DNA of 64,000 bases, from NCBI GenBank assembly GCA_963847375.1, contig CAWJZO010000001.1, positions 1,346,124 to 1,410,123 of the forward strand, read 5' to 3'. Shown here in pieces: positions 1-64,000 of the stretch. The translations under genes were made by a program, and so were the position numbers. How positions within the stretch are numbered: position 1 is the stretch's first letter; the number at the start of each line of letters is the position of its first letter. The stretch is from an uncultured Chloroflexia bacterium (GTDB lineage Bacteria; Chloroflexota; Limnocylindria; QHBO01). Below the pieces are notes generated by a model. That model did not search any database, had not been told where the DNA came from, and saw only the letters and a list, made by a program, of their open reading frames with translations.

Positions 1-1
1 A

Positions 2-115
2 TCGCAGGTGCGGCAGGCCGCCGCCGGCAGGCAGTCGCGTACCGTGGAGCAGCGCGACGCCCTCGACGAGGTCTCGCGCCACGACCTGCTCCGCGCGGAT
101 GACGAGCGCACGTGA
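2..115 (+). CDS. 3' end of an upstream gene (partial, product unknown)
   Basis: Open frame from the window edge ending at TGA 113-115, overlapping the GTG start of the next gene (GTGA). Only 37 aa visible, no recognisable domain. Confidence 0.3.
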   Translation, partial: SQVRQAAAGRQSRTVEQRDALDEVSRHDLLRADDERT

Positions 116-798
116 CCGATCGGCTCGGCGTGCGCTGGCCGGATCCGGCCCCATTCGCCGAGCGCGGTGAGCGCCCGATCCGGATTCTCGCCGTCTCGGA
201 CGAGCCCGATCCGTCCCTCGACTCGCCGGGGAACCGCGAGCGGCTCGGCCCGATCGACATGATCATCGGGGCCGGCGACCTCCAACCGGAGTACCTTTCG
301 TTCGTCGTAGACGCCTTCGGAGCGCCACTCCACTACGTCCGAGGTAACCACGACGTCGGCGCCGCCTGGGCGCACACGGAGCCCGCGCTGCTGCCGGAGC
401 CGATGCCGGACGCCAAGCTCGTCGACGAGGCGGGGCTGCGCATCATCGGCTTCTCCGGGTCGCCGACGTACTCCGGGCGAGGGCTCGAGGTGCCGGCCGG
501 CGACATGTGGCGCAAGGCGCTTAACGCCTGGCTGCGCGCCACGCGCGCGCGCCCCGTGCTCGTGGTCAGCCACGCGCCACCCCGCGACGTCAACGACGAC
601 GACGACCTGGCGCACCGCGGGTTCACCGCCTTCCGGTGGCTGATGAGCCGGCTCGAGCCGCCCTTGTGGCTGCACGGCCATACCGCGCTCGTGCGCCGTG
701 GCATCGACGGGCGCTCCGTTCGGATGAACGGGACGCTGTTCTACAACTGCACCGGCGCAACGCTGATCGAGCTGCTGCCACCGATCGCCGATGGATGA
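112..798 (+). CDS. metallophosphoesterase (calcineurin-like)
   Basis: 228 aa ORF with GAGDL, VRGNHD and GHTA metallophosphoesterase motifs. Confidence 0.8.
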   Translation: MTDRLGVRWPDPAPFAERGERPIRILAVSDEPDPSLDSPGNRERLGPIDMIIGAGDLQPEYLSFVVDAFGAPLHYVRGNHDVGAAWAHTEPALLPEPMPDAKLVDEAGLRIIGFSGSPTYSGRGLEVPAGDMWRKALNAWLRATRARPVLVVSHAPPRDVNDDDDLAHRGFTAFRWLMSRLEPPLWLHGHTALVRRGIDGRSVRMNGTLFYNCTGATLIELLPPIADG

Positions 799-1273
799 GC
801 CGGTCCCGATCCGGCGGGCGGCGGTCGGTTGCCTGCTCATCGCCCTCGCCGGCCTGGCGGTTGCGCTCCTCGTGCGACCGGCGATCTTCTACTTCGCGCC
901 GCCACGCGACGACACGGCGGTCGTCGTCGCCACTGCCGCCGAGGTGTTCGATGGGCCGGTGCTGCGCGATGTGCTGCTGACCCGTTCCTATGGCTGGGAC
1001 GGGGAGCGTGATGCTGGCGACGGGCGCGTGCAGCTGAGCGTGATCGTGGCGCCCGGGCCATTCGTCGGGGTGACCGCGGTCGCCGCCGCGAGCCCGGTGA
1101 CCGAGGACTGCGACGTCGTGATCGGTCCGGACGGCCTCTCCGACTGCGAGGGCCGTGCGTGGACCGTCGACGGCGTGCCGCTGCAGACCGGGGTCCCGCC
1201 GCTCGATCGCTTCCCGGCCGAGGTGGTGGCCGGATCGGTGACTGTCGACATGACGCGCACGATCGAGGACTGA
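791..1273 (+). CDS. hypothetical membrane-anchored protein
   Basis: 160 aa ORF overlapping the previous stop. N-terminal hydrophobic helix (CLLIALAGLAVALLV). No family recognised. Confidence 0.5.
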   Translation: MDEPVPIRRAAVGCLLIALAGLAVALLVRPAIFYFAPPRDDTAVVVATAAEVFDGPVLRDVLLTRSYGWDGERDAGDGRVQLSVIVAPGPFVGVTAVAAASPVTEDCDVVIGPDGLSDCEGRAWTVDGVPLQTGVPPLDRFPAEVVAGSVTVDMTRTIED

Positions 1274-1345
1274 GCGCTCGGCACGGCGCGTGCACCAGAG
1301 CGGGCGCGACGCGCCGGCCGCGGCGCATCCGACAAGGAGGACCTC

Positions 1346-1609
1346 ATGCCCGAACTCGGCATCCTGGGGTGGATCATCATCGGCCTCGTCGCCGGCGCGA
1401 TCGCCGGCTTCTTCGTGCCCGGCCGCGAACGGATGGGCTGCATCGGCACGCTGCTGGTCGGGGTCGCCGGTGGTCTGATCGGTGGCTTTCTGTGGGTGAG
1501 CGTGCTCGGCCAGAACGAAGCGTCCGGCTGGCTCGGCGCGCTGGTCATCGCCGTGCTCGGGTCGATCCTCGTCCTCGTTGTCCTCCGCGCGATGAACCGC
1601 GGCACCTGA
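1346..1609 (+). CDS. GlsB/YeaQ/YmgE family (transglycosylase-associated) small membrane protein
   Basis: 87 aa. GWIIIGLVAGAIAG and GVAGGLIGGFL glycine-zipper helices typical of the family. GGAGG-type RBS (aaggagga) upstream. Confidence 0.8.
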   Translation: MPELGILGWIIIGLVAGAIAGFFVPGRERMGCIGTLLVGVAGGLIGGFLWVSVLGQNEASGWLGALVIAVLGSILVLVVLRAMNRGT

Positions 1610-1832
1610 GGGTTCGCGGCGCGGCGATTTCACGGGGTGAAGCTATCTGCGAAGAACGGGCCCTCGTTCGCCGAAGCGGTCATCCGGTGCAAGCCACCGC
1701 CGACCACGAACCGAGAACGGCCCATTCTTGGCCGATACCTCCACTGGTGAAATCGCGCGGCCGGTTGCGCAGGTCCGTGCTTTCAGCGACGATACCGATG
1801 CGCCGCGCTGTGACCACGCGCGGCGTTTCGTG

Positions 1833-1908
1833 GTGGCCTTAGCTCAACCGGCAGAGCATCGGATTGTGGATCCGAAGGTTACGGGTTCGACCCCCGTAGG
1901 CCACCCCA
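1833..1908 (+). tRNA. tRNA-His (anticodon GTG)
   Basis: Cloverleaf readable by eye. Extra 5' G(-1), D-arm AGCTCAACCGGCAGAGC, anticodon arm TCGGA-TTGTGGA-TCCGA, T-arm ACGGGTTCGACCCCCGT, encoded CCA end. Confidence 0.9.
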
Positions 1909-1914
1909 ACCTGC

Positions 1915-3099
1915 TCAGGTTCCGTTGCCGGATCGCGTGGCCACGACGTGGACGTCGACGTCGCCGGCTCCGTCGAGGAGGCGTGCTGCGAGGTCTGCTC
2001 GGCCGAGGCCCCACCGCTTCCGGCTGGATCGGGTGACGTACACCGACTCGACGTTGCGCTCGCGCACGACGTGCATGACCTCGTCGGCCGGGTCCCCGCC
2101 CGTGCGTCGGACGATCTCGGCGCCGAGGTCATCGGCCAGGCGTAGGTTCTCCTCGAGCTGCGCGCGGTCCTCCGGCGAGGCGCCACCCCAGCCCGACGGC
2201 TCGACCCAGATGACGGTCAGCGGCGCTTGGAGCGCGTTCGCGTTGCGCCAGGCACGGCGGAGGGTATGACCGAAGCCCGGTGAGGCATCCACCGCGACGG
2301 CGACCCCCTGGCTGGCCGGCCAGGACGCGTCGACCGCCTGGTCGCGCATGTACGCCTCGAGGTTCTCCTCGACGACGCTCGAGAGCCGCCGCAGGACGAG
2401 CTCACGCAGCGCCGTGAGGTTTCCCTCGCGGAAGAAGCCCTGCAGCGCCTGCTCGGCCCGCTCGGGCGGGTACACGTTTCCGTGGCGCAGGCGCTGGCGC
2501 AGGGCATGAGGGGTCATGTCGACCAGCTGGACCTCGTCGGCGCTGTCGAGGACGTGGTCGGGCACGCGCTCGCGAACGGCCACGTCGGTGATGCGCTCGA
2601 CGATGTCAGCCAGGCTCTCGACGTGCTGGACGTTCATCGTGCTGATGACGGTGATGCCATGGTCGAGCAGCTCGTTGGCGTCCTGCCATCGCTTCTCGTG
2701 CTTCGAGCCCGGGGCGTTGGTGTGCGCGATCTCGTCGACGAGGACGACGTGCGGGTCTCGCGCGATGACCGCGTCGAGATCCATCTCCTCGAGCGTCACG
2801 CCGCGGTACTCGATCTGCCTGCGAGGCACGATCTCGAGATCGCCGATCGCCTCGATGGTGTGCTTGCGGCCATAGGTCTCGACGAAGCCGATGACGGCGT
2901 CGGTCCCGCGATCGCGCCTGCGCTTGAGCTCCTCCAGGGCGGCGTACGTCTTGCCGACCCCGGGCGCCATGCCGACGTAGAGCCGATGGCGCCCGCGGGC
3001 GCCCGCGCCTGCCTCGCGGCGGACGCGCTCGAGCATCTGCTCCGCGCTGGGCCGACCCGGATCGCGGGGTCCCTCGGTCTGGGCCACGTCCCGGATCAA
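1915..3099 (-). CDS. kdpD: KdpD N-terminal sensor domain plus USP-like domain (stand-alone, no kinase core)
   Basis: 394 aa. GVGKTYAALEE Walker-like motif and the VISTMNVQHVESL region typical of the KdpD N-terminal domain, then a USP-like C-terminus. Lies directly downstream of kdpC. Confidence 0.8.
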   Translation of the reverse strand: MIRDVAQTEGPRDPGRPSAEQMLERVRREAGAGARGRHRLYVGMAPGVGKTYAALEELKRRRDRGTDAVIGFVETYGRKHTIEAIGDLEIVPRRQIEYRGVTLEEMDLDAVIARDPHVVLVDEIAHTNAPGSKHEKRWQDANELLDHGITVISTMNVQHVESLADIVERITDVAVRERVPDHVLDSADEVQLVDMTPHALRQRLRHGNVYPPERAEQALQGFFREGNLTALRELVLRRLSSVVEENLEAYMRDQAVDASWPASQGVAVAVDASPGFGHTLRRAWRNANALQAPLTVIWVEPSGWGGASPEDRAQLEENLRLADDLGAEIVRRTGGDPADEVMHVVRERNVESVYVTRSSRKRWGLGRADLAARLLDGAGDVDVHVVATRSGNGT

Positions 3100-3106
3100 A
3101 ACACGC

Positions 3107-3706
3107 TCAGCCGGAGCCGTCGATGGGCGCGACCTCGTCGAGCGCGAGGTTCAGCTCGAGCACGTTGACGCCCGGCTCACCGAGGATCCCTAGGGAGCGG
3201 CCGTCGGTGTGCTCGGCGACGAGCGTCCGCACCTCGTCCTCTGAGAGGCCCCGGACGGCGGCCACGCGGGGGAGCTGGAGCAGCGCGTTGGCGATCGAGA
3301 TGTGCGGATCCAGCCCGCTCGCCGAGGCCGTGACGGCGTCGACCGGCACGAGCGCGTCATCGGCCAATCCGTTGACCTCGCGGTACGCGGCCACGCGCTC
3401 CGCGACGCTGGCGTGCAGGTCGGCGCTGGTGGGGCCGAGGTTCGAGCCGCTCGAAGCCGATCCGTCGTACCCGTCGCCGGCCGCCGACGGGCGCGAGTGG
3501 AAGTACGCGTCGCCGCTGAACGGCTGACCCATCAGGCGCGAGCCGACGACGTCGCCGGACTCGTTGCGGATGAGGCTGCCATTGGCCTGGTCGGGGAAGA
3601 TGACCAGGGCCAGGCCGGTTATCGCGAGCGGGTAGACGAGCCCGGTGAGGACCGTGAAGACAAGCAGCGCGACGAGGGCGGAGCGCACCTGCCGGATGAT
3701 CTCCAT
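3107..3706 (-). CDS. kdpC: K+-transporting ATPase subunit C
   Basis: 199 aa. N-terminal TM helix, then FHSRPSA, SGSNLGP and ASGLDPHIS KdpC signature stretches. Confidence 0.9.
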
Positions 3707-3716
3707 CGCTTGCCTC

Positions 3717-5864
3717 CTACGCCAGCCCGATCGCCGAGACGATCACGTCGATGGCCTTGATGCCGATGAACGGGACGAGGATCCCGCCCAGCCCGTAGAT
3801 CAGCAGGTTGCGCCGCAGCAGGTCGGCGGCCGGCGCCGGCCGGTAGGCGACGCCGCGCAGGGAGAGGGGAACGAGTCCGATGATGATGAGGGCGTTGAAG
3901 ATGACCGCCGACAGGATCGCGCTCTCAGGGGTGGCGAGGCCCATGACGTTGAGGGCGCCGAGCTCCGGGTAGGTGGCCACGAACGCGGCGGGGATGATCG
4001 CGAAGTACTTCGCCACGTCGTTTGCGATGCTGAAGGTCGTGATCGCGCCGCGCGTAATGAGCAGCTGCTTGCCGATGGCGACGACCTCGATGAGCTTCGT
4101 CGGGTTCGAGTCGAGGTCGACCATGTTGGCCGCCTCCTTGGCCGCGGCCGTGCCCGAGTTCATGGCCAGCCCGACGTCGGCCTGTGCAAGCGCGGGCGCG
4201 TCGTTCGTGCCGTCGCCGGTCATGGCGACGAGGCGCCCGGAGGCCTGCTGCTCGCGGATGATGTCGATCTTCTGCTCGGGCTTCGCCTCCGCCACGAAGT
4301 CGTCGACGCCCGCCTCGGCTGCGATCGTGGCCGCCGTGAGCGGGTTGTCGCCGGTGACCATGATCGTGCGGATGCCCATCCTGTGGAACTCCTCGAACCG
4401 CTCGCGCATGCCCGGCTTTACGGTGTCCTTGAGGTAAATGAGGCCGAGAAGCCTGCGGTCGGCGGCCACCGCGAGCGGCGTCCCGCCGGCTCGCGAGATG
4501 CGCTCGACCTCGGCGGTCATCTGCGAAGTCGCCTCGGGTGAACCGATCGATGCCAGCACCGCGTCGACGGCGCCCTTGGCATACGCGCGGCCGTCGAGGC
4601 GGAGGCCGCTCATCCGCGTCTCGGCGCTGAAGGCCACGACCTCGGCGCCATCGGGCACCGCACCGTCCGAGGCGACGCCGTGCTGCTCCGCCAACGCAAC
4701 GATCGAGCGCCCCTCGGGGGTCTCGTCGCCCAGGCTGGCCCGGTGCGCCGCAGCCGCCAGCTCGGTCGGCCCAACGCCGTCGACCGGCACGAACTCCGCG
4801 GCGAGGCGGTTGCCGTAGGTGATCGTCCCCGTCTTGTCGAGGAGCAGGGTGTCGACGTCTCCGGCCGCTTCGACGGCGCGCCCGGACATGGCGAGCACGT
4901 TGAATCGCGTGACGCGGTCCATGCCGGCGATGCCGATCGCCGACAGCAGGCCGCCGATCGTGGTCGGGATGAGGCACACGAGCAGCGCCACCAGGATCAC
5001 GGTCGCCACCGGATCCCCGGCGTGGATCGCGAACGGCTGAAGTGTGCCCACGGCCAGCAGGAAGACGATCGTGAGCGCGGCGAGCAGGATCGCCAGCGCG
5101 ATCTCGTTCGGCGTGCGCTGCCGCACCGCGCCCTCGACGAGCGCGATCATGCGATCCAGGAAGCTGGACCCCGGATCGCTCGTGATCCGGATCCGGAGCC
5201 GGTCGCTGACGACCTGCGTCCCACCGGTGACGGAAGAGCGGATGTCGGTGCCCGGCTCCTTGAGGACCGGGGCCGATTCGCCGGTGATGGCGGCCTCGTT
5301 GACATAGGCCACGCCCTCGATCACCTCGCCGTCGCCGGGGATGAGCTCGCCCTCCTCCACGAGGACGACGTCGCCACTGCGCAGCCGGCTGGAGCTGACC
5401 ATCTCGACCGCGGCGCCCTTCACCAGGCGCGCCGGCGTCTCGCGCTGGGTGGCGCGCAGGGTCGTCGCCTGGGCGCGACCGCGAGCCTCGGCCATCGCCT
5501 CGGCGAAGTTCGCGAAGAGGACGGTGAACCACAGCCACAGGGAGATCTGGAGGCTGAAGCCCGCGGCGGCGTCGCCGCTGACGAACTGCGTGCTCGTCAC
5601 GTACGTCGTGAGCACAGCACCGATACCGACCACGAACATCACCGGGTTGCCGACGAGGTGCCGCGGGTCGAGCTTCACGAAGGACTGGCCGATCGCCGCA
5701 CGCACGAGCGGGCCGGAGAAGAGCGGCGCACGGCCGCGTCGTCGCGCGGTGAGCTCCTTCATCGCATCGGTCTCGGCGGTGCGACGGGTCGGCGGTGTCA
5801 GGCCGCGGGTCGGATCGGCGTCGCGATCGGGGATCGGGTGGGTGGGTGGAAGCGAGTCGGTCAT
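3717..5864 (-). CDS. kdpB: K+-transporting P-type ATPase subunit B
   Basis: 715 aa. DKTGTIT phosphorylation motif, [16 protein letters not shown]. Confidence 0.95.
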
Positions 5865-5868
5865 CGGC

Positions 5869-7596
5869 CTAGAAGGTCACTCCGGCCTGCAGCAGGAGAT
5901 GTTCGACGATCGGCCCCAGCGCAAGGGCCGGAATGAAGGTCAGCGCGCCGACGAGGATCACCGTCCCGATCAGGAGCGCAACGAACAGCGGCGTATGCGT
6001 CGGCAGCGTGCCGAGGCTCGGCGGGACGGGCTGCTTCGCCGCCAGCGCGCCGGCGATCGCAAGCACGGGGATCGCGAGCCAGTAGCGCGACGCGATCATC
6101 GCGAAGCCGCCGATGGTGTTGACCAGCCCCTGGTTGGCGGTATAGCCGGCGAAGGCGCTGCCGTTGTTGTTGCCCATGGAGCTGAACGCGTAGAGGATCT
6201 CGCTGAAGCCGTGCGGCCCGGAGTCCTGGAGCCCGGCGATTCCCATCGGCGCGAGCACCGTGATGGCCGTCCCGACGAGCACCATGAGCGGTGGGATGAG
6301 GATGACGAGGACCGCCATCTTCATCTCGAACGGGCCAATTTTCTTGCCGAGGTACTCCGGCGTGCGGCCGACCATCAGACCGGCGATGAAGACGGCGAGG
6401 ATGGCGAAGATCAGCATCCCGTACAGGCCGGAGCCGACGCCGCCGAAGACGACCTCGCCGAGCTGCATGAGGAACATCGGGACTGCGCCGCCGATGGGGG
6501 TGAACGAGTCGTGCATCGCGTTCACCGACCCGTTGCTGGCTGCGGTCGTGGCGGTCGCCCACAGGGCAGAGTTGGCGATCCCGAAGCGGACCTCCTTGCC
6601 CTCCATGTTGCCGCCGGACTGCGTCTCGCTGGCCACCTGGTCGACGCCGGCAGCGGTGAGCATCGGGTTGCCGCCCTGCTCGCTGAGCGCGGCCACGCCG
6701 AGGAGGACGACGAACATGATCGTCATCGCGGCGAGCACCGCCCAGCCCTGGCGGGTGTCGCCGACCATCTTCCCGAATGTGTAGCAGAGGGCGCCGGCGA
6801 TCAGCAGGATCGCGAGCATCTCGCCGAAGTTCGACAACGTGGTGGCGTTCTCGAACGGGTGCGACGAGTTGACGTTGAAGAAGCCGCCGCCGTTCGTCCC
6901 GAGCTGCTTGATCGCGATTTGCGCGGCGGCCGGACCCATGCCGAGGAGCTGCTCGCCGCCCTCCAGCATCTGGACCGGCTGGTAGGCCGAGAGGTTCTGG
7001 ATCACGCCCTGCGAGACCTGGAGCAGTGCCAGGACGATCGCCAGCGGCAGAAGGATGTAAAGCGTTCCCCGCGTCAGGTCGACCCAGAAGTTGCCGAGCG
7101 TCGTGGCCGAGCGCGCGCGGAGCCCGCGGATGAAGGCGATGAGCACCGCCATGCCGGTGGCGGCCGACACGAAGTTCTGGACGGTGAGCGCCAGCATCTG
7201 GGTCAGGTAGCTCATCGTCGTCTCGCCGCCGTACGACTGCCAGTTCGTGTTCGATGCGAAGCTCGCCGCCGTGTTGAACGCGAGATCCGGCGCCACGCCC
7301 GGGAATCCCTGCGGGTTCAGCGGGAGGCCGCCCTGGAGACGCTGCAGCGCGTACACGGCGAGCAGGCCGAGGCCGTTGAAGATCAACATCGCCACCGCGT
7401 AACGCTTCCAGCCCATCTCATCGGCCTCATCGGTGCCGAACAGCCGGTACAGCAGGCGCTCGAACGGGCCGAAGGCGCGCGACAGCAGCGTCGGATGGCC
7501 CTCGTAGACGCGCGCCATGTACGAACCGAGCGGCTTGGCCGCAAGCAGAAGGATCGCGATGTACACGCCGATCTGGAGGGCGCCGTTCAGGGTCAT
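5869..7596 (-). CDS. kdpA: K+-transporting ATPase subunit A
   Basis: 575 aa polytopic membrane protein with KdpA selectivity-filter-like [14 protein letters not shown] and SNGS motifs. Confidence 0.95.
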
Positions 7597-7679
7597 CCGA
7601 CGCGCTCGCCGAGGACGACGAGGCCGTAGGTCAGCAGTGCGGCGAGAAGGATCACGAGCAGGATCAGCACGTCATCCAT
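7593..7679 (-). CDS. 28-aa hydrophobic peptide, KdpF-like (second copy)
   Basis: [28 protein letters not shown]. Its stop overlaps the kdpA start (ATGA) and its start overlaps the upstream ORF stop. Its C-terminal pattern LLxYxLVV..ER(V/F)G is shared with the KdpF peptide at 7926-8018. Confidence 0.5.
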
Positions 7680-7929
7680 GGGCTCGACCGATGCGGATCG
7701 TGATGGCACGCAGACCGAGCTCGACGCGCGCCTCGACGCCGTGGTCGGCGGCGATCCGGTCAGCCAGCTGCGCCACCGCTGAGGCGCGGTCGGACCGCGC
7801 GACGGTGATCGTCGCCACGGGCGCGACACCAAGAGCAACGAGCTCGCATGCCGCCGCCAGGCGCATGGTCGGATGCGCCGCATCGCCATCCGGATGGCCG
7901 GCCGGGGCAGGCAGGTCGTGGCCCATCAT
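7672..7929 (-). CDS. 85-aa hypothetical protein nested in the kdp operon
   Basis: ATGATG start overlaps the kdpF stop (GGATGATGG) and its stop overlaps the next peptide start (ATGGATGA). GC3-rich codon pattern. Hidden inside a longer spurious 210-aa ORF on the track. No family recognised. Confidence 0.4.
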   Translation of the reverse strand: MMGHDLPAPAGHPDGDAAHPTMRLAAACELVALGVAPVATITVARSDRASAVAQLADRIAADHGVEARVELGLRAITIRIGRAHG

Positions 7930-8018
7930 CCGAAGCGCTCTGGCATGAGCAGGGCGACGACCAGGTAGACGAGCAGCAGGACGGCGAGAATGGCCGAGGC
8001 CGCGAGCTCGACCTCCAT
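7926..8018 (-). CDS. kdpF: K+-transporting ATPase subunit F
   Basis: 30 aa, MEVELAASAILAVLLLVYLVVALLMPERFG. Matches the KdpF pattern (single TM helix ending YL..ALL.PE+F). Its start overlaps the upstream regulator stop (ATGA). Confidence 0.65.
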   Translation of the reverse strand: MEVELAASAILAVLLLVYLVVALLMPERFG

Positions 8019-8416
8019 CAGGCGTCGGTCCCTTCGGTGCAGATGCGGACGAGCGCCTCGATCGGGAAGGGCTTCGGCAGGTAGGCGTCGACCGCGAACT
8101 CGCGAAGCTTCTCCGGCGGGATGCGCACGGCCGAGACGACGATCGTCCGCGGCGTCTTGCCGCGGGCGTGGAGGGCGCGGAGGACGTCCCAGCCCGTACG
8201 GTCGGGCAGGTTGATATCGAGGAGCAGCAGGTCGGGCAGGTCACCCCCATCGAGGGCATCGAGCGCCTCGGCAGCGTTGCGCGCCTCGGAGACGGCGACG
8301 CCACGATGCTCCAAGTTGCGCCGAATGATCATGCGGAGCGGCGCCTCGTCCTCGACGACGAGCACGTGGCGGACGACCGGCGGTGCCTCCGAGCTGGGAG
8401 GCGGACTCGTTGACAT
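8018..8416 (-). CDS. single-domain response regulator (receiver only)
   Basis: 132 aa. VLVVEDE...LLLLDINLPDRTGWDV...KP receiver motifs and no output domain. Confidence 0.8.
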   Translation of the reverse strand: MSTSPPPSSEAPPVVRHVLVVEDEAPLRMIIRRNLEHRGVAVSEARNAAEALDALDGGDLPDLLLLDINLPDRTGWDVLRALHARGKTPRTIVVSAVRIPPEKLREFAVDAYLPKPFPIEALVRICTEGTDA

Positions 8417-8484
8417 TGCGCTCAGGATGCGACCGCGGGCCTCAACGCCGGGTCAACGGGCGAGGTCCGCGCCTCAACAGGCGC

Positions 8485-9192
8485 TCAACGATCCTCCGTT
8501 GCCTGCTCCATGAGCCGATAGCCGACGCCAGGCTCGGTCCTGATGTAGCGCGGCCGCGACGGATCCGGCTCGAGCTTCTTGCGAAGGCGGGCCATATAGA
8601 CGTGGACGTAATGGTTCTCCGACCCGTACTCCGCGCCCCACACGCGCCGCAGCAGGGCGCGATCGGTCAGGACCGCTCCGGGGCTCGCCGCAAGTGCGGT
8701 CAGGAGGCCGTACTCGGTCGGGGTCAGGTGGACCACATCGTCGCCGATGGACACTCGTCGCTTTTCGAGGTCGATCGTCAACTCACCGCTGCGGAAGACG
8801 GCATCGGTTCCGGTCGGCGAGCGCGCCGCGTGGCGGAGGGCCACCCGCACGCGTGCCAGCAGCTCGTCGACGCCGAACGGCTTCGTGAGGTAGTCGTCGG
8901 CGCCGGCGTCGAGGGCGCGGACCTTGTCGGGCTCCGCGCCCCGCACCGATAGCACGACGATCGGGGTTGTGGTCCGCTCACGGAGCCGATCGATGACGTC
9001 GAAGCCGCTCACGTCCGGCAGGCCGAGGTCGAGGAGCACGAGGTCCGGCCCGAATCGCTCGGCCGCCTCGAGGCCGCCCTCCCCCGTGTCGGCGACCTGC
9101 ACCCGGAATCCGTGGCCCTCGAGGTTGTGAGCCAGCGTTCGGCTGACCGACGGGTCGTCCTCGATGACGAGCACCCGCGCTCCGTCGTTCAT
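8485..9192 (-). CDS. kdpE: OmpR-family response regulator KdpE
   Basis: 235 aa. Receiver domain plus winged-helix (LTPTEYGLLTALA...YIRTEPGVGYRL). Overlaps the upstream kinase stop. Confidence 0.85.
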   Translation of the reverse strand: MNDGARVLVIEDDPSVSRTLAHNLEGHGFRVQVADTGEGGLEAAERFGPDLVLLDLGLPDVSGFDVIDRLRERTTTPIVVLSVRGAEPDKVRALDAGADDYLTKPFGVDELLARVRVALRHAARSPTGTDAVFRSGELTIDLEKRRVSIGDDVVHLTPTEYGLLTALAASPGAVLTDRALLRRVWGAEYGSENHYVHVYMARLRKKLEPDPSRPRYIRTEPGVGYRLMEQATEDR

Positions 9193-10754
9193 GCCGGATC
9201 CTCGGTCTCGGGACGAGGTGGGGACGGGATCGTGAAGGCGAATCGGGCGCCGCCATCCGGCCGGTTCTCGGCCCAGATTCGGCCGCCGTGGGCCGCCACG
9301 AGGCCGCGCGCGACCGCGAGGCCGAGCCCGCTGCCGCGGACCGCATCGCCCCCGGGCGCGCGATAGAACGGCTCGAACAGGCGCGGCAGCGAGGAGGATG
9401 GGATGCCCGGGCCGTCGTCGTCGACGATCACCTCGAGCTTGCCGTCGCGTTCACGCGCCGAGAGGCGAACCGCGCCGTCCGGGACGGCGTACTTGAGCGC
9501 GTTCTCGACGAGGTTCGCGACGACCTGGTCGATCTCGACGGCGTCGAGATACGCCGGTGCCAGGTCATCGGGGACGTCGACCGTGATTCGAGCGTCTTCC
9601 CGACCGGTTCGGAGCCGCTCGGCCGCGTCGCGCAGGACGAGCGCGGGGTCGTGCCAAGCGCGGGCGGGGCGCAGCGTGCCGCCCTGGATGCGGCTGAGGT
9701 CGAGGAGGTTGCCGACGATCCTGTTGAGGCGCTCGGCCTCCTGCTCGATCGTGCGCGCGAAGTCCTCGCGCTCCGCTGCGCTCCAGGTCACATCGGCCTG
9801 TCGCAGGCTCCCCGCGGAGCCGATGATCGAGGCCAGTGGCGTGCGCAGGTCGTGCGAGACCGCGTCGAGCAGCGCCGACTTCAGCTCGTCGGTCCGACGC
9901 AGCACCTCGGCCTCGAGGGCCTCCTGGCGCAGGTGTTCGCGCTCGACGGCCAGGGCAATCTGGTCGGCGGCGGTGTCGAGCAGCCGCGTCTCGGCATCGG
10001 TCAGGGTGTCGTGCGGCCTGGGGAGGATGGCGAGCTGGCCGAGCGTCCCGCTGCCACGGCGGATCGGGACCCGGATGAGGCGCCCGGCTTCGCGCGGCGC
10101 CCGCGCGCCATGCGGTGCCGAGACCCGGATCAGGCGGCCCGCGGCGCCACCGGCCTCCGCCGTCGCCGATGCCCCGGCGGTGAGGACCTCGACTGCGGCA
10201 GGAGTGGCGCGCAGGGCTCGGATCGCCTCGGGGTTGCCGGCGGTGAGGCGGCCGGCGCGCGCGCCATCGTCGATCACGATTCCGACCCCCTCGGCGGACA
10301 GCTCCGCCGTGAGCCGCTCGCACGCCGCCGCGAGCGCCGCGGAAAGCGGGGTGATGGCCATGAGGTCCGCGAGGTCATGAAGGAGCCGCGCCTCGCGTTC
10401 CCGCCGCTCGGCCGCATCCGCGCGGTCGCGGACCGCGGCCGCCAGCTGCGACGTGACGACGGCAACGACGAGGAAGGTGAGGAGCGCCACCCACTCGTTC
10501 GGATCGCGCACCGTGAAGGTGAAGCGCGGCTCGACGAAGAGGAAATCGAACGTGAGGAAGGCCAGGATCGATGCGAGGATCGCCGGCGCCCGCCCGGCCA
10601 CGACCGCTACCAGGAGGATGGCACCCAGGTAGATCATCGACTGGCTCGTTAGCCCGAGCGGCGCCACGGCGGCAACGACCACGGTGGCAACGCCAACGGC
10701 GGCCACTGCCAGCCCGTAGCCAGCGGCGAGCCGCGCCAGTCGCTCGGGGATCAC
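9189..10754 (-). CDS. kdpD: sensor histidine kinase, KdpD C-terminal type (DUF4118 membrane domain, GAF-like, HisKA, HATPase)
   Basis: 521 aa. Four-helix membrane region, H-box SHDLRTPLASI, N/G boxes (NALKY, DDGPGIP, GSGLGLAVA). Lacks the KdpD N-terminal sensor, which is encoded separately at 1915-3099. Confidence 0.85.
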   Translation of the reverse strand: MIPERLARLAAGYGLAVAAVGVATVVVAAVAPLGLTSQSMIYLGAILLVAVVAGRAPAILASILAFLTFDFLFVEPRFTFTVRDPNEWVALLTFLVVAVVTSQLAAAVRDRADAAERREREARLLHDLADLMAITPLSAALAAACERLTAELSAEGVGIVIDDGARAGRLTAGNPEAIRALRATPAAVEVLTAGASATAEAGGAAGRLIRVSAPHGARAPREAGRLIRVPIRRGSGTLGQLAILPRPHDTLTDAETRLLDTAADQIALAVEREHLRQEALEAEVLRRTDELKSALLDAVSHDLRTPLASIIGSAGSLRQADVTWSAAEREDFARTIEQEAERLNRIVGNLLDLSRIQGGTLRPARAWHDPALVLRDAAERLRTGREDARITVDVPDDLAPAYLDAVEIDQVVANLVENALKYAVPDGAVRLSARERDGKLEVIVDDDGPGIPSSSLPRLFEPFYRAPGGDAVRGSGLGLAVARGLVAAHGGRIWAENRPDGGARFAFTIPSPPRPETEDPA

Positions 10755-10805
10755 GCGGTGACTCTACGCGACACCTTACCCAGGGTGCCGCACGGCGGAC
10801 GCGTC

Positions 10806-11156
10806 CTAGCCGGCCTCCGGCGCGACGATCACGCGCGGCAGCCCGGCACGCAGGGCGCGCGGCGGTCCGTTCGAGGGTCCCTCGACCGTCGAGTTGGGAA
10901 GGGCGTGCTCGTCGCGGACGAGCGGGCGGACGGTCGACGAGCTCTGGACGGTGTGGACCACGCGGATCACGCGGAAGAGCCGCTTATCGCCGTCATCGGC
11001 GATCCATTCGACCAGGTCGCCGGCGCGCGGCACCGGAGCCCCGTGCTCGAGATCTGCGGACCAGTCCTCGTCCTCGACGACCAGCGTCCACGGCATCAAC
11101 GAGGTCGGCGGTCCACCGCCCTCCTCGGGCCCGAGTGTCTCAGGCTGATCGCTCAT
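10806..11156 (-). CDS. hypothetical protein
   Basis: 116 aa ORF overlapping the upstream regulator stop. No family recognised. Confidence 0.4.
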   Translation of the reverse strand: MSDQPETLGPEEGGGPPTSLMPWTLVVEDEDWSADLEHGAPVPRAGDLVEWIADDGDKRLFRVIRVVHTVQSSSTVRPLVRDEHALPNSTVEGPSNGPPRALRAGLPRVIVAPEAG

Positions 11157-11523
11157 GGTCGTCGAGCACCCGGTGCAGGCGGCACGAGCGCTGCACGAGC
11201 GAGTCGAGCTCGGCCACGGAGAAGGGCTTGTCGCGCGCCGGCGAGGTCAGCGCGAGGATCCGGTCGCCGGTGAGCACGACGGTCGGGATGCTGGCCAGCT
11301 GCGGGTCCTGCGACATCGCGCGGGAGAGCTCGAAGCCATCCATGCGCGGCATGCGCAGGTCGGTGAGCACGACGCACGGGTGAGCGCCCTCGTGCAGCCG
11401 GTCCAGGGCATCCGTCCCGTCGATCGCGATCGAGACCAGGTGGCCCGATTCCGAGAGCGCGTCGATGTACAGCGAGCGGAGGCCCGCGTCGTCGTCCACG
11501 ACGAGCACCGAGTGGCGCTTCAT
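11140..11523 (-). CDS. single-domain response regulator (receiver only)
   Basis: VLVVDDD...VVLTDLRMPRMDGFEL receiver motifs. Start moved to ATG 11523, which follows a GGGGAG RBS. Confidence 0.75.
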   Translation of the reverse strand: MKRHSVLVVDDDAGLRSLYIDALSESGHLVSIAIDGTDALDRLHEGAHPCVVLTDLRMPRMDGFELSRAMSQDPQLASIPTVVLTGDRILALTSPARDKPFSVAELDSLVQRSCRLHRVLDDHERSA

Positions 11524-11736
11524 GACACTCCCCACTGACGAAGTCCCCCGTCGTGGGCGCAGCACGTGGCGTGCCGCTCGCGCATGGATGGATGGTCATG
11601 GTCACGGCTGGTACTCCATGCGGCCCGGGTCATCCCTCCGACCGGGACGACTCGGCTACTGACCCGCACGCGGTGCGGACCTAGCGTACCCCACGGGCGC
11701 CGAGCCGCCCTCTACACCGCACCGAGGGGTCCACGG

Positions 11737-12705
11737 ATGCTCGAAACCGGCGCACGACGGCCGCGACGCATCGTCGCCCGCACGCTCGGACTTGGCATCA
11801 GCACTCTCGTCGCCGCGGGCCTGGTGACCTGGACGCCGGCGGCGACGACCGGTTGGAGCCAGGGTGCTGCCGAGTCGACGCTGTGGCAGCTGATGAACGG
11901 CGCGCGTTCGAACAACGGTGTGGCGCCGGTGCAGCAGCACGGGACGCTCGTCGGCCTGGCCCGATGGCGCAGCGCGGACATGCTGGCGAAGGACTACTTC
12001 AGCCACACGATCGCCGGCTGCGGATGCCTGGTGTACGTCTACTACGACTCGAACGGCCTCGCCTACGACTGGGCCGGCGAGAACATCGGATGGAACTCCG
12101 GCCTCGCAGATGCTCAGTCGCCGGTGCGCGTCCACGAACAGTTCATGGGCTCCGCCGGCCATCGCGCCAACGTCCTCGACCGACGTTTCACCCACGGTGG
12201 CGTCGGGGCGGCTGCTGCCGACGGGAAGGAATTCCAGGGCTACGTCCAGGACACGCGCATGTACACCGAGCTGTTCATGGAGGCGTCGGGCGGGGGCTCA
12301 GCGCCACCGCCGCCGCAGCAGCCCGCCCCACCGTCGTCCGGCGGCGGAGGAGGCGGTGGCGCGTCGACTCCGGCGGCCCCGGCAGCTCCGGCGGCGCCGA
12401 AGCCACGGCCGAAGCCCGCGGAGAAGCGCATGGATGCCCCCACGCGCCCGCGCTCGTCTGAGGGCATCGATGGCGTCAATGTCGTCGTCTCGGCTCCGGC
12501 GAATCGCGTCCTCCAGCTCCACGTTCGCGTCGACGAAATCGCCGCCGCCCGAGCTGCCGCGCTGGACGTCAGGCAGCCGGTCGTCGCCCAGGCGCCAACG
12601 ACGAGCGCGGTCGCGACGCCGATGGAGGTTTCCGCGGCCCCGACGTCCGAGCCGGGGTTCCTCGATGGCGTCGTCGGCGCGGTCCTCGGGTTCCTGTTCG
12701 GCTGA
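11737..12705 (+). CDS. secreted CAP/SCP domain protein with Pro/Ala/Gly-rich linker
   Basis: Signal/TM segment, then CAP-domain motifs (YFSHT, GENIGW, GHRANVL). Start set at ATG 11737 inside the longer track ORF. Confidence 0.7.
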   Translation: MLETGARRPRRIVARTLGLGISTLVAAGLVTWTPAATTGWSQGAAESTLWQLMNGARSNNGVAPVQQHGTLVGLARWRSADMLAKDYFSHTIAGCGCLVYVYYDSNGLAYDWAGENIGWNSGLADAQSPVRVHEQFMGSAGHRANVLDRRFTHGGVGAAAADGKEFQGYVQDTRMYTELFMEASGGGSAPPPPQQPAPPSSGGGGGGGASTPAAPAAPAAPKPRPKPAEKRMDAPTRPRSSEGIDGVNVVVSAPANRVLQLHVRVDEIAAARAAALDVRQPVVAQAPTTSAVATPMEVSAAPTSEPGFLDGVVGAVLGFLFG

Positions 12706-12745
12706 ACGGCGTCTGCGGCGTCGGCCGCTGGCTAGACTGTCGGCC

Positions 12746-13492
12746 GTGCCCGTGATCCTCGAGGCCCGAGACCTCGTCAAGCACTATCCGCTCGGCGAGG
12801 GCGAGGTCACAGCGCTCCGCGGCGTCTCGCTGTCCGTCGAGAAGGGCGAGTTCGTGGCGATCATGGGCGCATCGGGCTCGGGCAAGTCGACGATGCTCCA
12901 CCTCCTCGGCGGCCTCGACCTACCGACGTCGGGCGAGGTCGTCATCGACGGGATCGTCATCTCGAGCCTCGACGAGGAGCACCGCACCCTCACTCGTCGC
13001 GCCAAGACCGGCTTCGTGTTCCAGTACTTCAACCTCATTCCGCTGTTGAGCGTCGCCGAGAACGTCGCGCTGCCGTTCCTGATCGCCGGGGACGCGGTGG
13101 CACGTCACCGCGAGCGGATCGACGAGCTCCTGGGCCTGGTCGGTCTGTCGGACAAGGCGCAGCATCGGCCGGATCAGCTCTCGGCCGGCGAGCAGCAGCG
13201 CGTGGCCCTGGCGCGCGCGCTGGCCACCGGGCCGGCCATCCTCCTGGCCGATGAGCCAACCGGCAACCTCGACTTCACGACCGGCACCGAGATTCTCGAC
13301 CTGCTGTGGGACTCGGCCGATCGGCTCGGCCAGACGATCGTGCTGGTGACGCACGACGCGCGGGCCGCCGCGTACGCCGACCGGGTCCTCGTCGTCCGCG
13401 ACGGCGAGGTCCGCGACGAGATCGCCCTCGGCCGTCGCAGCGACCACGAGGCGAGGCCGCTGATCCGGCGCCTCGCCGCCCTGGGCCTGTAA
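12746..13492 (+). CDS. ABC transporter ATP-binding protein (MacB/LolD type)
   Basis: Walker A GASGSGKST, signature LSAGEQQRVALARAL, Walker B ILLADEPTGNLD. GTG start at 12746 within a longer track ORF. Confidence 0.9.
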   Translation: MPVILEARDLVKHYPLGEGEVTALRGVSLSVEKGEFVAIMGASGSGKSTMLHLLGGLDLPTSGEVVIDGIVISSLDEEHRTLTRRAKTGFVFQYFNLIPLLSVAENVALPFLIAGDAVARHRERIDELLGLVGLSDKAQHRPDQLSAGEQQRVALARALATGPAILLADEPTGNLDFTTGTEILDLLWDSADRLGQTIVLVTHDARAAAYADRVLVVRDGEVRDEIALGRRSDHEARPLIRRLAALGL

Positions 13493-13498
13493 CGGCCG

Positions 13499-16036
13499 AT
13501 GCGCCTCTCGTCGTTCGCCTGGCGCGGGCTGCTCTCGCGCCCGCTTCGGACCGCGCTGGCCGTGCTCGGCATCGCGCTGGGGGTGGCGGCGGTGACGGCC
13601 ACGCTCGTCGTCGGCTCCGCATCCGAGCAGGCGCTCCAGAGCGCGACCGCCGACCTGCTCGGCCGTGCCGACGTCCGCCTGCGCGCGTTCGCCGACGAGG
13701 GTTTCGGCCCGCGCACCGTGCAGGCCCTCCGCTCGCTGCCCGGCGTCGTCGCTGCGGCTCCGGTCTCGGAGCGCAGGCTCACCGTCTCGACCGCGCCGGG
13801 CGAGGACGAGCGCGTCTTCACGCTGCTCGTGCTCGGCATCGATCCCGAGATCGATGCCGCCATCCGGCGGCCGAGCCTCGTCGACGGCATCGCGCTGTCG
13901 GCCGACGCTCCGACCGACGCGCTCGTCCCGGCTTCCTGGGCGGCACGCACCGGTCGCGAGCTGGGAGACACGCTGCTCATCTCCGGGCGTCGCGAGGGGA
14001 TGCCGGGGCTGCGGATCGTCGGGCTCATGGACGACACCGGACTCGCGGCGCTCGACGGCGGCGACGTGATCATCGCGTCGCGCGCGACCCTCGACTCGGC
14101 CTTCAGCGCGCCCTCGCCGATCCGGTACCTGGACCTCGACCTCGGCGACGACCCGACGGCCGCGGACATCGACGCCGTGACCGACACCCTCACCGAGCCG
14201 TTCGTCGTCGAGACGCCCGCGGACGCCGCGCGCCGGTTCGCATCGGCCCAGGAGGGGTTCGTCGGGGTGGCGCTCCTGTTCGGCGCGGTGGCGCTGGTGG
14301 TCGGCGCGTTCCTGGTCGGCAACGCGCTGGCGATGACGGTCGGGGAGCGAACGCGAGAGCTCGGGCTGCTCCGAGCGGCCGGCACGACGTCACGCCAGGT
14401 GCTCGGGATCGTCGTGCGCCAGGCGCTCGCCCTTGGCCTGATCGGCAGCGCGGCCGGGGTGCTCAGTGGCATCGTCATGGCCGGCGCGATGATCGGCTTC
14501 CTCTCGGCGACTCGAGCGGTCCTCGTCGTCGGCCTGCCACTCCCGATCGGCGGGCTGCTGGCGGCCTTCGCGCTCGGCCTCGCCGTGACGCTCCTCGCAG
14601 CCGTGGCTCCCGCCGTGCGCGCGGCGCGGCTCTCACCCCTCGAGGCGCTCCGCCCGCAGCGTCGCGCCGAGCGCGGCCTGACCGACCGGCTCCGGCCGCT
14701 CATCCTCGCCGAGCTGCTCGTGGTCGGCGTGGGCCTCTCGCTGGCCGCGCTCCTCGACGTCGGGACCGCCGTCGTGCCGGTCGCGCTGTCGCTCGCGCTG
14801 CTCGTCGGGGGCGCGGTGGCGGCGGCCTACGTCCTCGAGCCGCTCGGGCGCGTCGTCGGCCGGCCATTCGAATGGTTCTTCGGCGCCCAGGGTCTCCTTG
14901 GGCGGGCAAACCTGTCGCGCGACCGGGCGCGGACCGGGCTGACGGTCGGAGCGATGATGATTGCGCTCGCCGCCGTCGTGGCGCTGGGCACCGTCGCCGA
15001 ATCGGCTCGGGCCGCGACCGAGCAGCGAGTGGCGTCGATCCTGCCGGGCGGCCATGCCATCCGCAGCGGCATCCCGCTCGACACCGAGGCCTTCCGCGAG
15101 TCGTTCGATGCCACGCCCGGCGTCGCGATTGCGAGCCCCGTCCACGAGGTCGCGGTGGTCCGGATCACGCCCGACGGCCAGGAGGAGGCCACCGTGGCCG
15201 GAATCGACGCCAACGTCTTCGCCGACAACGATGCGCTCGACATCACCGGCGCAAGCCGGGGCGACGCGTTCGCCGCGCTCCGCAGCGGCGGCGCGGTCCT
15301 CGTGCCGGAGGCACTGGCCGAGCGGGCGGGGATCGAGCCGGGCGACACCGTCACCCTCGGTCCCCCCGGCGGCGCCGGCACCGACCTTCGGGTGGCCGGC
15401 ATCGTCCGTTACTCGCTGCCGGCACGGACCGACGAGGGCGCCTTCCTGGTGAGCAGCGCGGACGCTCGCGAGCAGTTCGGAGCCACGACGGCCTCACTGT
15501 GGATCATGGTCCCGCGCCCAGACGTCGCGCCGGCTGCCTTCACCGCCGCGGTGCGCGAGACCGCGGTCCAGCTCGCCGCCGAGCCGCTGACGGCGGGCGA
15601 CCTGGCCGGCGAGCTGTCGAGCACGCTGGACCGGCTCATCGGCCTTTTCGACGTCCTGGCGCTCATTGCCGTCGTCATCGCCGCGCTCGGGATCGTCAAC
15701 ACGATGGCGGTCGGCATCGGTGAACGGATGCGTGAGATCGCGATCCTGCGATCCCAGGGAATGACCGTCGGGCAGGTGCAGGCCATGGTCGTCGCCGAGG
15801 CCTCGATCATGGGCGCCATCGCCGGCCTGCTGGCGCTGGTGACCGGCGTGCTCGTGGCGTGGGCGCTCGTCGGCGGCGGTGCCTCGACCGAACTGGACGC
15901 CGGCCTGCGGCTGCCGTGGCCGCTGCTCATCGCCGTCGTGCTGGCCGGGACCGGGATCGCCGCCCTGGCGGGCCTCTATCCGGCGCGGGTGGCGGCCTCG
16001 CTGCCCATCGTGCCCAGCCTCAAGCACTTCGAATAG
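13499..16036 (+). CDS. ABC transporter permease, duplicated FtsX/MacB type
   Basis: 845 aa with two FtsX-like 4-TM modules and large periplasmic loops. Confidence 0.9.
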   Translation: MRLSSFAWRGLLSRPLRTALAVLGIALGVAAVTATLVVGSASEQALQSATADLLGRADVRLRAFADEGFGPRTVQALRSLPGVVAAAPVSERRLTVSTAPGEDERVFTLLVLGIDPEIDAAIRRPSLVDGIALSADAPTDALVPASWAARTGRELGDTLLISGRREGMPGLRIVGLMDDTGLAALDGGDVIIASRATLDSAFSAPSPIRYLDLDLGDDPTAADIDAVTDTLTEPFVVETPADAARRFASAQEGFVGVALLFGAVALVVGAFLVGNALAMTVGERTRELGLLRAAGTTSRQVLGIVVRQALALGLIGSAAGVLSGIVMAGAMIGFLSATRAVLVVGLPLPIGGLLAAFALGLAVTLLAAVAPAVRAARLSPLEALRPQRRAERGLTDRLRPLILAELLVVGVGLSLAALLDVGTAVVPVALSLALLVGGAVAAAYVLEPLGRVVGRPFEWFFGAQGLLGRANLSRDRARTGLTVGAMMIALAAVVALGTVAESARAATEQRVASILPGGHAIRSGIPLDTEAFRESFDATPGVAIASPVHEVAVVRITPDGQEEATVAGIDANVFADNDALDITGASRGDAFAALRSGGAVLVPEALAERAGIEPGDTVTLGPPGGAGTDLRVAGIVRYSLPARTDEGAFLVSSADAREQFGATTASLWIMVPRPDVAPAAFTAAVRETAVQLAAEPLTAGDLAGELSSTLDRLIGLFDVLALIAVVIAALGIVNTMAVGIGERMREIAILRSQGMTVGQVQAMVVAEASIMGAIAGLLALVTGVLVAWALVGGGASTELDAGLRLPWPLLIAVVLAGTGIAALAGLYPARVAASLPIVPSLKHFE

Positions 16037-16047
16037 GGAGCCAACCG

Positions 16048-16476
16048 ATGCCATCGGGATTTCAGCAGCTCAGCGCTGGCCGCGGGTTCGTCGGCCGGCT
16101 CGAGACGGGGAGCGATCTCGTCGCGGAGATCGAGCGCTACTGTGCCGAGCAAGGTGTGCTGGCGGCGCAGGTGACCGTCATCGGTGCCGTGCGTCAAGCG
16201 GCGTACGCCTACTACGAGCAGGGCGATCATCGCTACCTCGAACTGTCGTCTGACGCTCACCACGAGATCGTCGGCTTCACGGGAAACGTCAGCCTGCGCG
16301 ACGACCGCCCGTTCCTCCACGCGCACGCCACGTTCGCCGATTCCTCCGGTGCCTGCGTCGGCGGTCATCTCCTGCGCGGCTGCGAAGTCTTCGTTGCCGA
16401 GGTCATGATCCGCGAGATCACCGGGGTCGAGCTGGTGCGCCACCCCGACGAGGCAACCGGCCTGGCCCTGTGGTGA
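16048..16476 (+). CDS. PPC (DUF296) domain protein
   Basis: 142 aa. EIVGFTGNVS...PFLHAHATFAD...GGHL pattern of PPC/DUF296. GGGAG RBS before ATG 16048. Confidence 0.7.
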   Translation: MPSGFQQLSAGRGFVGRLETGSDLVAEIERYCAEQGVLAAQVTVIGAVRQAAYAYYEQGDHRYLELSSDAHHEIVGFTGNVSLRDDRPFLHAHATFADSSGACVGGHLLRGCEVFVAEVMIREITGVELVRHPDEATGLALW

Positions 16477-16894
16477 ACGCCCGCTGAGCGGGACCTTTGG
16501 GGGATGGCGCCGTGGGCCCCACGATCGCGATGCTGTCGATAGCGTCTTGCGGCCCACACGGAAGAACCGAAATGCCCGAACTGCTCGCACTCATCGGCCT
16601 CCTCATCGCCACCGTCCTCTACGCGCTGCTCGTGCGCCGGCGGTCGCTGCTGCGCCTCGGCGTCGAGAGCATGACCCGCGCGCTATCGGCCTCGAACGAG
16701 ATCGCGCTGGCGCGCGTGAGCCGTGGATTCCGCGCTCCGGCCCCGGTCAGCGAAGCCACTGAGATCGTCCTCGACCAGCGCTCCGGCACCGACCGCCGTC
16801 GCGTGTGGGACCGGCGACGGGGTCGTGGTCGCCGATCGGGTGGCGACCGCCGGCACCGCGCTTCATCGATCTAGGCTGCTAGCCTGCATCGGTC

Positions 16895-17269
16895 GTGACC
16901 GATGCGGACCTCGCCACCCTCCTCGAGCCACACTCGCCCGCGATCCATGACGTGTTCGGCGCCCTGCGCGCGCTCGCGCGCGAGGTCATGCCCGACGCGC
17001 AGGAGGAGGTCGACCTGCCCGACCGGGTCCTGGCCTACGGCTTCGGGCCACCCGGCGGCGTTCGGATGAGCGGCTTCGCGGTCGGGCTGATCCCGCACAC
17101 CGCCCACGTGAACGTCCAGCTCGCGGACGGAGCCCTGCTGCCCGACCCGGACGGCATCGTCGAGGGCACCGGCAAGCGCATCCGCCACGTGAAGTGCCGC
17201 TCGCTCGACGATGTCGCCCGCCCCGCGCTGCGCGCCCTGATCGAGGCCCAGGCCGGCAGCCGTCGCTGA
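16895..17269 (+). CDS. DUF1801 domain protein
   Basis: 124 aa with YdhG/DUF1801-like layout (FGALRALAREVMPDAQEEV...RHVKCRSLDDV). Confidence 0.65.
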   Translation: MTDADLATLLEPHSPAIHDVFGALRALAREVMPDAQEEVDLPDRVLAYGFGPPGGVRMSGFAVGLIPHTAHVNVQLADGALLPDPDGIVEGTGKRIRHVKCRSLDDVARPALRALIEAQAGSRR

Positions 17270-17310
17270 CGCCAATCCGCCGTCGATCGACGATCGCAGC
17301 CCGCGTTGGC

Positions 17311-17871
17311 TCAGCGGATGAGGGGCAGCCGATCTCGGGCGGCGAGTGGGTGAATCGGCATCCACCCTGGCAACTCGGGTCCCGCGCGGCGCCGCATGAA
17401 GCCGTACAGGGCGAGCAAGATGACAGGTAGCAGGAAGTCCCAGGCGAGAATCGGCCCCGCATTGTTCGGCGCGAGGTTGCCATTGAGGACCAGATCCGAG
17501 ACGTGGACCGCGCCTGCCGTCCACCCGAAGATCAGCTTTGCGACCAGGAATGGCAGCCAGAAATCGCGCCGCCAGAATCCCAGGAATCCGATGAGCCCGA
17601 TCGCGAGGTTCGCGCCGGCCACCTCCTGCTGAAACGGGCTGCCTGCCGCCCATCCGATCGAAGCGGCGGCGAGATCAGCCCAGATCGTGTGCACGAGGAA
17701 GCCGACGATGCCGTTGAAGCCGATGATGCCGACGCAGTACAGCAGCACGATCTCCACGGTTCGCGCGCCGTCGCGGCTCCGATCCACATTCAGATGGATC
17801 GATGAGAACACGCCGATGCTGACAAGCGGGACGAGCAGGTTCCACCCGGGGATGCTCATGAGAAGGTCCAT
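17311..17871 (-). CDS. hypothetical polytopic membrane protein
   Basis: 186 aa with 5-6 hydrophobic helices. No family recognised. Confidence 0.55.
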   Translation of the reverse strand: MDLLMSIPGWNLLVPLVSIGVFSSIHLNVDRSRDGARTVEIVLLYCVGIIGFNGIVGFLVHTIWADLAAASIGWAAGSPFQQEVAGANLAIGLIGFLGFWRRDFWLPFLVAKLIFGWTAGAVHVSDLVLNGNLAPNNAGPILAWDFLLPVILLALYGFMRRRAGPELPGWMPIHPLAARDRLPLIR

Positions 17872-18377
17872 GCGGGTGCCTCTTGCTCAACCCGAGGGTC
17901 AGGTGGCGTGCGGCTGGGCGGCTGGGCGAACTGGCTCGACCCGCGCGCCGATGATCGTCGACCCGGCCCTGATCAGGGCCTGACCAAGTCGCACGCGGAG
18001 CCCTGCGTGCGCGGGTCTGGGCGTGCCACCGGTCTGCCGCGTCGGCCGCAGGCGTCGCCGGCGTTCCTGGTCGAAGCGTTGGAACGCGCTTGGATACAAC
18101 ATGATCGTGATCACTTCTGGAACCTTCCTTCTCGAATCGGCTGGTTGCAGTGATGACTTGGAGTCAGCCTTCCGGAACATCCTGGGCCGATCGCCCCATG
18201 CCGCTCCAGTGGAGCTCGTCACCACTTCGCCTTGACGATCGTCACTCACTGTCCGTCGCCCCCGGCGCCGGTCGGTATCCGAGACGGCCGTCACCGATGC
18301 GAGAAGAGCGCCCCGACTCTTAGGTGGATGCGTGGGTGAGGAGCGAGAGGCGGGGCGTTATCCGCGGGGCCGACGCA

Positions 18378-18731
18378 TCAGCACGTGACGTGGAGGACCG
18401 CGGCGGTGGCTGGCTCGCCTTCGCGCACCAGAAGCTCGCATGCCTCCCTGGTCGGGATGGCGACGATCTCGATGCCGCGGCGCTCGGCTTCGGCGTAGAC
18501 CTCGGCCATCACCGGCAGCTGGCCGGATGCGCCGGTCCCGATGACCAGCCGAGCACCCGACCAGGGGATGGCTTCCTCGGCGGACAACGGGGTGTGACCG
18601 TAGCGAGCACGGTAGGCCTTCGACGGTCCCTTACGTCGCTTCCGGACTCGACCGCCCTCCACGACGACATCGTGGGTGAATCGCCTCCCGTCGATCTCGA
18701 TCTCGCCGAATGAAACGAGCTTCGCGTCCAT
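18378..18731 (-). CDS. Mth938-like (DUF498) domain protein
   Basis: 117 aa. FGEIEIDG..F.HDVVV...LVIGTGASGQLPV...GIEIVAIPT pattern. Confidence 0.65.
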   Translation of the reverse strand: MDAKLVSFGEIEIDGRRFTHDVVVEGGRVRKRRKGPSKAYRARYGHTPLSAEEAIPWSGARLVIGTGASGQLPVMAEVYAEAERRGIEIVAIPTREACELLVREGEPATAAVLHVTC

Positions 18732-18743
18732 CGTGGGTCCTCG

Positions 18744-19373
18744 TCAGGCGGCCGTGGCCTTGCCCTCCGCGCTGGCTGCCCCTGTCGTTCTCATCATCCA
18801 CACACCCGCCCAGGCGATCGCCAGGCCCAAGAGGATTCCACCGCTCAGGTACGCGATGCCGATCGGAACTCCGGACAGGAGGCCACCGATCAGGATCGCG
18901 ACGGCAATGGGACCAGGCAAAATGCGCGCGCGCCAAGTGGCGGCGCCGAACAGGGCCCATCCGAGCCCGAAGAGGATGAAGCTGGACACGCCGCCCACGA
19001 GCAGTCGGCCGCCAACCCAGGTGTCCATCACGTCCGGGGCGATCTCCGCGAGCCGTGGGACCGCGAACGCCTCGAACCACCAGTCCTCGGCCATGAAGGT
19101 CGTGCCGATCATGGCCGCGGCGAGAGCCACAACACCGAACGTGCTCGCGGCCCGCGCTTCGCGCTCGTAGATGGCGACGAGGGCGAGGGCGAGCAACGCG
19201 TAGGCCGTGATCGAGACGACGCTGTTGATCGCAAATGTGCCTGACAGAACGTAGACCTTGAGCGCGTCGATGTCGGCCGGCGTGAGCATCAGGATCCCAC
19301 GCGAGGCGACGACCAGGGTCCCGGCGACCAGTGCGATCGGGCCTGCGTATCGGGAAAGCGGCGACTCCAACAT
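18744..19373 (-). CDS. hypothetical polytopic membrane protein
   Basis: 209 aa with six predicted helices. No family recognised. Confidence 0.55.
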   Translation of the reverse strand: MLESPLSRYAGPIALVAGTLVVASRGILMLTPADIDALKVYVLSGTFAINSVVSITAYALLALALVAIYEREARAASTFGVVALAAAMIGTTFMAEDWWFEAFAVPRLAEIAPDVMDTWVGGRLLVGGVSSFILFGLGWALFGAATWRARILPGPIAVAILIGGLLSGVPIGIAYLSGGILLGLAIAWAGVWMMRTTGAASAEGKATAA

Positions 19374-19642
19374 GTCGGTCCTCCAGTGCGTTGTGCTGCA
19401 GGGGCCGGCGGCCGACGTGAGCCGTCAGTGTGCGGCGACCATGCGGCCGGGTCATGACCGTTCCGTCATGCAGCGCACTTCCGACGCTTGCTGGCCTAGC
19501 TGGAGTCAGGTACGCCTATCAGGATCTGCGCTTTCGGCGCGATCGCGAAGGAGGCGCCGAGGCCTTCCTGCGCTGTGGCGAAGGCGGATGAGGTCGGCGT
19601 GGAGGATGGGGCGCATCAATCGGGTGCCGGTACCATCGACGG

Positions 19643-21463
19643 GTGACCAACCATGGAGGGGATTGGCGCGAGCGGGCCGTGCCGGCCGAGCAGGCAATCA
19701 CCGTGGTGCGCCCAGGATTCCGCGTCTTCGTCGGCTCCGCCTGCGCCACGCCCCGGACTCTGGTGCAGGCCCTCGAAGCATGGACTGGGGAGCCGGCCGG
19801 CGTAGAGCTCGTGCACTTTCTCACCGATGGAGCAGCGCCGAGTCACGCGGACGGCAGGCGCAACCCGTATCGGCATCGCGCCTGGTTCGTCGGCAGCGAC
19901 ATGCGCGATCTCGCACGCACCGGGAGCGTGGAGTACGTGCCGATTTCGCTGCCCGAGGTGCCGAGGCTGCTCAGCGCTGGCCGCATGGCGTTCGACGTCG
20001 CGTTTATTCAGGTCGCGCCGCCCGACGCGGATGGGATGTGCAGCCTCGGCGTCTCGGTCGATGTGACGCGCGCGGCGGCGCTGGCCGCGGACCGCATCGT
20101 GGCCGAGGTCAACCCGGCGATGCCGCGCACTGGCCCCGCAAGCCGAATCGCGGTCGACCGCATCGAGACGTTCGTGGCCGTGGACGCTCCCGTGATCGAG
20201 TATGTCCATCCCGACGTCGGGCCCGTGGCTGAGAGGATCGCACGCTACGTTGCGCGCCTGATTCCCGACGGTGCGACGCTCCAGATCGGGCTCGGCCGCA
20301 TCCCGAACGAGATGCTTCGCCACCTCGACGAGCGTCGCGGTATTCGCATCCACTCCGACGTGATTACCGATGGGATCCTCGAGCTCGTCGAGCGCGGCGT
20401 CGTGACCGGCCCCATCGTCGGGTCGCTCGCGATCGGCACGCGACGGCTGTACGACTACCTCGACGCCAATCCCAGCATCAGCCTTGAGCCGATCGAGCGA
20501 GTGGCGGACCCTGCCCGCCTCGACGCGCTGCCTGCGCTCGTATCAGTGACCCAGGCTTTCTCGATCGATCTGTCGGGGCAGGTCTGCACCGAGCGCCTGG
20601 AGGGAAGTCCGTATGGTGGCCTCGCTAGCCAGCCGGAATTCCATCGCGCGGCGACGCGGTCTCCCGACGGGCGACCGGTGGTCTGCCTGGCGACGACGTT
20701 CGCGGACGGCAGCTCGGCCATCCGGGTCGCGCTCGAGGCGGGCGAGCCCGTGTCCATCGCACGCGGCGAGGTCCACTGGGTCATCACTGAGTTCGGAATC
20801 GCATACGTGCACGGGCGATCGATCGCCGAGCGCGCCGTAGCGCTGATCGATATCGCCCATCCGGATCACCGCGGTGCGCTGCTCACCGATGCCATCGGCG
20901 CGGGCATCATCCCGGCCGGCCAGACGCTTCGGAGCCGGGTCCCGTACCCGGTGGGCGAAGAGACCGAGATTCGGCTGCGCGACGGCCGGACCGTCGACAT
21001 CCGGCCCACTCGCACGTCGGACGCACGACCGCTTCAGGACCTCTTCTTCCGGATGCGTCCGGAAGACGTCCGGACGCGGTTCTTCCGCAGCCTGCGCTCG
21101 ATGACGGATGAGTTGGCGCAGCACCTCTGCAGCGTCGGCTATGAACAGGAGATGGCATTCGCCGCGATCGTCGGCGAGCGCGAAACGGAGCGCATCGTGG
21201 GAACGGCGTCCTACTTCCTCGACCCGCGCACCGGCCTCGCCGACGTCGCGTACATGGTTGATCCGGATTGGCAGGGGACCGGTCTCGCCTCGGCGCTGCA
21301 GGACCGGACGATCGATTACGCGCGGCGACACGGCGTTCGCGGCTTTACCGCGGACGTCCTGGTTGAGAACGCGGGGATGATGGCGGTGTTCCGCCGCTCG
21401 GGTCTGCGCATGGATACCCACACCGACGCCGGGGCGTTCGAGATCACGATGCTGTTCGACTGA
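19643..21463 (+). CDS. acetyl-CoA hydrolase/transferase family protein fused to a C-terminal GNAT acetyltransferase
   Basis: 606 aa. The N-terminal 400 aa resemble acetyl-CoA hydrolase/transferase. The C-terminus has a GNAT motif A (WQGTGLASALQDRTIDYARRHG). Confidence 0.8.
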   Translation: MTNHGGDWRERAVPAEQAITVVRPGFRVFVGSACATPRTLVQALEAWTGEPAGVELVHFLTDGAAPSHADGRRNPYRHRAWFVGSDMRDLARTGSVEYVPISLPEVPRLLSAGRMAFDVAFIQVAPPDADGMCSLGVSVDVTRAAALAADRIVAEVNPAMPRTGPASRIAVDRIETFVAVDAPVIEYVHPDVGPVAERIARYVARLIPDGATLQIGLGRIPNEMLRHLDERRGIRIHSDVITDGILELVERGVVTGPIVGSLAIGTRRLYDYLDANPSISLEPIERVADPARLDALPALVSVTQAFSIDLSGQVCTERLEGSPYGGLASQPEFHRAATRSPDGRPVVCLATTFADGSSAIRVALEAGEPVSIARGEVHWVITEFGIAYVHGRSIAERAVALIDIAHPDHRGALLTDAIGAGIIPAGQTLRSRVPYPVGEETEIRLRDGRTVDIRPTRTSDARPLQDLFFRMRPEDVRTRFFRSLRSMTDELAQHLCSVGYEQEMAFAAIVGERETERIVGTASYFLDPRTGLADVAYMVDPDWQGTGLASALQDRTIDYARRHGVRGFTADVLVENAGMMAVFRRSGLRMDTHTDAGAFEITMLFD

Positions 21464-21552
21464 CTTGACCGCCAAATGGATTCGTTTACCACATCGAGGG
21501 GCCTTCCAGCGCGCCCCCCTCGGCGACCTCGGAGCCTCCGGGCTGGCCCGGA

Positions 21553-22233
21553 TCAGGAAGGCTCGGGCGCGGGCGCGCCTTCGACGCGCGCGTGGAGCTC
21601 CCCGGCGATGTCCTCGACCTGCTGCCTGCTGACCTCATCCGGCGGGCCGAACGTCGTCACTTCGTACACGAACGCCCCATCCGCGAAGTAGACGCTGTAC
21701 CTGGCCTCCGGCTCGACGTCATCGCCGATCTCATCGATCCTCTCCTGGGTCGCGATCGCCTGCACACCCTTTGCATTCGGCACGCCGGCCGGTTGGAACT
21801 CGGTGATCTCGTAAGCACACGTCTCGGGACAAGGCCTGAGACCGATGCGGTGCGCCACTTCGACGGCCGCGTTCGCTCCCTCCTCCGACTCGAACTCGTA
21901 GACGGCAGTGGAGACGTGAGGCGCCCCCGGGACGTGCCCGCCGCCTTCGTCGCTCGGGAAGAAGCGGGTATCGATGACCATGGAGACGAATCCCGCCTCA
22001 CCGATTGCGAGGAGATCTTCCTCGTACACCTCGGGCCCGGCTAGCTCGGACTCGAGCTCCTCGAGCCCCGTCGCCGTGACGGGCGTCTCGTCCGGGTCCG
22101 GCTCGGAGCCGGGCGCCTCGGCAGCGCCCACCACCCTCTGCTCCAGCGTCAGGGGTGCTCTGGCCTCTTCACCTCCGCATGCCGCGACCAGCAAACTGAC
22201 GACGAACGCGGCAGCGATTGTGACCAACCTCAT
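21553..22233 (-). CDS. hypothetical lipoprotein
   Basis: 226 aa with a lipobox (LLVAAC|GG). Confidence 0.6.
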   Translation of the reverse strand: MRLVTIAAAFVVSLLVAACGGEEARAPLTLEQRVVGAAEAPGSEPDPDETPVTATGLEELESELAGPEVYEEDLLAIGEAGFVSMVIDTRFFPSDEGGGHVPGAPHVSTAVYEFESEEGANAAVEVAHRIGLRPCPETCAYEITEFQPAGVPNAKGVQAIATQERIDEIGDDVEPEARYSVYFADGAFVYEVTTFGPPDEVSRQQVEDIAGELHARVEGAPAPEPS

Positions 22234-22309
22234 CGGCGGATCTTACTTCGAACACATGTCCTGGCGGACTGCCCGACCGAGGTTCGCGGCGGACGGTAAA
22301 GGTGGTGGG

Positions 22310-23008
22310 TCAGTCCTTATTCTCGCCGGAGAGGTCCTTGTCCTCCATCTCACAGGCATGGTCGAGAGTGTGATATGCAGAGTGCCGGAGGAGGAAGGGT
22401 AGCGTCCACGACCGCATGCGCCGCGCGACCTCCCCGGCGTTGTACGCGCGCATCGCCGCGAGGTAGGTATCTCGATGCTGCCGCAGCCCATCGGGGGTCA
22501 GTGCTCCCTCCTCAGGAATGCGCAACCCGACCTGCTTCGCGAATTCCTCGCTTTCGTTGCGAATGGTGTGGCGGATGATCCGGTCGCGGTCGCGTCCTCC
22601 CCCGCGCGGGCCCTTGCGCATCTCCGGCGAGACCCGCGCCGCGACGCCGTCGAAGTACGTCCAGCACGCCCGCAGTAACGCTATCCCGCGCTCGAGCTCC
22701 GCGTCGGTCATCGGCTCGTGCTCGGCCGCAGAGGGCGAGAACGAGATGCCCCAGAAGTCGGTCGAGCCTGTACCGACCTTGTCCTCGACGATCTCGAGTT
22801 GCCCGGCGGCGTCGAACTCGCGTGCGAGCCCGGCGAGCCCCGCGACCGGGCGGTAACGCTCCCGATAGGACTCGAGCGTCTCTAGGGCACGCTCGGCGCT
22901 CCTCGCGCCTCGACTCCACCCTGGCCAGTCGATGCCGAAGGCCACACACCGCTTGTCCTTAGGGCCTCGTTCGATGACTGTGCGGACGGGCATGGCTGAG
23001 TATTGCAT
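22310..23008 (-). CDS. conserved hypothetical protein
   Basis: Protein-like sequence begins at ATG 23008 (MQYSAMPVRT...). The upstream 113 codons of the 345-aa track ORF look non-coding. Family not recognised. Confidence 0.5.
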   Translation of the reverse strand: MQYSAMPVRTVIERGPKDKRCVAFGIDWPGWSRGARSAERALETLESYRERYRPVAGLAGLAREFDAAGQLEIVEDKVGTGSTDFWGISFSPSAAEHEPMTDAELERGIALLRACWTYFDGVAARVSPEMRKGPRGGGRDRDRIIRHTIRNESEEFAKQVGLRIPEEGALTPDGLRQHRDTYLAAMRAYNAGEVARRMRSWTLPFLLRHSAYHTLDHACEMEDKDLSGENKD

Positions 23009-23150
23009 TGGACACGTCTCCATGGGCGGACGGGAAGACGGCGACAGCAGCCCGAGGGGCCCAGATGCTTGGGTCGAACGTGCCAGTGGCTCAAGCGGCA
23101 CCTTCCCCGGCAACGTGTAGCTTGACGGGTACGTATCCATATGGTTACAT

Positions 23151-23480
23151 ATGGCAATGGACGACGCGCTGCATGCACTCGCCGACGAGAGCCGCCGAGT
23201 CATGCTGGAGGCATTGCGCGACCATCCAGCGAGCGCGGGCGAGCTCGCATCCCTCCTGCCAATCGCTCGTCCTGGCGCGTCCCGGCACTTGAAAGTGCTG
23301 CGGGAGGCTGGCCTGGTCGACGTCCGCGACGATGGGCAATTCCGCATCTACAGCCTCCGACCCGAGCCCATGGCCGAGGTCGACCGGTGGCTGTCGCCCT
23401 ATCGAGATCTGTGGCAACAGCGTCTGGATGCGCTCCAGACCGAAGTTGCCCGTGGTAAGCACGAAAGGAAGAAGACGTGA
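23151..23480 (+). CDS. ArsR/SmtB family transcriptional regulator
   Basis: 109 aa. HTH ...ELASLLPIARPGASRHLKVLREAGLV... Confidence 0.85.
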   Translation: MAMDDALHALADESRRVMLEALRDHPASAGELASLLPIARPGASRHLKVLREAGLVDVRDDGQFRIYSLRPEPMAEVDRWLSPYRDLWQQRLDALQTEVARGKHERKKT

Positions 23481-24010
23481 CCGACTCGAACGCGGTGTAC
23501 ACAGGTCGCGTGACCGGCTCCCTGCGCGCCATCGACGACCGTCGCGGAGCCGTGCGCATGGAAGACGTCTTCGACACGGACCCCGCCGACCTGTGGGACG
23601 CGATGACCGATCCGCGGCGACTGGCACGCTGGATCGCGGAAGTCGATGGGGATCTACGCGTTGGCGGCGCCGTTCAGGCGCGTTTTACCAGTGGCTGGGA
23701 GGGTCCAGGGCGCATCGAGACATGCGACCCTCCGCATCGCCTCGTCGCGAGGATGGTTCCGGACACGCCGGATGAGACCGTCATCGAGGCCACCATCACG
23801 CCGGAGGGATCCTCGAGTCGCCTCGTGCTCGAAGAACGCGGAATCCGCCTGCCTGAAATCGCGGGACACGGGGCAGGTTGGCATGCCCACATCGAGGACC
23901 TCCGCTCCCATCTCGAGCTTGGCCAGCCCTCCCAATGGGCTACACGCTGGGCCGAGCTCACGCCTGAGTATCAGGACCTGGCGCTGGGACTGGCGGCCTC
24001 TGGGGATTGA
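23477..24010 (+). CDS. SRPBCC/Aha1-like domain protein
   Basis: 177 aa. Start overlaps the ArsR stop (GTGA). Typical ArsR-SRPBCC pair with the DLWDAMTDP..L.RW motif. Confidence 0.8.
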   Translation: MTDSNAVYTGRVTGSLRAIDDRRGAVRMEDVFDTDPADLWDAMTDPRRLARWIAEVDGDLRVGGAVQARFTSGWEGPGRIETCDPPHRLVARMVPDTPDETVIEATITPEGSSSRLVLEERGIRLPEIAGHGAGWHAHIEDLRSHLELGQPSQWATRWAELTPEYQDLALGLAASGD

Positions 24011-24040
24011 ACCCACAACTGCTCGACAGGCGCTGGCCGA

Positions 24041-24160
24041 GCGCTGACGCACAATGCAGAACGAGTCATCCGCTCTGTTCGAGCGTGAATCGGCGCCCGT
24101 AGTTCAGCGGATCAGAGCAGCCTGACTTCGGAGTATCTCGGCCGATGCGCTAGGACCGAG
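24041..24160 (+). repeat. tRNA-half-like repeat, copy A (leader plus head, 3' arm replaced)
   Basis: Leader GCGCTGACGCACAATG..CGAGTCATCCGCTC-TGTTC-GAGCG. Head starts at 24093 (GCGCCCGTAGTTCAGCGGATCAGAGCAGCCTGACTTCGGA). Similarity to other copies stops after GCCGATGCGCT, but the CTCGG/CCGAG stem is kept. Confidence 0.8.
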
Positions 24161-24213
24161 TCTGACGATCGGCTGAACGGTGTACCTCAACCGATCGGTT
24201 CGTCCCGGGATTA

Positions 24214-25440
24214 GTGTTCGGGGCGATGGAGCCAAGCGAGTCGGCCACCGTACCCTCGATCTCTCTCGCCGCTCTCACTGCCCGATTTCTGCGATTTGGG
24301 TTCCTCGCATGGGGCGGCCCGGTGGCACAGATCGCGATGCTTCGGCGCGAGCTCGTCGACGAGGAGCGGTGGATCTCGTCTGACCGCTTCAATCGGACGC
24401 TCGCCGTGTACCAAGTGCTGCCTGGACCAGAGGCGCAGGAGCTCTGCATCTTCTTTGGAATGACCGCGCGTGGAACGCTGGGAGGCTTTCTCGCCGGCAT
24501 GGGGTTCCTGCTACCGGGCTTCGTCCTCATGTTCGGCCTGTCGTGGTTCTACGTCGAAATTGGCATTGACTCGCCGTTGTTTGCCGCAGCATTCGCGGGC
24601 TGCCAGGCTGCTGTCATCGCGATCATCGTCCGCGGATTGCATCGCTTGGCGGATCGGTCCCTCCGCGATGGATGGCTGTGGGCGATCGCAAGTGCCGCGC
24701 TGATCGCGACCCTCGCCGGCGTGCACTTCTCGATTCCGCTCGCGGCGGGCGCCGTCGTGTACCTCGCCCACAGCAGCCGGCGCTCGACCCTCGCAGCGGC
24801 GGTGCTGGCGGCGGTGCTCGTTGGCACCATTGGGCTCGCGGGAGCGAGCGGTCGACTGGCGAACCCGGGCGTGGAAGGTCCACCCGAAGACGTCGCGATG
24901 CCGCCGGAGCGCGCTGGTGCGTCTGAGCTGCTGGCCACCGGCCTGAAGGCCGGAGCGCTGACGTTCGGAGGCGCCTATACCGCGATCCCCTTCGTCCAGG
25001 ACGATGCAGTGCGACAGAACCATTGGGTGACCAACGAGCAGTTCCTGGACGGCCTCGCCCTCGCCGGAATCATTCCGGCACCCCTGATCATCTTCGCGAC
25101 ATTTGTCGGCTACGTTGCCGGCGGTCCAATCGGCGCGATCGCGATCACGGTCGGAATCTTCCTGCCCGCGTTCGTGATCACGTTGCTCGGACATCGATGG
25201 CTCGGGGCCGCAGTCGAGAACCCCAGGCTGCATGCCGTGCTCGACGGGGTCACCGCGGGTGTGATCGGCCTGGTGGCGGCGACCGCGATCCCGCTCGCGT
25301 TCGCAGCGCTCTCAAGCACTGCAGCTATCGCGATCTTTGGAGCGGCGCTCGTGACGCTCTACATCTGGCGACCCGGGATCGCCGTCGCGGTGGTCGTCGC
25401 CGGGGCGGGAGTGGTCGGAGTTCTCGCATTCCCGTCGTGA
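24214..25440 (+). CDS. chrA: chromate transporter (CHR family, duplicated)
   Basis: 408 aa. FGFLAWGGPVAQIAML and GALTFGGAYTAIPF motifs of the two CHR halves. Confidence 0.9.
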   Translation: MFGAMEPSESATVPSISLAALTARFLRFGFLAWGGPVAQIAMLRRELVDEERWISSDRFNRTLAVYQVLPGPEAQELCIFFGMTARGTLGGFLAGMGFLLPGFVLMFGLSWFYVEIGIDSPLFAAAFAGCQAAVIAIIVRGLHRLADRSLRDGWLWAIASAALIATLAGVHFSIPLAAGAVVYLAHSSRRSTLAAAVLAAVLVGTIGLAGASGRLANPGVEGPPEDVAMPPERAGASELLATGLKAGALTFGGAYTAIPFVQDDAVRQNHWVTNEQFLDGLALAGIIPAPLIIFATFVGYVAGGPIGAIAITVGIFLPAFVITLLGHRWLGAAVENPRLHAVLDGVTAGVIGLVAATAIPLAFAALSSTAAIAIFGAALVTLYIWRPGIAVAVVVAGAGVVGVLAFPS

Positions 25441-25815
25441 CGGATTGGCGGCATTGAGACCATCCGGAGGTTCCTCGCCGCCCGGTATGGCTCTTCCGTC
25501 TTGACGTCGACAGAAGCCGCGAACGCTCGATTACTGCGGCCGCAGGACCCACCAGAGAGGAACTCTTTCCATCGATTTGACCCTTCCAATTGACCGCGGC
25601 GGTACGATTCATGTGACTCGAGCGGTTGCATATTTCTGTGCCGAGCAACGTCTCCAGAACGTGCCTCCGACGACACCGGACCGAAGCCGTCGGCGACCCT
25701 CCCACGCCGATCGGCGACCCTCCAGGCCGAAGTCGCCCGAGCCGGCCAACCCCGCGCAACCCGACTCGACGCAGGGATCTGCCGCGGGCCAACCTGGAGC
25801 CGGAAGGAGCACCAT

Positions 25816-26694
25816 ATGTCGGTATCCGAGAGTCTCAATAAGCTGGCCGACCGCGCGTCGATCACCGAACGCGAGCGCGAGCAGATCGAGCGCGCCAACG
25901 CGACGACCGCGACGCCGGTGGCGTTCATCCACGGGCTGTGGCTGTTGCCCTCGAGCTGGGACAACTGGGCAACGTTGTTCGCGGAGGCCGGGTACGTCGC
26001 ACTGACTCCGGACTGGCCTGATGATCCCGAAACGGTCGAAGTGGCCCGGGCGGAGCCCGAGGTTCTCGCCAGCAAGACCCTGAAGCAGGTCGCCGATCAC
26101 ACGACCCAGATCTTCACTGCCCTGGACAGGAAGCCAGTGGTCATCGGGCACTCGACTGGCGGGTTGCTCGCGGAGATGCTCGCGGGGCAGGGCCTCGCGG
26201 CGGTCACCGTGGCGATCGACCCGGGAGTCTTCCGTGGGGTTCTGCCACTGCCGCTGTCGGTGCTCAGATCCGCAGGCCCCTTCCTGGTCAACCCGCGCAA
26301 TCGCGGCCGCGCGCTCACGCTCACGTTCGACCAGTTCCGATACGCCTGGACGAACAACCTGGACGAGGAGGAGTCAATGGAGCTCTACGACAAGTTCCAT
26401 GTCGCCGCCTCCGGGGTCTCTCTCGCGCAGATGGGCAATGCGAACCTCAACCCGTGGACCGAGGCGAAGGTTGACACGAAGAACCCCGACCGCGGTCCCC
26501 TGCTGATCATCGAGGGCGAGAAGGACCACACGGTGCCGTGGGCCATCGCGAACGCCGCCTACAAGCGGCAGAAGCGCAACCCTGGTGTGACGGAGATCGT
26601 GAAGATCCCGAACCGAGGCCACTCCCTCACGATCGACCATGGCTGGCGCGAGGTTGCCGAGACCACCCTCTCCTTCGTCAAGAGGTTCGTCTAG
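25816..26694 (+). CDS. alpha/beta hydrolase
   Basis: 292 aa. Nucleophile elbow GHSTGG and C-terminal GHSL histidine motif. Confidence 0.85.
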   Translation: MSVSESLNKLADRASITEREREQIERANATTATPVAFIHGLWLLPSSWDNWATLFAEAGYVALTPDWPDDPETVEVARAEPEVLASKTLKQVADHTTQIFTALDRKPVVIGHSTGGLLAEMLAGQGLAAVTVAIDPGVFRGVLPLPLSVLRSAGPFLVNPRNRGRALTLTFDQFRYAWTNNLDEEESMELYDKFHVAASGVSLAQMGNANLNPWTEAKVDTKNPDRGPLLIIEGEKDHTVPWAIANAAYKRQKRNPGVTEIVKIPNRGHSLTIDHGWREVAETTLSFVKRFV

Positions 26695-26863
26695 GCGTCG
26701 GCCCACCCGATGTGCGCACCACCGGCCGGCGCTGAGACCGACCGGAACGCGGGCGTCGATCCGCTCCCAACTGGCGGGTCGACGCCCGGATCGGGCTTGC
26801 TGCCTTCGATTGTGCGATGGGTGCGGATGCTTGACGCTCACCCGGTTTAGCGCGATAGGGATG

Positions 26864-26995
26864 GCGCGCTAGAGCCTGTCGGTGGCGTCGCCACGATTGC
26901 GCGATGCGGACGATTGGTCTATGGCGGTCGCCGATGCGCTGTAGCCCGAGCGTGGGTGGGGGAGGGTAGAGCGCCGTGTTATCTGGCGTGTTTCC
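26864..26995 (+). repeat. tRNA-half-like repeat, copy B (degenerate head, intact 3' arm)
   Basis: The 3' arm 26929-26995 (GCCGATGCGCTGTAGCCCGAGCGTGGGTGGGGGAGGGTAGAGCGCCGTGTTATCTGGCGTGTTTCC) aligns with other copies. The head position holds a divergent sequence (GCGCGCTAGAGCC...). Confidence 0.6.
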
Positions 26996-27028
26996 AGCCT
27001 CGACAGACTTGGGACTTCCAGTGGCGCA

Positions 27029-27063
27029 AGTGGCACGGAATGACCACACTCGGTCGAATCACC
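27029..27063 (+). repeat. leader-like fragment downstream of copy B
   Basis: AGTGGCACGGAATGACCACACTCGGTCGAATCACC resembles the leader GTGGCACAATGCCGGTCGAGTTATCC of copies E, F and G. Confidence 0.35.
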
Positions 27064-27065
27064 AT

Positions 27066-27881
27066 CTAGCCCGGCCGTCCCTCTGCATCGCACGGAAGCT
27101 GAGCGCCGCCGGCGGCGACCTCATCCTGGATCAGCCGGGCGGACGCCTCCATCTCGGTCGGAGCGATGTACGCACCGTCCTCCTGGTAAGGGCGATCGAG
27201 GAAGTTGATGACCAGCAAGCCGGAGACGATGAGGCCGGTGATTGATCCGACCATGACGGCCTGGGTCCACCAGCGCTCGCGCCGGTCGGCAAACACGACC
27301 ATGTACGCGACGGTGAGGACCGCCCCGAGCACCAGCATCGACCAGACCGCCCCGGGGACGGACGGCGCGGATTCGGCAAGCCGCGTCCGCCTGCCCTCTC
27401 TTCGGACTGCCATCTCCTCCAGCCAGTGGCCGAGTGCCACCTCGCTCACACTGTCATCGATGGGCATCTCGTCGATCGTCGTCTCGATCTGCGCGAGCCA
27501 GCCGAGGACCACGTCGCTCTCGCCGCCTTCGCGCATGAGGGGCCACTCGTCCGAGATGACGGCGCGTGCGTAGCAGCCGAGGCTATCACGGAGCTCTTCG
27601 CCCTCCGGCACTGGGAACAACCGACTGACGCGCGCCAATTGGGTGATCGCGACAGCCTCGCGGGAAGCCCCTTCGCTCGCCCGGACATAGCTTTCGAACC
27701 CAAGGAACATGACGAACGCGAGAATCACGGCAAACGCGACGCCGAGCACTCCGAACACGGCCGCGGCAGGAACGGGATCGTGGACTAGCCCGTGAGGGCT
27801 GACCCGACGTGCGGCAAGCATCAGCAGGACCACCACGATCGCGGAGCCGACCAACAGCGCCAGGGCCAAGAACGGAATCAT
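27066..27881 (-). CDS. DUF4239 domain membrane protein
   Basis: Start moved to ATG 27881, preceded by GGAGGGAAG. Two N-terminal and two C-terminal helices flank a soluble domain, as in DUF4239. Confidence 0.7.
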   Translation of the reverse strand: MIPFLALALLVGSAIVVVLLMLAARRVSPHGLVHDPVPAAAVFGVLGVAFAVILAFVMFLGFESYVRASEGASREAVAITQLARVSRLFPVPEGEELRDSLGCYARAVISDEWPLMREGGESDVVLGWLAQIETTIDEMPIDDSVSEVALGHWLEEMAVRREGRRTRLAESAPSVPGAVWSMLVLGAVLTVAYMVVFADRRERWWTQAVMVGSITGLIVSGLLVINFLDRPYQEDGAYIAPTEMEASARLIQDEVAAGGAQLPCDAEGRPG

Positions 27882-28132
27882 CTTCCCTCCACCACCCAGT
27901 TCGATGAGATGCCGGACGCCACGGGTCACGATCTCCCGGGCGCCCCGAGTCATGGCGTCGAGGAGGTCCGCGGCGTTGGGCGACCTCCCGCCCATCGCAT
28001 CCCGAGTATGGCGCCTCGTGCGGTGACCGGGAAGGCCGCCCTTCGGTCTCTGAACCGGGTCACTCACCTGCCGCAAGGCCTGGCGTCGTCGTCCCAGCTC
28101 AGGCTGCGGGGCACCTGGCCCAAGGTGGCGGG

Positions 28133-29818
28133 GTGCCTCATCATCGGGATATGACCGCCGCGCTTACCGGCTACGCATCCAGGTCGTGGGCCGCGCTTCG
28201 CGAAGCCGGAAGCAACCCGAGCATCCGGCTCGTCGTGCTCGCCTACATCGTGTTCACCGTGTCCAAGTGGGCGCTGCGGATCGCCAAGTACGTCTACCTC
28301 TATGAGGTCGCGGGGCCGTTCGGCATCGCCATTCTCGGGATCATCCAGATCATTCCGTCGATCCTCGGGGTTCCTTTCGCCAGCGGGCTTGGCGACCGAT
28401 TCGCGCGGGATCGCGTCCTTACTGTGAACTACACCCTGTGCGCGGTCGGTTCGGCGGCGCTCGCCTACGTGCTGAGCGCCGGTTCCGACATCACCCTGTT
28501 CTACCTGCTGGCGGCGGCCGTGGAGGTCCTTGGGCAGATCGTCCGACCCATCCAGGCCGCGCTGCTCCCCGCGCTGGCGCGCACGCCGAGCGAGCTCGTC
28601 GCGGGGAACGTGGCATTGAGCACCTCGGAGGCGTTCGGGGCACTTGCGGGCCCCGCGCTGGGGGCAGCCATCCTCGTGAGTGGCGGGCCGGCGCTCGTCG
28701 CCGTGGCAGCGGCCGGTGGGTGCGCCATTTCGGTGCTGGCCATCACGCGGGTCCACATGGGGAGCGCCATGCGCCCCATGGCCGAGCGCGTCTCGATCGG
28801 GGGTACCGGATTTCTGGCAGGCGTTGGAGAAGCCCTGCGCGCGTTCGCCCGACTCCCTGCCGCGAGGGCGATCGCGACTGGATTCCTGATGCAGAGCACG
28901 GTCCACGGCATGCTGACGGTTCTGCTGGTCGTGCTCGCCACCTCAACGCTCGCGTTGGGCGCACCCGGCGTCGGCACGCTTCACGCTGCCATGGGCGCTG
29001 GCGGGGTCATCGCCGCCGTCTTCGCCATGGGCTTGATCGGCCACCATCGGCTCGGGCCGGCGTGGGCGCTGGCTCTGGTCGGCTACGGCCTGCCGATCCT
29101 CTTCATCGGTCTCGTGCCAAGCGCGATCGTGGCCATCGTGCTTCTGACGGTCGTCGGGATCAACAACGCTATCCTCGAGGTGTCCGGCTTCACGCTTCTC
29201 CAGAGGACCGTGCCCGACAGTATCCGTGCCGGCGTCCTCGGAGCCGTGGAGGGCCTGATCGGGCTTGGCTACGCCGTAGGCGGCGTGCTCGGGTCCCTCT
29301 TGGTCGAGCGGACCGACATCCGCCTTGCGCTCGTCGGCGCCGGCGCGATCCTGCCACTTGTCGCGCTGCTCCTCTGGTCGCGAGCATCTCGTCTCGACAG
29401 CGAGTACATCGTCCCCGAGGCAAAGTTGGATGTTCTGCGCGGCCTACCGATATTCGCGCCACTGTCACTCGCCGCTTTGGAGCACGTCGCGGCAGGGCTG
29501 ACCGAGACCCGCTATGCGGCCGCCACGAATATCATCCGCGAGGGTGATCCCGGCGAGGCGTTCTTCGTGGTCATCGATGGCACGGCTGAAGTGATTGAGC
29601 GAGGACAGCACCAAGCTGATCTGGGGCCCCACGCCTCGTTCGGCGAGATCGCGCTCATCAGGGGCATGCCGTGCCCGGCGACCGTGCGCGCGACTACAGA
29701 CGTCATCGCCTACCGCCTGCCGAGTTCGGACTTTCTCTCAGCCGTCACGGGCCATCCTCACAGCCCGACAACGGCGGAGCAGGTGATCACGGACCCCTCT
29801 GCCCCTGACTGGGCCTAA
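28133..29818 (+). CDS. MFS transporter fused to a C-terminal cyclic-nucleotide-binding domain
   Basis: 561 aa. Twelve-helix MFS region, then a cNMP-binding motif (FGEIALIRGMPCPATVRA). Confidence 0.8.
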   Translation: MPHHRDMTAALTGYASRSWAALREAGSNPSIRLVVLAYIVFTVSKWALRIAKYVYLYEVAGPFGIAILGIIQIIPSILGVPFASGLGDRFARDRVLTVNYTLCAVGSAALAYVLSAGSDITLFYLLAAAVEVLGQIVRPIQAALLPALARTPSELVAGNVALSTSEAFGALAGPALGAAILVSGGPALVAVAAAGGCAISVLAITRVHMGSAMRPMAERVSIGGTGFLAGVGEALRAFARLPAARAIATGFLMQSTVHGMLTVLLVVLATSTLALGAPGVGTLHAAMGAGGVIAAVFAMGLIGHHRLGPAWALALVGYGLPILFIGLVPSAIVAIVLLTVVGINNAILEVSGFTLLQRTVPDSIRAGVLGAVEGLIGLGYAVGGVLGSLLVERTDIRLALVGAGAILPLVALLLWSRASRLDSEYIVPEAKLDVLRGLPIFAPLSLAALEHVAAGLTETRYAAATNIIREGDPGEAFFVVIDGTAEVIERGQHQADLGPHASFGEIALIRGMPCPATVRATTDVIAYRLPSSDFLSAVTGHPHSPTTAEQVITDPSAPDWA

Positions 29819-29880
29819 GTGAGGACGCCGCCGCTCTCCCGACTCACACACGCCTCATAGAGGCGCGACGCGAGTCGTCG

Positions 29881-30657
29881 TCATGCGTCGGAGTGAAGCG
29901 TGATCGTCCAGGTTCGGTTCCGTCCGGCGGGCGGATCGACCTCGAGCGACCAGCGTGTGGCGAGGAGGTCGGCGATGTCGAGGGGATCTTCCGGATCCGG
30001 CACAGACGAAAGGAGGTGGCTTGCCGCCTCGCCACGAACCCGCTTCGCAATGACATCGCCGATGTGAACCGGACCTCCTGGCGCCGGCCTGATGCGCAAG
30101 GTCACGGTCTGGTCGCCGAGGCCGATGGGGCGACCGACAGCCTGGTAGGAGCCCGAGCGCAGATCGAGGACCGGCCCGCGCCGCGCCGCCGCATCGGTGA
30201 GGACGGCAGGCAGGAGGGTCCGCCAGGCGGGCTCCAAGCGGTCCATGCCGACCAGTCGCGCGCAGGCGTTGAGGCGGTACGGCGGGATGCAGTCCGCGGG
30301 GCGCACCGCGCCCCACAGCGCCGACACGATGACCAGTTGTCGTGCGGCGCGTCTCTTGGCGTGGGACGACCACGATCCCGCGTCGAGTCCCTCGTAGAGC
30401 GGGCCGGCATAGGTGTCGACGGCGGACCTCGTCGGGAGGTCGCGCACGTGTTCGTTGCGCGCGACCTCGCCAGCGAGCGACGGCCTGACGAGCAGGCGCC
30501 GAAGCGCGTCGGGGCGTTGGCTGGTGGCGACCAGGGCGTCCATGACGCGCTCGCGCATCGCGGTAAGTGACGGAAACGACAGCCGATCGAGGTCGAGTGG
30601 CGACCCGCCCTCAGGCGGCGGCAGCTTCGTCTCCGACGGCGGGAGGATGATCAGCAC
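29881..30657 (-). CDS. yaaA: YaaA family (UPF0246) peroxide-stress protein
   Basis: 258 aa. MLIILPPSETK N-terminus and the YEGLD and SALWG motifs. Confidence 0.85.
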   Translation of the reverse strand: MLIILPPSETKLPPPEGGSPLDLDRLSFPSLTAMRERVMDALVATSQRPDALRRLLVRPSLAGEVARNEHVRDLPTRSAVDTYAGPLYEGLDAGSWSSHAKRRAARQLVIVSALWGAVRPADCIPPYRLNACARLVGMDRLEPAWRTLLPAVLTDAAARRGPVLDLRSGSYQAVGRPIGLGDQTVTLRIRPAPGGPVHIGDVIAKRVRGEAASHLLSSVPDPEDPLDIADLLATRWSLEVDPPAGRNRTWTITLHSDA

Positions 30658-30754
30658 GTTCGCATCCTAGGGGGCCTGTGGTGATGGTGGTCTCCTGGGC
30701 GGTCTCCACGAGGTCGGGCGTTCATCCGGCGTTCGCGGCCGTCAGGCTAGGTGG

Positions 30755-31516
30755 TCAGCCGCTGACCCGCGATGCCGGCTGTGTCGCTCCCTGCCATAGC
30801 ATCGTGAGGGCGGCGCGCGCCGCCTCGGCCGGATCCTCGCCGGTCCGGGTCGAGTGCTTCGCCGAGAGGCACTGGTTGAGCCACAGGCCCTCGCGGGCGC
30901 TGACGATGGCGCTGGCGATGTCCAGTGGAGTCCATGGCGGTCGAGGCTCGAGCTCGAATTGCGCGAGTGCGGGTTGGACGAGCTCTCGTTCGATGCGTTC
31001 GGCCGAGTGCCGGAACTCCCGCATGCTCGGCGCGGCGATCCGCTCGCTCCACACGCCGTAGGGCACCTGGCTGAGCCACAGGACCCAGCTCGTCGCGTAG
31101 CCCTCGGCGGGCTCCATTTCGTGGGACGGCCCTCGCCGTGACTCGGCGCTGGCCACCGCCTCGATCCATTCGCGAGAGTCGCCGAATTCCCTTGGATCCG
31201 GCGGAACTGTCGCGTCGACACTCGGATCGTCGAGCACGAGTGCCATCGCGTCCAGCTGAAACTGGCGCTGGCTCCTGAAGAGGTTCGTGATGGCGCCCCG
31301 GCTCTTACCGTCGGCGCTGGCTGCGACCTCCTCCGCGCTCAGCCTCGCGAAGGGGCCGACCGCAACGCGCCGCTCATCGTCCTCGCGATCCAGGCGGCGC
31401 GCATCAAGGCGGATCTGGCCGAGGAGCGCGGTCTCGGCAAGCTGGAGGTAGCGTTTCTTGGCCTCATCCCGGGATAGGGACGATCTGTGACGTCGTTTCA
31501 TCGGGCACCTTGACAT
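30755..31516 (-). CDS. putative TetR-like transcriptional regulator
   Basis: 253 aa, divergent from an SMR efflux gene. Weak HTH-like segment (SRGAITNLFRSQRQFQL). Assignment tentative. Confidence 0.45.
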   Translation of the reverse strand: MSRCPMKRRHRSSLSRDEAKKRYLQLAETALLGQIRLDARRLDREDDERRVAVGPFARLSAEEVAASADGKSRGAITNLFRSQRQFQLDAMALVLDDPSVDATVPPDPREFGDSREWIEAVASAESRRGPSHEMEPAEGYATSWVLWLSQVPYGVWSERIAAPSMREFRHSAERIERELVQPALAQFELEPRPPWTPLDIASAIVSAREGLWLNQCLSAKHSTRTGEDPAEAARAALTMLWQGATQPASRVSG

Positions 31517-31618
31517 ACGGACGGTACGTATGTAACGCTACGTACCAACGGTATGCACGTTACCGCACTTCGCCGGGGAGCGGAGCGCAGGGCGGGCGCA
31601 TCACGGAGGCCGATCGAC

Positions 31619-31993
31619 ATGTTGTATCTCGGAATGGCGGTGATGGCGGCGCTCGCATTCACCGTCGGCGGCATCTTCATGAAGCTGTCTCAGGGCTTCA
31701 CGCAGCCGCTTCCCACACTGGTCGTTCTGGGCCTCTTCGCGGTCGGGGCAGCGCTGACGGCGCTGGCGATTCACGTCCGTGGCGAGCTCGGAGCCGCATA
31801 CCTGATTGTTCTCGGCCTGGAGGCGGTGCTGGCATTCGCCTTCGGCGCCGCACTGTTCGGTGAGCATCCCAACGTGGGCCGCGTGCTCGGCCTCGCGTTG
31901 CTGGTCAGCGGGATGATCCTTCTGGAGGGCTGTGCACCGTCCGTCCAGGATTCCTCACGACCGGTAGGGGTATTCGGCTCGCGCGGAAGCTGA
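31619..31993 (+). CDS. small multidrug resistance (SMR/EmrE-like) family protein
   Basis: Four TM helices starting at ATG 31619 (MLYLGMAVMAALAFTVGGIFMK...). Longer C-terminal tail than typical. Confidence 0.7.
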   Translation: MLYLGMAVMAALAFTVGGIFMKLSQGFTQPLPTLVVLGLFAVGAALTALAIHVRGELGAAYLIVLGLEAVLAFAFGAALFGEHPNVGRVLGLALLVSGMILLEGCAPSVQDSSRPVGVFGSRGS

Positions 31994-32041
31994 GCCGGCC
32001 GAACGCGGCGCCCGACAGGGCAGCCGGCGATCTGCGTTCGA

Positions 32042-32434
32042 TCAGGCGTCCTGCGGCTCCTGAAAGGCGCGCACCTCGATGCGGCCACCCAGTGCCTTCG
32101 ACGCTTGCGTCGCCCACCGGACCGCGGCATCTTCGTCTGCGGCCTCGATCACCCAGAAGCCGCCGACGTACTCCGGCGCCTCAACGAACGGTCCGTCGAC
32201 CACCACGGGCGCGCCGCTGGTGGCGTCGACGGTCTTGGCCGACGATGGCGGGTGCAGGCCCCCGGCGAAGCGAAACGCCCCGGACTTGTGTAGATCGGCG
32301 TTGAACTCCTCCACGGCGGCCAGCGCGGAGCTCTCAGCCGGGCCTGGGGTTTTCACGTACGGCACCAGTGGGTAGGCTCTCGACGTGTCCGCGCGGAACG
32401 CCACGCCCAAGCCGTCCGCCAAACGACCTGCCAT
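32042..32434 (-). CDS. YCII-related (DGPF) domain protein
   Basis: FRFAGGLHPPSSAKTV...VVDGPFVEAPEYVGGFWVIEA...A..WA motifs. Start uncertain (ATG 32434 chosen), and it overlaps the divergent DUF2252 start. Confidence 0.6.
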   Translation of the reverse strand: MAGRLADGLGVAFRADTSRAYPLVPYVKTPGPAESSALAAVEEFNADLHKSGAFRFAGGLHPPSSAKTVDATSGAPVVVDGPFVEAPEYVGGFWVIEAADEDAAVRWATQASKALGGRIEVRAFQEPQDA

Positions 32435-33800
32435 GGAGGCACGTGCGGAGGTCGTCAAGGAGGCCGCCGCCCGAGCCCCCGTAGAAGGTCTTGGCGAGTT
32501 CCAGCCGGACGCGGATCGCGATCCCATAGGTCTGCTCCTTCGCCAGTCGGAGTCGCGGGTGCCGGACCTCGTGCCCGTCCGCCACGGGCGGATGCTGGTC
32601 TCCCCCTTCGCGTTTTACCGGGGCGCGGCCCTGCCCATGGCCGCCGACCTGGCTGGGACTCCAACCTCCGGCCTCCAGGTCCAACTCTGCGGCGACGCTC
32701 ATCTGTCCAACTTCGGGGCGTTCGCCTCGCCCGAGCGGCGCTTGCTGTTCGACATGAACGACTTCGACGAGACGCTTTCCGGTCCTTTCGAGTGGGATCT
32801 CAAGCGACTAGCGGCCAGTTTCGCTGTGGCAGGGCGAGAGAACGGCTTCTCGGCGAAGGATCGGCGCCGGGTGATCGTCACCGTCCTTGGCAGGTACCGG
32901 GCGGCAATGAACGAGTTCTCCGCTATGCCCATGCTCGACGTCTGGTATGCGCACCTGGACCTGGAGAGCACGCTCGAGCGGGTCGGACCCCAGCTGAAGC
33001 CCAAGGCAGCCAAGCGGGTGGAGGCGAGGATCGCAAAAGCACGGACGCGGGACCACTTGCAGGTCTTCAACAAGATGACCCACGTCGTGAACGGCGTCCG
33101 TCAGATCATCCCCGACCCGCCACATGTCGTGCCCATTGAGGACATCTCAGGGCTAGATCGCGACGCCCTATCGGAGCTGCTGCAGACCCAGTTGGGGCTC
33201 TATCGGAGCAGCCTCGAGGGGGACAGACGGTTCCTGCTGGATCGCTTCCGGCTCGTCCACGTGGCCCGCAAGGTGGTCGGAGTCGGATCTGTGGGGACAC
33301 GGGTGTGGATCCTCTTGTTCGAGGATGATGACGACAGCGTGCTGTTCCTCCAGTACAAGGAGGCGCAGGCATCGGTCCTCTCCGGGTATCTGCGTGCAAG
33401 CGAGTTCGAGAATCAAGGCGAGCGGGTGGTCGAGGGTCAGCGCCTGATCCAAGCCGTCAGCGACATCTTCCTCGGCTGGCAGCGCGTGAACAGCTCGGAG
33501 ACGGGCGTGACGGACTACTACGTCCGTCAGCTTCGCGACTGGAAGTTCTCCCAGGCAATCGAGACTCTGGCGCCGAAGGGGATGACACTGTACGGTAGGC
33601 TCTGCGCCTGGACCCTTGCCCGAGCGCACGCCCGAACCGGCGACCGGTTCGCACTCGCGGCTTACATGGGCTCGTCAGACCGATTCGAGCGCGCCCTCGC
33701 TGACTTCGCGGAGGTCTACGCCGACCAGAACGAGCGCGATTATGCCGCGTTTGCCGATGCCGTGGCCTCCGGCCGGGTGCCGGCCGTGCACGGTCTGTAG
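32385..33800 (+). CDS. DUF2252 domain protein
   Basis: 471 aa. RMLVSPFAFYRGAA...GDAHLSNFG...NDFDET motifs. Confidence 0.85.
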   Translation: MSARNATPKPSAKRPAMEARAEVVKEAAARAPVEGLGEFQPDADRDPIGLLLRQSESRVPDLVPVRHGRMLVSPFAFYRGAALPMAADLAGTPTSGLQVQLCGDAHLSNFGAFASPERRLLFDMNDFDETLSGPFEWDLKRLAASFAVAGRENGFSAKDRRRVIVTVLGRYRAAMNEFSAMPMLDVWYAHLDLESTLERVGPQLKPKAAKRVEARIAKARTRDHLQVFNKMTHVVNGVRQIIPDPPHVVPIEDISGLDRDALSELLQTQLGLYRSSLEGDRRFLLDRFRLVHVARKVVGVGSVGTRVWILLFEDDDDSVLFLQYKEAQASVLSGYLRASEFENQGERVVEGQRLIQAVSDIFLGWQRVNSSETGVTDYYVRQLRDWKFSQAIETLAPKGMTLYGRLCAWTLARAHARTGDRFALAAYMGSSDRFERALADFAEVYADQNERDYAAFADAVASGRVPAVHGL

Positions 33801-33877
33801 TCCGTCAACCGGGGACTTCCGGCCCCAGCTGGAACCCGACCGGGAGCAGAGACGTCCGTGGGCTGCCATTGCGACGT

Positions 33878-33988
33878 GCGCCCGTAGCTCAGCGGATCAG
33901 AGCAGCTGAATTCGGACTATCCCGGCCGATGCGCTGTAGCCCGAGCGTGAGTGGGGGAGCGAAACGCGTCGAGTTATCCGCTCTCTTC
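33878..33988 (+). repeat. tRNA-half-like repeat, copy C (short form)
   Basis: GCGCCCGTAGCTCAGCGGATCAGAGCAGCTGAATTCGGACTATCCCGGCCGATGCGCTGTAGCCCGAGCGTGAGTGGGGGAGCGAAACGCGTCGAGTTATCCGCTCTCTTC. The upstream flank is unrelated to other copies. Confidence 0.9.
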
Positions 33989-34196
33989 AGACGTTGGAAA
34001 GAGCTCGAAGACGGGCCGGCCTTGGGCCGCCGCGGCTGGATCGTCGACTTGTCGAAGTTGCGGACGAACCACTCGCCGCACCACGAGCGGCGTGCGTGCG
34101 GCCGGGAGCGCCAGACGCCTCTCCCGACGCCGTGCATCGTCACAGACCTGATGTCTTCCCCCGGCTCAGCATGCCGTCGGTGCATCGGGCGCGTGG

Positions 34197-34991
34197 CTAC
34201 GTCTGATAGTTCGGGAGGACTCTCCCGTCCTTCACGTAGGTCAGCGCTTCGGTGACCTCGTAGGCGTGGACGGCGGAAACGAATTCGGGCAGCTTGCCTG
34301 AGAGCGTCGCGATCTCGCCGCTGCCGAGGAACGCTCGTAGGGCATCGGTACCGGTGAAGCCCAGGAGCAGTGAGGCGTGGAACCGCTGGTGGGTGGGGTT
34401 GTCGTGCGCGACGTTCGGCGTGTCCCAGAGTTGTTTGATCCAGGGCATGAAGGCCTGCGTTCGGAGTTCCCTCAGGACCCCGGTCTCGACGAGAGCGGGA
34501 ACAAGATCGTCGCTGAGGAGCCTCCGGAACGCACCGGTCCCGACGCCTTCCCGCCGGCGAAGGTAGATCAGGCTTCGCGCTCCGGCCTTCTCCCCGGGCC
34601 CGGCGACGTCGTACCAGCGCGCCGAGTTCGGTAGTCCCGCGTATAACACGGTGCGCCGGAACACGTTCACTTCATCCTTGTACGCGAGCCGGGTCTGCTT
34701 GCGGCCACGCAGCGGGGAGAGAGCGGACGTGAACGTTACCTCGGCGACCCCGTCGATCCGGCGCTCGGCGGGGATGACCGTCTCGACGCCGCTGATGGCC
34801 GGCCACAGCCCGGGATTGTTCTCCGCCAAGTGGATCTGGCGGTACTCCTCCATCCCCGGAGTGGCGGAGATGATCTTTGAGTGCGGGCCCTTCCAGTAGT
34901 CCATCCTCTGCTGACGGGGCTGATCCGTGCGCATCCACAGCAGGATCGATGAGACGAGGGGCTTCCTCGCGTACGGAGGTGTCGTAGCCAT
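34197..34991 (-). CDS. hypothetical protein, possibly tandem EthD-like domains
   Basis: 264 aa intact ORF. Family assignment tentative. Confidence 0.55.
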   Translation of the reverse strand: MATTPPYARKPLVSSILLWMRTDQPRQQRMDYWKGPHSKIISATPGMEEYRQIHLAENNPGLWPAISGVETVIPAERRIDGVAEVTFTSALSPLRGRKQTRLAYKDEVNVFRRTVLYAGLPNSARWYDVAGPGEKAGARSLIYLRRREGVGTGAFRRLLSDDLVPALVETGVLRELRTQAFMPWIKQLWDTPNVAHDNPTHQRFHASLLLGFTGTDALRAFLGSGEIATLSGKLPEFVSAVHAYEVTEALTYVKDGRVLPNYQT

Positions 34992-35019
34992 CTTGTTGCC
35001 TTCCTTGGCAGGGTGCGCT

Positions 35020-35208
35020 CAGCGCTCGAGGAACGCGACGGCGACTGGGGCGAACGTGTCGTAGTTCTGGAAAATGCCGCCGTGGCCGGAGTCAGGGTAA
35101 ATGATGAGCTCGGAGCCGAGGATGCGGCGGTGCAGGTCCTCAGAGAGCACGGAGGGCACCATTCGGTCGTTGTCGCCGTTGGCGATCAAGGTCGGCTGGG
35201 TGATCTTT
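35020..35208 (-). pseudogene. C-terminal remnant of an alpha/beta hydrolase gene
   Basis: Translates to KITQPTLIANGDNDRMVPSVLSEDLHRRILGSELIIYPDSGHGGIFQNYDTFAPVAVAFLER*. It is preceded by an in-frame stop at 35209-35211. No nucleophile-elbow region exists upstream. Confidence 0.6.
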
Positions 35209-35270
35209 CAGCGCCGCGGGCATCGTCCACGACCGCCCGCGGACAGGCTCGTGACCGATACGATGTCGGC

Positions 35271-35807
35271 ATGGCCACCCCGAAACGTGATCGGCCCCAG
35301 CTTCCGCCGGGGTACATGACTCGTACACCGAAGGGGATGCTCACCTGGGCTTCAGTGCGGCGCATGCTGCGCACCGCGCGATACCTCTGGATCTCGACCA
35401 CCGGCCCGGATGGAACGCCGCATCTCGTCGAGCAGTGGTGCGCCTGGGTCGACGACACTCTCTACTTCGAGGGAAGTGACCGGACGCGGTGGGCCCGCAA
35501 CCTCGCGAGTGACCCGCGGCTCGCATTCGGAGTACAGGTCGGCGATCGGGCCGCATATGGCCAGGCGGTGGTGGATGTCGCGCGCGGTCTCGAGCGCGCC
35601 GCCGCTGCTAGGATCGCGCGCCAGTACGCGGCGAAGTACGGAACGGACTTCGATTATCGGCCGCCCGTGGAGCAGTACGTGAACGGATCGGTTTTCCGGG
35701 CGCGCCCGACGAAGCTCATCGCCTTCGACGTGCGGCGGTTCAACACCTCGGCGACGCGTTTCACGTTCCAGCCGGCGGCGGGAGAGGAGAATGTGGACGA
35801 GCGCTAA
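35271..35807 (+). CDS. pyridoxamine 5'-phosphate oxidase family (PPOX-class) protein
   Basis: Start at ATG 35271 (MATPKRD...). LWISTTGPDGTPH...TLYFEGS motifs. The upstream part of the 264-aa track ORF is antisense to the hydrolase remnant. Confidence 0.7.
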   Translation: MATPKRDRPQLPPGYMTRTPKGMLTWASVRRMLRTARYLWISTTGPDGTPHLVEQWCAWVDDTLYFEGSDRTRWARNLASDPRLAFGVQVGDRAAYGQAVVDVARGLERAAAARIARQYAAKYGTDFDYRPPVEQYVNGSVFRARPTKLIAFDVRRFNTSATRFTFQPAAGEENVDER

Positions 35808-35887
35808 CCGGCCGCCGATCGCAGCCTGCGCGATGAAGGCGTCGAGACCGGTATCTCCGGCCCGTTCCACGTGCCGCGCCGAATACC

Positions 35888-37183
35888 TCAGCCGGCATCG
35901 CTTGGCGGCTGCCAGCCGCCCAGCGCCGACTCCACGGTGGCTGCGGCAGCGATGGCCACCTGGTCCTGCCACGGGGCGGCGACGAGCTGCACGCCGACCG
36001 GCATGTCGCCCGACGTGCCGGCGCGGACCACCGCGCACGGCCAGCCGGTCAGGCTGTGCGGCGTGGTATAGCGCCAGACCACGTCGCCATCGTGAAGCGG
36101 CGCGGGCCCGGGCGCAACCGGGGCGAGGATGAGGTCGAACCGCTCGAGCAGCGCGAGCATCGCGGTGCGGTATGCATCCCAATCACGGAGGACGGCGCGC
36201 ACCTCGGACGCGGTCATTTCGTCGCCGTATGAGTCCCAGACCCGCTCAGTCAGCTCGTGGCCGCCCGGCGGGGGGCTATCGTCCACCGCCGAGGCCCCTG
36301 CCTCACTCAGCGCCGATGCCGCATCGCGAAGGGCGCGCTCGATGCCGCTCTCGGGCGATGCCACGCCATCCGATCGGTGCAGCATCACCCGCAACCCGCG
36401 CAGCTCCACGCTGGCGGGGTCGCCAAGGGGGACGGGGACGGAGCCTCCATCCATCCCGTCGGGCCCGGCGAGGATCGGCAGCAGCGTGCCGAGATCCTCG
36501 ACGCGGCGCGCCATCGGTCCCGGCTGGGTGCGAGGGTCGCTCATCGGACCGAGCGCACCGTCCTCGTCGAGGACTCCTGTGATGGGAATGCGGCCGGCGG
36601 TCGGTTTCAACGTCGCGATGCCGCAGAAGTGAGCCGGCATCCGCAGGCTTCCGCCCGAGTCACTGCCGAGACCGCACGGTGACATGCCCGACGCGATCGC
36701 GGCCGCCTCTCCTCCACTGCTACCACCCGGTGACCTACGGGCGTCGTACGGATTGAGCGTCCGCCCATGGAGCTCATTGTCGGTCACGCCTCCGGACCCA
36801 CCTCGGGGGCAGTTCGTCTTGCCGAGCAGAATGGCCCCGGACGAGCGCATCCGCGCCACGACGGTCGCATCGCGCACGGGTCTGTTATCCGCGAGCTCGA
36901 CCATGCCGAGCGTCGTCGGCAGCGCTGCGGTCTCGATGATGTCCTTCGCCGTGAATGGCACGCCATGCAGTGGCCCGATGCGATCGCCCCGAGCCAATGC
37001 ACGATCGTGCGCCGCCGCCTGCTCGCGCGCATCGGCGGCCACCGCCACGATCGCCTTCAGCTTCGGGTTGAGCCGATCGATTGCCGCGAGGTGGGCGTCC
37101 ATCACCTCGACGGCGGTGATCGTTCCATCGCGAATGAGCTGTGCAAGGTCAGTGGCGGAACATTCGGTGAGCCGAGTGGCCAT
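35888..37183 (-). CDS. amidase (amidase-signature family)
   Basis: 431 aa. GGSSGGEAAAIASG signature and the GSDSGGSLRMPA motif. Confidence 0.9.
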   Translation of the reverse strand: MATRLTECSATDLAQLIRDGTITAVEVMDAHLAAIDRLNPKLKAIVAVAADAREQAAAHDRALARGDRIGPLHGVPFTAKDIIETAALPTTLGMVELADNRPVRDATVVARMRSSGAILLGKTNCPRGGSGGVTDNELHGRTLNPYDARRSPGGSSGGEAAAIASGMSPCGLGSDSGGSLRMPAHFCGIATLKPTAGRIPITGVLDEDGALGPMSDPRTQPGPMARRVEDLGTLLPILAGPDGMDGGSVPVPLGDPASVELRGLRVMLHRSDGVASPESGIERALRDAASALSEAGASAVDDSPPPGGHELTERVWDSYGDEMTASEVRAVLRDWDAYRTAMLALLERFDLILAPVAPGPAPLHDGDVVWRYTTPHSLTGWPCAVVRAGTSGDMPVGVQLVAAPWQDQVAIAAAATVESALGGWQPPSDAG

Positions 37184-37265
37184 CGATCAATCATGGCAGA
37201 GGGCCTCCAAGTGGCCAGGCGACCAAACCAGTCGACGTGGATGGGGTCGGGTACGATGCTGGTTA

Positions 37266-37385
37266 GCGCCCGTAGCTCAGTGGATCAGAGCAGCTGACTT
37301 CGGACTATCTCGGCCGATGCGCTGTAGCCCGAGCGTGGGCGCCGGAGCGTAGAGCGTCGAGTTATCGGCTGTCTCGCGCTCTTCC
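37266..37385 (+). repeat. tRNA-half-like repeat, copy D (short form, hybrid 3' tail)
   Basis: Canonical 39-nt head. CTCGG...CCGAG stem. G-rich patch reads GGGCGCC. Tail GTTATCGGCTGTCTCGCGCTCTTCC combines both tail variants. Confidence 0.9.
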
Positions 37386-37571
37386 TATGGATACCCTCCG
37401 CGCTGAGGGGCGGGGCGGATGGGCTTGGGCTGAGGCGGCATCTCAGGCCGCGTACGCATCTGAAGGTGCGTGTAGGGGTCGCATTGACATGGGGGCTCAC
37501 CATCGGCCGTGGGAAGCCTCGACCGCACCTGCCTGGTGCAAACCACCACCGGAGCGATTGGAGACCCAGAC

Positions 37572-38153
37572 ATGCTTGTGACCAAGGAGTCCTACCGCAT
37601 CGGCATCGCCGTTCTGCGCATCGGGGTGGGAGTCATCTTCCTCTGGGCCGGCATCGAGAAGCTGATGGCGCCGGAGCCATGGTCGGCGGCGGGCTTCCTC
37701 CAGTTCGGGACGGGCGGCAGCCTCGGCTGGCCATTCGTTTCCGGCGAAGTGGCCGAGGGCACGGTCTTCAACCCGACCCAGGCGTTCTGGGTCGGGATGG
37801 CGGCGAATGACAGCGCCATGAGCGTCATCAACCTCCTCGTGCCGTACGGGCAGGTCGGCATCGGGATCGGCCTCATCCTCGGCCTGCTCACGCGATTCAG
37901 CGCCGCGATGGGCACGTTGATGATGCTGTTCTTCTTCATCGCCGCCTGGGACTTCGAGTTCGGGATCGTGAACCAGCATCTGACCTACGCGCTGGTGACG
38001 GGATTCCTCGGCCTCATCGGCGCCGGCAACTACTACGGACTCGACCTCATGGTCGGTGAGTCCGCGCCGGCGTGGGTTCGTCGATGGTTGCTCTCCGGGA
38101 CGCCCGGGGCGGCCGCGGGGACGGACCCGTCCTTGCACCCGATGCCCGCGTGA
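37572..38153 (+). CDS. DoxX family membrane protein
   Basis: Start at ATG 37572. RIGVGVIFLWAGIEKL DoxX motif and four helices. Confidence 0.7.
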   Translation: MLVTKESYRIGIAVLRIGVGVIFLWAGIEKLMAPEPWSAAGFLQFGTGGSLGWPFVSGEVAEGTVFNPTQAFWVGMAANDSAMSVINLLVPYGQVGIGIGLILGLLTRFSAAMGTLMMLFFFIAAWDFEFGIVNQHLTYALVTGFLGLIGAGNYYGLDLMVGESAPAWVRRWLLSGTPGAAAGTDPSLHPMPA

Positions 38154-38195
38154 ACCTCGCTTGGCCACTCGCTGCCAGCTCCGCGATCGGCTGGA

Positions 38196-38612
38196 TTAGC
38201 GGCGTGGCCAAAGCCAGGCACGAAGGTTCAGAGCCAGCGCAAGGAGCGCGGCGGTACCCGCCACTCGCGGGATGCGCCTCGCCGCCCAGGCGGGTAGGAA
38301 CATGTCGGCGACCGATCCGCGTGCTGCGCCCAACTGCTCGGCCAGAGGGGTCAGTGGGCAAACCTGGTTGTTGCTGGCGTAGGCCGCGGTCTCGGCGACG
38401 ACCATAGCCCCTGCGATCGCGGTCCGACGCTGCGGTCGCCCGAGGAATCCGTCCCACAGTGCGAGGAGGATGGCGCCGGCGATCGACGCGAAGATCGCCG
38501 TGTGGAACGCCTTGATCGCTGTGAGCGCCTCGTCTCGACGATCCGCCGGGATGAGTCCGGCGAGGGGTGCGGTGATCGCGCCGCTCCAGGCGGGCTGGCG
38601 ATGGATCGGCAT
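38196..38612 (-). CDS. hypothetical membrane protein (DUF2784-like CPLTPL motif)
   Basis: 138 aa from ATG 38612. The rest of the 265-aa track ORF is not protein-like. Family tentative. Confidence 0.5.
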   Translation of the reverse strand: MPIHRQPAWSGAITAPLAGLIPADRRDEALTAIKAFHTAIFASIAGAILLALWDGFLGRPQRRTAIAGAMVVAETAAYASNNQVCPLTPLAEQLGAARGSVADMFLPAWAARRIPRVAGTAALLALALNLRAWLWPRR

Positions 38613-38614
38613 GA

Positions 38615-38857
38615 TCAGTGGCCGCCTTGGACGGCCGCGCCTCCGTCGCCGGCCTGGAACATGCCCAGCGCGCCGCGTCCGACGAAGTTGAAGGCGTGAG
38701 TCACGTTCGGGTACATGCCGTCCTCGTCGAAGCGCATCTCGACGATGGCGCCCTGTGCCGGTGCGAGGTCGACTGCCTGGCTGCCCCAGTTGCCTTCGTT
38801 GCCTTCCGTGAGGTGGACGCCCCTGCGCTCGAGTGGCGAGCTGGGCCTGGTACCCAA
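38615..38857 (-). pseudogene. C-terminal remnant of a cupredoxin / multicopper-oxidase-like gene
   Basis: ...AIVEMRFDEDGMYPNVTHAFNFVGRGALGMFQAGD resembles the last cupredoxin strand region. Its stop abuts the next start (TGATCATG). Only ~340 nt are available before the next gene, so the N-terminus is missing. Confidence 0.4.
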
Positions 38858-38953
38858 GGCGGGCCAAGGTCCGACATCGCACGGCCCGCCCGATGCGGCG
38901 TGACCCCGCCATGCGCGGCCTCGCCTGTTGACGCCGCATGGCGTCCCGATCTG

Positions 38954-39460
38954 CTACTCGGGGAAGTCGGTGGGGCGTTGCGCGTAGGCCCACATTGCGG
39001 TGGGCTCGGCGCGGAATAAGACGATGTCGTTGCCCCAGGAGTACGGGTCCGAGTCATACGCCGAGGTCCAGGTCGAGTGAATCTCGGCGTGGTCTGCATG
39101 GTCGCGCGTGATCCACTCCGCCCTGCCGTGGACGACGATGGCGACCGCGTCGCCGACCATGTGAACGAGACTGCAGGCCGGGTTGTGGCGCAGATTGGCG
39201 ACACGCGCTGCCGAGCTGTCGGTTGAGAGCGTGAAGCGCCCACGCACGAACACGGAGTCGAGCGGTGAGACGCGGGGCTCGCCGGCCGGTGTCACTGATC
39301 CGAACGCGACGTACTTGACGCCGTCGAGGTAGCGCACCACCTGACTGGCGCGCAGTCGCTTGTCAGGCGTCACGATGCTCGCCATGTGCGGGCTGATGTC
39401 GGCGAGAGTTTCGTCCATCAGTAGCTGCAGGAACTCGATGTCCGCGGCGGTCTCGCGCAT
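38954..39460 (-). CDS. pyridoxamine 5'-phosphate oxidase family protein
   Basis: 168 aa. YVAFGSVTPAGEPRVSPL...NLRHNPACSL motifs. Confidence 0.8.
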   Translation of the reverse strand: MRETAADIEFLQLLMDETLADISPHMASIVTPDKRLRASQVVRYLDGVKYVAFGSVTPAGEPRVSPLDSVFVRGRFTLSTDSSAARVANLRHNPACSLVHMVGDAVAIVVHGRAEWITRDHADHAEIHSTWTSAYDSDPYSWGNDIVLFRAEPTAMWAYAQRPTDFPE

Positions 39461-39553
39461 AACCGACTCACCATACTGCCGGTGCCAAGGGCTTAAGGAA
39501 GTCGCGTCGGACGAGGCGCGGACCGGGGTGCCGCCAGGTTAGGCGGTGCGGGA

Positions 39554-39719
39554 GCGCTGTGGCACAATGCCGGTCGAGTTATCCGCTCTGCTTGAGCGGG
39601 AAATCGGCGCCCGTAGCTCAGTGGATCAGAGCAGCTGACTTCGGACCATCTCGGCCGATGCGCTGTAGCACCGAGCCTGGGCGGGGGAGCGTTGAGGGTC
39701 GGGTTATCCGCTCTCTTCC
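39554..39719 (+). repeat. tRNA-half-like repeat, copy E (long form: leader, head, arm)
   Basis: Leader GCGCTGTGGCACAATGCCGGTCGAGTTATCCGCTC-TGCTT-GAGCGG. Head from 39607. Arm ends GGGTTATCCGCTCTCTTCC. Confidence 0.9.
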
Positions 39720-39808
39720 GGGTGCCAGACCGCGGCACCGATTGACATCGCATGGCCATCAGCTGTCCGCCGATTGGCTCGACGGCGCGCGTGAGCAGGG
39801 GAGCGGGT

Positions 39809-40550
39809 CTACGGCTCGAACTCGATCGAGGCGAGGATCGTCTCCATCTCGGTGACGTCCGCGGGCGCGGACGTGGGGCGATGGTTCGCCACCACGACGA
39901 AGCGGGCGCTGGTGACATCGACCGTGTAGATCCGCGCCACCGATTCATGGCCCGCGGGAACTTGTTGCCGCATCGGTCGAGCCAGTCTGGAGCCCGATCG
40001 GCGGATCGCACTGCTCGACGTCGAGATCGGCCGGGACGGTCACCTCGATGACCTTCCAAGATTGCCCGCCGATCGTGACGTCCATCGGCGACGCTACGTC
40101 CGGGCCCGGCAGTGCGCGCAGCCCGGCGGCGAGGTCGTCGGCGGTCGGCCCGATGTCCAGCGGATCGTTTGGACCGCACGGATGGGCAAAGAGCCGATCC
40201 ACGATCGAAACGCTCCAGCCGACCTCGCGCCCCGATTCGTTCGCATGCTTCGAAATGGTCTGCCTCCCGTTCTCAGCGACCCAGCCGGCGGGCATCGTGA
40301 ATGAGAAGGTCGCCGGCGTCCACGGGCCTTTGGCGATGAAGTACCGCCCAGGCTCGATCGGGCCGCTGCCGGGGATGTGACGAGCGCCTTCGACGGTGAT
40401 CGGCGTCGGGCGTGGCGTGTGGGTTGCGGTTGCGGCGGCGAGAGCAGAAGATGTCGGATCCCTCGAGGAGGGCGACGCGGGCGTGTCACTGGCGCAGCCC
40501 GCGACCACGATCAGCGCCATCGCCGCTGGAACGATCTTGCTCACGAGCAC
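39809..40550 (-). pseudogene. lipoprotein gene interrupted by two frame changes
   Basis: Lipobox (IVVAGC|AS) after GTG ~40550. The frame of 39945-40667 ends at ...CDPPIGLQ. The expected continuation WLDRCGNKFPR and then GHESVARIYTVDVTSARFVVVANH...ILASIEFEP* lie in the other two frames (stop 39809-39811). Confidence 0.5.
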
Positions 40551-40668
40551 TACGTGGTGCGTTCGCGCTGCAAGACGGGTGTTGGCAGGCCACTGTCGGG
40601 CCACCACACGTCGGGCGGGAGTGCATCGAGATGGTGCGGCCAGCGCGCATGGCGGCGGACCAGCCAAG

Positions 40669-41608
40669 TCACCGGCCCGCCTCGGGCTCCGGCTCCAGCG
40701 ACCCGACGTCGGGGGCGTAGTCCGTCGCTACGAGAAGGCCGTCCTCGATCAGCGATGCCCACGCATAGAAGCGGAAGGTGGGCTCCTGCGTGCGCAGGCC
40801 GACGTTGAACTCCGCAACGTCGCCGGTCGACCCGCGGGCGAAGGGACGCCACTCGCCTGGGAAGTACGTGTCGACGTAGCGATCGCCGACCAGGCCGTAT
40901 GGCGCCCCGGTCGCCGACATGGTTCGACCAATGTCGAGCTCCGTGCGCCATGCGCGGTGGCCTATCTCGACGGTCGCGGGCATGTTGTCCATCCCCACCC
41001 TCACGTCCGGCACGCCGTCGCCGTTCGTATCCAGGACAAGCCCATAGGCGATCCATCGCTCTTGGGGATCCGCGGCCGGCAAGGGGAGGTCCGCGGCGAG
41101 GTCGACGTCGACAGCCCAGATGATCCCGTGTCGGGTGTTACTCGGCGTGGGACCCGAAAGACGGATCTCCTCGATGTCGAGCCATGGGGGCGCGGCAAGG
41201 CCCATGTCGCCAACGGGATCCGTGTACTGGCCGAGGTCGGCGTCCACGAGCGGCACGACAACCACGGCTCCTGACGGCTCGGCGCGAATTGGCACTGGCC
41301 AGTCCTGATCGAGGCTCGATGGGGTCCAAGTCAGTGCATCGACTGTGCGAGGCGCCTCGTCCACAGCCCAGGGCAGCGACAGCAGCCCGGAGCCCGATGG
41401 CAATGGTGCCGCTGACCGGGAGCGACAGGACGAGCGCGGCGGCCGCCAGCAAGAAAAGGCCGCGCCGGGTGCCGAAGCGACCTACCGGTGCCGGCGCCGT
41501 TTCTGCGATCTCCGCTAGGCTGGCATGCAGCGTCGCCGGAGCCGCCTCCCGTTCGCCGATCTCGGCCTGGTACCACGCCTGCAGCCGGCGCTCGAGATCG
41601 TCAGTCAT
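40669..41608 (-). pseudogene. anti-sigma factor with extracytoplasmic domain, split by a 1-nt frame change near 41390
   Basis: ORF 41138-41608 gives the N-terminus plus TM helix (...LFLLAAAALVLSLPVSGTIAIG). ORF 40669-41403 continues as SGLLSLPWAVDE... in the adjacent frame. It could alternatively be two overlapping genes with a TTG start. Confidence 0.45.
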
Positions 41609-42240
41609 CGGATTGTTCTCTTGTCATCGGCCGCCTCGATTAACGCCGCCAGCCGCTTCAGCGCATAGTGCAGGCGGGAGTGGATGGTGCCCGGACGGAC
41701 CCCGAGCTGCCTCGCGATCTGGTCCACGCTCAGATCGCGGTAAAACCGCAGCGCTACCACGACCCGGTGGTCTGGCGTGAGCTGCCTCAGCGCGGCGCCC
41801 ATGAGGTCCCGGTCATCGGACTGGGCGAACGCGTCACCCGTGGCCGCCCAGTCGGGTGGCTGGTCCTGGGTGTGCCAGCGCGCGGCGCGGGCCAACCGGT
41901 TGCGGCAGGTATTGACCAGGATGCGGTGGAACCAGCCCTCGAACTTCGCGACGTCTCGCAAGGTCGAAAACTGCCGCCACGCCACCACGACCGCATCATG
42001 CGTGGCATCCTCGGCATCGGTAGGATCGTGGATGATTGCCCGCGCCAAGCGATAGCTCGCGTCCAGGTGACGTTCGACGAGCTCCACGAAAGCGGTCGCA
42101 CGGGCGCTCGATGCGTCCGCGCTCAGGGCCTCCGCTCGCCGCACACCATCCACCTCAGCTCGTTGCGTCACGATGACATGACAATCGAGCGCAGCAAAAC
42201 CTTCATTCGAGACCCCGTGGCCTTCGGTGCCTGGGAGCAC
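41605..42240 (-). CDS. ECF-type sigma-70 family RNA polymerase sigma factor
   Basis: Region 2 (DAEDATHDAVVVAWRQF) and region 4 (LSVDQIARQLGVRPGTIHSRLHYALKRL). The true start is probably internal to the 211-aa ORF. Its stop overlaps the anti-sigma start. Confidence 0.8.
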   Translation of the reverse strand: MLPGTEGHGVSNEGFAALDCHVIVTQRAEVDGVRRAEALSADASSARATAFVELVERHLDASYRLARAIIHDPTDAEDATHDAVVVAWRQFSTLRDVAKFEGWFHRILVNTCRNRLARAARWHTQDQPPDWAATGDAFAQSDDRDLMGAALRQLTPDHRVVVALRFYRDLSVDQIARQLGVRPGTIHSRLHYALKRLAALIEAADDKRTIR

Positions 42241-42249
42241 CGACCGCGA

Positions 42250-42548
42250 CCGGCAGCTTCTTTATGCGGACGCATCGGCGCACCGACTGCTGTCCGACCT
42301 CGCTCCGTTGCTCACCGGCCGCCCTCGGGTGGACGTTCCATTGATCGTCGCGGGTGAACTCAATGTGCTGTACGGCTAGGCCAACACCTACGCGGAGTTG
42401 GGTCTATCCCAAAAGCGCTTAGCCGCATTCGAGAAGGCCCTTACTCGTAAGAAGGCGGCGAAGCCAAAGGACCCGAGTGTCCGGCGGAGAATCACATTTG
42501 AAAACGAGCCCTACGACACTCGAATGGAAGACGAGCCACTGGACTAGG
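42250..42548 (+). pseudogene. decayed gene fragment with TPR-like segment and internal stop
   Basis: Frame reads ...VDVPLIVAGELNVLYG*ANTYAELGLSQKRLAAFEKALTRKKAAKPKD...*. Visibly lower GC than the surroundings. No intact ORF on the track. Confidence 0.3.
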
Positions 42549-42658
42549 AGTGAGCCGTTCTGGGTATCACACTAAGTGTGGTCAGTGTGAAGCTTCGGAG
42601 GGCAGGCCCGATCCCGGCAGCTCTGCCGACTCTCTTCGCACGCTCAGGCACTGAGTAA

Positions 42659-42822
42659 GCGCTGTGGCACAATGCGGGGACGAGTTATCCGCTCAGTTTG
42701 AGCGTGAATCGGCGCCCGTAGCTCAGTGGATCAGAGCAGCTGACTTCGGACTATCCCGGCCGATGCGCTGTAGCCCGAGTGGGCCGGGGAGCGTAGAGCG
42801 TCGAGTTATCTGCTGTCTTCCT
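42659..42822 (+). repeat. tRNA-half-like repeat, copy F (long form)
   Basis: Leader GCGCTGTGGCACAATGCGGGGACGAGTTATCCGCTC-AGTTT-GAGCG. Head from 42712. Tail GTTATCTGCTGTCTTCC. Confidence 0.9.
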
Positions 42823-42829
42823 AAGCGTC

Positions 42830-43135
42830 TCGAGACTTACCGGTCGGCAGCGCTGGGAGGCGCCACGTCGACCCGGATGGCCGCATGACGCGCCCGATCT
42901 CGGCGAGGCCTGTCGCGGAGTCGGCCAGTGATGGACGGAGAAGGTGCTGACAACGACGTCGAACGAAGCATCGGGGAGTGGCAGCGGCGACGTCGCCACC
43001 GACGAACGACCGGACACCTGGCATCGCCTGCCCGGATCGCATTGGCCTCAGCGCGCACAACCATCACCAGGTCCAGGTCGAGGCCGGTGACCTCGAGACC
43101 CTGCTCGGCCAGCAGCACCGGTCCGTCCGTCGGGC
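42830..43135 (-). pseudogene. class I SAM-dependent methyltransferase remnant (both ends missing, at least 3 frame changes)
   Basis: Pieces are spread over three frames: VLLAEQGLEVTGLDLD...RAEANAIRAG, then VRSFVGGDVAA, then LPLPDASFDVVVSTFSVHHWP, then GLAEIGRVMRPSGS. It abuts the right edge of copy F. Confidence 0.55.
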
Positions 43136-44117
43136 TAGCTCCCGGAACCCCACTCGACATCGATTTCGTTGGCAGGTGTGTCGGTCACCTGCCACCGATC
43201 TGAGCCGTCCGGCCGGCTTATGATGAGTTCCGCGGCGAAGGCGCTGGTCGAGCGCGAGTAGGCAATCCATTCTCCGTCGGGCGACCACACTGCGCCGAAG
43301 AGGACGTATTCCGCCTCTCCGATCGTGCCGATCACGCTGCCATCAAGACTGATGACCATGATCGTGCCACCCGCTGATGTCAGCAGCGACGCGCCGTCTG
43401 GCGAGAAGCGTCCCGCATCCTCGAAGGCCAGCTCGCCGATGGCCTGCGGTTCGCCGCTGCCTGAGGCGTCCACGAAGAAGAGCGGGCCGGCTTCTTCATC
43501 GTCGGTGCGTTTGAAGACGAGCTGGCTGCCGTCGGGTGAGTAGTCGCCAGGCTGGTCGGACATCCCGTCTGGGGCCGCGCTAACCCGCAGAAGCTCGCCG
43601 CCATCCGAGGCGCGCACCGTGGAGATCCCGGCGCGTGTGGGGTCGGTGTCTCCCACGCCTCTCAGGCCAGTCGCGTGTCGTCGGGCGACCAGACCGTGCA
43701 GACGGCGTTCAGCGTCTCGTCAGGGATCTCGAGGATCCGGTCCACCGTCCCATCCGGTCCGATGATGGCAGTCCCGACCCGATCATCGTCGAGGATCGTC
43801 ATGACTGCGATCTGGCTGCCATCCTGCGACCAGCGGCCACCGCCCTCGGGGCAAGGGAGCGGAAGGTCCGATTCCCCGCTCCCATCCGGCCTGATGAGAT
43901 GGGTGCTGATGAACGTGTGTGTGCTCTCGTCGGACCGCGAGAACAAGAGCCATCCGCCCGGCAACCCGAAAGGTGGTGCTGCTGGGGCAGTCGGCGTAGG
44001 CCCCACTGTGGGGGACGCGATGGGTCTGCTCGCCGTGGATTCGCTGCTCGTCGCAGCGCCGCAAGCTGTGAATACGGCCACCCAGACGGCGAGGAGCGCT
44101 CGGGGCACGAGCCTCAC
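43135..44117 (-). pseudogene. TolB-like beta-propeller lipoprotein split by a frame change near 43660
   Basis: ORF 43662-44117 has the lipobox (VFTAC|G) and PD40-like repeats ending WSPDDTRLA*. ORF 43135-43656 continues (GDTDPTRAGISTVRASDGGELLRVS...YSPDGSQ..FSPDG..WSPDGEWIAY) in another frame. Confidence 0.6.
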
Positions 44118-44842
44118 TCGTTTGCCTCCTTCAATCAGGTCGCAATAGCGCTCGCGGGCAGCGACGACAGGCTACGCCTGAGATGCAACCGTGCGGCTGA
44201 TCCGTCGGTGGCTCATTTGCATCGGGCAGAAGAGATCACACGCTCCCGGACGTGAGTTTGAGCGTGCGGATAGCCCGATAACCACACGGCGCTCGCTCTC
44301 CGGAATCGTTCTCAGTCGGGCGGCACTCCATCGCTTACGGGGCGCGGAATGTCAACAAGGGCTCTAACGGGTTGAGCTAGCCGCCCGCGGTCGAGAGTGA
44401 CGATCCTATAAGGGCACGCGTGCCTGCGCCATCGGCGCGGAGGCGTTCAGCGGCGCTGCACGCGAGACTCCGTAATTACCTTTCTGGGGCGGACAGCCGA
44501 TCGTACTGAGGCCACGCGGATCCGGCTCGGTATACTTCAGGCTCCCCGGCAAGCCCGCACCGGACCCGATGGCGCAGGCATGAAGTTCCGCAAGGACGGG
44601 CTGGATTTGGCGGGTCGTTCATCCGGATCGAAGTCGTAGGCAACTGCTGCCTGTCGGGCTGATTCGCGCGCTCCGGACGCATCAAGGGCGCCGCAGGGCC
44701 TCCGGATTCAAGGGCCTGGGTGCAAGCGCTGGGGAGGTCGAGGACGACACGCTGGTGGTCACCGGCACGGCCCAGTCGTTACAACCTCACAGGGCATCGA
44801 GGTCGAGGTTGACACCCCGACCCTCAGTGAGATTTCGATGGG

Positions 44843-45008
44843 GCGCTGTGGCACAATGGCCGGCGAGTTATCCGCTCTGTTGAGCGTGAATCGTGCGCCC
44901 GTAGCTCAGTGGATCAGAGCAGCTGACTTCGGAGTATCTGGGCCCAAGCGCTGTAGCCCGAGCGCGGGATGGCGGAGCGTAGAGCGTCGAGTTATCCGCT
45001 CTCTTTCG
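44843..45008 (+). repeat. tRNA-half-like repeat, copy G (long form)
   Basis: Leader with TGGCACAAT (44849-44857). Perfect 15-bp direct repeat CGAGTTATCCGCTCT at 44864-44878 and 44988-45002. Hairpin CGCTC-TGTT-GAGCG. Head from 44895. Confidence 0.9.
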
Positions 45009-45065
45009 GGACTCGGAATTGCGGACGCGGTAGACCCCTCAGATCCCGTATCGCATGATGGCGCC

Positions 45066-47705
45066 GTGCCTGAGAACCTACCGCTAGGCACCGTCACCTT
45101 CCTGTTCACGGACATTGAGGGTTCCACGCATCTGGTCCAGGCATTGGGCCCGGACTACAGCACGGCTCTCGAGCGCCACGCTGCCATCGTGCGGCGGGCG
45201 CTTGCCGAACACGATGGGGTTGAAGTCAGTACTGAAGGTGATGCCTTCTTCGCCGCCTTCCAGTCAGCGCCGAAGGCTGTTGCGGCGGCTGTGGCCGTTC
45301 AGCAGAGGCTGGCAGACGCGAACTGGCCGAATGGCCACATCGTAAGGGTGCGAATTGGCCTGCATACGGGCGAGGGCAGGCTGGGCGGGGACAACTACAT
45401 TGGCCTCGATGTCCACCGCGCCGCGCGGATTGCGGCCGCCGGCCATGGTGGCCAAGTCCTGCTCTCGGCCGCGAGCCGCGTCCTCGTCGAAGATGCGCTG
45501 CCTGATGGTGTGACGGTGCGTGACCTGGGCACTCATCGGCTCAAAGACCTCGACCAGCCTGAGCACCTTGCGCAGCTCGTTATCACCGACCTCGACCAGG
45601 AATTCCCCGCAATCCGGACGCTTGAGATACCGAGCAATCTGCCGGCGGAGCTAACCAGCTTTGTCGGGCGCAAGCGCGAGGTCGATGAGGCATCGGACCT
45701 GTTGGCGAGCAACCGTCTCCTGACATTGACGGGTCCCGGCGGCACTGGGAAGACACGCCTCGCGCTTCACATCGCTGCCGGGATGCGCCCGGCATACCGT
45801 GATGGCGTCTTTTTCGTCGGTCTCGCACCACTCACCGATCCAGCGTTGGTGGGTCCCACGGTGGCGCATAGCCTGGGCCTGATCGAGGAGCCAGACCGCC
45901 CGATCCTCGACCTTCTCAAAGAGCACCTTGGGCCGCGAGAGATTCTGCTTCTCCTGGACAATTTCGAACACCTGCTCGAGGCAGCGGTGGTCATCGAGGA
46001 CCTCCTTGCTGCCGCACCGCGCCTGAAAGTCCTGGCTACCAGCCGAAGCAGCCTGAAGATATACGGCGAGCAGGAGTTCGCGGTCCCACCCCTCAAACTG
46101 CCGGACCCGAGCGCCGTAGGCGAATTGGAGCTGACATCGCGGTACGAGGCAGTGGCACTTTTCGTCGAGCGGGCTCGCGCGGTGAAGCCGGACTTCCGTA
46201 TCACCGATGAGAACGTTGGAGCCGTGGCGGAGATCTGCGTTCGGCTCGACGGGCTGCCACTCGCCATCGAGTTGGTCGCGAGCCGCATCCGGCTGCAGGA
46301 ACCTGGCGAGATTCTGGCCCGCTTCGAAGAGCAGCTGCCCCTGCTGATTAGTGGGGCGCGCAACCTGCCTGAACGGCAACGCACACTTCGTGGCGCGATC
46401 GAGTGGAGCTTTGAGCTTCTCGATGCGCCCCAGAAGTTGCTGTTCTGTCGTCTCGCCATCTTCTCAGGCGGCTGCACCCTCGACGCCGCGGAAGCCATTT
46501 GCAACCCCGACGGCGAGCTCCGGATCGCTACGTTGGAGGCGATGGCTGACCTGGTAGACCAGAGCCTCGTCCGGCGGACGGCGCAAGCAGGCGAGACGCG
46601 ATTCGGCATGCTGGAGACCATCCGCGAGTACGGTCGGGAGCAACTAGAGGCTGACGGCAGCATCCTTCAAGTCGGTCAAAGCCACCTCACCTACTTCAGG
46701 GAGCTGGGCCAGTCAGGGGAGCAGCATTTTCTCGGACCCGACCAGATCAGCTGGCTGGACCGTTTCGAGCGCGAGCACGACAACGTGCGGGCCGCTCTCA
46801 GTCGCGCGGTCGATACGAGCCAGACGGACGAGGCGCTGCTGCTGGCGGCTGCCGTGTGGCGGTTCTGGTTCCAGCGCGGCTACCTGCGCGAGGGTCGTGT
46901 CTGGCTGGAGCAGCTCATCGGCCTGCAGCCCAACGCCGTTTCCTCCGCGCGTGCCAAGGCGTGCATTGCATTGGGCGGCCTGACGTTCTGGCTTGGCGAT
47001 GCGGACGCGACCGAGTCGGCCTACGAAACGGCATTGCGCCTCTACGGCCAACTGGGGGACCGTGAGGCCGAGGCCGAGACGCTGTACAACCTGGCCTTCG
47101 TCCCCGTCATGCGCGGCGACGTCGATGGCGCTCGCGAACGGTTTCTGAACAGCCTTGCTATTGCGCGCGACATCGGCCGTGACGATCTCGTCGCAAAGAG
47201 CCAACTCCCACTCGGGATTTCCTTGAGAGAGGCCGGGGATCCGCTGTCGGCGGTGACGCTATTGCAGGAGGCGGTGACCTTCTTCCGCGAAACGAACGAT
47301 CGCTTCCAGCTTGCGTGGGGCCTCGGCGAACTAGCAACGACGCACCATGCAATGGGGCAGAGATCGGCAGCCTGGACGGGCTACCTGGAGGCACTTGGCC
47401 TCTTCTCCGACGCCAGGAATCTGCCCGGAATCGGTGCAACCCTGGACCTGGGGTCGGTACTTGCATCCTGGGAAGGCCGACACACGGCAGCCGTCCGCCT
47501 CACCGCCGCCGCAGACAAGCTGAGGGAAACGACAGGTGCCACATCCCCGCTGATGTTCACGCCGCAGCGGGATGTGGAAGATTTCGCCCGTCGAACGATC
47601 GGGGACGAGGCCGTCAAGAGCGCTATCGCCGAGGGCCGTCGCATGACGCTCGACGAGGCGATTGAGTACTCGCGTGCCATCGCGGACGGCTCAGCCAACG
47701 GTTGA
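45066..47705 (+). CDS. adenylate/guanylate cyclase domain - AAA/STAND ATPase - TPR protein
   Basis: GTVTFLFTDIEGST cyclase motif, P-loop GPGGTGKTRLA, C-terminal TPR repeats. Start set at GTG 45066, because the track ORF start at 44838 reads through repeat G. Confidence 0.85.
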   Translation: MPENLPLGTVTFLFTDIEGSTHLVQALGPDYSTALERHAAIVRRALAEHDGVEVSTEGDAFFAAFQSAPKAVAAAVAVQQRLADANWPNGHIVRVRIGLHTGEGRLGGDNYIGLDVHRAARIAAAGHGGQVLLSAASRVLVEDALPDGVTVRDLGTHRLKDLDQPEHLAQLVITDLDQEFPAIRTLEIPSNLPAELTSFVGRKREVDEASDLLASNRLLTLTGPGGTGKTRLALHIAAGMRPAYRDGVFFVGLAPLTDPALVGPTVAHSLGLIEEPDRPILDLLKEHLGPREILLLLDNFEHLLEAAVVIEDLLAAAPRLKVLATSRSSLKIYGEQEFAVPPLKLPDPSAVGELELTSRYEAVALFVERARAVKPDFRITDENVGAVAEICVRLDGLPLAIELVASRIRLQEPGEILARFEEQLPLLISGARNLPERQRTLRGAIEWSFELLDAPQKLLFCRLAIFSGGCTLDAAEAICNPDGELRIATLEAMADLVDQSLVRRTAQAGETRFGMLETIREYGREQLEADGSILQVGQSHLTYFRELGQSGEQHFLGPDQISWLDRFEREHDNVRAALSRAVDTSQTDEALLLAAAVWRFWFQRGYLREGRVWLEQLIGLQPNAVSSARAKACIALGGLTFWLGDADATESAYETALRLYGQLGDREAEAETLYNLAFVPVMRGDVDGARERFLNSLAIARDIGRDDLVAKSQLPLGISLREAGDPLSAVTLLQEAVTFFRETNDRFQLAWGLGELATTHHAMGQRSAAWTGYLEALGLFSDARNLPGIGATLDLGSVLASWEGRHTAAVRLTAAADKLRETTGATSPLMFTPQRDVEDFARRTIGDEAVKSAIAEGRRMTLDEAIEYSRAIADGSANG

Positions 47706-47792
47706 GACCACTGGCCGCGCTCGAGTGCAGGGATCGTCCGCGTGGCCGCCAACGAGGCCAACGAGCCCGTTGCCGATTAGACTTGGCGCGAC

Positions 47793-47903
47793 GCGCCGGT
47801 AGCTCAGTGGATCAGAGCAGCTGACTTCGGACTATCCCGGCCGATGCGCTGTAGCACGAGCGTGGGATGGCGAGCGAAACGTGTCGAGTTATCTGCTGTG
47901 ATC
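47793..47903 (+). repeat. tRNA-half-like repeat, copy H (short form)
   Basis: GCGCCGGTAGCTCAGTGGATCAGAGCAGCTGACTTCGGACTATCCCGGCCGATGCGCTGTAGCACGAGCGTGGGATGGCGAGCGAAACGTGTCGAGTTATCTGCTGTGATCG. Confidence 0.9.
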
Positions 47904-47980
47904 GATGACGTCTAAGGAGCCGCGTTTACCCGTCGCCCCGCGACTGATGCGACGAGCGCCGCGACATAGCGATCCATTCC

Positions 47981-48352
47981 CTACGTCTGGGGAAGCGGTG
48001 CCTGGGGCGTGTAGACCCAGAGCAACTTGAGCGGCGTCGTGCCGGTGTTCCGGTGCTGGTGATGCACGTTCTTGGGTACCCACATTGCCTGGCCGTCGAC
48101 GAACGCGGCTTCCTCCCCCTCGGAGACCAGAATCCCGGACCCTTCGAGCACTAGGTTGATCTCCTCGGACTCGGGATGAACGTGATAGGAGCTCGACTCT
48201 CCAGGCTCGAACACCGTGATTCCCGCCATGAACTCCTCGGAGCCGATGTCCGGTGATACGAAGCGGAACGCCTTTCGCCGCATCCCGGGTTCGTCGAGAC
48301 CGATCCAGATCTGCTCGGCGTCCTTGAAGGGCGAGATCAACCTGATCTTCAT
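47981..48352 (-). CDS. cupin domain protein
   Basis: 123 aa. SSYHVHPESEEINLVLEG...VPKNVHHQHRN two-motif cupin. Confidence 0.8.
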   Translation of the reverse strand: MKIRLISPFKDAEQIWIGLDEPGMRRKAFRFVSPDIGSEEFMAGITVFEPGESSSYHVHPESEEINLVLEGSGILVSEGEEAAFVDGQAMWVPKNVHHQHRNTGTTPLKLLWVYTPQAPLPQT

Positions 48353-49182
48353 GCGTCTGCCTCCCCTGGGTCGAGACCCGGGAGCACGGCCCCGTCGTAC
48401 TCGGCGGCGGTCGGGTCGATCATGCGCATTGGCCGTTCGCGAGCCTGTTCTTCCACGAAGTGGGCCGCCAGCCCGAAGCTCCGCGAGATGGCGAAGAGAA
48501 AGTCGCCGTACTGCGGGTCGAGCCTGAGCGCATTGAGCGCAACGGCCAGCGCTCCGTCGATGTTGACCGGGACGGGATTTCCCGAGTGCCGGCTGACCCG
48601 GGCGGCAAGAGCCCGAACCGCTGCCCCATGCCGTGCGTCGGACCGAGCGGACGCGACCTCGAGGAGCCGTTCCGCACGGAGATCATGGTGATGCCAGCGG
48701 TGCCCGATGCCGGGCAGGCGGCGTCCGGCGGCACGCTCCTGCTCGAAGACACCGTCGGCCCATGTGTCGAGGTCACCCTCCGTTGGCGCGCCGGCAAGGA
48801 TGCGCATCGCGCGGCTGACGACTGCGCCGTGGAGTTCGCCGAAGGCAAGGATTCCACCCGCGAGGCCGCTCATGGGTGCCGCCCGCGTCGATGCGATCGT
48901 GCGGGTGACGAGTGCGGACGGGGAAAGCGGGCCGTGATCGATGGACGCGACAAGGCACGCGCCAAGGAGGTCCGCTTCGTCCTCCGTCACCGCGTCCCCG
49001 CGCCACAACCGAAGGAGCATCGCTGGAAACGACTCGCGCCCGATGGCGTCGTCGAGCGCCACGCCGCGAACGAAGACGCGTTCGTCCGTCGTGGCCGTGA
49101 TGGCCGTGGCCCACCTCGCAGGCCGATGTGACTGGCCCGCCCCCGGTCCCCGGTGAGCGCCTCCGCCGCCCCTGGCGGTCAC
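48349..49182 (-). CDS. citryl-CoA lyase / citrate-synthase-like family protein
   Basis: The C-terminal 278 codons of the 450-aa track ORF are protein-like (SIDHGPLSPSA...ELHGAV...PGIGHRWH). GTG 49182 overlaps the upstream stop (GTGA). Confidence 0.7.
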   Translation of the reverse strand: MTARGGGGAHRGPGAGQSHRPARWATAITATTDERVFVRGVALDDAIGRESFPAMLLRLWRGDAVTEDEADLLGACLVASIDHGPLSPSALVTRTIASTRAAPMSGLAGGILAFGELHGAVVSRAMRILAGAPTEGDLDTWADGVFEQERAAGRRLPGIGHRWHHHDLRAERLLEVASARSDARHGAAVRALAARVSRHSGNPVPVNIDGALAVALNALRLDPQYGDFLFAISRSFGLAAHFVEEQARERPMRMIDPTAAEYDGAVLPGLDPGEADA

Positions 49183-50885
49183 CGCGCCACCTGGTAGATG
49201 CGCTCGATGTCCCACTCGCCGGGGGTTATGACGGGCGTGTTGCGCATGGGCACGTCCAGGACGGTGGGACGCCCGGACGCCAGTGCCTCCCGCAACGCTG
49301 GCTCGAGCTCGTCGGCGCGTTGGATCGCCACCCCGTCGGCTCCGCAGGCGCGCGCGATGGCCGCGAAGTCCGGCGTGTATGCGTCGCCGTCGGCCTCGAA
49401 CTCGCACCCGTACCCGGTGCCGTAGTGCTTGCGCTGCAGACCGGCGATCGTGCCGAACGCGGCGTTGTTCATGACGACCCAAAGCGGCGCGATACCCATC
49501 TCGACGGCGGTGGCAACCACGCTCGGATTTGAGCCGAATGCCCCGTCGCCCACGAGTGCGACCACCGGTCGCCCGGTCCCGGCGGATGCGACGCCGATCG
49601 CGGCGGCCGGCCCGAAGCCCATGGTCGAAAATCCGCCGGGCGTGAGGAACGAGTCCGGGGTGTCGACGGGATATTGCTGTCCGACCCCGTTCTTGTTCCA
49701 ACCGACATCGGTCACGAGGATCGCGTCCGGGATGGCGCGTCGCACGTCTGCCAGGATCCGTTCCGGTAGGAGCGGGAACTCGTCCGAGGCCGCATTTTCA
49801 GCACTCGGCGCCAGGAATGCATGGCGTTCCGCGCGGAGCCGCCTCCAGTCATAGCCTCGTTCCAAGGTCGCGTCCCCGTACGCTTCCGCGATCGCGCGCA
49901 GGCCAAGCGAGGCGTCAGATGTGGCAGCGATGGCCGTTGGATAGTTGCGGCCTGGCTCGGTCGGATCGATGTCGAGTTGAATGAGGCGGGTGGGCGGAAT
50001 GCTGAACGTCACCCCCGGCTCCCAGCTGCTGCTGTCGGTCTCCGGGAACCGGGTCCCGACCGCCAGGATGACGTCTGCCTCACGCGCCAGCCGGTTTGCG
50101 GTCGGCGAGCCCCAGAAGCCGATCATGCCCAGCAATTGCGGATGGTCCGGCGGGAGAACTCCGGTGCCCATGAGGGAATGTGCGACCGGCGCTCCGACGC
50201 GTTCGGCCAGATGTCGCACGTCCGCGGCTGCGCGCCGAGTTCCGCCGCCGGCGAGGATCAGCGGCCGCACCGCACGTCGAAGCTCGTCCGCAATCGCCCT
50301 CGCCGTCTCCCGTGCGATCGTGGGCGGCTCCACAGCCGACGCCGGGATCACGTCCGCCTCGAACACGTCGCCGGCGACGTCCATCGGGAGCGAGACCAGC
50401 ACCGGGCCAGGTCGGCCAGCCTGTGCGAGGTCCCAGGCACGCGCCAGGATCCGGGGGACCTGGTCGGCACGCGAGACCCGCCAGGCTCGTTTGACGAACG
50501 GCTCGTAGACGGAGATCTGGTCGGCGTCTCGACGGAGGTTGAACTCCTGGTGGGGCCCGCGTCCCTCGTAGTACGACGGAACGTCACCGGCGATGACGAG
50601 GAGCGGAACCGAGTCGAACGCGGCGGTCGCGACGCCAGTGGCGGCGTTCGTCATCCCAGGACCGACATGGAGCAGAACAACACCCGGACGACCTGAGGCT
50701 CGTGCGTAGCCGTCGGCGGCATGCGCGGCGATCTGCTCGTGGCGAGTCGTGTTGAAGCGTGGAGCCCCCTGCCGCTCGATTGCCGCAAGTAGGGAGATGT
50801 TGGTGTGGCCGCAGATGCCGAAGACGCGATCGACGCCACGCTGGCGCAAGAACTGTGCGACGTGGTCGGCAACCGTGGGTTTCAT
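49179..50885 (-). CDS. thiamine-pyrophosphate-dependent enzyme (acetolactate synthase large-subunit family)
   Basis: 568 aa. N-terminal TPP-pyrimidine domain (GPGMTNAATGVATA) and C-terminal GDGAF...NN TPP-binding motif. Confidence 0.9.
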   Translation of the reverse strand: MKPTVADHVAQFLRQRGVDRVFGICGHTNISLLAAIERQGAPRFNTTRHEQIAAHAADGYARASGRPGVVLLHVGPGMTNAATGVATAAFDSVPLLVIAGDVPSYYEGRGPHQEFNLRRDADQISVYEPFVKRAWRVSRADQVPRILARAWDLAQAGRPGPVLVSLPMDVAGDVFEADVIPASAVEPPTIARETARAIADELRRAVRPLILAGGGTRRAAADVRHLAERVGAPVAHSLMGTGVLPPDHPQLLGMIGFWGSPTANRLAREADVILAVGTRFPETDSSSWEPGVTFSIPPTRLIQLDIDPTEPGRNYPTAIAATSDASLGLRAIAEAYGDATLERGYDWRRLRAERHAFLAPSAENAASDEFPLLPERILADVRRAIPDAILVTDVGWNKNGVGQQYPVDTPDSFLTPGGFSTMGFGPAAAIGVASAGTGRPVVALVGDGAFGSNPSVVATAVEMGIAPLWVVMNNAAFGTIAGLQRKHYGTGYGCEFEADGDAYTPDFAAIARACGADGVAIQRADELEPALREALASGRPTVLDVPMRNTPVITPGEWDIERIYQVAR

Positions 50886-50930
50886 TCCACCTCCTGGGAT
50901 GCTCCGGACGACGACGGACGGTGGCGACTA

Positions 50931-50968
50931 GTTCCACATATCGGACCTAGGAGTCCGTTATGAGGAAC
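50931..50968. promoter_or_regulatory. imperfect palindrome, candidate IclR-type operator in the divergent TPP-enzyme / aldehyde dehydrogenase promoter region
   Basis: GTTCCACATATCGGAC-ctag-GAGTCCGTTATGAGGAAC. The half-site resembles GTTCCGCATAGTTGGACAC at 57219-57237. Confidence 0.4.
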
Positions 50969-50988
50969 CTAACGGCCGTCTCGGAACG

Positions 50989-51024
50989 GTGTCAAGTGTA
51001 CTGCGCGACCCCGAACCTTGACAC
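50989..51024. promoter_or_regulatory. 8-bp perfect inverted repeat GTGTCAAG-N20-CTTGACAC in the same intergenic region
   Basis: Seen directly. Function unknown (operator or stem-loop). Confidence 0.3.
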
Positions 51025-51138
51025 GTCGCTGGACCGATCCTACCCTCGAATTCCCGCACGATGGGCCATGAATACGGAATAGTGGGAACGGTGCGGGCAA
51101 TACCGAGCCCGCGCACCACGTCTGATCCTGGAGACAAG

Positions 51139-52548
51139 ATGCCGCCTCGACCGATCACGTCCGAAGAGACTGCGCACGTCGACGACCTCGTCGCCCGAGG
51201 GCGCGCCGCGTTATACGCGTTCGAAGGAGCCACCCAGGAGCAAGTCGACCGGCTCTGCCAGGCCATGGCATGGGCGGTGGCGAACGAGACCACATTCACC
51301 CGTCTTGCAGAGATGGGAGTCGGGGAGAGCGGCATCGGCGATCCGGAGAGCCGCGTCGGGAAGCGCCTCAAGGTCGTGGGGATCCTGCGCGACGTCCTTC
51401 GGCAGAAGAGCATCGGGATCATCGAGGAGCTGCCGGAGCGGGGGATCGTCAAGTACGCGAAGCCGGTCGGCCTGATTGCCTCTCTCGTTCCCACGACGAA
51501 CCCGGAGCTCACGCCGCCCGGCGTGGGCCTCTTCGCCATCAAGTGCCGGGATGCCGTGATCTTCTCGCCTCACCCGAGGAGCAAGAACACGACCCGTGAG
51601 ACGGTCGAAATCATGCGCCGCGCGCTGGCTCGCGAAGGAGCTCCCGCGGACATCATCCAGTGCCTGGAGCGGCCCAGCATCCCCGCCGCCCAATACCTGA
51701 TGAGCCAGGCCGACATGGTCCAGGCAACCGGCGGGCGCGACATGGTGAAGGCCGCCTACAGCTCCGGAACGCCGGCGTACGGCGTGGGTGCCGGCAATTC
51801 GACGATGGTGATCGACGAGACCGCCGACGTGGCACAGGCTGCGAAGAACACCCGCATAAGCAAGACGTCCGACTTCGGGTCTGGGTGTTCTGCAGATGGC
51901 AACCTGATCGTCGAGTCCAGCGTTTACGAGGCGCTGCGCGAATGCCTCGTCGCGGAGGGCGGCCACCTTGCCACGCCGGAGGAAGCCGAAAAGCTCCGGG
52001 CTATCTACTGGGATGCCGATGGGCATCGGACCGCCGACACGATCGCCGTGTCGGCGCAGACCCTCGCCGAGAGGGCCGGATTCGAGATCGCCTCGGATCG
52101 ACGGTTCCTCGTCATCGAGCAGACCGAGATCGGCGCGCACAACCCGTTCAGCTCGGAAAAGCTCGGGATCGTGCTCGCGATGTTCCGCTACTCGGGCTTC
52201 GATGACGCCCTGGAGAAGGTAGCCGCGATCTATGAAGTCGGCGGCAAGGGGCACTCGTGCGGCATCTACTCGTTCGACGATGACCACATCGACCGGTTGG
52301 CACGCGTGGCGCCGGTGAGCAGGATCATGGTGCGGCAGCCGCAGTCGAAGGCGAACGCAGGCGCCTTCGACAACGGGATGCCCATGACCTCGAGCCTCGG
52401 CTGCGGGACCTGGGGCGGCAACATCACGTCGGAGAACATCCACCTGAAGCACTACATGAACACCACCTGGGTGAGCCGCCCGATCGCCGAAGACCGTCCG
52501 CCAGAGGAGGAGCTCTTCGGCGACTTCTACGGGACGCCCGTCGACTGA
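51139..52548 (+). CDS. acylating (CoA-dependent) aldehyde dehydrogenase family protein
   Basis: Start at ATG 51139. ALDH fold with catalytic-Cys region FGSGCSADGN. Resembles the EutE/SauS-type acylating dehydrogenases. Substrate unknown. Confidence 0.8.
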   Translation: MPPRPITSEETAHVDDLVARGRAALYAFEGATQEQVDRLCQAMAWAVANETTFTRLAEMGVGESGIGDPESRVGKRLKVVGILRDVLRQKSIGIIEELPERGIVKYAKPVGLIASLVPTTNPELTPPGVGLFAIKCRDAVIFSPHPRSKNTTRETVEIMRRALAREGAPADIIQCLERPSIPAAQYLMSQADMVQATGGRDMVKAAYSSGTPAYGVGAGNSTMVIDETADVAQAAKNTRISKTSDFGSGCSADGNLIVESSVYEALRECLVAEGGHLATPEEAEKLRAIYWDADGHRTADTIAVSAQTLAERAGFEIASDRRFLVIEQTEIGAHNPFSSEKLGIVLAMFRYSGFDDALEKVAAIYEVGGKGHSCGIYSFDDDHIDRLARVAPVSRIMVRQPQSKANAGAFDNGMPMTSSLGCGTWGGNITSENIHLKHYMNTTWVSRPIAEDRPPEEELFGDFYGTPVD

Positions 52549-53330
52549 TGTCGGTCCTCGAGAAGGCGACGCAGATCCTGGACGTCGTGGCGGAAACACC
52601 CGACGGAGCCACCCTTACCTCGATCGCCCAGCGCCTCGCTCAGCCGCGATCGTCGATCCATCGCCTGCTATCCGAGCTTGTCCAGCTCGGCCTCCTGTTC
52701 CGGGTCGGGCCGGCGAACTACGTGCCCGGACCCCGCCTGGCGCGGTGGGGCGACGCGGCCGGAGGCGGCACGGATATCGTCCGCATCTCGAAATCGACCA
52801 TGGTGCGACTGCGCGACGCCGTCGGTGAGAGCGTGCACCTCTACGTTCGGCAGCGGGACCGACGGGTGTGCGTGTCGGCGGTGGAAGGCAACTATGAGCT
52901 CCGCCACTTCACTGAGGTCGGAAAGCCCCTGCCGTTGTCGATCGGTGCCTCAGGAAAGCTTCTGCTCGCGTTCGCCGACTCCGCAACGCAGGCGCATGAG
53001 CTGCGACGCGTGGCGCGCGAGCCGCTCACCCCCCGCGCGCCGACCGTCGAGGAGCTTGCTGCCCAGCTCGAGTCTATTCGCGCCACCGAGTGGGCAGTCT
53101 CCTTCGGGGAGCGCGAGGAAGGGCTGGCCGCAGCCGCCGTCCCGATTCGTACCCAGTCCGGCACGGTGCAGGCGGCACTCTCCATCTCGGGACCGACCGC
53201 TCGCCTGGATGCGCAACGTCTCGACGCGCTGCGTCCGGAGCTCACTGCGGCTGCGGATCAGATCAGCGTCGCGCAGGGTTGGGCCCCGCCATCGCCCGCG
53301 CCACGCGCGACCGCGGGACTGGTTCGCTGA
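52548..53330 (+). CDS. IclR family transcriptional regulator
   Basis: 260 aa. N-terminal wHTH (LTSIAQRLAQPRSSIHRLLSEL) plus IclR effector domain. Confidence 0.9.
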   Translation: MSVLEKATQILDVVAETPDGATLTSIAQRLAQPRSSIHRLLSELVQLGLLFRVGPANYVPGPRLARWGDAAGGGTDIVRISKSTMVRLRDAVGESVHLYVRQRDRRVCVSAVEGNYELRHFTEVGKPLPLSIGASGKLLLAFADSATQAHELRRVAREPLTPRAPTVEELAAQLESIRATEWAVSFGEREEGLAAAAVPIRTQSGTVQAALSISGPTARLDAQRLDALRPELTAAADQISVAQGWAPPSPAPRATAGLVR

Positions 53331-54071
53331 TCAGCCGCGCTTCAACAGCGCGCTGACTTCGGCGGCACAGGCCTCGAGCGGCTTGCGCATCTCCTCGAAC
53401 CGTTCCACTCCTAGGCGTGTGGTCGGGGCGGAGATGCATAGCGCGGCGACGACGCGATCGCGAGAGTCGACGACTGCAGTGGCTGCCGCCGACACACCCT
53501 CCTCGCGTTCTCCCATCGAAGTCGCCCAACGCTCTGCCCGAATGCGCTCGAGCTGCTCCCGAAGACGCGGCCCGGGCGCGTTCGGCATGTTCGGCGCGTC
53601 GGCGAGCGCCCGCTGTAGCTCGAGCTCCTGCACCTCGTCATCCGCAAACGCAAGCAGGAGCTTGCCGGCCGCACCAGCCCGCAGGGGAAGAGGCCGGCCG
53701 AGCTGGATGAACGGCCGCAGCTCGTGCCGTCCCTCGACCGCAGCGATGCAGATGCGGGTGTCGTGCTCACGCACGTACAGGTGCACGCTCTCACCAAGGT
53801 TGTCGCGGAGCCGCCGCATCGTCTGGTCGGCCACCGCACGCAGATCGAACGTGTCCGCAGCGGCCTCTCCCCAGTAGAGCAGCCTGGGGCCGAGGGAGTA
53901 GCGGCCGTCCTCCGTGCGGCGGACGATGCCGAGCGCTGCCAGCTCGCTGAGCAGTCGATGGGTCGAGGACTTCGGCATCCCGAGCGCTGACCTGACATGG
54001 CCGAGAGTCACCGGTTCGCCAGCTCTCCCCAGGCAGTCGATCAGGTCGCTCGCCTTCTCCAGGACCGACAT
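53331..54071 (-). CDS. IclR family transcriptional regulator
   Basis: 246 aa. wHTH (LGHVRSALGMPKSSTHRLLSEL) plus IclR effector domain. Convergent with its paralog. Confidence 0.9.
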   Translation of the reverse strand: MSVLEKASDLIDCLGRAGEPVTLGHVRSALGMPKSSTHRLLSELAALGIVRRTEDGRYSLGPRLLYWGEAAADTFDLRAVADQTMRRLRDNLGESVHLYVREHDTRICIAAVEGRHELRPFIQLGRPLPLRAGAAGKLLLAFADDEVQELELQRALADAPNMPNAPGPRLREQLERIRAERWATSMGEREEGVSAAATAVVDSRDRVVAALCISAPTTRLGVERFEEMRKPLEACAAEVSALLKRG

Positions 54072-54086
54072 GTCAGTTCCTCCGGC

Positions 54087-55361
54087 TCACAACCCGATCA
54101 CCTCCGGGAGCCACAGTGTCAGCGCTGGAATGTACGTGATGAGCAGGAGCACGATGAGCATTGCCGGCAGATAAAACGCGGCACCGCGGAATACCCGCTC
54201 CACCGGGATGCCCGTCACCGAGCTGAGCACGAACGCGACGCCACCCATGGGCGGCGTCAGAAGGCCGATCATCAGGTTGAAGATGATGATGGACCCGAGC
54301 TGCACCGGGTCGATGCCGTATTGCACCGCGACCGGGAGCAGGATCGGCGTGATGATCAGCAGCGCCGATGTGGGCTCGAGGATCATCCCGCAAATGATGA
54401 GCAGGAAATTCACGATGAGCAGGAACACGATCGGGTTGTCGGTCAGGCCGAGCAGGGTCTCCGCGACCGTCTGCGGAACCTGCTCCCGCGCCAGGATCCA
54501 GCTGAGCAGGGTCGACGCGCCGATGATGATCATGATCTGGGCGGTGATGACCGCGGTGTCGCGAAAGATGAGGCCGACGTCGCGCCACCCCATCGTTCGA
54601 TACGAGAGGGCCAACAACAGCATGTACAGGGCGCCGATTCCAGCGGCCTCGGTAGGCGTGAAGAATCCGCCCAGGATGCCGCCCAGGATGATGATGGGAG
54701 CGCCAATCGGGGGAATCGCACGGCGGAGCGCATTACGCGTCGCCGCCCAGTCGTACGGATCGCCGACAAGCGCGGGTCGGCCCCTGGACCAGAGGAAGAC
54801 CGTCACGACCAGCGCCAGGGTCATGAGGATCGCCGGGATCACGGCGGCGGCGAACAGGGCGCCGGTCGAGACCGCGGCAACCGATGCGTAGACGACGGCG
54901 GGGATGCTGGGCGGCATGATCGGGCTGATGAGCGCCGAGCTCGCGCTCAAACCGACCGAGAACTCGGCCGGGTAGCCCTTCTTCCGCATGTGGTTGACCT
55001 CAATCGAGCCGATGCCGGCGGCATCCGCCAGCGCCGCGCCACTCATCCACGAGAAGCCGAGGCTGACCGCGATGTTCACGTACGCGAGGCCGGCCCGCAG
55101 CGGACCGAGCAGGAGGATGGCGGCGTCGTACAGGCGATCGGCGATCTCGGTGCGGGTGGCGACGGTCCCGACGAGGATGAAGAGCGGGACGGCGAGCAGC
55201 GGCCAGCTGTTGATGCCCTGCATGACCGTCCGCACGCCGAGGTGCAGGCTGTAGTCCTCGACAAGAAGGTAGATGAACGATGGCCCGAGGATCGCGAAGG
55301 CCATGGGCACGCGCAAAAGAAACAGGACCAGGATGGCGATGAGGAGGACGGGCAGGGTCAT
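54087..55361 (-). CDS. dctM: TRAP transporter large permease
   Basis: 424 aa from ATG 55361, overlapping the dctQ stop (ATGA). The upstream part of the 634-aa track ORF is spurious. Confidence 0.9.
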   Translation of the reverse strand: MTLPVLLIAILVLFLLRVPMAFAILGPSFIYLLVEDYSLHLGVRTVMQGINSWPLLAVPLFILVGTVATRTEIADRLYDAAILLLGPLRAGLAYVNIAVSLGFSWMSGAALADAAGIGSIEVNHMRKKGYPAEFSVGLSASSALISPIMPPSIPAVVYASVAAVSTGALFAAAVIPAILMTLALVVTVFLWSRGRPALVGDPYDWAATRNALRRAIPPIGAPIIILGGILGGFFTPTEAAGIGALYMLLLALSYRTMGWRDVGLIFRDTAVITAQIMIIIGASTLLSWILAREQVPQTVAETLLGLTDNPIVFLLIVNFLLIICGMILEPTSALLIITPILLPVAVQYGIDPVQLGSIIIFNLMIGLLTPPMGGVAFVLSSVTGIPVERVFRGAAFYLPAMLIVLLLITYIPALTLWLPEVIGL

Positions 55362-56011
55362 GCAGCGCGTTCCTGCCGCCGCAGTGCTGGGACGTCGTGT
55401 AGGGCGATCCAGAGCACGGAACGGAACGCCGTGAGTGCGAAGCCGATGATCGGCACGGCATTGACGATGCGAAGCGGAATGCCCCCTGCCGGCGTCACCT
55501 GACCGATGTCCTCGGCGATGAGCTGGGTGGTCCCGTAGGCGAGCAGGAGGCAGGTCGACAGGACGACCACGTTCACGAACAGCTTCACGGCGCCCAGCGC
55601 GCGCTCGCCCAGCACGTAGTCGACCACGTGGATCGCGATGTGACGATCGTGCGCGGCGAGGTAGCCGGCCATCACGAAGGTCAGCCAGACCATCGCAAGG
55701 CGGGCGACTTCGCCCGTCTGGGGGAAGTTGACGCCCGGGAGATACCGCTGTGCGACCAACGCGACGACAAGAAACAGGATGACGAACAGGAGCGCCGCGC
55801 CGACCACCTGCTCCACGACGCCGATCGCGTGCACGATCGTCCGCCACGGCTCCCGCTCCGGCAGGATCTCCGGATTCGACTCGCCCCCGAGGCCCTCCGT
55901 CTCGGAGGGGGGCTCGGTATCGCTCAGGAAGTCGGCGACAGATCCCTCGTCGCTTTCGGGTTGCCGAGCCTGGTCGCGAGCCATCAGACACTCATCCTCA
56001 CGGCGGGGCAC
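55358..56011 (-). CDS. dctQ: TRAP transporter small permease
   Basis: Four-helix DctQ-like C-terminal 160 aa. The acidic N-terminal extension makes the start uncertain. Confidence 0.75.
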   Translation of the reverse strand: MPRREDECLMARDQARQPESDEGSVADFLSDTEPPSETEGLGGESNPEILPEREPWRTIVHAIGVVEQVVGAALLFVILFLVVALVAQRYLPGVNFPQTGEVARLAMVWLTFVMAGYLAAHDRHIAIHVVDYVLGERALGAVKLFVNVVVLSTCLLLAYGTTQLIAEDIGQVTPAGGIPLRIVNAVPIIGFALTAFRSVLWIALHDVPALRRQERAA

Positions 56012-56084
56012 AGTCCGTCAAGCGTATCGCGGGCGACTGTGACGCCGGTGCCCGGGCGGACCCGGGCACCGGCGGTGGAGGAGC

Positions 56085-57116
56085 TTACTCCTCAGCGGTG
56101 GAACGGATGGCATCCAGGACAGCCACCTGCTCCTCCGTGAAGTTCTCGCGCAGGTAGGGTTCGACCATCTCGCGGAAGGCGTCGCGATCGACGTCCTCAA
56201 CGATCTCGATGTCGCCGCTCTCACGCCAAGCCGCCAGGATCTCGTCCTCGGTCTGCGCGGCGCAGACTGGCTCTTCGACCATCGCCTCCGCGACAGCGGC
56301 GGTCAGCGCCTCCTGCTGCTCGGGGCTCAGCTCGTTCCAGACTTCGCCGATGATCACGAGGTTCGAGCTCAGCTGGTGGCTCGACAGGCTGACGTAGTCC
56401 TGCACCTCCTGAAGGTTGATCGAGTCGATGTTGGTGACGGGGTTCTCCTGTCCGTCGACCGTACCCTGTTGTAGAGCGAGATACAGCTCTTCGAAGGCCA
56501 CTTCGACCGGCTCTGCGCCCATTGCGGCCGCGTTCATCAGGAACTGCGGAGAGGGCGGAAACCGCATCCGGAGCCCCTCGAGATCGGCGGGAGAGCGGAT
56601 CGGGACGTTCGCGGTGAACTGACGAGCGCCGGTATTCCAGGCACCGAGAATGTGGACGCCGGTCGCCTCCTCGAAGCCCTGTGTCAGATCGTCGGACGCT
56701 TCGCTGGTGAAGTAGCGGTACAGATGCTCGCTGTCTTCGAACACGAAGGCACCATCCACCACGTTCATCGGCTCGTACACCGCGCCCAGCGCCGACGCGC
56801 CCTGGATGTCCATGTCGATGTCGCCCGCGATCACCGACTGGATCCGGTCGGCATCGGGTCCAAGCTCACTGGCGCCGAAGATCTCGATGGTCAGCCCGAC
56901 CCCGGCGGCCTCGGCCTCTTCCTTGATGATGTTCGCGCCGCATTCGACCTGTGGCTGGCCCTCCTGGTAGCTGTGGGCCAAGCTCAGCTCGATGTCTCCC
57001 TGAGCGGCATCGGAGGGCGCGGATGGCTCGCTGGTCGTTACCTCTCCGCCCCCGCAGGCCGCCAGCACGAGGAGCAGCGCCGGCGCGAGGAGAAAGGTCG
57101 GGGTTCGCCTGCTCAT
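56085..57116 (-). CDS. dctP: TRAP transporter substrate-binding lipoprotein
   Basis: 343 aa. Lipobox LAAC|GG and DctP-family fold motifs. Confidence 0.9.
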   Translation of the reverse strand: MSRRTPTFLLAPALLLVLAACGGGEVTTSEPSAPSDAAQGDIELSLAHSYQEGQPQVECGANIIKEEAEAAGVGLTIEIFGASELGPDADRIQSVIAGDIDMDIQGASALGAVYEPMNVVDGAFVFEDSEHLYRYFTSEASDDLTQGFEEATGVHILGAWNTGARQFTANVPIRSPADLEGLRMRFPPSPQFLMNAAAMGAEPVEVAFEELYLALQQGTVDGQENPVTNIDSINLQEVQDYVSLSSHQLSSNLVIIGEVWNELSPEQQEALTAAVAEAMVEEPVCAAQTEDEILAAWRESGDIEIVEDVDRDAFREMVEPYLRENFTEEQVAVLDAIRSTAEE

Positions 57117-57227
57117 GGTGTCTCCCTTCGTTGCTCAAGTACCGACGAATCGGCCCTGCTGGGCCGCCGGGCCAGTCGTTCCTGTCGGCGTCGCAAGCCG
57201 GAGTGCGGTGCGGCATCGTTCCGCATA

Positions 57228-57238
57228 GTTGGACACGG
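57228..57238. promoter_or_regulatory. GTTGGACACGG motif upstream of dctP, identical 11-mer to 60440-60450
   Basis: Exact 11-nt match at two promoter-proximal positions of the same module, each embedded in an imperfect palindrome (GTTCC-N8-GGACA and TGTCC-N9-GGACA). Confidence 0.4.
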
Positions 57239-57268
57239 GTCTATGATACGGGACAGCACTTGCGGCGG

Positions 57269-58249
57269 TCAAGACTTGTGCGCGATCCGAATCCACGTCT
57301 TTCCGGCAGTCGAAGGGCTACGGTCGAAGGCGTGCTGCGCGTCGGCGAGGCTGTACTCGTCGCTGATGATTCGACCGGGTCCGAGGCGTGTGTCGGCCGC
57401 GATCCGGATGGCCGCTTCGAAGTCCGCCGGATGGTCGTAAGTGAGTGAGCCGCGGACGACAGCCTGGCGGCGGACGAGCGCTTGGGCTGTAACCTCGAGC
57501 GGGCGACTGTCAAGGCCAAGCAGGAGCAGCGTCCCGCCAACCTCGAGGCTTCCGAGCGCAATGTTGATGCTCGTCGGTGAGCCGACGGTATCCACGACAA
57601 GGTCGAATCGCCCGTCGTCCTCATCCGAGGCGGCAGTGGCGCCCAGCCGCACCGCATGCTCAACGCGGGCCGGGTTGATATCGCGGACGTGGACGGCGAG
57701 GCCACGATCGAGGAGGACAAGCGACATCAGCAGCCCCTGTGCGCCGACTCCGACCACCAAGACCGACGTGGGCAGGCTCCTGCCCAGGCGACGCAAGGCG
57801 GCGATGACCACAGTCATCGGCTCGACGCAGACGAGGTCGGCCGGCGCAAGGCCCTGGATCGGCCATGCGAATCGCGCGGGGACTACGAGGCGCTCGGCGA
57901 GTGCCCCCGGGCGGTTCATCCCGACGGATTGCCGTGCCACGCAGGCCGAAGTCACCCCTCGGCGACACTGGGCGCAGGTGAGGCAGGCGACGTTCGGCTC
58001 GACCACTACTGTCAGGCCGATGCGGCTCCGATCCACGTCCTTGCCGACTGCGTCGATGGTGCCGAACGCCTCGTGACCCATGACCCAGGGATACCACGGC
58101 GCGGCCCACGCGCCGCTGAAGACGCTGAGGTCCGATCCACACAGGCCCACGCCGCCGACAGCGATGCGCACCTCATCGGGTCCCATCTCCGGCTCGGGGA
58201 TCTCCTCGATCGCGATTCGTCCGGGCCGGACGAGCAGCGCTGCCTTCAT
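57269..58249 (-). CDS. zinc-dependent alcohol dehydrogenase (MDR family)
   Basis: Start ATG 58249 overlaps the upstream stop (ATGA). GLCGSD and GHEAFG zinc motifs. GVGAQG Rossmann motif. Confidence 0.85.
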   Translation of the reverse strand: MKAALLVRPGRIAIEEIPEPEMGPDEVRIAVGGVGLCGSDLSVFSGAWAAPWYPWVMGHEAFGTIDAVGKDVDRSRIGLTVVVEPNVACLTCAQCRRGVTSACVARQSVGMNRPGALAERLVVPARFAWPIQGLAPADLVCVEPMTVVIAALRRLGRSLPTSVLVVGVGAQGLLMSLVLLDRGLAVHVRDINPARVEHAVRLGATAASDEDDGRFDLVVDTVGSPTSINIALGSLEVGGTLLLLGLDSRPLEVTAQALVRRQAVVRGSLTYDHPADFEAAIRIAADTRLGPGRIISDEYSLADAQHAFDRSPSTAGKTWIRIAHKS

Positions 58250-59217
58250 GCGGCCACCGCAAGGATGCGTCGCGGATTGTCGACCAGCATCTGCTCGACG
58301 GCGGCATCGGGGACGCCGGCTTCCCTGAGCGCCGGGAGGATCGATCGCGAGATCGTGTCCATGCGCCACCGCGGCGCCGCGCGCGCTCGCCAAGATGGCG
58401 GTGTCACGTGACTGTAGAAGGCCGCGTCATGAGAAAGCACCATGCGATCCGCGTACCCGCGCTCGAGCAGAGCCAAGAGGGTGTGGAGCCGCCGATCGTC
58501 AGGTAGGACCTGCTCCATCCCGAATCGGTCCATGCCAATCGTTGATCCGTTGTCCATCAGTTCCCTCAAGTAGTCGAGGTCCTCGCTGTCGCCCGAGTGC
58601 CCGATGATGATGCGGTCAGGAGGGACGCCGCGCTCGCCGAGGAACGACTGCTGGACGAGGCCGTTGCGCGACGCGGGGTGGGAGTGCGTCGTGAGCGGCA
58701 CGCCGGTCTCCTGGTGAGCAATTGCCGCCGCGGTCATGACCCGCGCGACGTCCGGTGTGAGCCCCTCCACATCCGTCATGACCTTGACCATGGCCGCGCG
58801 CACGCTCGTGCCGGCGATCCCATTCGTGAGATCGCCGATGAACAGCTCGATGAGTGGGTCGACGCGGTCGATCACGCGGCCGGGTCCGTGGAACCGGAAG
58901 AACGTCGGGAGGACATCCGGCGTGTACCAGCCGGTAGCTGCGACGAGATTGATCGGTACTCGCTCGGCGACCTCCGCGACCAGTCTCACGTCTCGCCCCA
59001 GCCCTGGAACGGTTAGGTCCACCACCGTACGGATCCCGAGGGCGTACAGGTCCGTCAGCCCCTGGACGGCCTGTTCGACCAGTTCCTGGGGGTCCCATTC
59101 GACATCCGGAAGGCTTGCCTCGAGCTCCGGATTTCGGACGAAGATGTGCTCATGGATGAGTGTCGTGCCCATGTTCTCGGGCGCGATCGGTCCGCGGTAC
59201 GTATGAACGACTCCCAT
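58246..59217 (-). CDS. phosphotriesterase-related (PTE family) metal-dependent hydrolase / lactonase-like
   Basis: 323 aa. TLIHEHIF N-terminal HxH motif and the GHSGD and SHD motifs of the PTE family. Confidence 0.85.
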   Translation of the reverse strand: MGVVHTYRGPIAPENMGTTLIHEHIFVRNPELEASLPDVEWDPQELVEQAVQGLTDLYALGIRTVVDLTVPGLGRDVRLVAEVAERVPINLVAATGWYTPDVLPTFFRFHGPGRVIDRVDPLIELFIGDLTNGIAGTSVRAAMVKVMTDVEGLTPDVARVMTAAAIAHQETGVPLTTHSHPASRNGLVQQSFLGERGVPPDRIIIGHSGDSEDLDYLRELMDNGSTIGMDRFGMEQVLPDDRRLHTLLALLERGYADRMVLSHDAAFYSHVTPPSWRARAAPRWRMDTISRSILPALREAGVPDAAVEQMLVDNPRRILAVAA

Positions 59218-59225
59218 GCGCTGCG

Positions 59226-60428
59226 TTACCGGCGGGCTTCGGAGACTGGACGCTCATCCTTCGGGTCATCGGTGCGCGCGTGGCGTCCCCGAACGCTCTC
59301 GGTCGATGCTCCGAGCTCTTGGGCCAGCTGCGGGATCCGGCCGGGCGTTCGCCCGAGCTTTGGCACGACGCCGGGAACGGGCAGCGGCCGATCGAGCCGA
59401 TCGTCTTCGACTTCGACGATCATGTCTCGCTCTCGGAATTGAGGGTCGGCGACGATGTCGGCGATGCTGTTGATCCGGCTGACCGGCACCTCTCGCTCCC
59501 GCAGGACGGCAACCACCTCGGCAGCCGTACGGGTGCTTGTCCACGAACCGATCGCCTCGTCGAGCTCTCCCGCCCTGGAGACGCGGCCTTCGTTCGTGTC
59601 GAGGGACCCATCGGCGAGCAGGTCGCTGCGCCCGATCACCTCGAAAAGCCGCCTGGCAAGGCGTGAGGTGTTTGCGGCGATGCAGACCAGCGACCCATCC
59701 GCACACTGGTACGCGTTGGTTGGCGCCGAGTTGTGCGCGATGTTCCCGGTCCGCTCACGGATCGCGCCGAGGTAGCCGTACTCCGGCAGGATCCCCTCCA
59801 GAAGCGAGAAGAGGGACTCGGTCAGCGCAACGTCCACGAGTTGGCCGCGGCCTGACGCCGCGCGCTCATGTAGCGCGATGAGGGCGCCGACCACGGCGTG
59901 CAGCGACGCGATCGAGTCGCCGAGGCTCAGTCCCACGCGGCTTGGCGGCCGATCCGGCTCTCCGGTGATGAATCGAAGCCCTCCGGCCGCCTCCGCAATC
60001 GTGCCGAACGCGGGTTGGCCGCTCATCGGACCGGTCTGACCGTATCCCGATATCCGGACCACGATGAGCCGCGGGTTCTTAGCCATCAGCTCCTTGGGGT
60101 CGAGGTTCCACTTCTCGAGCCGCCCCGGTCGGAAGTTCTCGATCAGGATGTCGCTCTCCATCGCCAGCTGCCGGACGAACGCCTGGTCGCCCGGCTGGTG
60201 GAGATCCGCGGTGACCGACAGCTTCCCCCGCGACTGGACCAGGTGCCAGAGCGAGTCGCCCCCGTCCCAGGCCATTCCCCATGTGCGCAGGGGATCGCCG
60301 CGCTCCGGGTGCTCGATCTTGATGACCTCTGCCCCAAAGTCCGCAAACATGCGACCGGCGAACGGGCCGGCGATTAGCGTCCCGAGCTCGAGGACCCTCA
60401 GGTCGCTCAGCGGGCCGATTCGCAACAT
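59226..60428 (-). CDS. family III CoA-transferase (CaiB/BaiF)
   Basis: 400 aa. LSDLRVLELGTLIAGPFAG N-terminus and ENFRPG motif. Confidence 0.9.
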   Translation of the reverse strand: MLRIGPLSDLRVLELGTLIAGPFAGRMFADFGAEVIKIEHPERGDPLRTWGMAWDGGDSLWHLVQSRGKLSVTADLHQPGDQAFVRQLAMESDILIENFRPGRLEKWNLDPKELMAKNPRLIVVRISGYGQTGPMSGQPAFGTIAEAAGGLRFITGEPDRPPSRVGLSLGDSIASLHAVVGALIALHERAASGRGQLVDVALTESLFSLLEGILPEYGYLGAIRERTGNIAHNSAPTNAYQCADGSLVCIAANTSRLARRLFEVIGRSDLLADGSLDTNEGRVSRAGELDEAIGSWTSTRTAAEVVAVLREREVPVSRINSIADIVADPQFRERDMIVEVEDDRLDRPLPVPGVVPKLGRTPGRIPQLAQELGASTESVRGRHARTDDPKDERPVSEARR

Positions 60429-60439
60429 TGTCCCGAAAT

Positions 60440-60450
60440 GTTGGACACGG
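60440..60450. promoter_or_regulatory. GTTGGACACGG motif upstream of the CoA-transferase operon
   Basis: Identical 11-mer to 57228-57238. Lies within TGTCCCGAAATGTTGGACA, 12 nt upstream of the start codon. Confidence 0.4.
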
Positions 60451-60541
60451 ATCCAGCATATGGACCGACGTTCGGTAGGTCAAGGAGTCCGCCGATGGGT
60501 CACGATGAGCCCGATCGTCGCCCGCTAGAATCAGCTTCGGC

Positions 60542-60657
60542 GCGAGCCCGTAGCTCAGTGGATCAGAGCAGCTGACTTCGGACTATCCCGGCCGATGCGC
60601 TGTAGCCCGAGCGTGAGTGGGGGTGCGAAACGCGTCGAGTTATCTGCTGTGTTCCGG
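60542..60657 (+). repeat. tRNA-half-like repeat, copy I (short form)
   Basis: GCGAGCCCGTAGCTCAGTGGATCAGAGCAGCTGACTTCGGACTATCCCGGCCGATGCGCTGTAGCCCGAGCGTGAGTGGGGGTGCGAAACGCGTCGAGTTATCTGCTGTGTTCC. Confidence 0.9.
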
Positions 60658-60899
60658 CCGCTTCCGTGAGGCTGGGACCTCCGGTGTTCCGAGCGGTCCT
60701 GGAAGCCGCGCCTGACCCCCAGTCACTATGACCTCGGCCCGCGTCATCTCCACGGTCTGTCAGGACCGGCATGGCGCCGATGCAGGCTCACGGCCGTGGC
60801 GGTTCTCGAGCCGCCGCGGAGCACTGCCATTACCCGCCTCCGAGCTGGCAGGGAGGATCGGTGCGTCGGGATGGCGGCGGCTTTCGTATGGTCCGTCGA

Positions 60900-61931
60900 T
60901 CACGACGGCAACGGGCGCGAGAGTAATGAGCCTTCGGGATCGCTAAGCGCGGAGGGGAGCCCGAAGCGCGGGAACCAGCGGCGATCGAAGGTGGTGACCT
61001 CGGCCACGAGGCCGTCCTCGATCCGCAGCACGTCGATCGCCAGCGGCCGATAGCGGTCGTCGCCCGCGCGCCGCACGTACGCGGCCGCTGCAGGCTGGCG
61101 GTTGGCGCCGGTCGGAATGATGCGGAACTCGCCGAACGCCTGCGGCCCAACGATTACCGGCCGCCACAGCTCGATGAGCGTCGCGCGGCCAACATAGGTC
61201 CCCGGCTGGGGTGGCATGGCGAAGCGAGCGTCTTCACGGAGCAGCGCGGCGAGGGACTGAAGGTCGGCTCGCTCCGATGCGTCGATGTAGCGCCGCAGCA
61301 CCTCGCGCTCCGCGGCGGTCGGCTCGCTGGCGACCCTCCAGTCCATGCGCCGTTCAGGCAGCACGCTCCGCAGAGTCGCGCGCGCGCGCTGAAGCGCGCT
61401 GTTCACCGACGGTACGCTCATGTCGAGCATCGCCGCCGCACCTCTGGCGGGCAATCCGACGACGTCGCGAGCGATCAGCACGGCGCGCTGCCGCGGCGGG
61501 AGGTACTGGATGGCGACGATGAAGGCGAGCTCGATCGTCTCCCGGCTGACGGCCATCTCCTCCGGCTCATCCCGGCTGGGCGCGACCGGTTCGAGCAGCC
61601 GGTCCGGGTACGGCTGGAGCCAGGTCACTTCGTCACCAACGACCACGCGTTGCGGACGGCGACGCGCGATGACGTCAAGGCAGGCGTTCGTCGCGATGCG
61701 GTAGAGCCAGCTCCGCAGCAGTGCCCGTCCCTCAAACGCTCGCCGAGCGCGCCAGGCTCGCAGGAAGGTCTCCTGCACAATCTCCTCGGCCTCGTCGAAC
61801 GATCCGAGCATGCGGTAGCAGTGGACGTGCAGCTGCCGCCGGAACCGCTCAGTCACAGCGGCGAATGCGGCCTGATCGCCAGATCGGAGGGCGGCGATGA
61901 CCTCCTCGTCGTCGACGGCCGCATTCAGCAT
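60900..61931 (-). CDS. ECF sigma factor with SnoaL-like C-terminal extension (ECF41 / SigJ-like)
   Basis: 343 aa. Sigma regions 2 and 4, then a ~150-aa NTF2/SnoaL-like domain. Confidence 0.85.
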   Translation of the reverse strand: MLNAAVDDEEVIAALRSGDQAAFAAVTERFRRQLHVHCYRMLGSFDEAEEIVQETFLRAWRARRAFEGRALLRSWLYRIATNACLDVIARRRPQRVVVGDEVTWLQPYPDRLLEPVAPSRDEPEEMAVSRETIELAFIVAIQYLPPRQRAVLIARDVVGLPARGAAAMLDMSVPSVNSALQRARATLRSVLPERRMDWRVASEPTAAEREVLRRYIDASERADLQSLAALLREDARFAMPPQPGTYVGRATLIELWRPVIVGPQAFGEFRIIPTGANRQPAAAAYVRRAGDDRYRPLAIDVLRIEDGLVAEVTTFDRRWFPRFGLPSALSDPEGSLLSRPLPS

Positions 61932-62103
61932 CGGTTCATCCTCCTCCGCATCCCTGCACGCAACTCTGACGCCGGAAGGAGAGAGAGGTCATCGGTCGTG
62001 GCTCATGTCGAGCTCGGGGCCGATGCGTTTCGCGCGGCGCGCCGTCTGAATTGACGCCGATCAACACCGAGCGGCGAAGCGACCTCGCAACTGGAGCAGA
62101 ACG

Positions 62104-62664
62104 ATGGGCAAGTTGATCTACAGCCTCAACGTATCGCTGGATGGATTCATCGAGACGCCGGACCACTCGCTCGACTGGGCGATCGTCGACGAGGAGGTCC
62201 ACCAATGGTTCAACGAGCAGACGCGAACGCTCGACGCCTCCCTGTACGGTCGTCGGATGTACGAGGTGATGGCCGCCTACTGGCCGACCGGCGCGGACGA
62301 CCCAGCCGCGACTGATGTGACGCGCGAGTTCGCGAGCGTCTGGAATTCGATGCCCAAGATCGTGTTCTCGACGAGCCTCGATCGAGTCGATCACAACGCC
62401 CGCCTCGTGCGCGGCGACGTGGGCGAGGTGCTGGATGCACTCAGGACCGAGTTCGAAGGCGACCTCGACGTCGGGGGGGCGGACCTGGCCGGGCAGTTCG
62501 TCCGCCGCGGGCTCGTGGACGAATATCAGCTCATGATCCATCCGGTCGTTCTCGGCGCGGGGACTGCCTTCTGGCCGATGCTCGACGGTCCGCTGCGGCT
62601 GCGCCTGACTGAGACGCGACGGTTCCCCTCGGGAGTGATGCTCCTCTCCTACGCGGCGGCCTAG
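62104..62664 (+). CDS. dihydrofolate reductase family protein (RibD C-terminal domain)
   Basis: 186 aa. GKLIYSLNVSLDGF N-terminus and GGADLAGQF...DEY.L.IHPVVLG.G motifs. Confidence 0.85.
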   Translation: MGKLIYSLNVSLDGFIETPDHSLDWAIVDEEVHQWFNEQTRTLDASLYGRRMYEVMAAYWPTGADDPAATDVTREFASVWNSMPKIVFSTSLDRVDHNARLVRGDVGEVLDALRTEFEGDLDVGGADLAGQFVRRGLVDEYQLMIHPVVLGAGTAFWPMLDGPLRLRLTETRRFPSGVMLLSYAAA

Positions 62665-63015
62665 GCGGAGGTCACCCGTGAGCACGGCCGAACCGGTCAT
62701 CGTTCACCGTCCCGACGAGCCGGGACCCTAGCCCCCGACTCCGTGAGGCGCCAACAGTTGCTTCGGGTCGAACTTGCCAGCCATCGACGCCGGCTCCGTC
62801 CAATGCTCGGGAAGCGAACGCCCTTGGCGTACGTCATCGGTCCGATGAGTCTATGGCACCGGCCTCGGACCAATCGTCCAGGCCGCATGAAGGCCGAGTC
62901 CGCACGGTTCCGGCATGTGTTCTGTGATCAGGTCGACGGCGCTTGACACCGCGCCACTATTCAGTGGTACTATGCACCAGTAGTCGGTAACGCTGAGTAG
63001 TCGAGGTGGTATTCC

Positions 63016-63345
63016 GTGGGCGGGCAGATGACGGAGATGCTCAAGGGAACGCTGGAAGGCATTGTCCTCGCGACCCTAGGCGTGCGACCCGCCTACGGCT
63101 ACGAGATCACGGCACACCTGCGGGAGCAGGGCTTCTCCGACATCGCCGAGGGCACCGTCTACGCGCTGCTCATCCGGATCGAGCAGCACGGCCTCGTCGA
63201 CGTGGAGAAGGTGCCCTCCGAGAAGGGGCCGCCGCGGAAGGTGTACTCGCTCAACGCCCAGGGACAGGAATACCTCGACGAGTTCTGGATTACGTGGGGC
63301 TTCCTCGCGGAACGGCTCGAACAGCTCCATGAAGGAGGCAGATGA
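63016..63345 (+). CDS. PadR family transcriptional regulator
   Basis: 109 aa. LKGTLEGIVLATL...YGYEI...EGTVYALLIRIE motifs. Confidence 0.9.
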   Translation: MGGQMTEMLKGTLEGIVLATLGVRPAYGYEITAHLREQGFSDIAEGTVYALLIRIEQHGLVDVEKVPSEKGPPRKVYSLNAQGQEYLDEFWITWGFLAERLEQLHEGGR

Positions 63346-63718
63346 CCATGATTCCTCACGAAGCTGATCGGCGGCAAGCGGCGGTGGTGGGCGTACAAGG
63401 CGCGCGTCAAGGCGCTCCCGGAGCCGTATCGCGCGGCGGTGGATGCGATCGAGCGCTACCTCATGTCCTTCGGTCGTGGAGACGGCACCGGATGGGCGGA
63501 GCAGCTCGAGGACCTAGCCGACCTGTTCGAGCAGGCCGCTGCGGACGGGAAACCGATCCGCGAGATCGTGGGCGGAGGACCCCGAGGAGTTCGTCGAGGT
63601 GTTCGTGCAGAACTACCCGGAGGGGCAGTGGGTCGTCCGCGAGCAGGAACGGTTGAGGAACACCATCGCGCGTGCCGCCGGTGAAGGCACCGGGAACGAC
63701 GAGAGGGCCGTCCGATGA
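63342..63718 (+). pseudogene. DUF1048 family gene with two apparent frame changes
   Basis: ATG overlaps the PadR stop (ATGA). The family-like sequence (LTKLIGGKRRWWAYKARVKALPEPYRAAVDAIERYL...FEQAAADGKPIREIVG, then DPEEFVEVFVQNYPEGQWVVREQERL) sits in two other frames. Confidence 0.55.
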
Positions 63719-64000
63719 CCACGTTCATCTCGAAATTCATCGCAAAGGTGATCGGCCCCAAGCAGGGGTGGCGGGAGTACAAGGCGCGCGCGCGACAACT
63801 TCCCGCGAGCTATCGCACCGCGCTCGATGCGCTGGAGCGGTACCTGAACTACTTGGGACCAGGCGGCGACGGGGGTGTGATCCTCGCGGAGCTCCTCGAT
63901 CTGTTCGAGCAAAGCGCGGCGAACGGAACCCCGATCCGCGAGGTCGTCGGGGCGGACCCGGTGGCGTTCATCGAGACGTTCATTCAGAACCACTCGGAGG
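63715..64000 (+). CDS. DUF1048 family protein (partial, runs off window)
   Basis: MTTFISKFIAKVIGPKQGWREYKARARQLPASYRTALDALERYL...FEQSAANGTPIREVVGADPVAFIETF. Paralog of the preceding gene. Its start overlaps the previous stop. Confidence 0.75.
   Translation, partial: MTTFISKFIAKVIGPKQGWREYKARARQLPASYRTALDALERYLNYLGPGGDGGVILAELLDLFEQSAANGTPIREVVGADPVAFIETFIQNHSE

What the first reader, a model, noticed from the sequence alone, without database searches (positions are those of the whole stretch)
39554..39719. Long-form copies carry a conserved leader with a promoter-like box, a hairpin and a 14-15 bp direct repeat of the arm terminus
**What is seen.**
- Copies A, E, F and G have about 52 conserved nt upstream of the head: GCGCTGTGGCACAATG-N5-6-CGAGTTATCCGCTC-loop-GAGCG-TGAATCG.
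- TGGCACAAT (39560-39568, 42665-42673, 44849-44857) fits an extended -10 (TGnTAnAAT-like, with A-11 and T-7 present).
- The hairpin CGCTC/GAGCG keeps its stem while the loop varies: TGCTT, AGTTT, TGTT, TGTTC.
- CGAGTTATCCGCTCT in the leader is repeated at the end of the arm. The match is perfect over 15 bp in G (44864-44878 and 44988-45002) and has one mismatch in E.
- The leader looks like a shortened copy of the arm. GCGCTGTGGC...CGAGTTATCCGCTCT compares with GCGCTGTAGC...CGAGTTATCCGCTCT.
- Short-form copies C, D, H and I instead begin within 2 nt of head position 1, next to unrelated DNA.

**Interpretation.**
- Two junction classes (leader-head-arm versus flank-head-arm) are what P-O-P' and B-O-P' junctions look like in tandem site-specific integrations.
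- Alternatively, the leader is the promoter and 5' leader of a tRNA-like transcript.
Basis: partly seen in the sequence, partly recalled or inferred. Interest (0 to 1): 0.65.

Follow-up and report, generated by a model that had tools for sequence, protein, structure and literature searches.

The report
Cassette array at a tRNA-Arg gene
The "leader" is the promoter and 5' leader of a tRNA-Arg(TCG) gene, and each repeat copy is a displaced promoter plus 5' half of that tRNA, left behind as small gene cassettes with no integrase piled up at the tRNA gene, which is a variant of a known process that turns out to be common in soil Limnocylindria (Chloroflexota).

Summary

**What the repeat is**
- The "head" is the first 39 nt of tRNA-Arg(TCG), ending at the last base of the anticodon loop.
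- It is followed by a conserved arm of about 75 bp.
- The window holds nine co-oriented copies between 24.0 and 60.7 kb.

**Evidence from related DNA**
- About 230 further copies occur in Limnocylindria/Chloroflexota MAGs and soil metagenomes.
- All 62 multi-copy loci are co-oriented. The median spacing between copies is 2.8 kb.
- Where the end is captured, the array ends in an intact tRNA-Arg(TCG) gene carrying the same leader.
- Flank comparisons show that the leader and head travel with the upstream cargo, and the arm travels with the downstream cargo.
- One pair of loci is an occupied versus empty site, broken exactly after the anticodon loop.

**Reading**
- Each unit is arm + cargo + promoter/leader + 5' half.
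- The leader is the tRNA promoter (TGnCACAAT, ending 36-39 nt upstream of the head), followed by a hairpin leader.
- The 15-mer is a repeated motif specific to the element.
- Short forms carry their own -10 box 5-16 nt upstream of the head.

**Limits**
- No recombinase was found in or beside the cassettes, so the integrase step is inferred.
- Breakpoints are scattered, which implies that homologous exchange also acts.

Verdict: a new variant of tandem accretion at tRNA genes, of moderate interest.

The parts
24041..24164 (+). Copy A. Long leader 24041-24092, with a degenerate box GCGCTGACGCACAATG, the 15-mer at 24062-24076 and the hairpin at 24071-24085. Head 24093-24132, with 2 substitutions and a 1-nt insertion. 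Arm truncated after about 32 nt.
26930..26993 (+). Copy B. Arm-only fragment (GCGCTGTAGC at 26936-26945, degenerate 15-mer at 26975-26989); the head is lost. The syntenic place in L027 has an intact head+arm.
33878..33990 (+). Copy C, short form. Head 33878-33916 (2 mismatches) and arm with the 15-mer at 33970-33984. No clear -10 box upstream.
37252..37375 (+). Copy D, short form. TACGAT at 37252-37257, ending 8 nt before the head. Head 37266-37304. Arm with the 15-mer at 37358-37372.
   Evidence: the arm and downstream flank are shared with L020 while the upstream flank is not
39537..39719 (+). Copy E, the finding. Upstream motif copy 39537-39548. Leader 39554-39606, with TGGCACAAT at 39560-39568, the 15-mer at 39575-39589 and the hairpin at 39584-39598. 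Head 39607-39645. Arm 39646-39719, with GCGCTGTAGC at 39660-39669 and the 15-mer at 39700-39714.
   Evidence: the upstream flank and leader are 97% identical to L020, and the arm falls to background identity
42659..42822 (+). Copy F, long form. Leader 42659-42711, with the box at 42665-42673, the 15-mer at 42681-42695 and the hairpin at 42690-42704. Head 42712-42750. Arm with the 15-mer at 42802-42816.
   Evidence: syntenic copies in L033 and L037
44843..45008 (+). Copy G, long form. Leader 44843-44894, with the box at 44849-44857, the 15-mer at 44864-44878 and the hairpin at 44873-44886. Head 44895-44933. Arm with a perfect second 15-mer at 44988-45002.
47778..47903 (+). Copy H, short form. 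TAGACT at 47778-47783. Head 47793-47831 (1 mismatch). Arm with the 15-mer at 47885-47899.
60526..60656 (+). Copy I, short form. TAGAAT at 60526-60531. Head 60544-60582 (1 mismatch). Arm with the 15-mer at 60636-60650.
24165..60543 (.). Eight cargo segments between the copies, of 2.2 to 12.8 kb. They hold ordinary accessory genes in both orientations: chromate transporter, hydrolase, MFS-cNMP, DUF2252, amidase, DoxX, PNPOx, ECF sigma, PD40, cyclase-STAND, a TRAP transporter operon and others. No recombinase.
   Evidence: Pfam scans; spacings

Best explanation
**What the region is**
- The region from 24 to 61 kb is a tandem array of small gene cassettes with no integrase, accreted on the 5' side of a tRNA-Arg(TCG) gene. 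In this window the gene itself lies beyond the right end.
- A cassette consists of a conserved arm of about 75 bp, the cargo, a promoter/leader, and the first 39 nt of the tRNA.

**How it forms**
- When a circular cassette recombines with the tRNA gene at the anticodon loop, its own promoter, leader and 5' half are joined to the resident 3' half. The tRNA therefore stays intact.
- The resident promoter, leader and 5' half are pushed upstream and are now fused to the incoming arm.
- Repetition leaves a row of co-oriented promoter-leader-head-arm junctions, which are the copies seen here.

**What the features in the finding are**
- The leader is the left arm of the attachment site and, at the same time, the tRNA gene's own expression signal.
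- It holds an extended -10 box (TGnCACAAT, ending 36-39 nt before tRNA position 1) and a transcribed leader with a short hairpin.
- Short forms are cassettes whose left arm carries only a -10 box, 5-16 nt before position 1.
- The 15-mer occurs in the leader, at the arm end, and in degenerate form at about -70. Together with the GCGCTGTRGC and GAGCG repeats, it is most likely a set of repeated protein-binding sites, comparable to the arm-type sites of an attP.

**Shown and inferred**
- Shown: the architecture, the intact tRNA at the array end, the co-orientation, the co-inheritance pattern, and one occupied/empty pair.
- Inferred: that a tyrosine integrase acting in trans makes the crossover, that the boxes fire, and what binds the repeats.
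- Homologous exchange within the 165-250 bp repeat also shuffles cassettes.
For: **Head and tRNA**
- The head equals tRNA-Arg(TCG) positions 1-38/39. Identity ends right after the loop CTTCGGA: the tRNA continues TCAGC and the copies continue CTATC.
- An intact tRNA-Arg(TCG) lies downstream, on the same strand, of the copies in 8 genome loci and 9 metagenome loci.
- 13 of the tRNAs carry the long hairpin leader. Others, such as L011, carry a short -10 form.

**Array organisation**
- 147 loci hold 234 copies. All 62 multi-copy loci are co-oriented and none is mixed.
- The median spacing is 2.77 kb.

**Co-inheritance**
- In 27 pairs that share only the upstream flank, leader identity is 0.92 and arm identity is 0.83. 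Background arm identity is 0.82.
- In 19 pairs that share only the downstream flank, leader identity is 0.56 (background 0.55) and arm identity is 0.89.
- Window against L020: copy D shares its arm and downstream flank only. Copy E shares its upstream flank, leader and head only.
- L025 5321-6984 matches L026+L035 10694-12340 at 93.8%, ending exactly at the end of the head. L025 then continues with the tRNA 3' half. The other genome continues with an arm, 2.7 kb of cargo, a leader, a head and then the 3' half.

**Crossover point**
- A canonical displaced 3' fragment at the same tRNA starts at GACTTCGGA (L162 2591-2545). The anticodon loop is therefore a used crossover point at this gene.

**Promoter**
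- In long leaders the hexamer at the fixed position is CACAAT 84 times, TAGAAT 11 times and CAGAAT 4 times.
- 41 of 64 short forms have TANNNT ending 5-16 nt before the head, against 2 of 64 in each control window.

**Hairpin and 15-mer**
- The fifth pair of the hairpin is C-G in 103, T-A in 14, and mismatched in 6 of 123 unique leaders.
- The 15-mer has 286 matches in 750 kb: 88 at the leader position, 195 at the arm end, 3 elsewhere, and none on the other strand.

**Not an RNA in its own right**
- Head+arm shows no covarying pairs in 60 copies. Its folding z-score is +1.0.
Against: - No integrase was found in the window, in 263 cargo ORFs from related loci, or by phmmer.
- The only integrases near arrays lie downstream of the tRNA. 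They belong to canonical 3'-side elements and are degenerate.
- Breakpoints are not confined to the anticodon loop. They scatter from about -40 to +95, and the linker between hairpin and head is often not co-inherited with the upstream flank. This fits homologous exchange or gene conversion as well as, or in addition to, a single site-specific crossover.
- No circular or phage-borne copy was found.
- No canonical -35/-10 promoter is called in the region, and there are no expression data.
- The intact tRNA of the window's own array is not inside the window.
Confidence: 0.72

Rival explanations
1. The architecture is the same, but arrays grow and shuffle mainly by homologous recombination. The 165-250 bp leader-head-arm repeat serves as portable homology. 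Circles excised by repeat-to-repeat recombination, or incoming linear DNA, re-enter by RecA-dependent crossover anywhere within the repeat or within the leader and head of the tRNA gene. A site-specific event is needed only once, at the origin of the head-arm fusion.
For: - Breakpoints between genomes are spread over the whole conserved element, from -40 to +95.
- The linker and the arm body are often uncoupled from both flanks.
- No recombinase gene is associated with the cassettes.
- The head is essentially identical in all copies.
Against: - Several blocks are conserved among unrelated cassettes while the spacers between them vary. These are the 15-mer, present three times and in a fixed orientation, GCGCTGTRGC and GAGCG. 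That pattern points to sequence-specific recognition rather than mere homology.
- The tRNA and arm diverge exactly at the 3' edge of the anticodon loop, the classic integrase crossover point. A canonical element uses the same point at this gene.
- Several breakpoints lie next to the short 15-mer, where too little identity exists for efficient homologous recombination.
Confidence: 0.2
2. The true crossover site is the 15-mer/hairpin (CGAGTTATCCGCTC-loop-GAGCG), not the anticodon loop. Cassettes are bounded by this site in the leader and by its half copy at the arm end. The block from the right half of the hairpin through the head and the arm is then part of a composite recombination site, loosely like an integron attC.
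For: - In pairs that share the upstream flank, identity holds through the -10 box, the 15-mer and the loop (0.96 and 0.88). It drops to background in the linker (0.66 against 0.69).
- In pairs that share the downstream flank, identity is high only from the arm-end 15-mer onward (0.91 against a background of 0.68).
- The arm end reproduces the left half of the hairpin plus its loop. In some copies it carries a whole hairpin.
Against: - It does not explain why a truncated tRNA ending exactly at the anticodon loop sits in every junction.
- Short-form junctions have no 15-mer in their left arm, yet behave as junctions. The pairs L135/L058 and L137/L138 break between the head and +54.
- Near-identical pairs L046/L107 and L078/L134 keep the linker with the upstream flank, or the whole arm with the downstream flank.
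- The segments measured are short, and the pairs are few and not independent.
Confidence: 0.12
3. The copies are genes for a family of tRNA-like small RNAs, each with its own promoter, and the arm is a functional 3' domain.
For: - Every copy keeps a plausible -10 box.
- The head and several arm blocks are strongly conserved across about 230 copies.
Against: - No tRNA or Rfam family is called for the copies.
- The fold is no more stable than shuffled sequence (z = +1.0).
- RNAalifold on 60 copies gives -10 kcal/mol, and none of the 18 predicted pairs has a compensatory change.
- The copies occur only in co-oriented rows upstream of the matching intact tRNA.
- The leader and the arm are inherited with different flanks.
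Confidence: 0.04

Closest known systems
Genomic islands integrated in tRNA/tmRNA genes that leave a displaced 5' gene fragment (Islander database, PMC4383910)
   Same: - An intact tRNA gene with a co-oriented displaced fragment upstream.
- The crossover is centred on the anticodon loop. Islander assigns 2083 of 3919 islands to this anticodon-centred class.
- The element restores the gene from its own copy of the missing part.
   Different: - Only 159 of 3919 Islander islands leave a 5' fragment, and only 4 are tandems of three or more.
- Islander requires an integrase in each island.
- Here there are up to at least 9 junctions in a row, units of about 2-4 kb, and no integrase in any unit. The restoring part includes the promoter.
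Tandem ssrA genomic islands of Dehalococcoides (Chloroflexota), including islands without an integration module (PMC3146451), and the concept of cis-mobilizable elements with tandem accretion (Pavlovic et al. 2004, as cited there)
   Same: - Rows of islands separated by direct repeats of a small-RNA gene fragment, in the same phylum.
- Many islands lack recombination genes and are presumed to be mobilised in cis or in trans.
   Different: - There the repeat is 20 bp of the ssrA 3' end, the islands lie downstream of the gene, and a serine recombinase module is present in about half of them.
- Here the repeat is 165-250 bp, lies on the 5' side of a tRNA, carries a promoter, and no unit has a recombinase.
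Tycheposon-containing islands of Prochlorococcus (bioRxiv 10.1101/2020.12.28.424599)
   Same: - Successive integrations at one tRNA push older elements into the island.
- Partial tRNAs are scattered through the island.
- The cargo consists of niche-adaptive genes.
   Different: - Tycheposons carry their own tyrosine recombinase and replication genes, with about 1-2 elements per genome.
- Here the units are minimal, cargo-only and numerous.
Integron cassette arrays
   Same: - Small, promoter-dependent, recombinase-less cassettes in one array.
- A conserved recombination site of 100-250 bp lies between cassettes.
- The resident promoter can read into the next cassette: copies A, D and G are followed by + strand genes.
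   Different: - No IntI-type integrase or attI lies beside the array.
- The sites are direct repeats that contain a tRNA half, not imperfect palindromes.
- Cargo genes lie in both orientations, and often several sit in one unit.

Membership tests
tRNA gene (Rfam RF00005 / ARAGORN) | A full cloverleaf with acceptor, D, anticodon and T arms | tested here: not met
   ARAGORN and Rfam call only tRNA-His at 1833-1908 in the window. The copies stop at the anticodon loop. The intact relatives in other loci are called tRNA-Arg(TCG).
tDNA-integrated genomic island (Islander criteria) | An intact tDNA plus a co-oriented displaced end fragment of the same tDNA, with a 5' fragment lying upstream | tested here: met
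   Met in related loci. All 62 multi-copy loci are co-oriented. In the window itself the intact tRNA is not included.
tDNA-integrated genomic island (Islander criteria) | An integrase gene inside each island | tested here: not met
   No Phage_integrase or other recombinase in the window ORFs, among 113 plus 150 cargo ORFs, or by phmmer.
tDNA-integrated genomic island (Islander criteria) | The element supplies the displaced part, so the tDNA is regenerated | tested here: met
   In the L025 versus L026+L035 comparison, the inserted unit ends in its own leader and head, joined to the 3' half.
Cis-mobilizable element / tandem accretion | A segment flanked by att-type repeats, without its own recombination or transfer genes | tested here: met
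Cis-mobilizable element / tandem accretion | Excision or mobilisation by the integrase of a neighbouring or related element | not testable with these tools
   Only degenerate integrases of 3'-side elements were found at the same tRNA. No circular forms were detected.
Integron | An IntI integrase with attI next to the array, and attC sites that are imperfect palindromes | tested here: not met
   The genes next to the tRNA end differ between genomes: LigD, ACT, ferric reductase, CHRD. Head+arm shows no hairpin-type structure.
Sigma-70-type promoter | A -10 hexamer with A at position 2 and T at position 6 at a fixed distance from the transcribed gene, with a TG extension or a -35 element | tested here: inconclusive
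   The -10 hexamer is positionally conserved and functionally degenerate: CACAAT, TAGAAT, CAGAAT, or in short forms TACGAT, TAGACT, TAGAAT. TGn precedes it in 86 of 124 long leaders. No -35/-10 pair was called. There are no transcript data.

The most novel reading that the evidence does not exclude
Limnocylindria may maintain a dedicated cassette platform, analogous to an integron, at tRNA-Arg(TCG).
- Minimal, cargo-only cassettes would be captured and shuffled by a recombinase encoded elsewhere, acting in trans and not yet identified.
- Each cassette has an attachment site of about 250 bp, made of a promoter, a hairpin leader, the tRNA 5' half and an arm with repeated 15-mers.
- That recombinase would recognise the repeated 15-mer, GCGCTGTRGC and GAGCG motifs.
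- The displaced tRNA promoters would double as expression signals for neighbouring cargo.
Probability: 0.3. Interest if true: 0.75.

Novelty: new variant of a known kind. Interest (0 to 1): 0.5.

Why it matters
- It accounts for a conspicuous repeat family in an abundant but uncultured class of soil bacteria. It also shows where much of their flexible gene content (cyclases, ECF sigma factors, hydrolases, transporters) is stored and exchanged.
- It is an unusually clean natural example of 5'-side tRNA integration, in which the mobile unit must bring a promoter.
- The cassettes are stripped down to cargo plus attachment site. If a trans-acting recombinase exists, this would be a second, independent solution to what integrons do, and a compact site/recombinase pair of possible use in engineering.
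- Practically, these repeats break metagenome assemblies: many contigs end in the element. The truncated copies could also be mis-annotated as pseudo-tRNAs.

Tried and rejected
**Structured RNA or riboswitch-like leader.** Rejected.
- No Rfam hit.
- Folding z-score of +1.0.
- No covariation in alignments of 8 or 60 sequences.
- No consistent orientation of the downstream genes.

**MITE or dispersed repeat.** Rejected. The copies are strictly co-oriented, always lie upstream of tRNA-Arg(TCG), and their two halves are inherited with different flanks.

**Search for an integrase**
- Pfam scans of 40 window ORFs and of 113 plus 150 ORFs from related loci found none.
- phmmer with two integrase queries against all six-frame ORFs found only L025:7080 and L154:1407. 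Both lie downstream of the tRNA.
- Relatives of the L154 integrase sit convergent to tRNA-Pro(GGG) or tRNA-Ala(GGC), beside small prophage-like elements. That family therefore belongs to canonical 3'-side elements and cannot be assigned to the cassettes.
- P0004 turned out to be a read-through pseudogene that includes antisense tRNA fragments.

**Phage or plasmid-borne attP.** Three scans of viral contigs found no copy of the element.

**Source contig of the window.** An exact-protein look-up failed, and no fetched locus is identical to the window.

**Literature.** Williams 2002 (PMC100330) is not held in the library.

Full report
**1.

- The window is high-GC DNA (about 64-75% GC in 1-kb windows, about 63-71% across the array).
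- Between 24.0 and 60.7 kb it carries nine + strand copies of one element.
- The 39-nt head GCGCCCGTAGCTCAGTGGATCAGAGCAGCTGACTTCGGA matches seven times with at most 3 mismatches, against none expected.
- A profile search adds a degenerate copy A (24093-24164) and an arm-only fragment B (26930-26993).
- The 15-mer recurs at the end of each arm. It is perfect in G and has one mismatch in E.
- Of the 12 window matches to the 15-mer at up to 2 mismatches (0.10 expected), 11 lie in copies.
- In 750 kb of related DNA, 283 of 286 matches lie at the leader position or the arm end, and none lies on the other strand.

**2. What the head is**

- It is the 5' half of tRNA-Arg(TCG): acceptor strand, D arm, the 5' strand of the anticodon stem and the complete anticodon loop CTTCGGA.
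- ARAGORN and Rfam do not call the copies as tRNAs.
- A pattern scan of one genome per species found 28 loci with true copies. Most records are labelled Chloroflexota, Chloroflexia or Candidatus Limnocylindria.
- A few short contigs sit in bins labelled as other phyla. I take these to be binning errors; this is an inference.
- In 8 genome loci and 9 metagenome loci an intact tRNA-Arg(TCG) lies downstream of the copies on the same strand.
- Its first 38-39 nt are the head. Identity ends immediately after the loop: the tRNA continues TCAGCAGG and the copies continue CTATCCCGG.
- It is preceded by the same leader as in the finding. In some genomes it is instead preceded by a short form with a TAGAAT-type box.

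**3. Array organisation**

- 147 loci hold 234 copies. All 62 loci with more than one copy are co-oriented.
- Adjacent 8-kb blocks join into arrays of 3, 4 and 6 remnants followed by the tRNA.
- Spacing has a median of 2.77 kb and an interquartile range of 1.9-3.9 kb. The window's spacings are 2.2-12.8 kb.
- Cargo consists of ordinary accessory genes in both orientations. The recurrent families are adenylate/guanylate cyclases, ECF sigma factors, hydrolases, EamA, TetR, response regulators, PD40 and Kelch proteins.

**4. Which part belongs to which cassette**

- Window against L020:
  - Copy D shares its arm and downstream genes, but nothing upstream of head position 1.
  - Copy E shares its upstream gene, leader and head at 97%. 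Its arm falls to the background similarity of any two arms (about 88%), and the downstream DNA is unrelated.
- Across all copies:
  - 27 pairs share only the upstream flank. Their leader identity is 0.92 and their arm identity is 0.83, against a background of 0.82.
  - 19 pairs share only the downstream flank. Their leader identity is 0.56 (background 0.55) and their arm identity is 0.89.
- The unit is therefore arm + cargo + leader + head, and each junction is a hybrid of two units.
- A direct occupied/empty pair exists:
  - L025 5321-6984 equals L026+L035 10694-12340 at 93.8%, ending at the last base of the head.
  - L025 then has the tRNA 3' half.
  - The other genome has an arm, 2.7 kb of cargo, a new leader and head, and only then the 3' half.

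**5. Mechanism**

- The simplest reading is repeated integration at the anticodon loop by elements whose attachment site carries the promoter and 5' half of the tRNA. This is the mirror image of the usual 3'-side arrangement.
- Islander records this configuration as a minority: 159 of 3919 islands leave a 5' fragment, 2083 have an anticodon-centred site, and only 4 are tandems of three or more (PMC4383910).
- At the same tRNA, canonical 3'-side elements occur. Their displaced 3' fragment begins at GACTTCGGA (L162), so the loop is a real crossover point here.
- Two caveats remain.
  - First, no recombinase is associated with the cassettes. The integrases found next to arrays (L025, L154/L159, L161-163) lie downstream of the tRNA. 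They belong to a family that otherwise sits convergent to tRNA-Pro or tRNA-Ala beside small prophage-like elements. The copies next to tRNA-Arg arrays (P0001, P0004) are degenerate.
  - Second, finer analysis shows breakpoints scattered from about -40 to +95. The hairpin-to-head linker is often uncoupled from the upstream flank, and the arm body from the downstream flank.
- The most recent pairs (L135/L058, L137/L138, L046/L107, L078/L134) break between the head and +54, as the loop model predicts.
- The older pairs imply additional homologous exchange or gene conversion inside the repeat. A second hot spot at the 15-mer/hairpin is also possible.

**6. The features in the finding**

- **Promoter.**
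  - In 124 unique long leaders, the hexamer ending 36-39 nt before the head is CACAAT (84), TAGAAT (11), CAGAAT (4) or a similar sequence. TGn precedes it in 86.
  - In 64 short or other forms, 41 have TANNNT (TACGAT, TAGACT, TAGAAT, TACAAT) ending 5-16 nt before the head, against 2 of 64 in each of two control windows.
  - This positional conservation with sequence turnover, in front of a real tRNA gene, is good comparative evidence for a -10 element.
  - The consensus scan finds no -35/-10 pair, and no transcript data exist.
- **Hairpin.**
  - The stem is kept while the loop varies (TGTTT 40, TCTTT 35, and others).
  - The fifth pair is C-G in 103, T-A in 14, and mismatched in 6 of 123 leaders.
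  - This is one covarying position. It is compatible either with a leader RNA hairpin or with a symmetric protein site.
- **Direct repeat.**
  - A third, degenerate 15-mer lies at about -70 in many long leaders.
  - Some arm ends carry a complete second hairpin.
  - Conserved blocks separated by variable spacers, with no RNA covariation, look like protein-binding sites of an attachment site. This is an inference.

**7. Comparison and novelty**

- Tandem accretion at tRNA and tmRNA genes, including units without integrases, is known. Examples are:
  - the Dehalococcoides ssrA islands, 15 of which lack an integration module (PMC3146451);
  - cis-mobilizable elements;
  - tycheposon islands (10.1101/2020.12.28.424599).
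- This case differs in several ways:
  - accretion is on the 5' side, with a promoter-bearing site;
  - the unit is minimal and always lacks a recombinase;
  - the conserved site is long (165-250 bp);
  - there are many junctions per array;
  - the element is prevalent in an uncultured soil class.
- I rate it a new variant of a known kind, of moderate interest.
- An integron-like, trans-mobilised cassette platform is not excluded. I put its probability at about 0.3.

Noticed in passing
L154 1141-2310 (the same place as L159 9723-10900): Inside one array, an intact leader plus tRNA-Arg(TCG) is followed 90 nt later by a convergent tyrosine integrase truncated at its N terminus. Immediately after that comes another long leader+head+arm. 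A fragment of the integrase N-terminal domain lies on the opposite strand. This may be an element that carries a whole tRNA-Arg next to its integrase and integrated into a remnant junction.
   Followed up: partly
L162 1736-2710 (also L161 and L163): The called 324-aa 'integrase' P0004 is a read-through pseudogene. It contains the antisense of a second tRNA-Arg loop+3' half (2591-2545) and, near 1840-1890, the 3' part of another tRNA-like sequence. This marks canonical 3'-side islands with toxin-antitoxin cargo stacked at the same tRNA.
   Followed up: partly
window 26930-26993: An arm-only fragment (copy B) follows the hydrolase gene. The syntenic site in L027 (1915-2027) has an intact head+arm, so the head was deleted in the window's lineage. 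Copies A and B, at the end presumed to be farthest from the tRNA, are the most decayed.
   Followed up: yes
L024 844-957; L081 4651-4700; L025 293-332: In these copies the head is joined to non-canonical or internally deleted arms. The L024 copy still ends in CGAGTTATCTGCTCT. In L081 the head runs into a low-GC ORF of unknown function.
   Followed up: no
L030 507-886: Two complete copies lie only 269 nt apart. This is a unit with essentially no cargo.
   Followed up: no
window 44843-47705; 24041-25440; 37252-38153: In copies G, A and D the displaced tRNA promoter points into a + strand cargo gene that starts 50-130 nt after the arm (cyclase-STAND, chromate transporter, DoxX). It could drive that gene's expression. 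The other copies face genes on the - strand.
   Followed up: no
metagenome loci L039-L158: Many contigs begin or end within or next to the element. The repeat evidently breaks short-read assemblies of these genomes.
   Followed up: no
window 1833-1908: tRNA-His(GTG) is the only tRNA called in the window. It is unrelated to the array.
   Followed up: yes
L005, L023, L024, L032: Short contigs that carry typical copies sit in MAGs labelled Acidimicrobiales, Thermoanaerobaculia and Gemmatimonadaceae. These are probably binning errors rather than spread of the element to other phyla.
   Followed up: no
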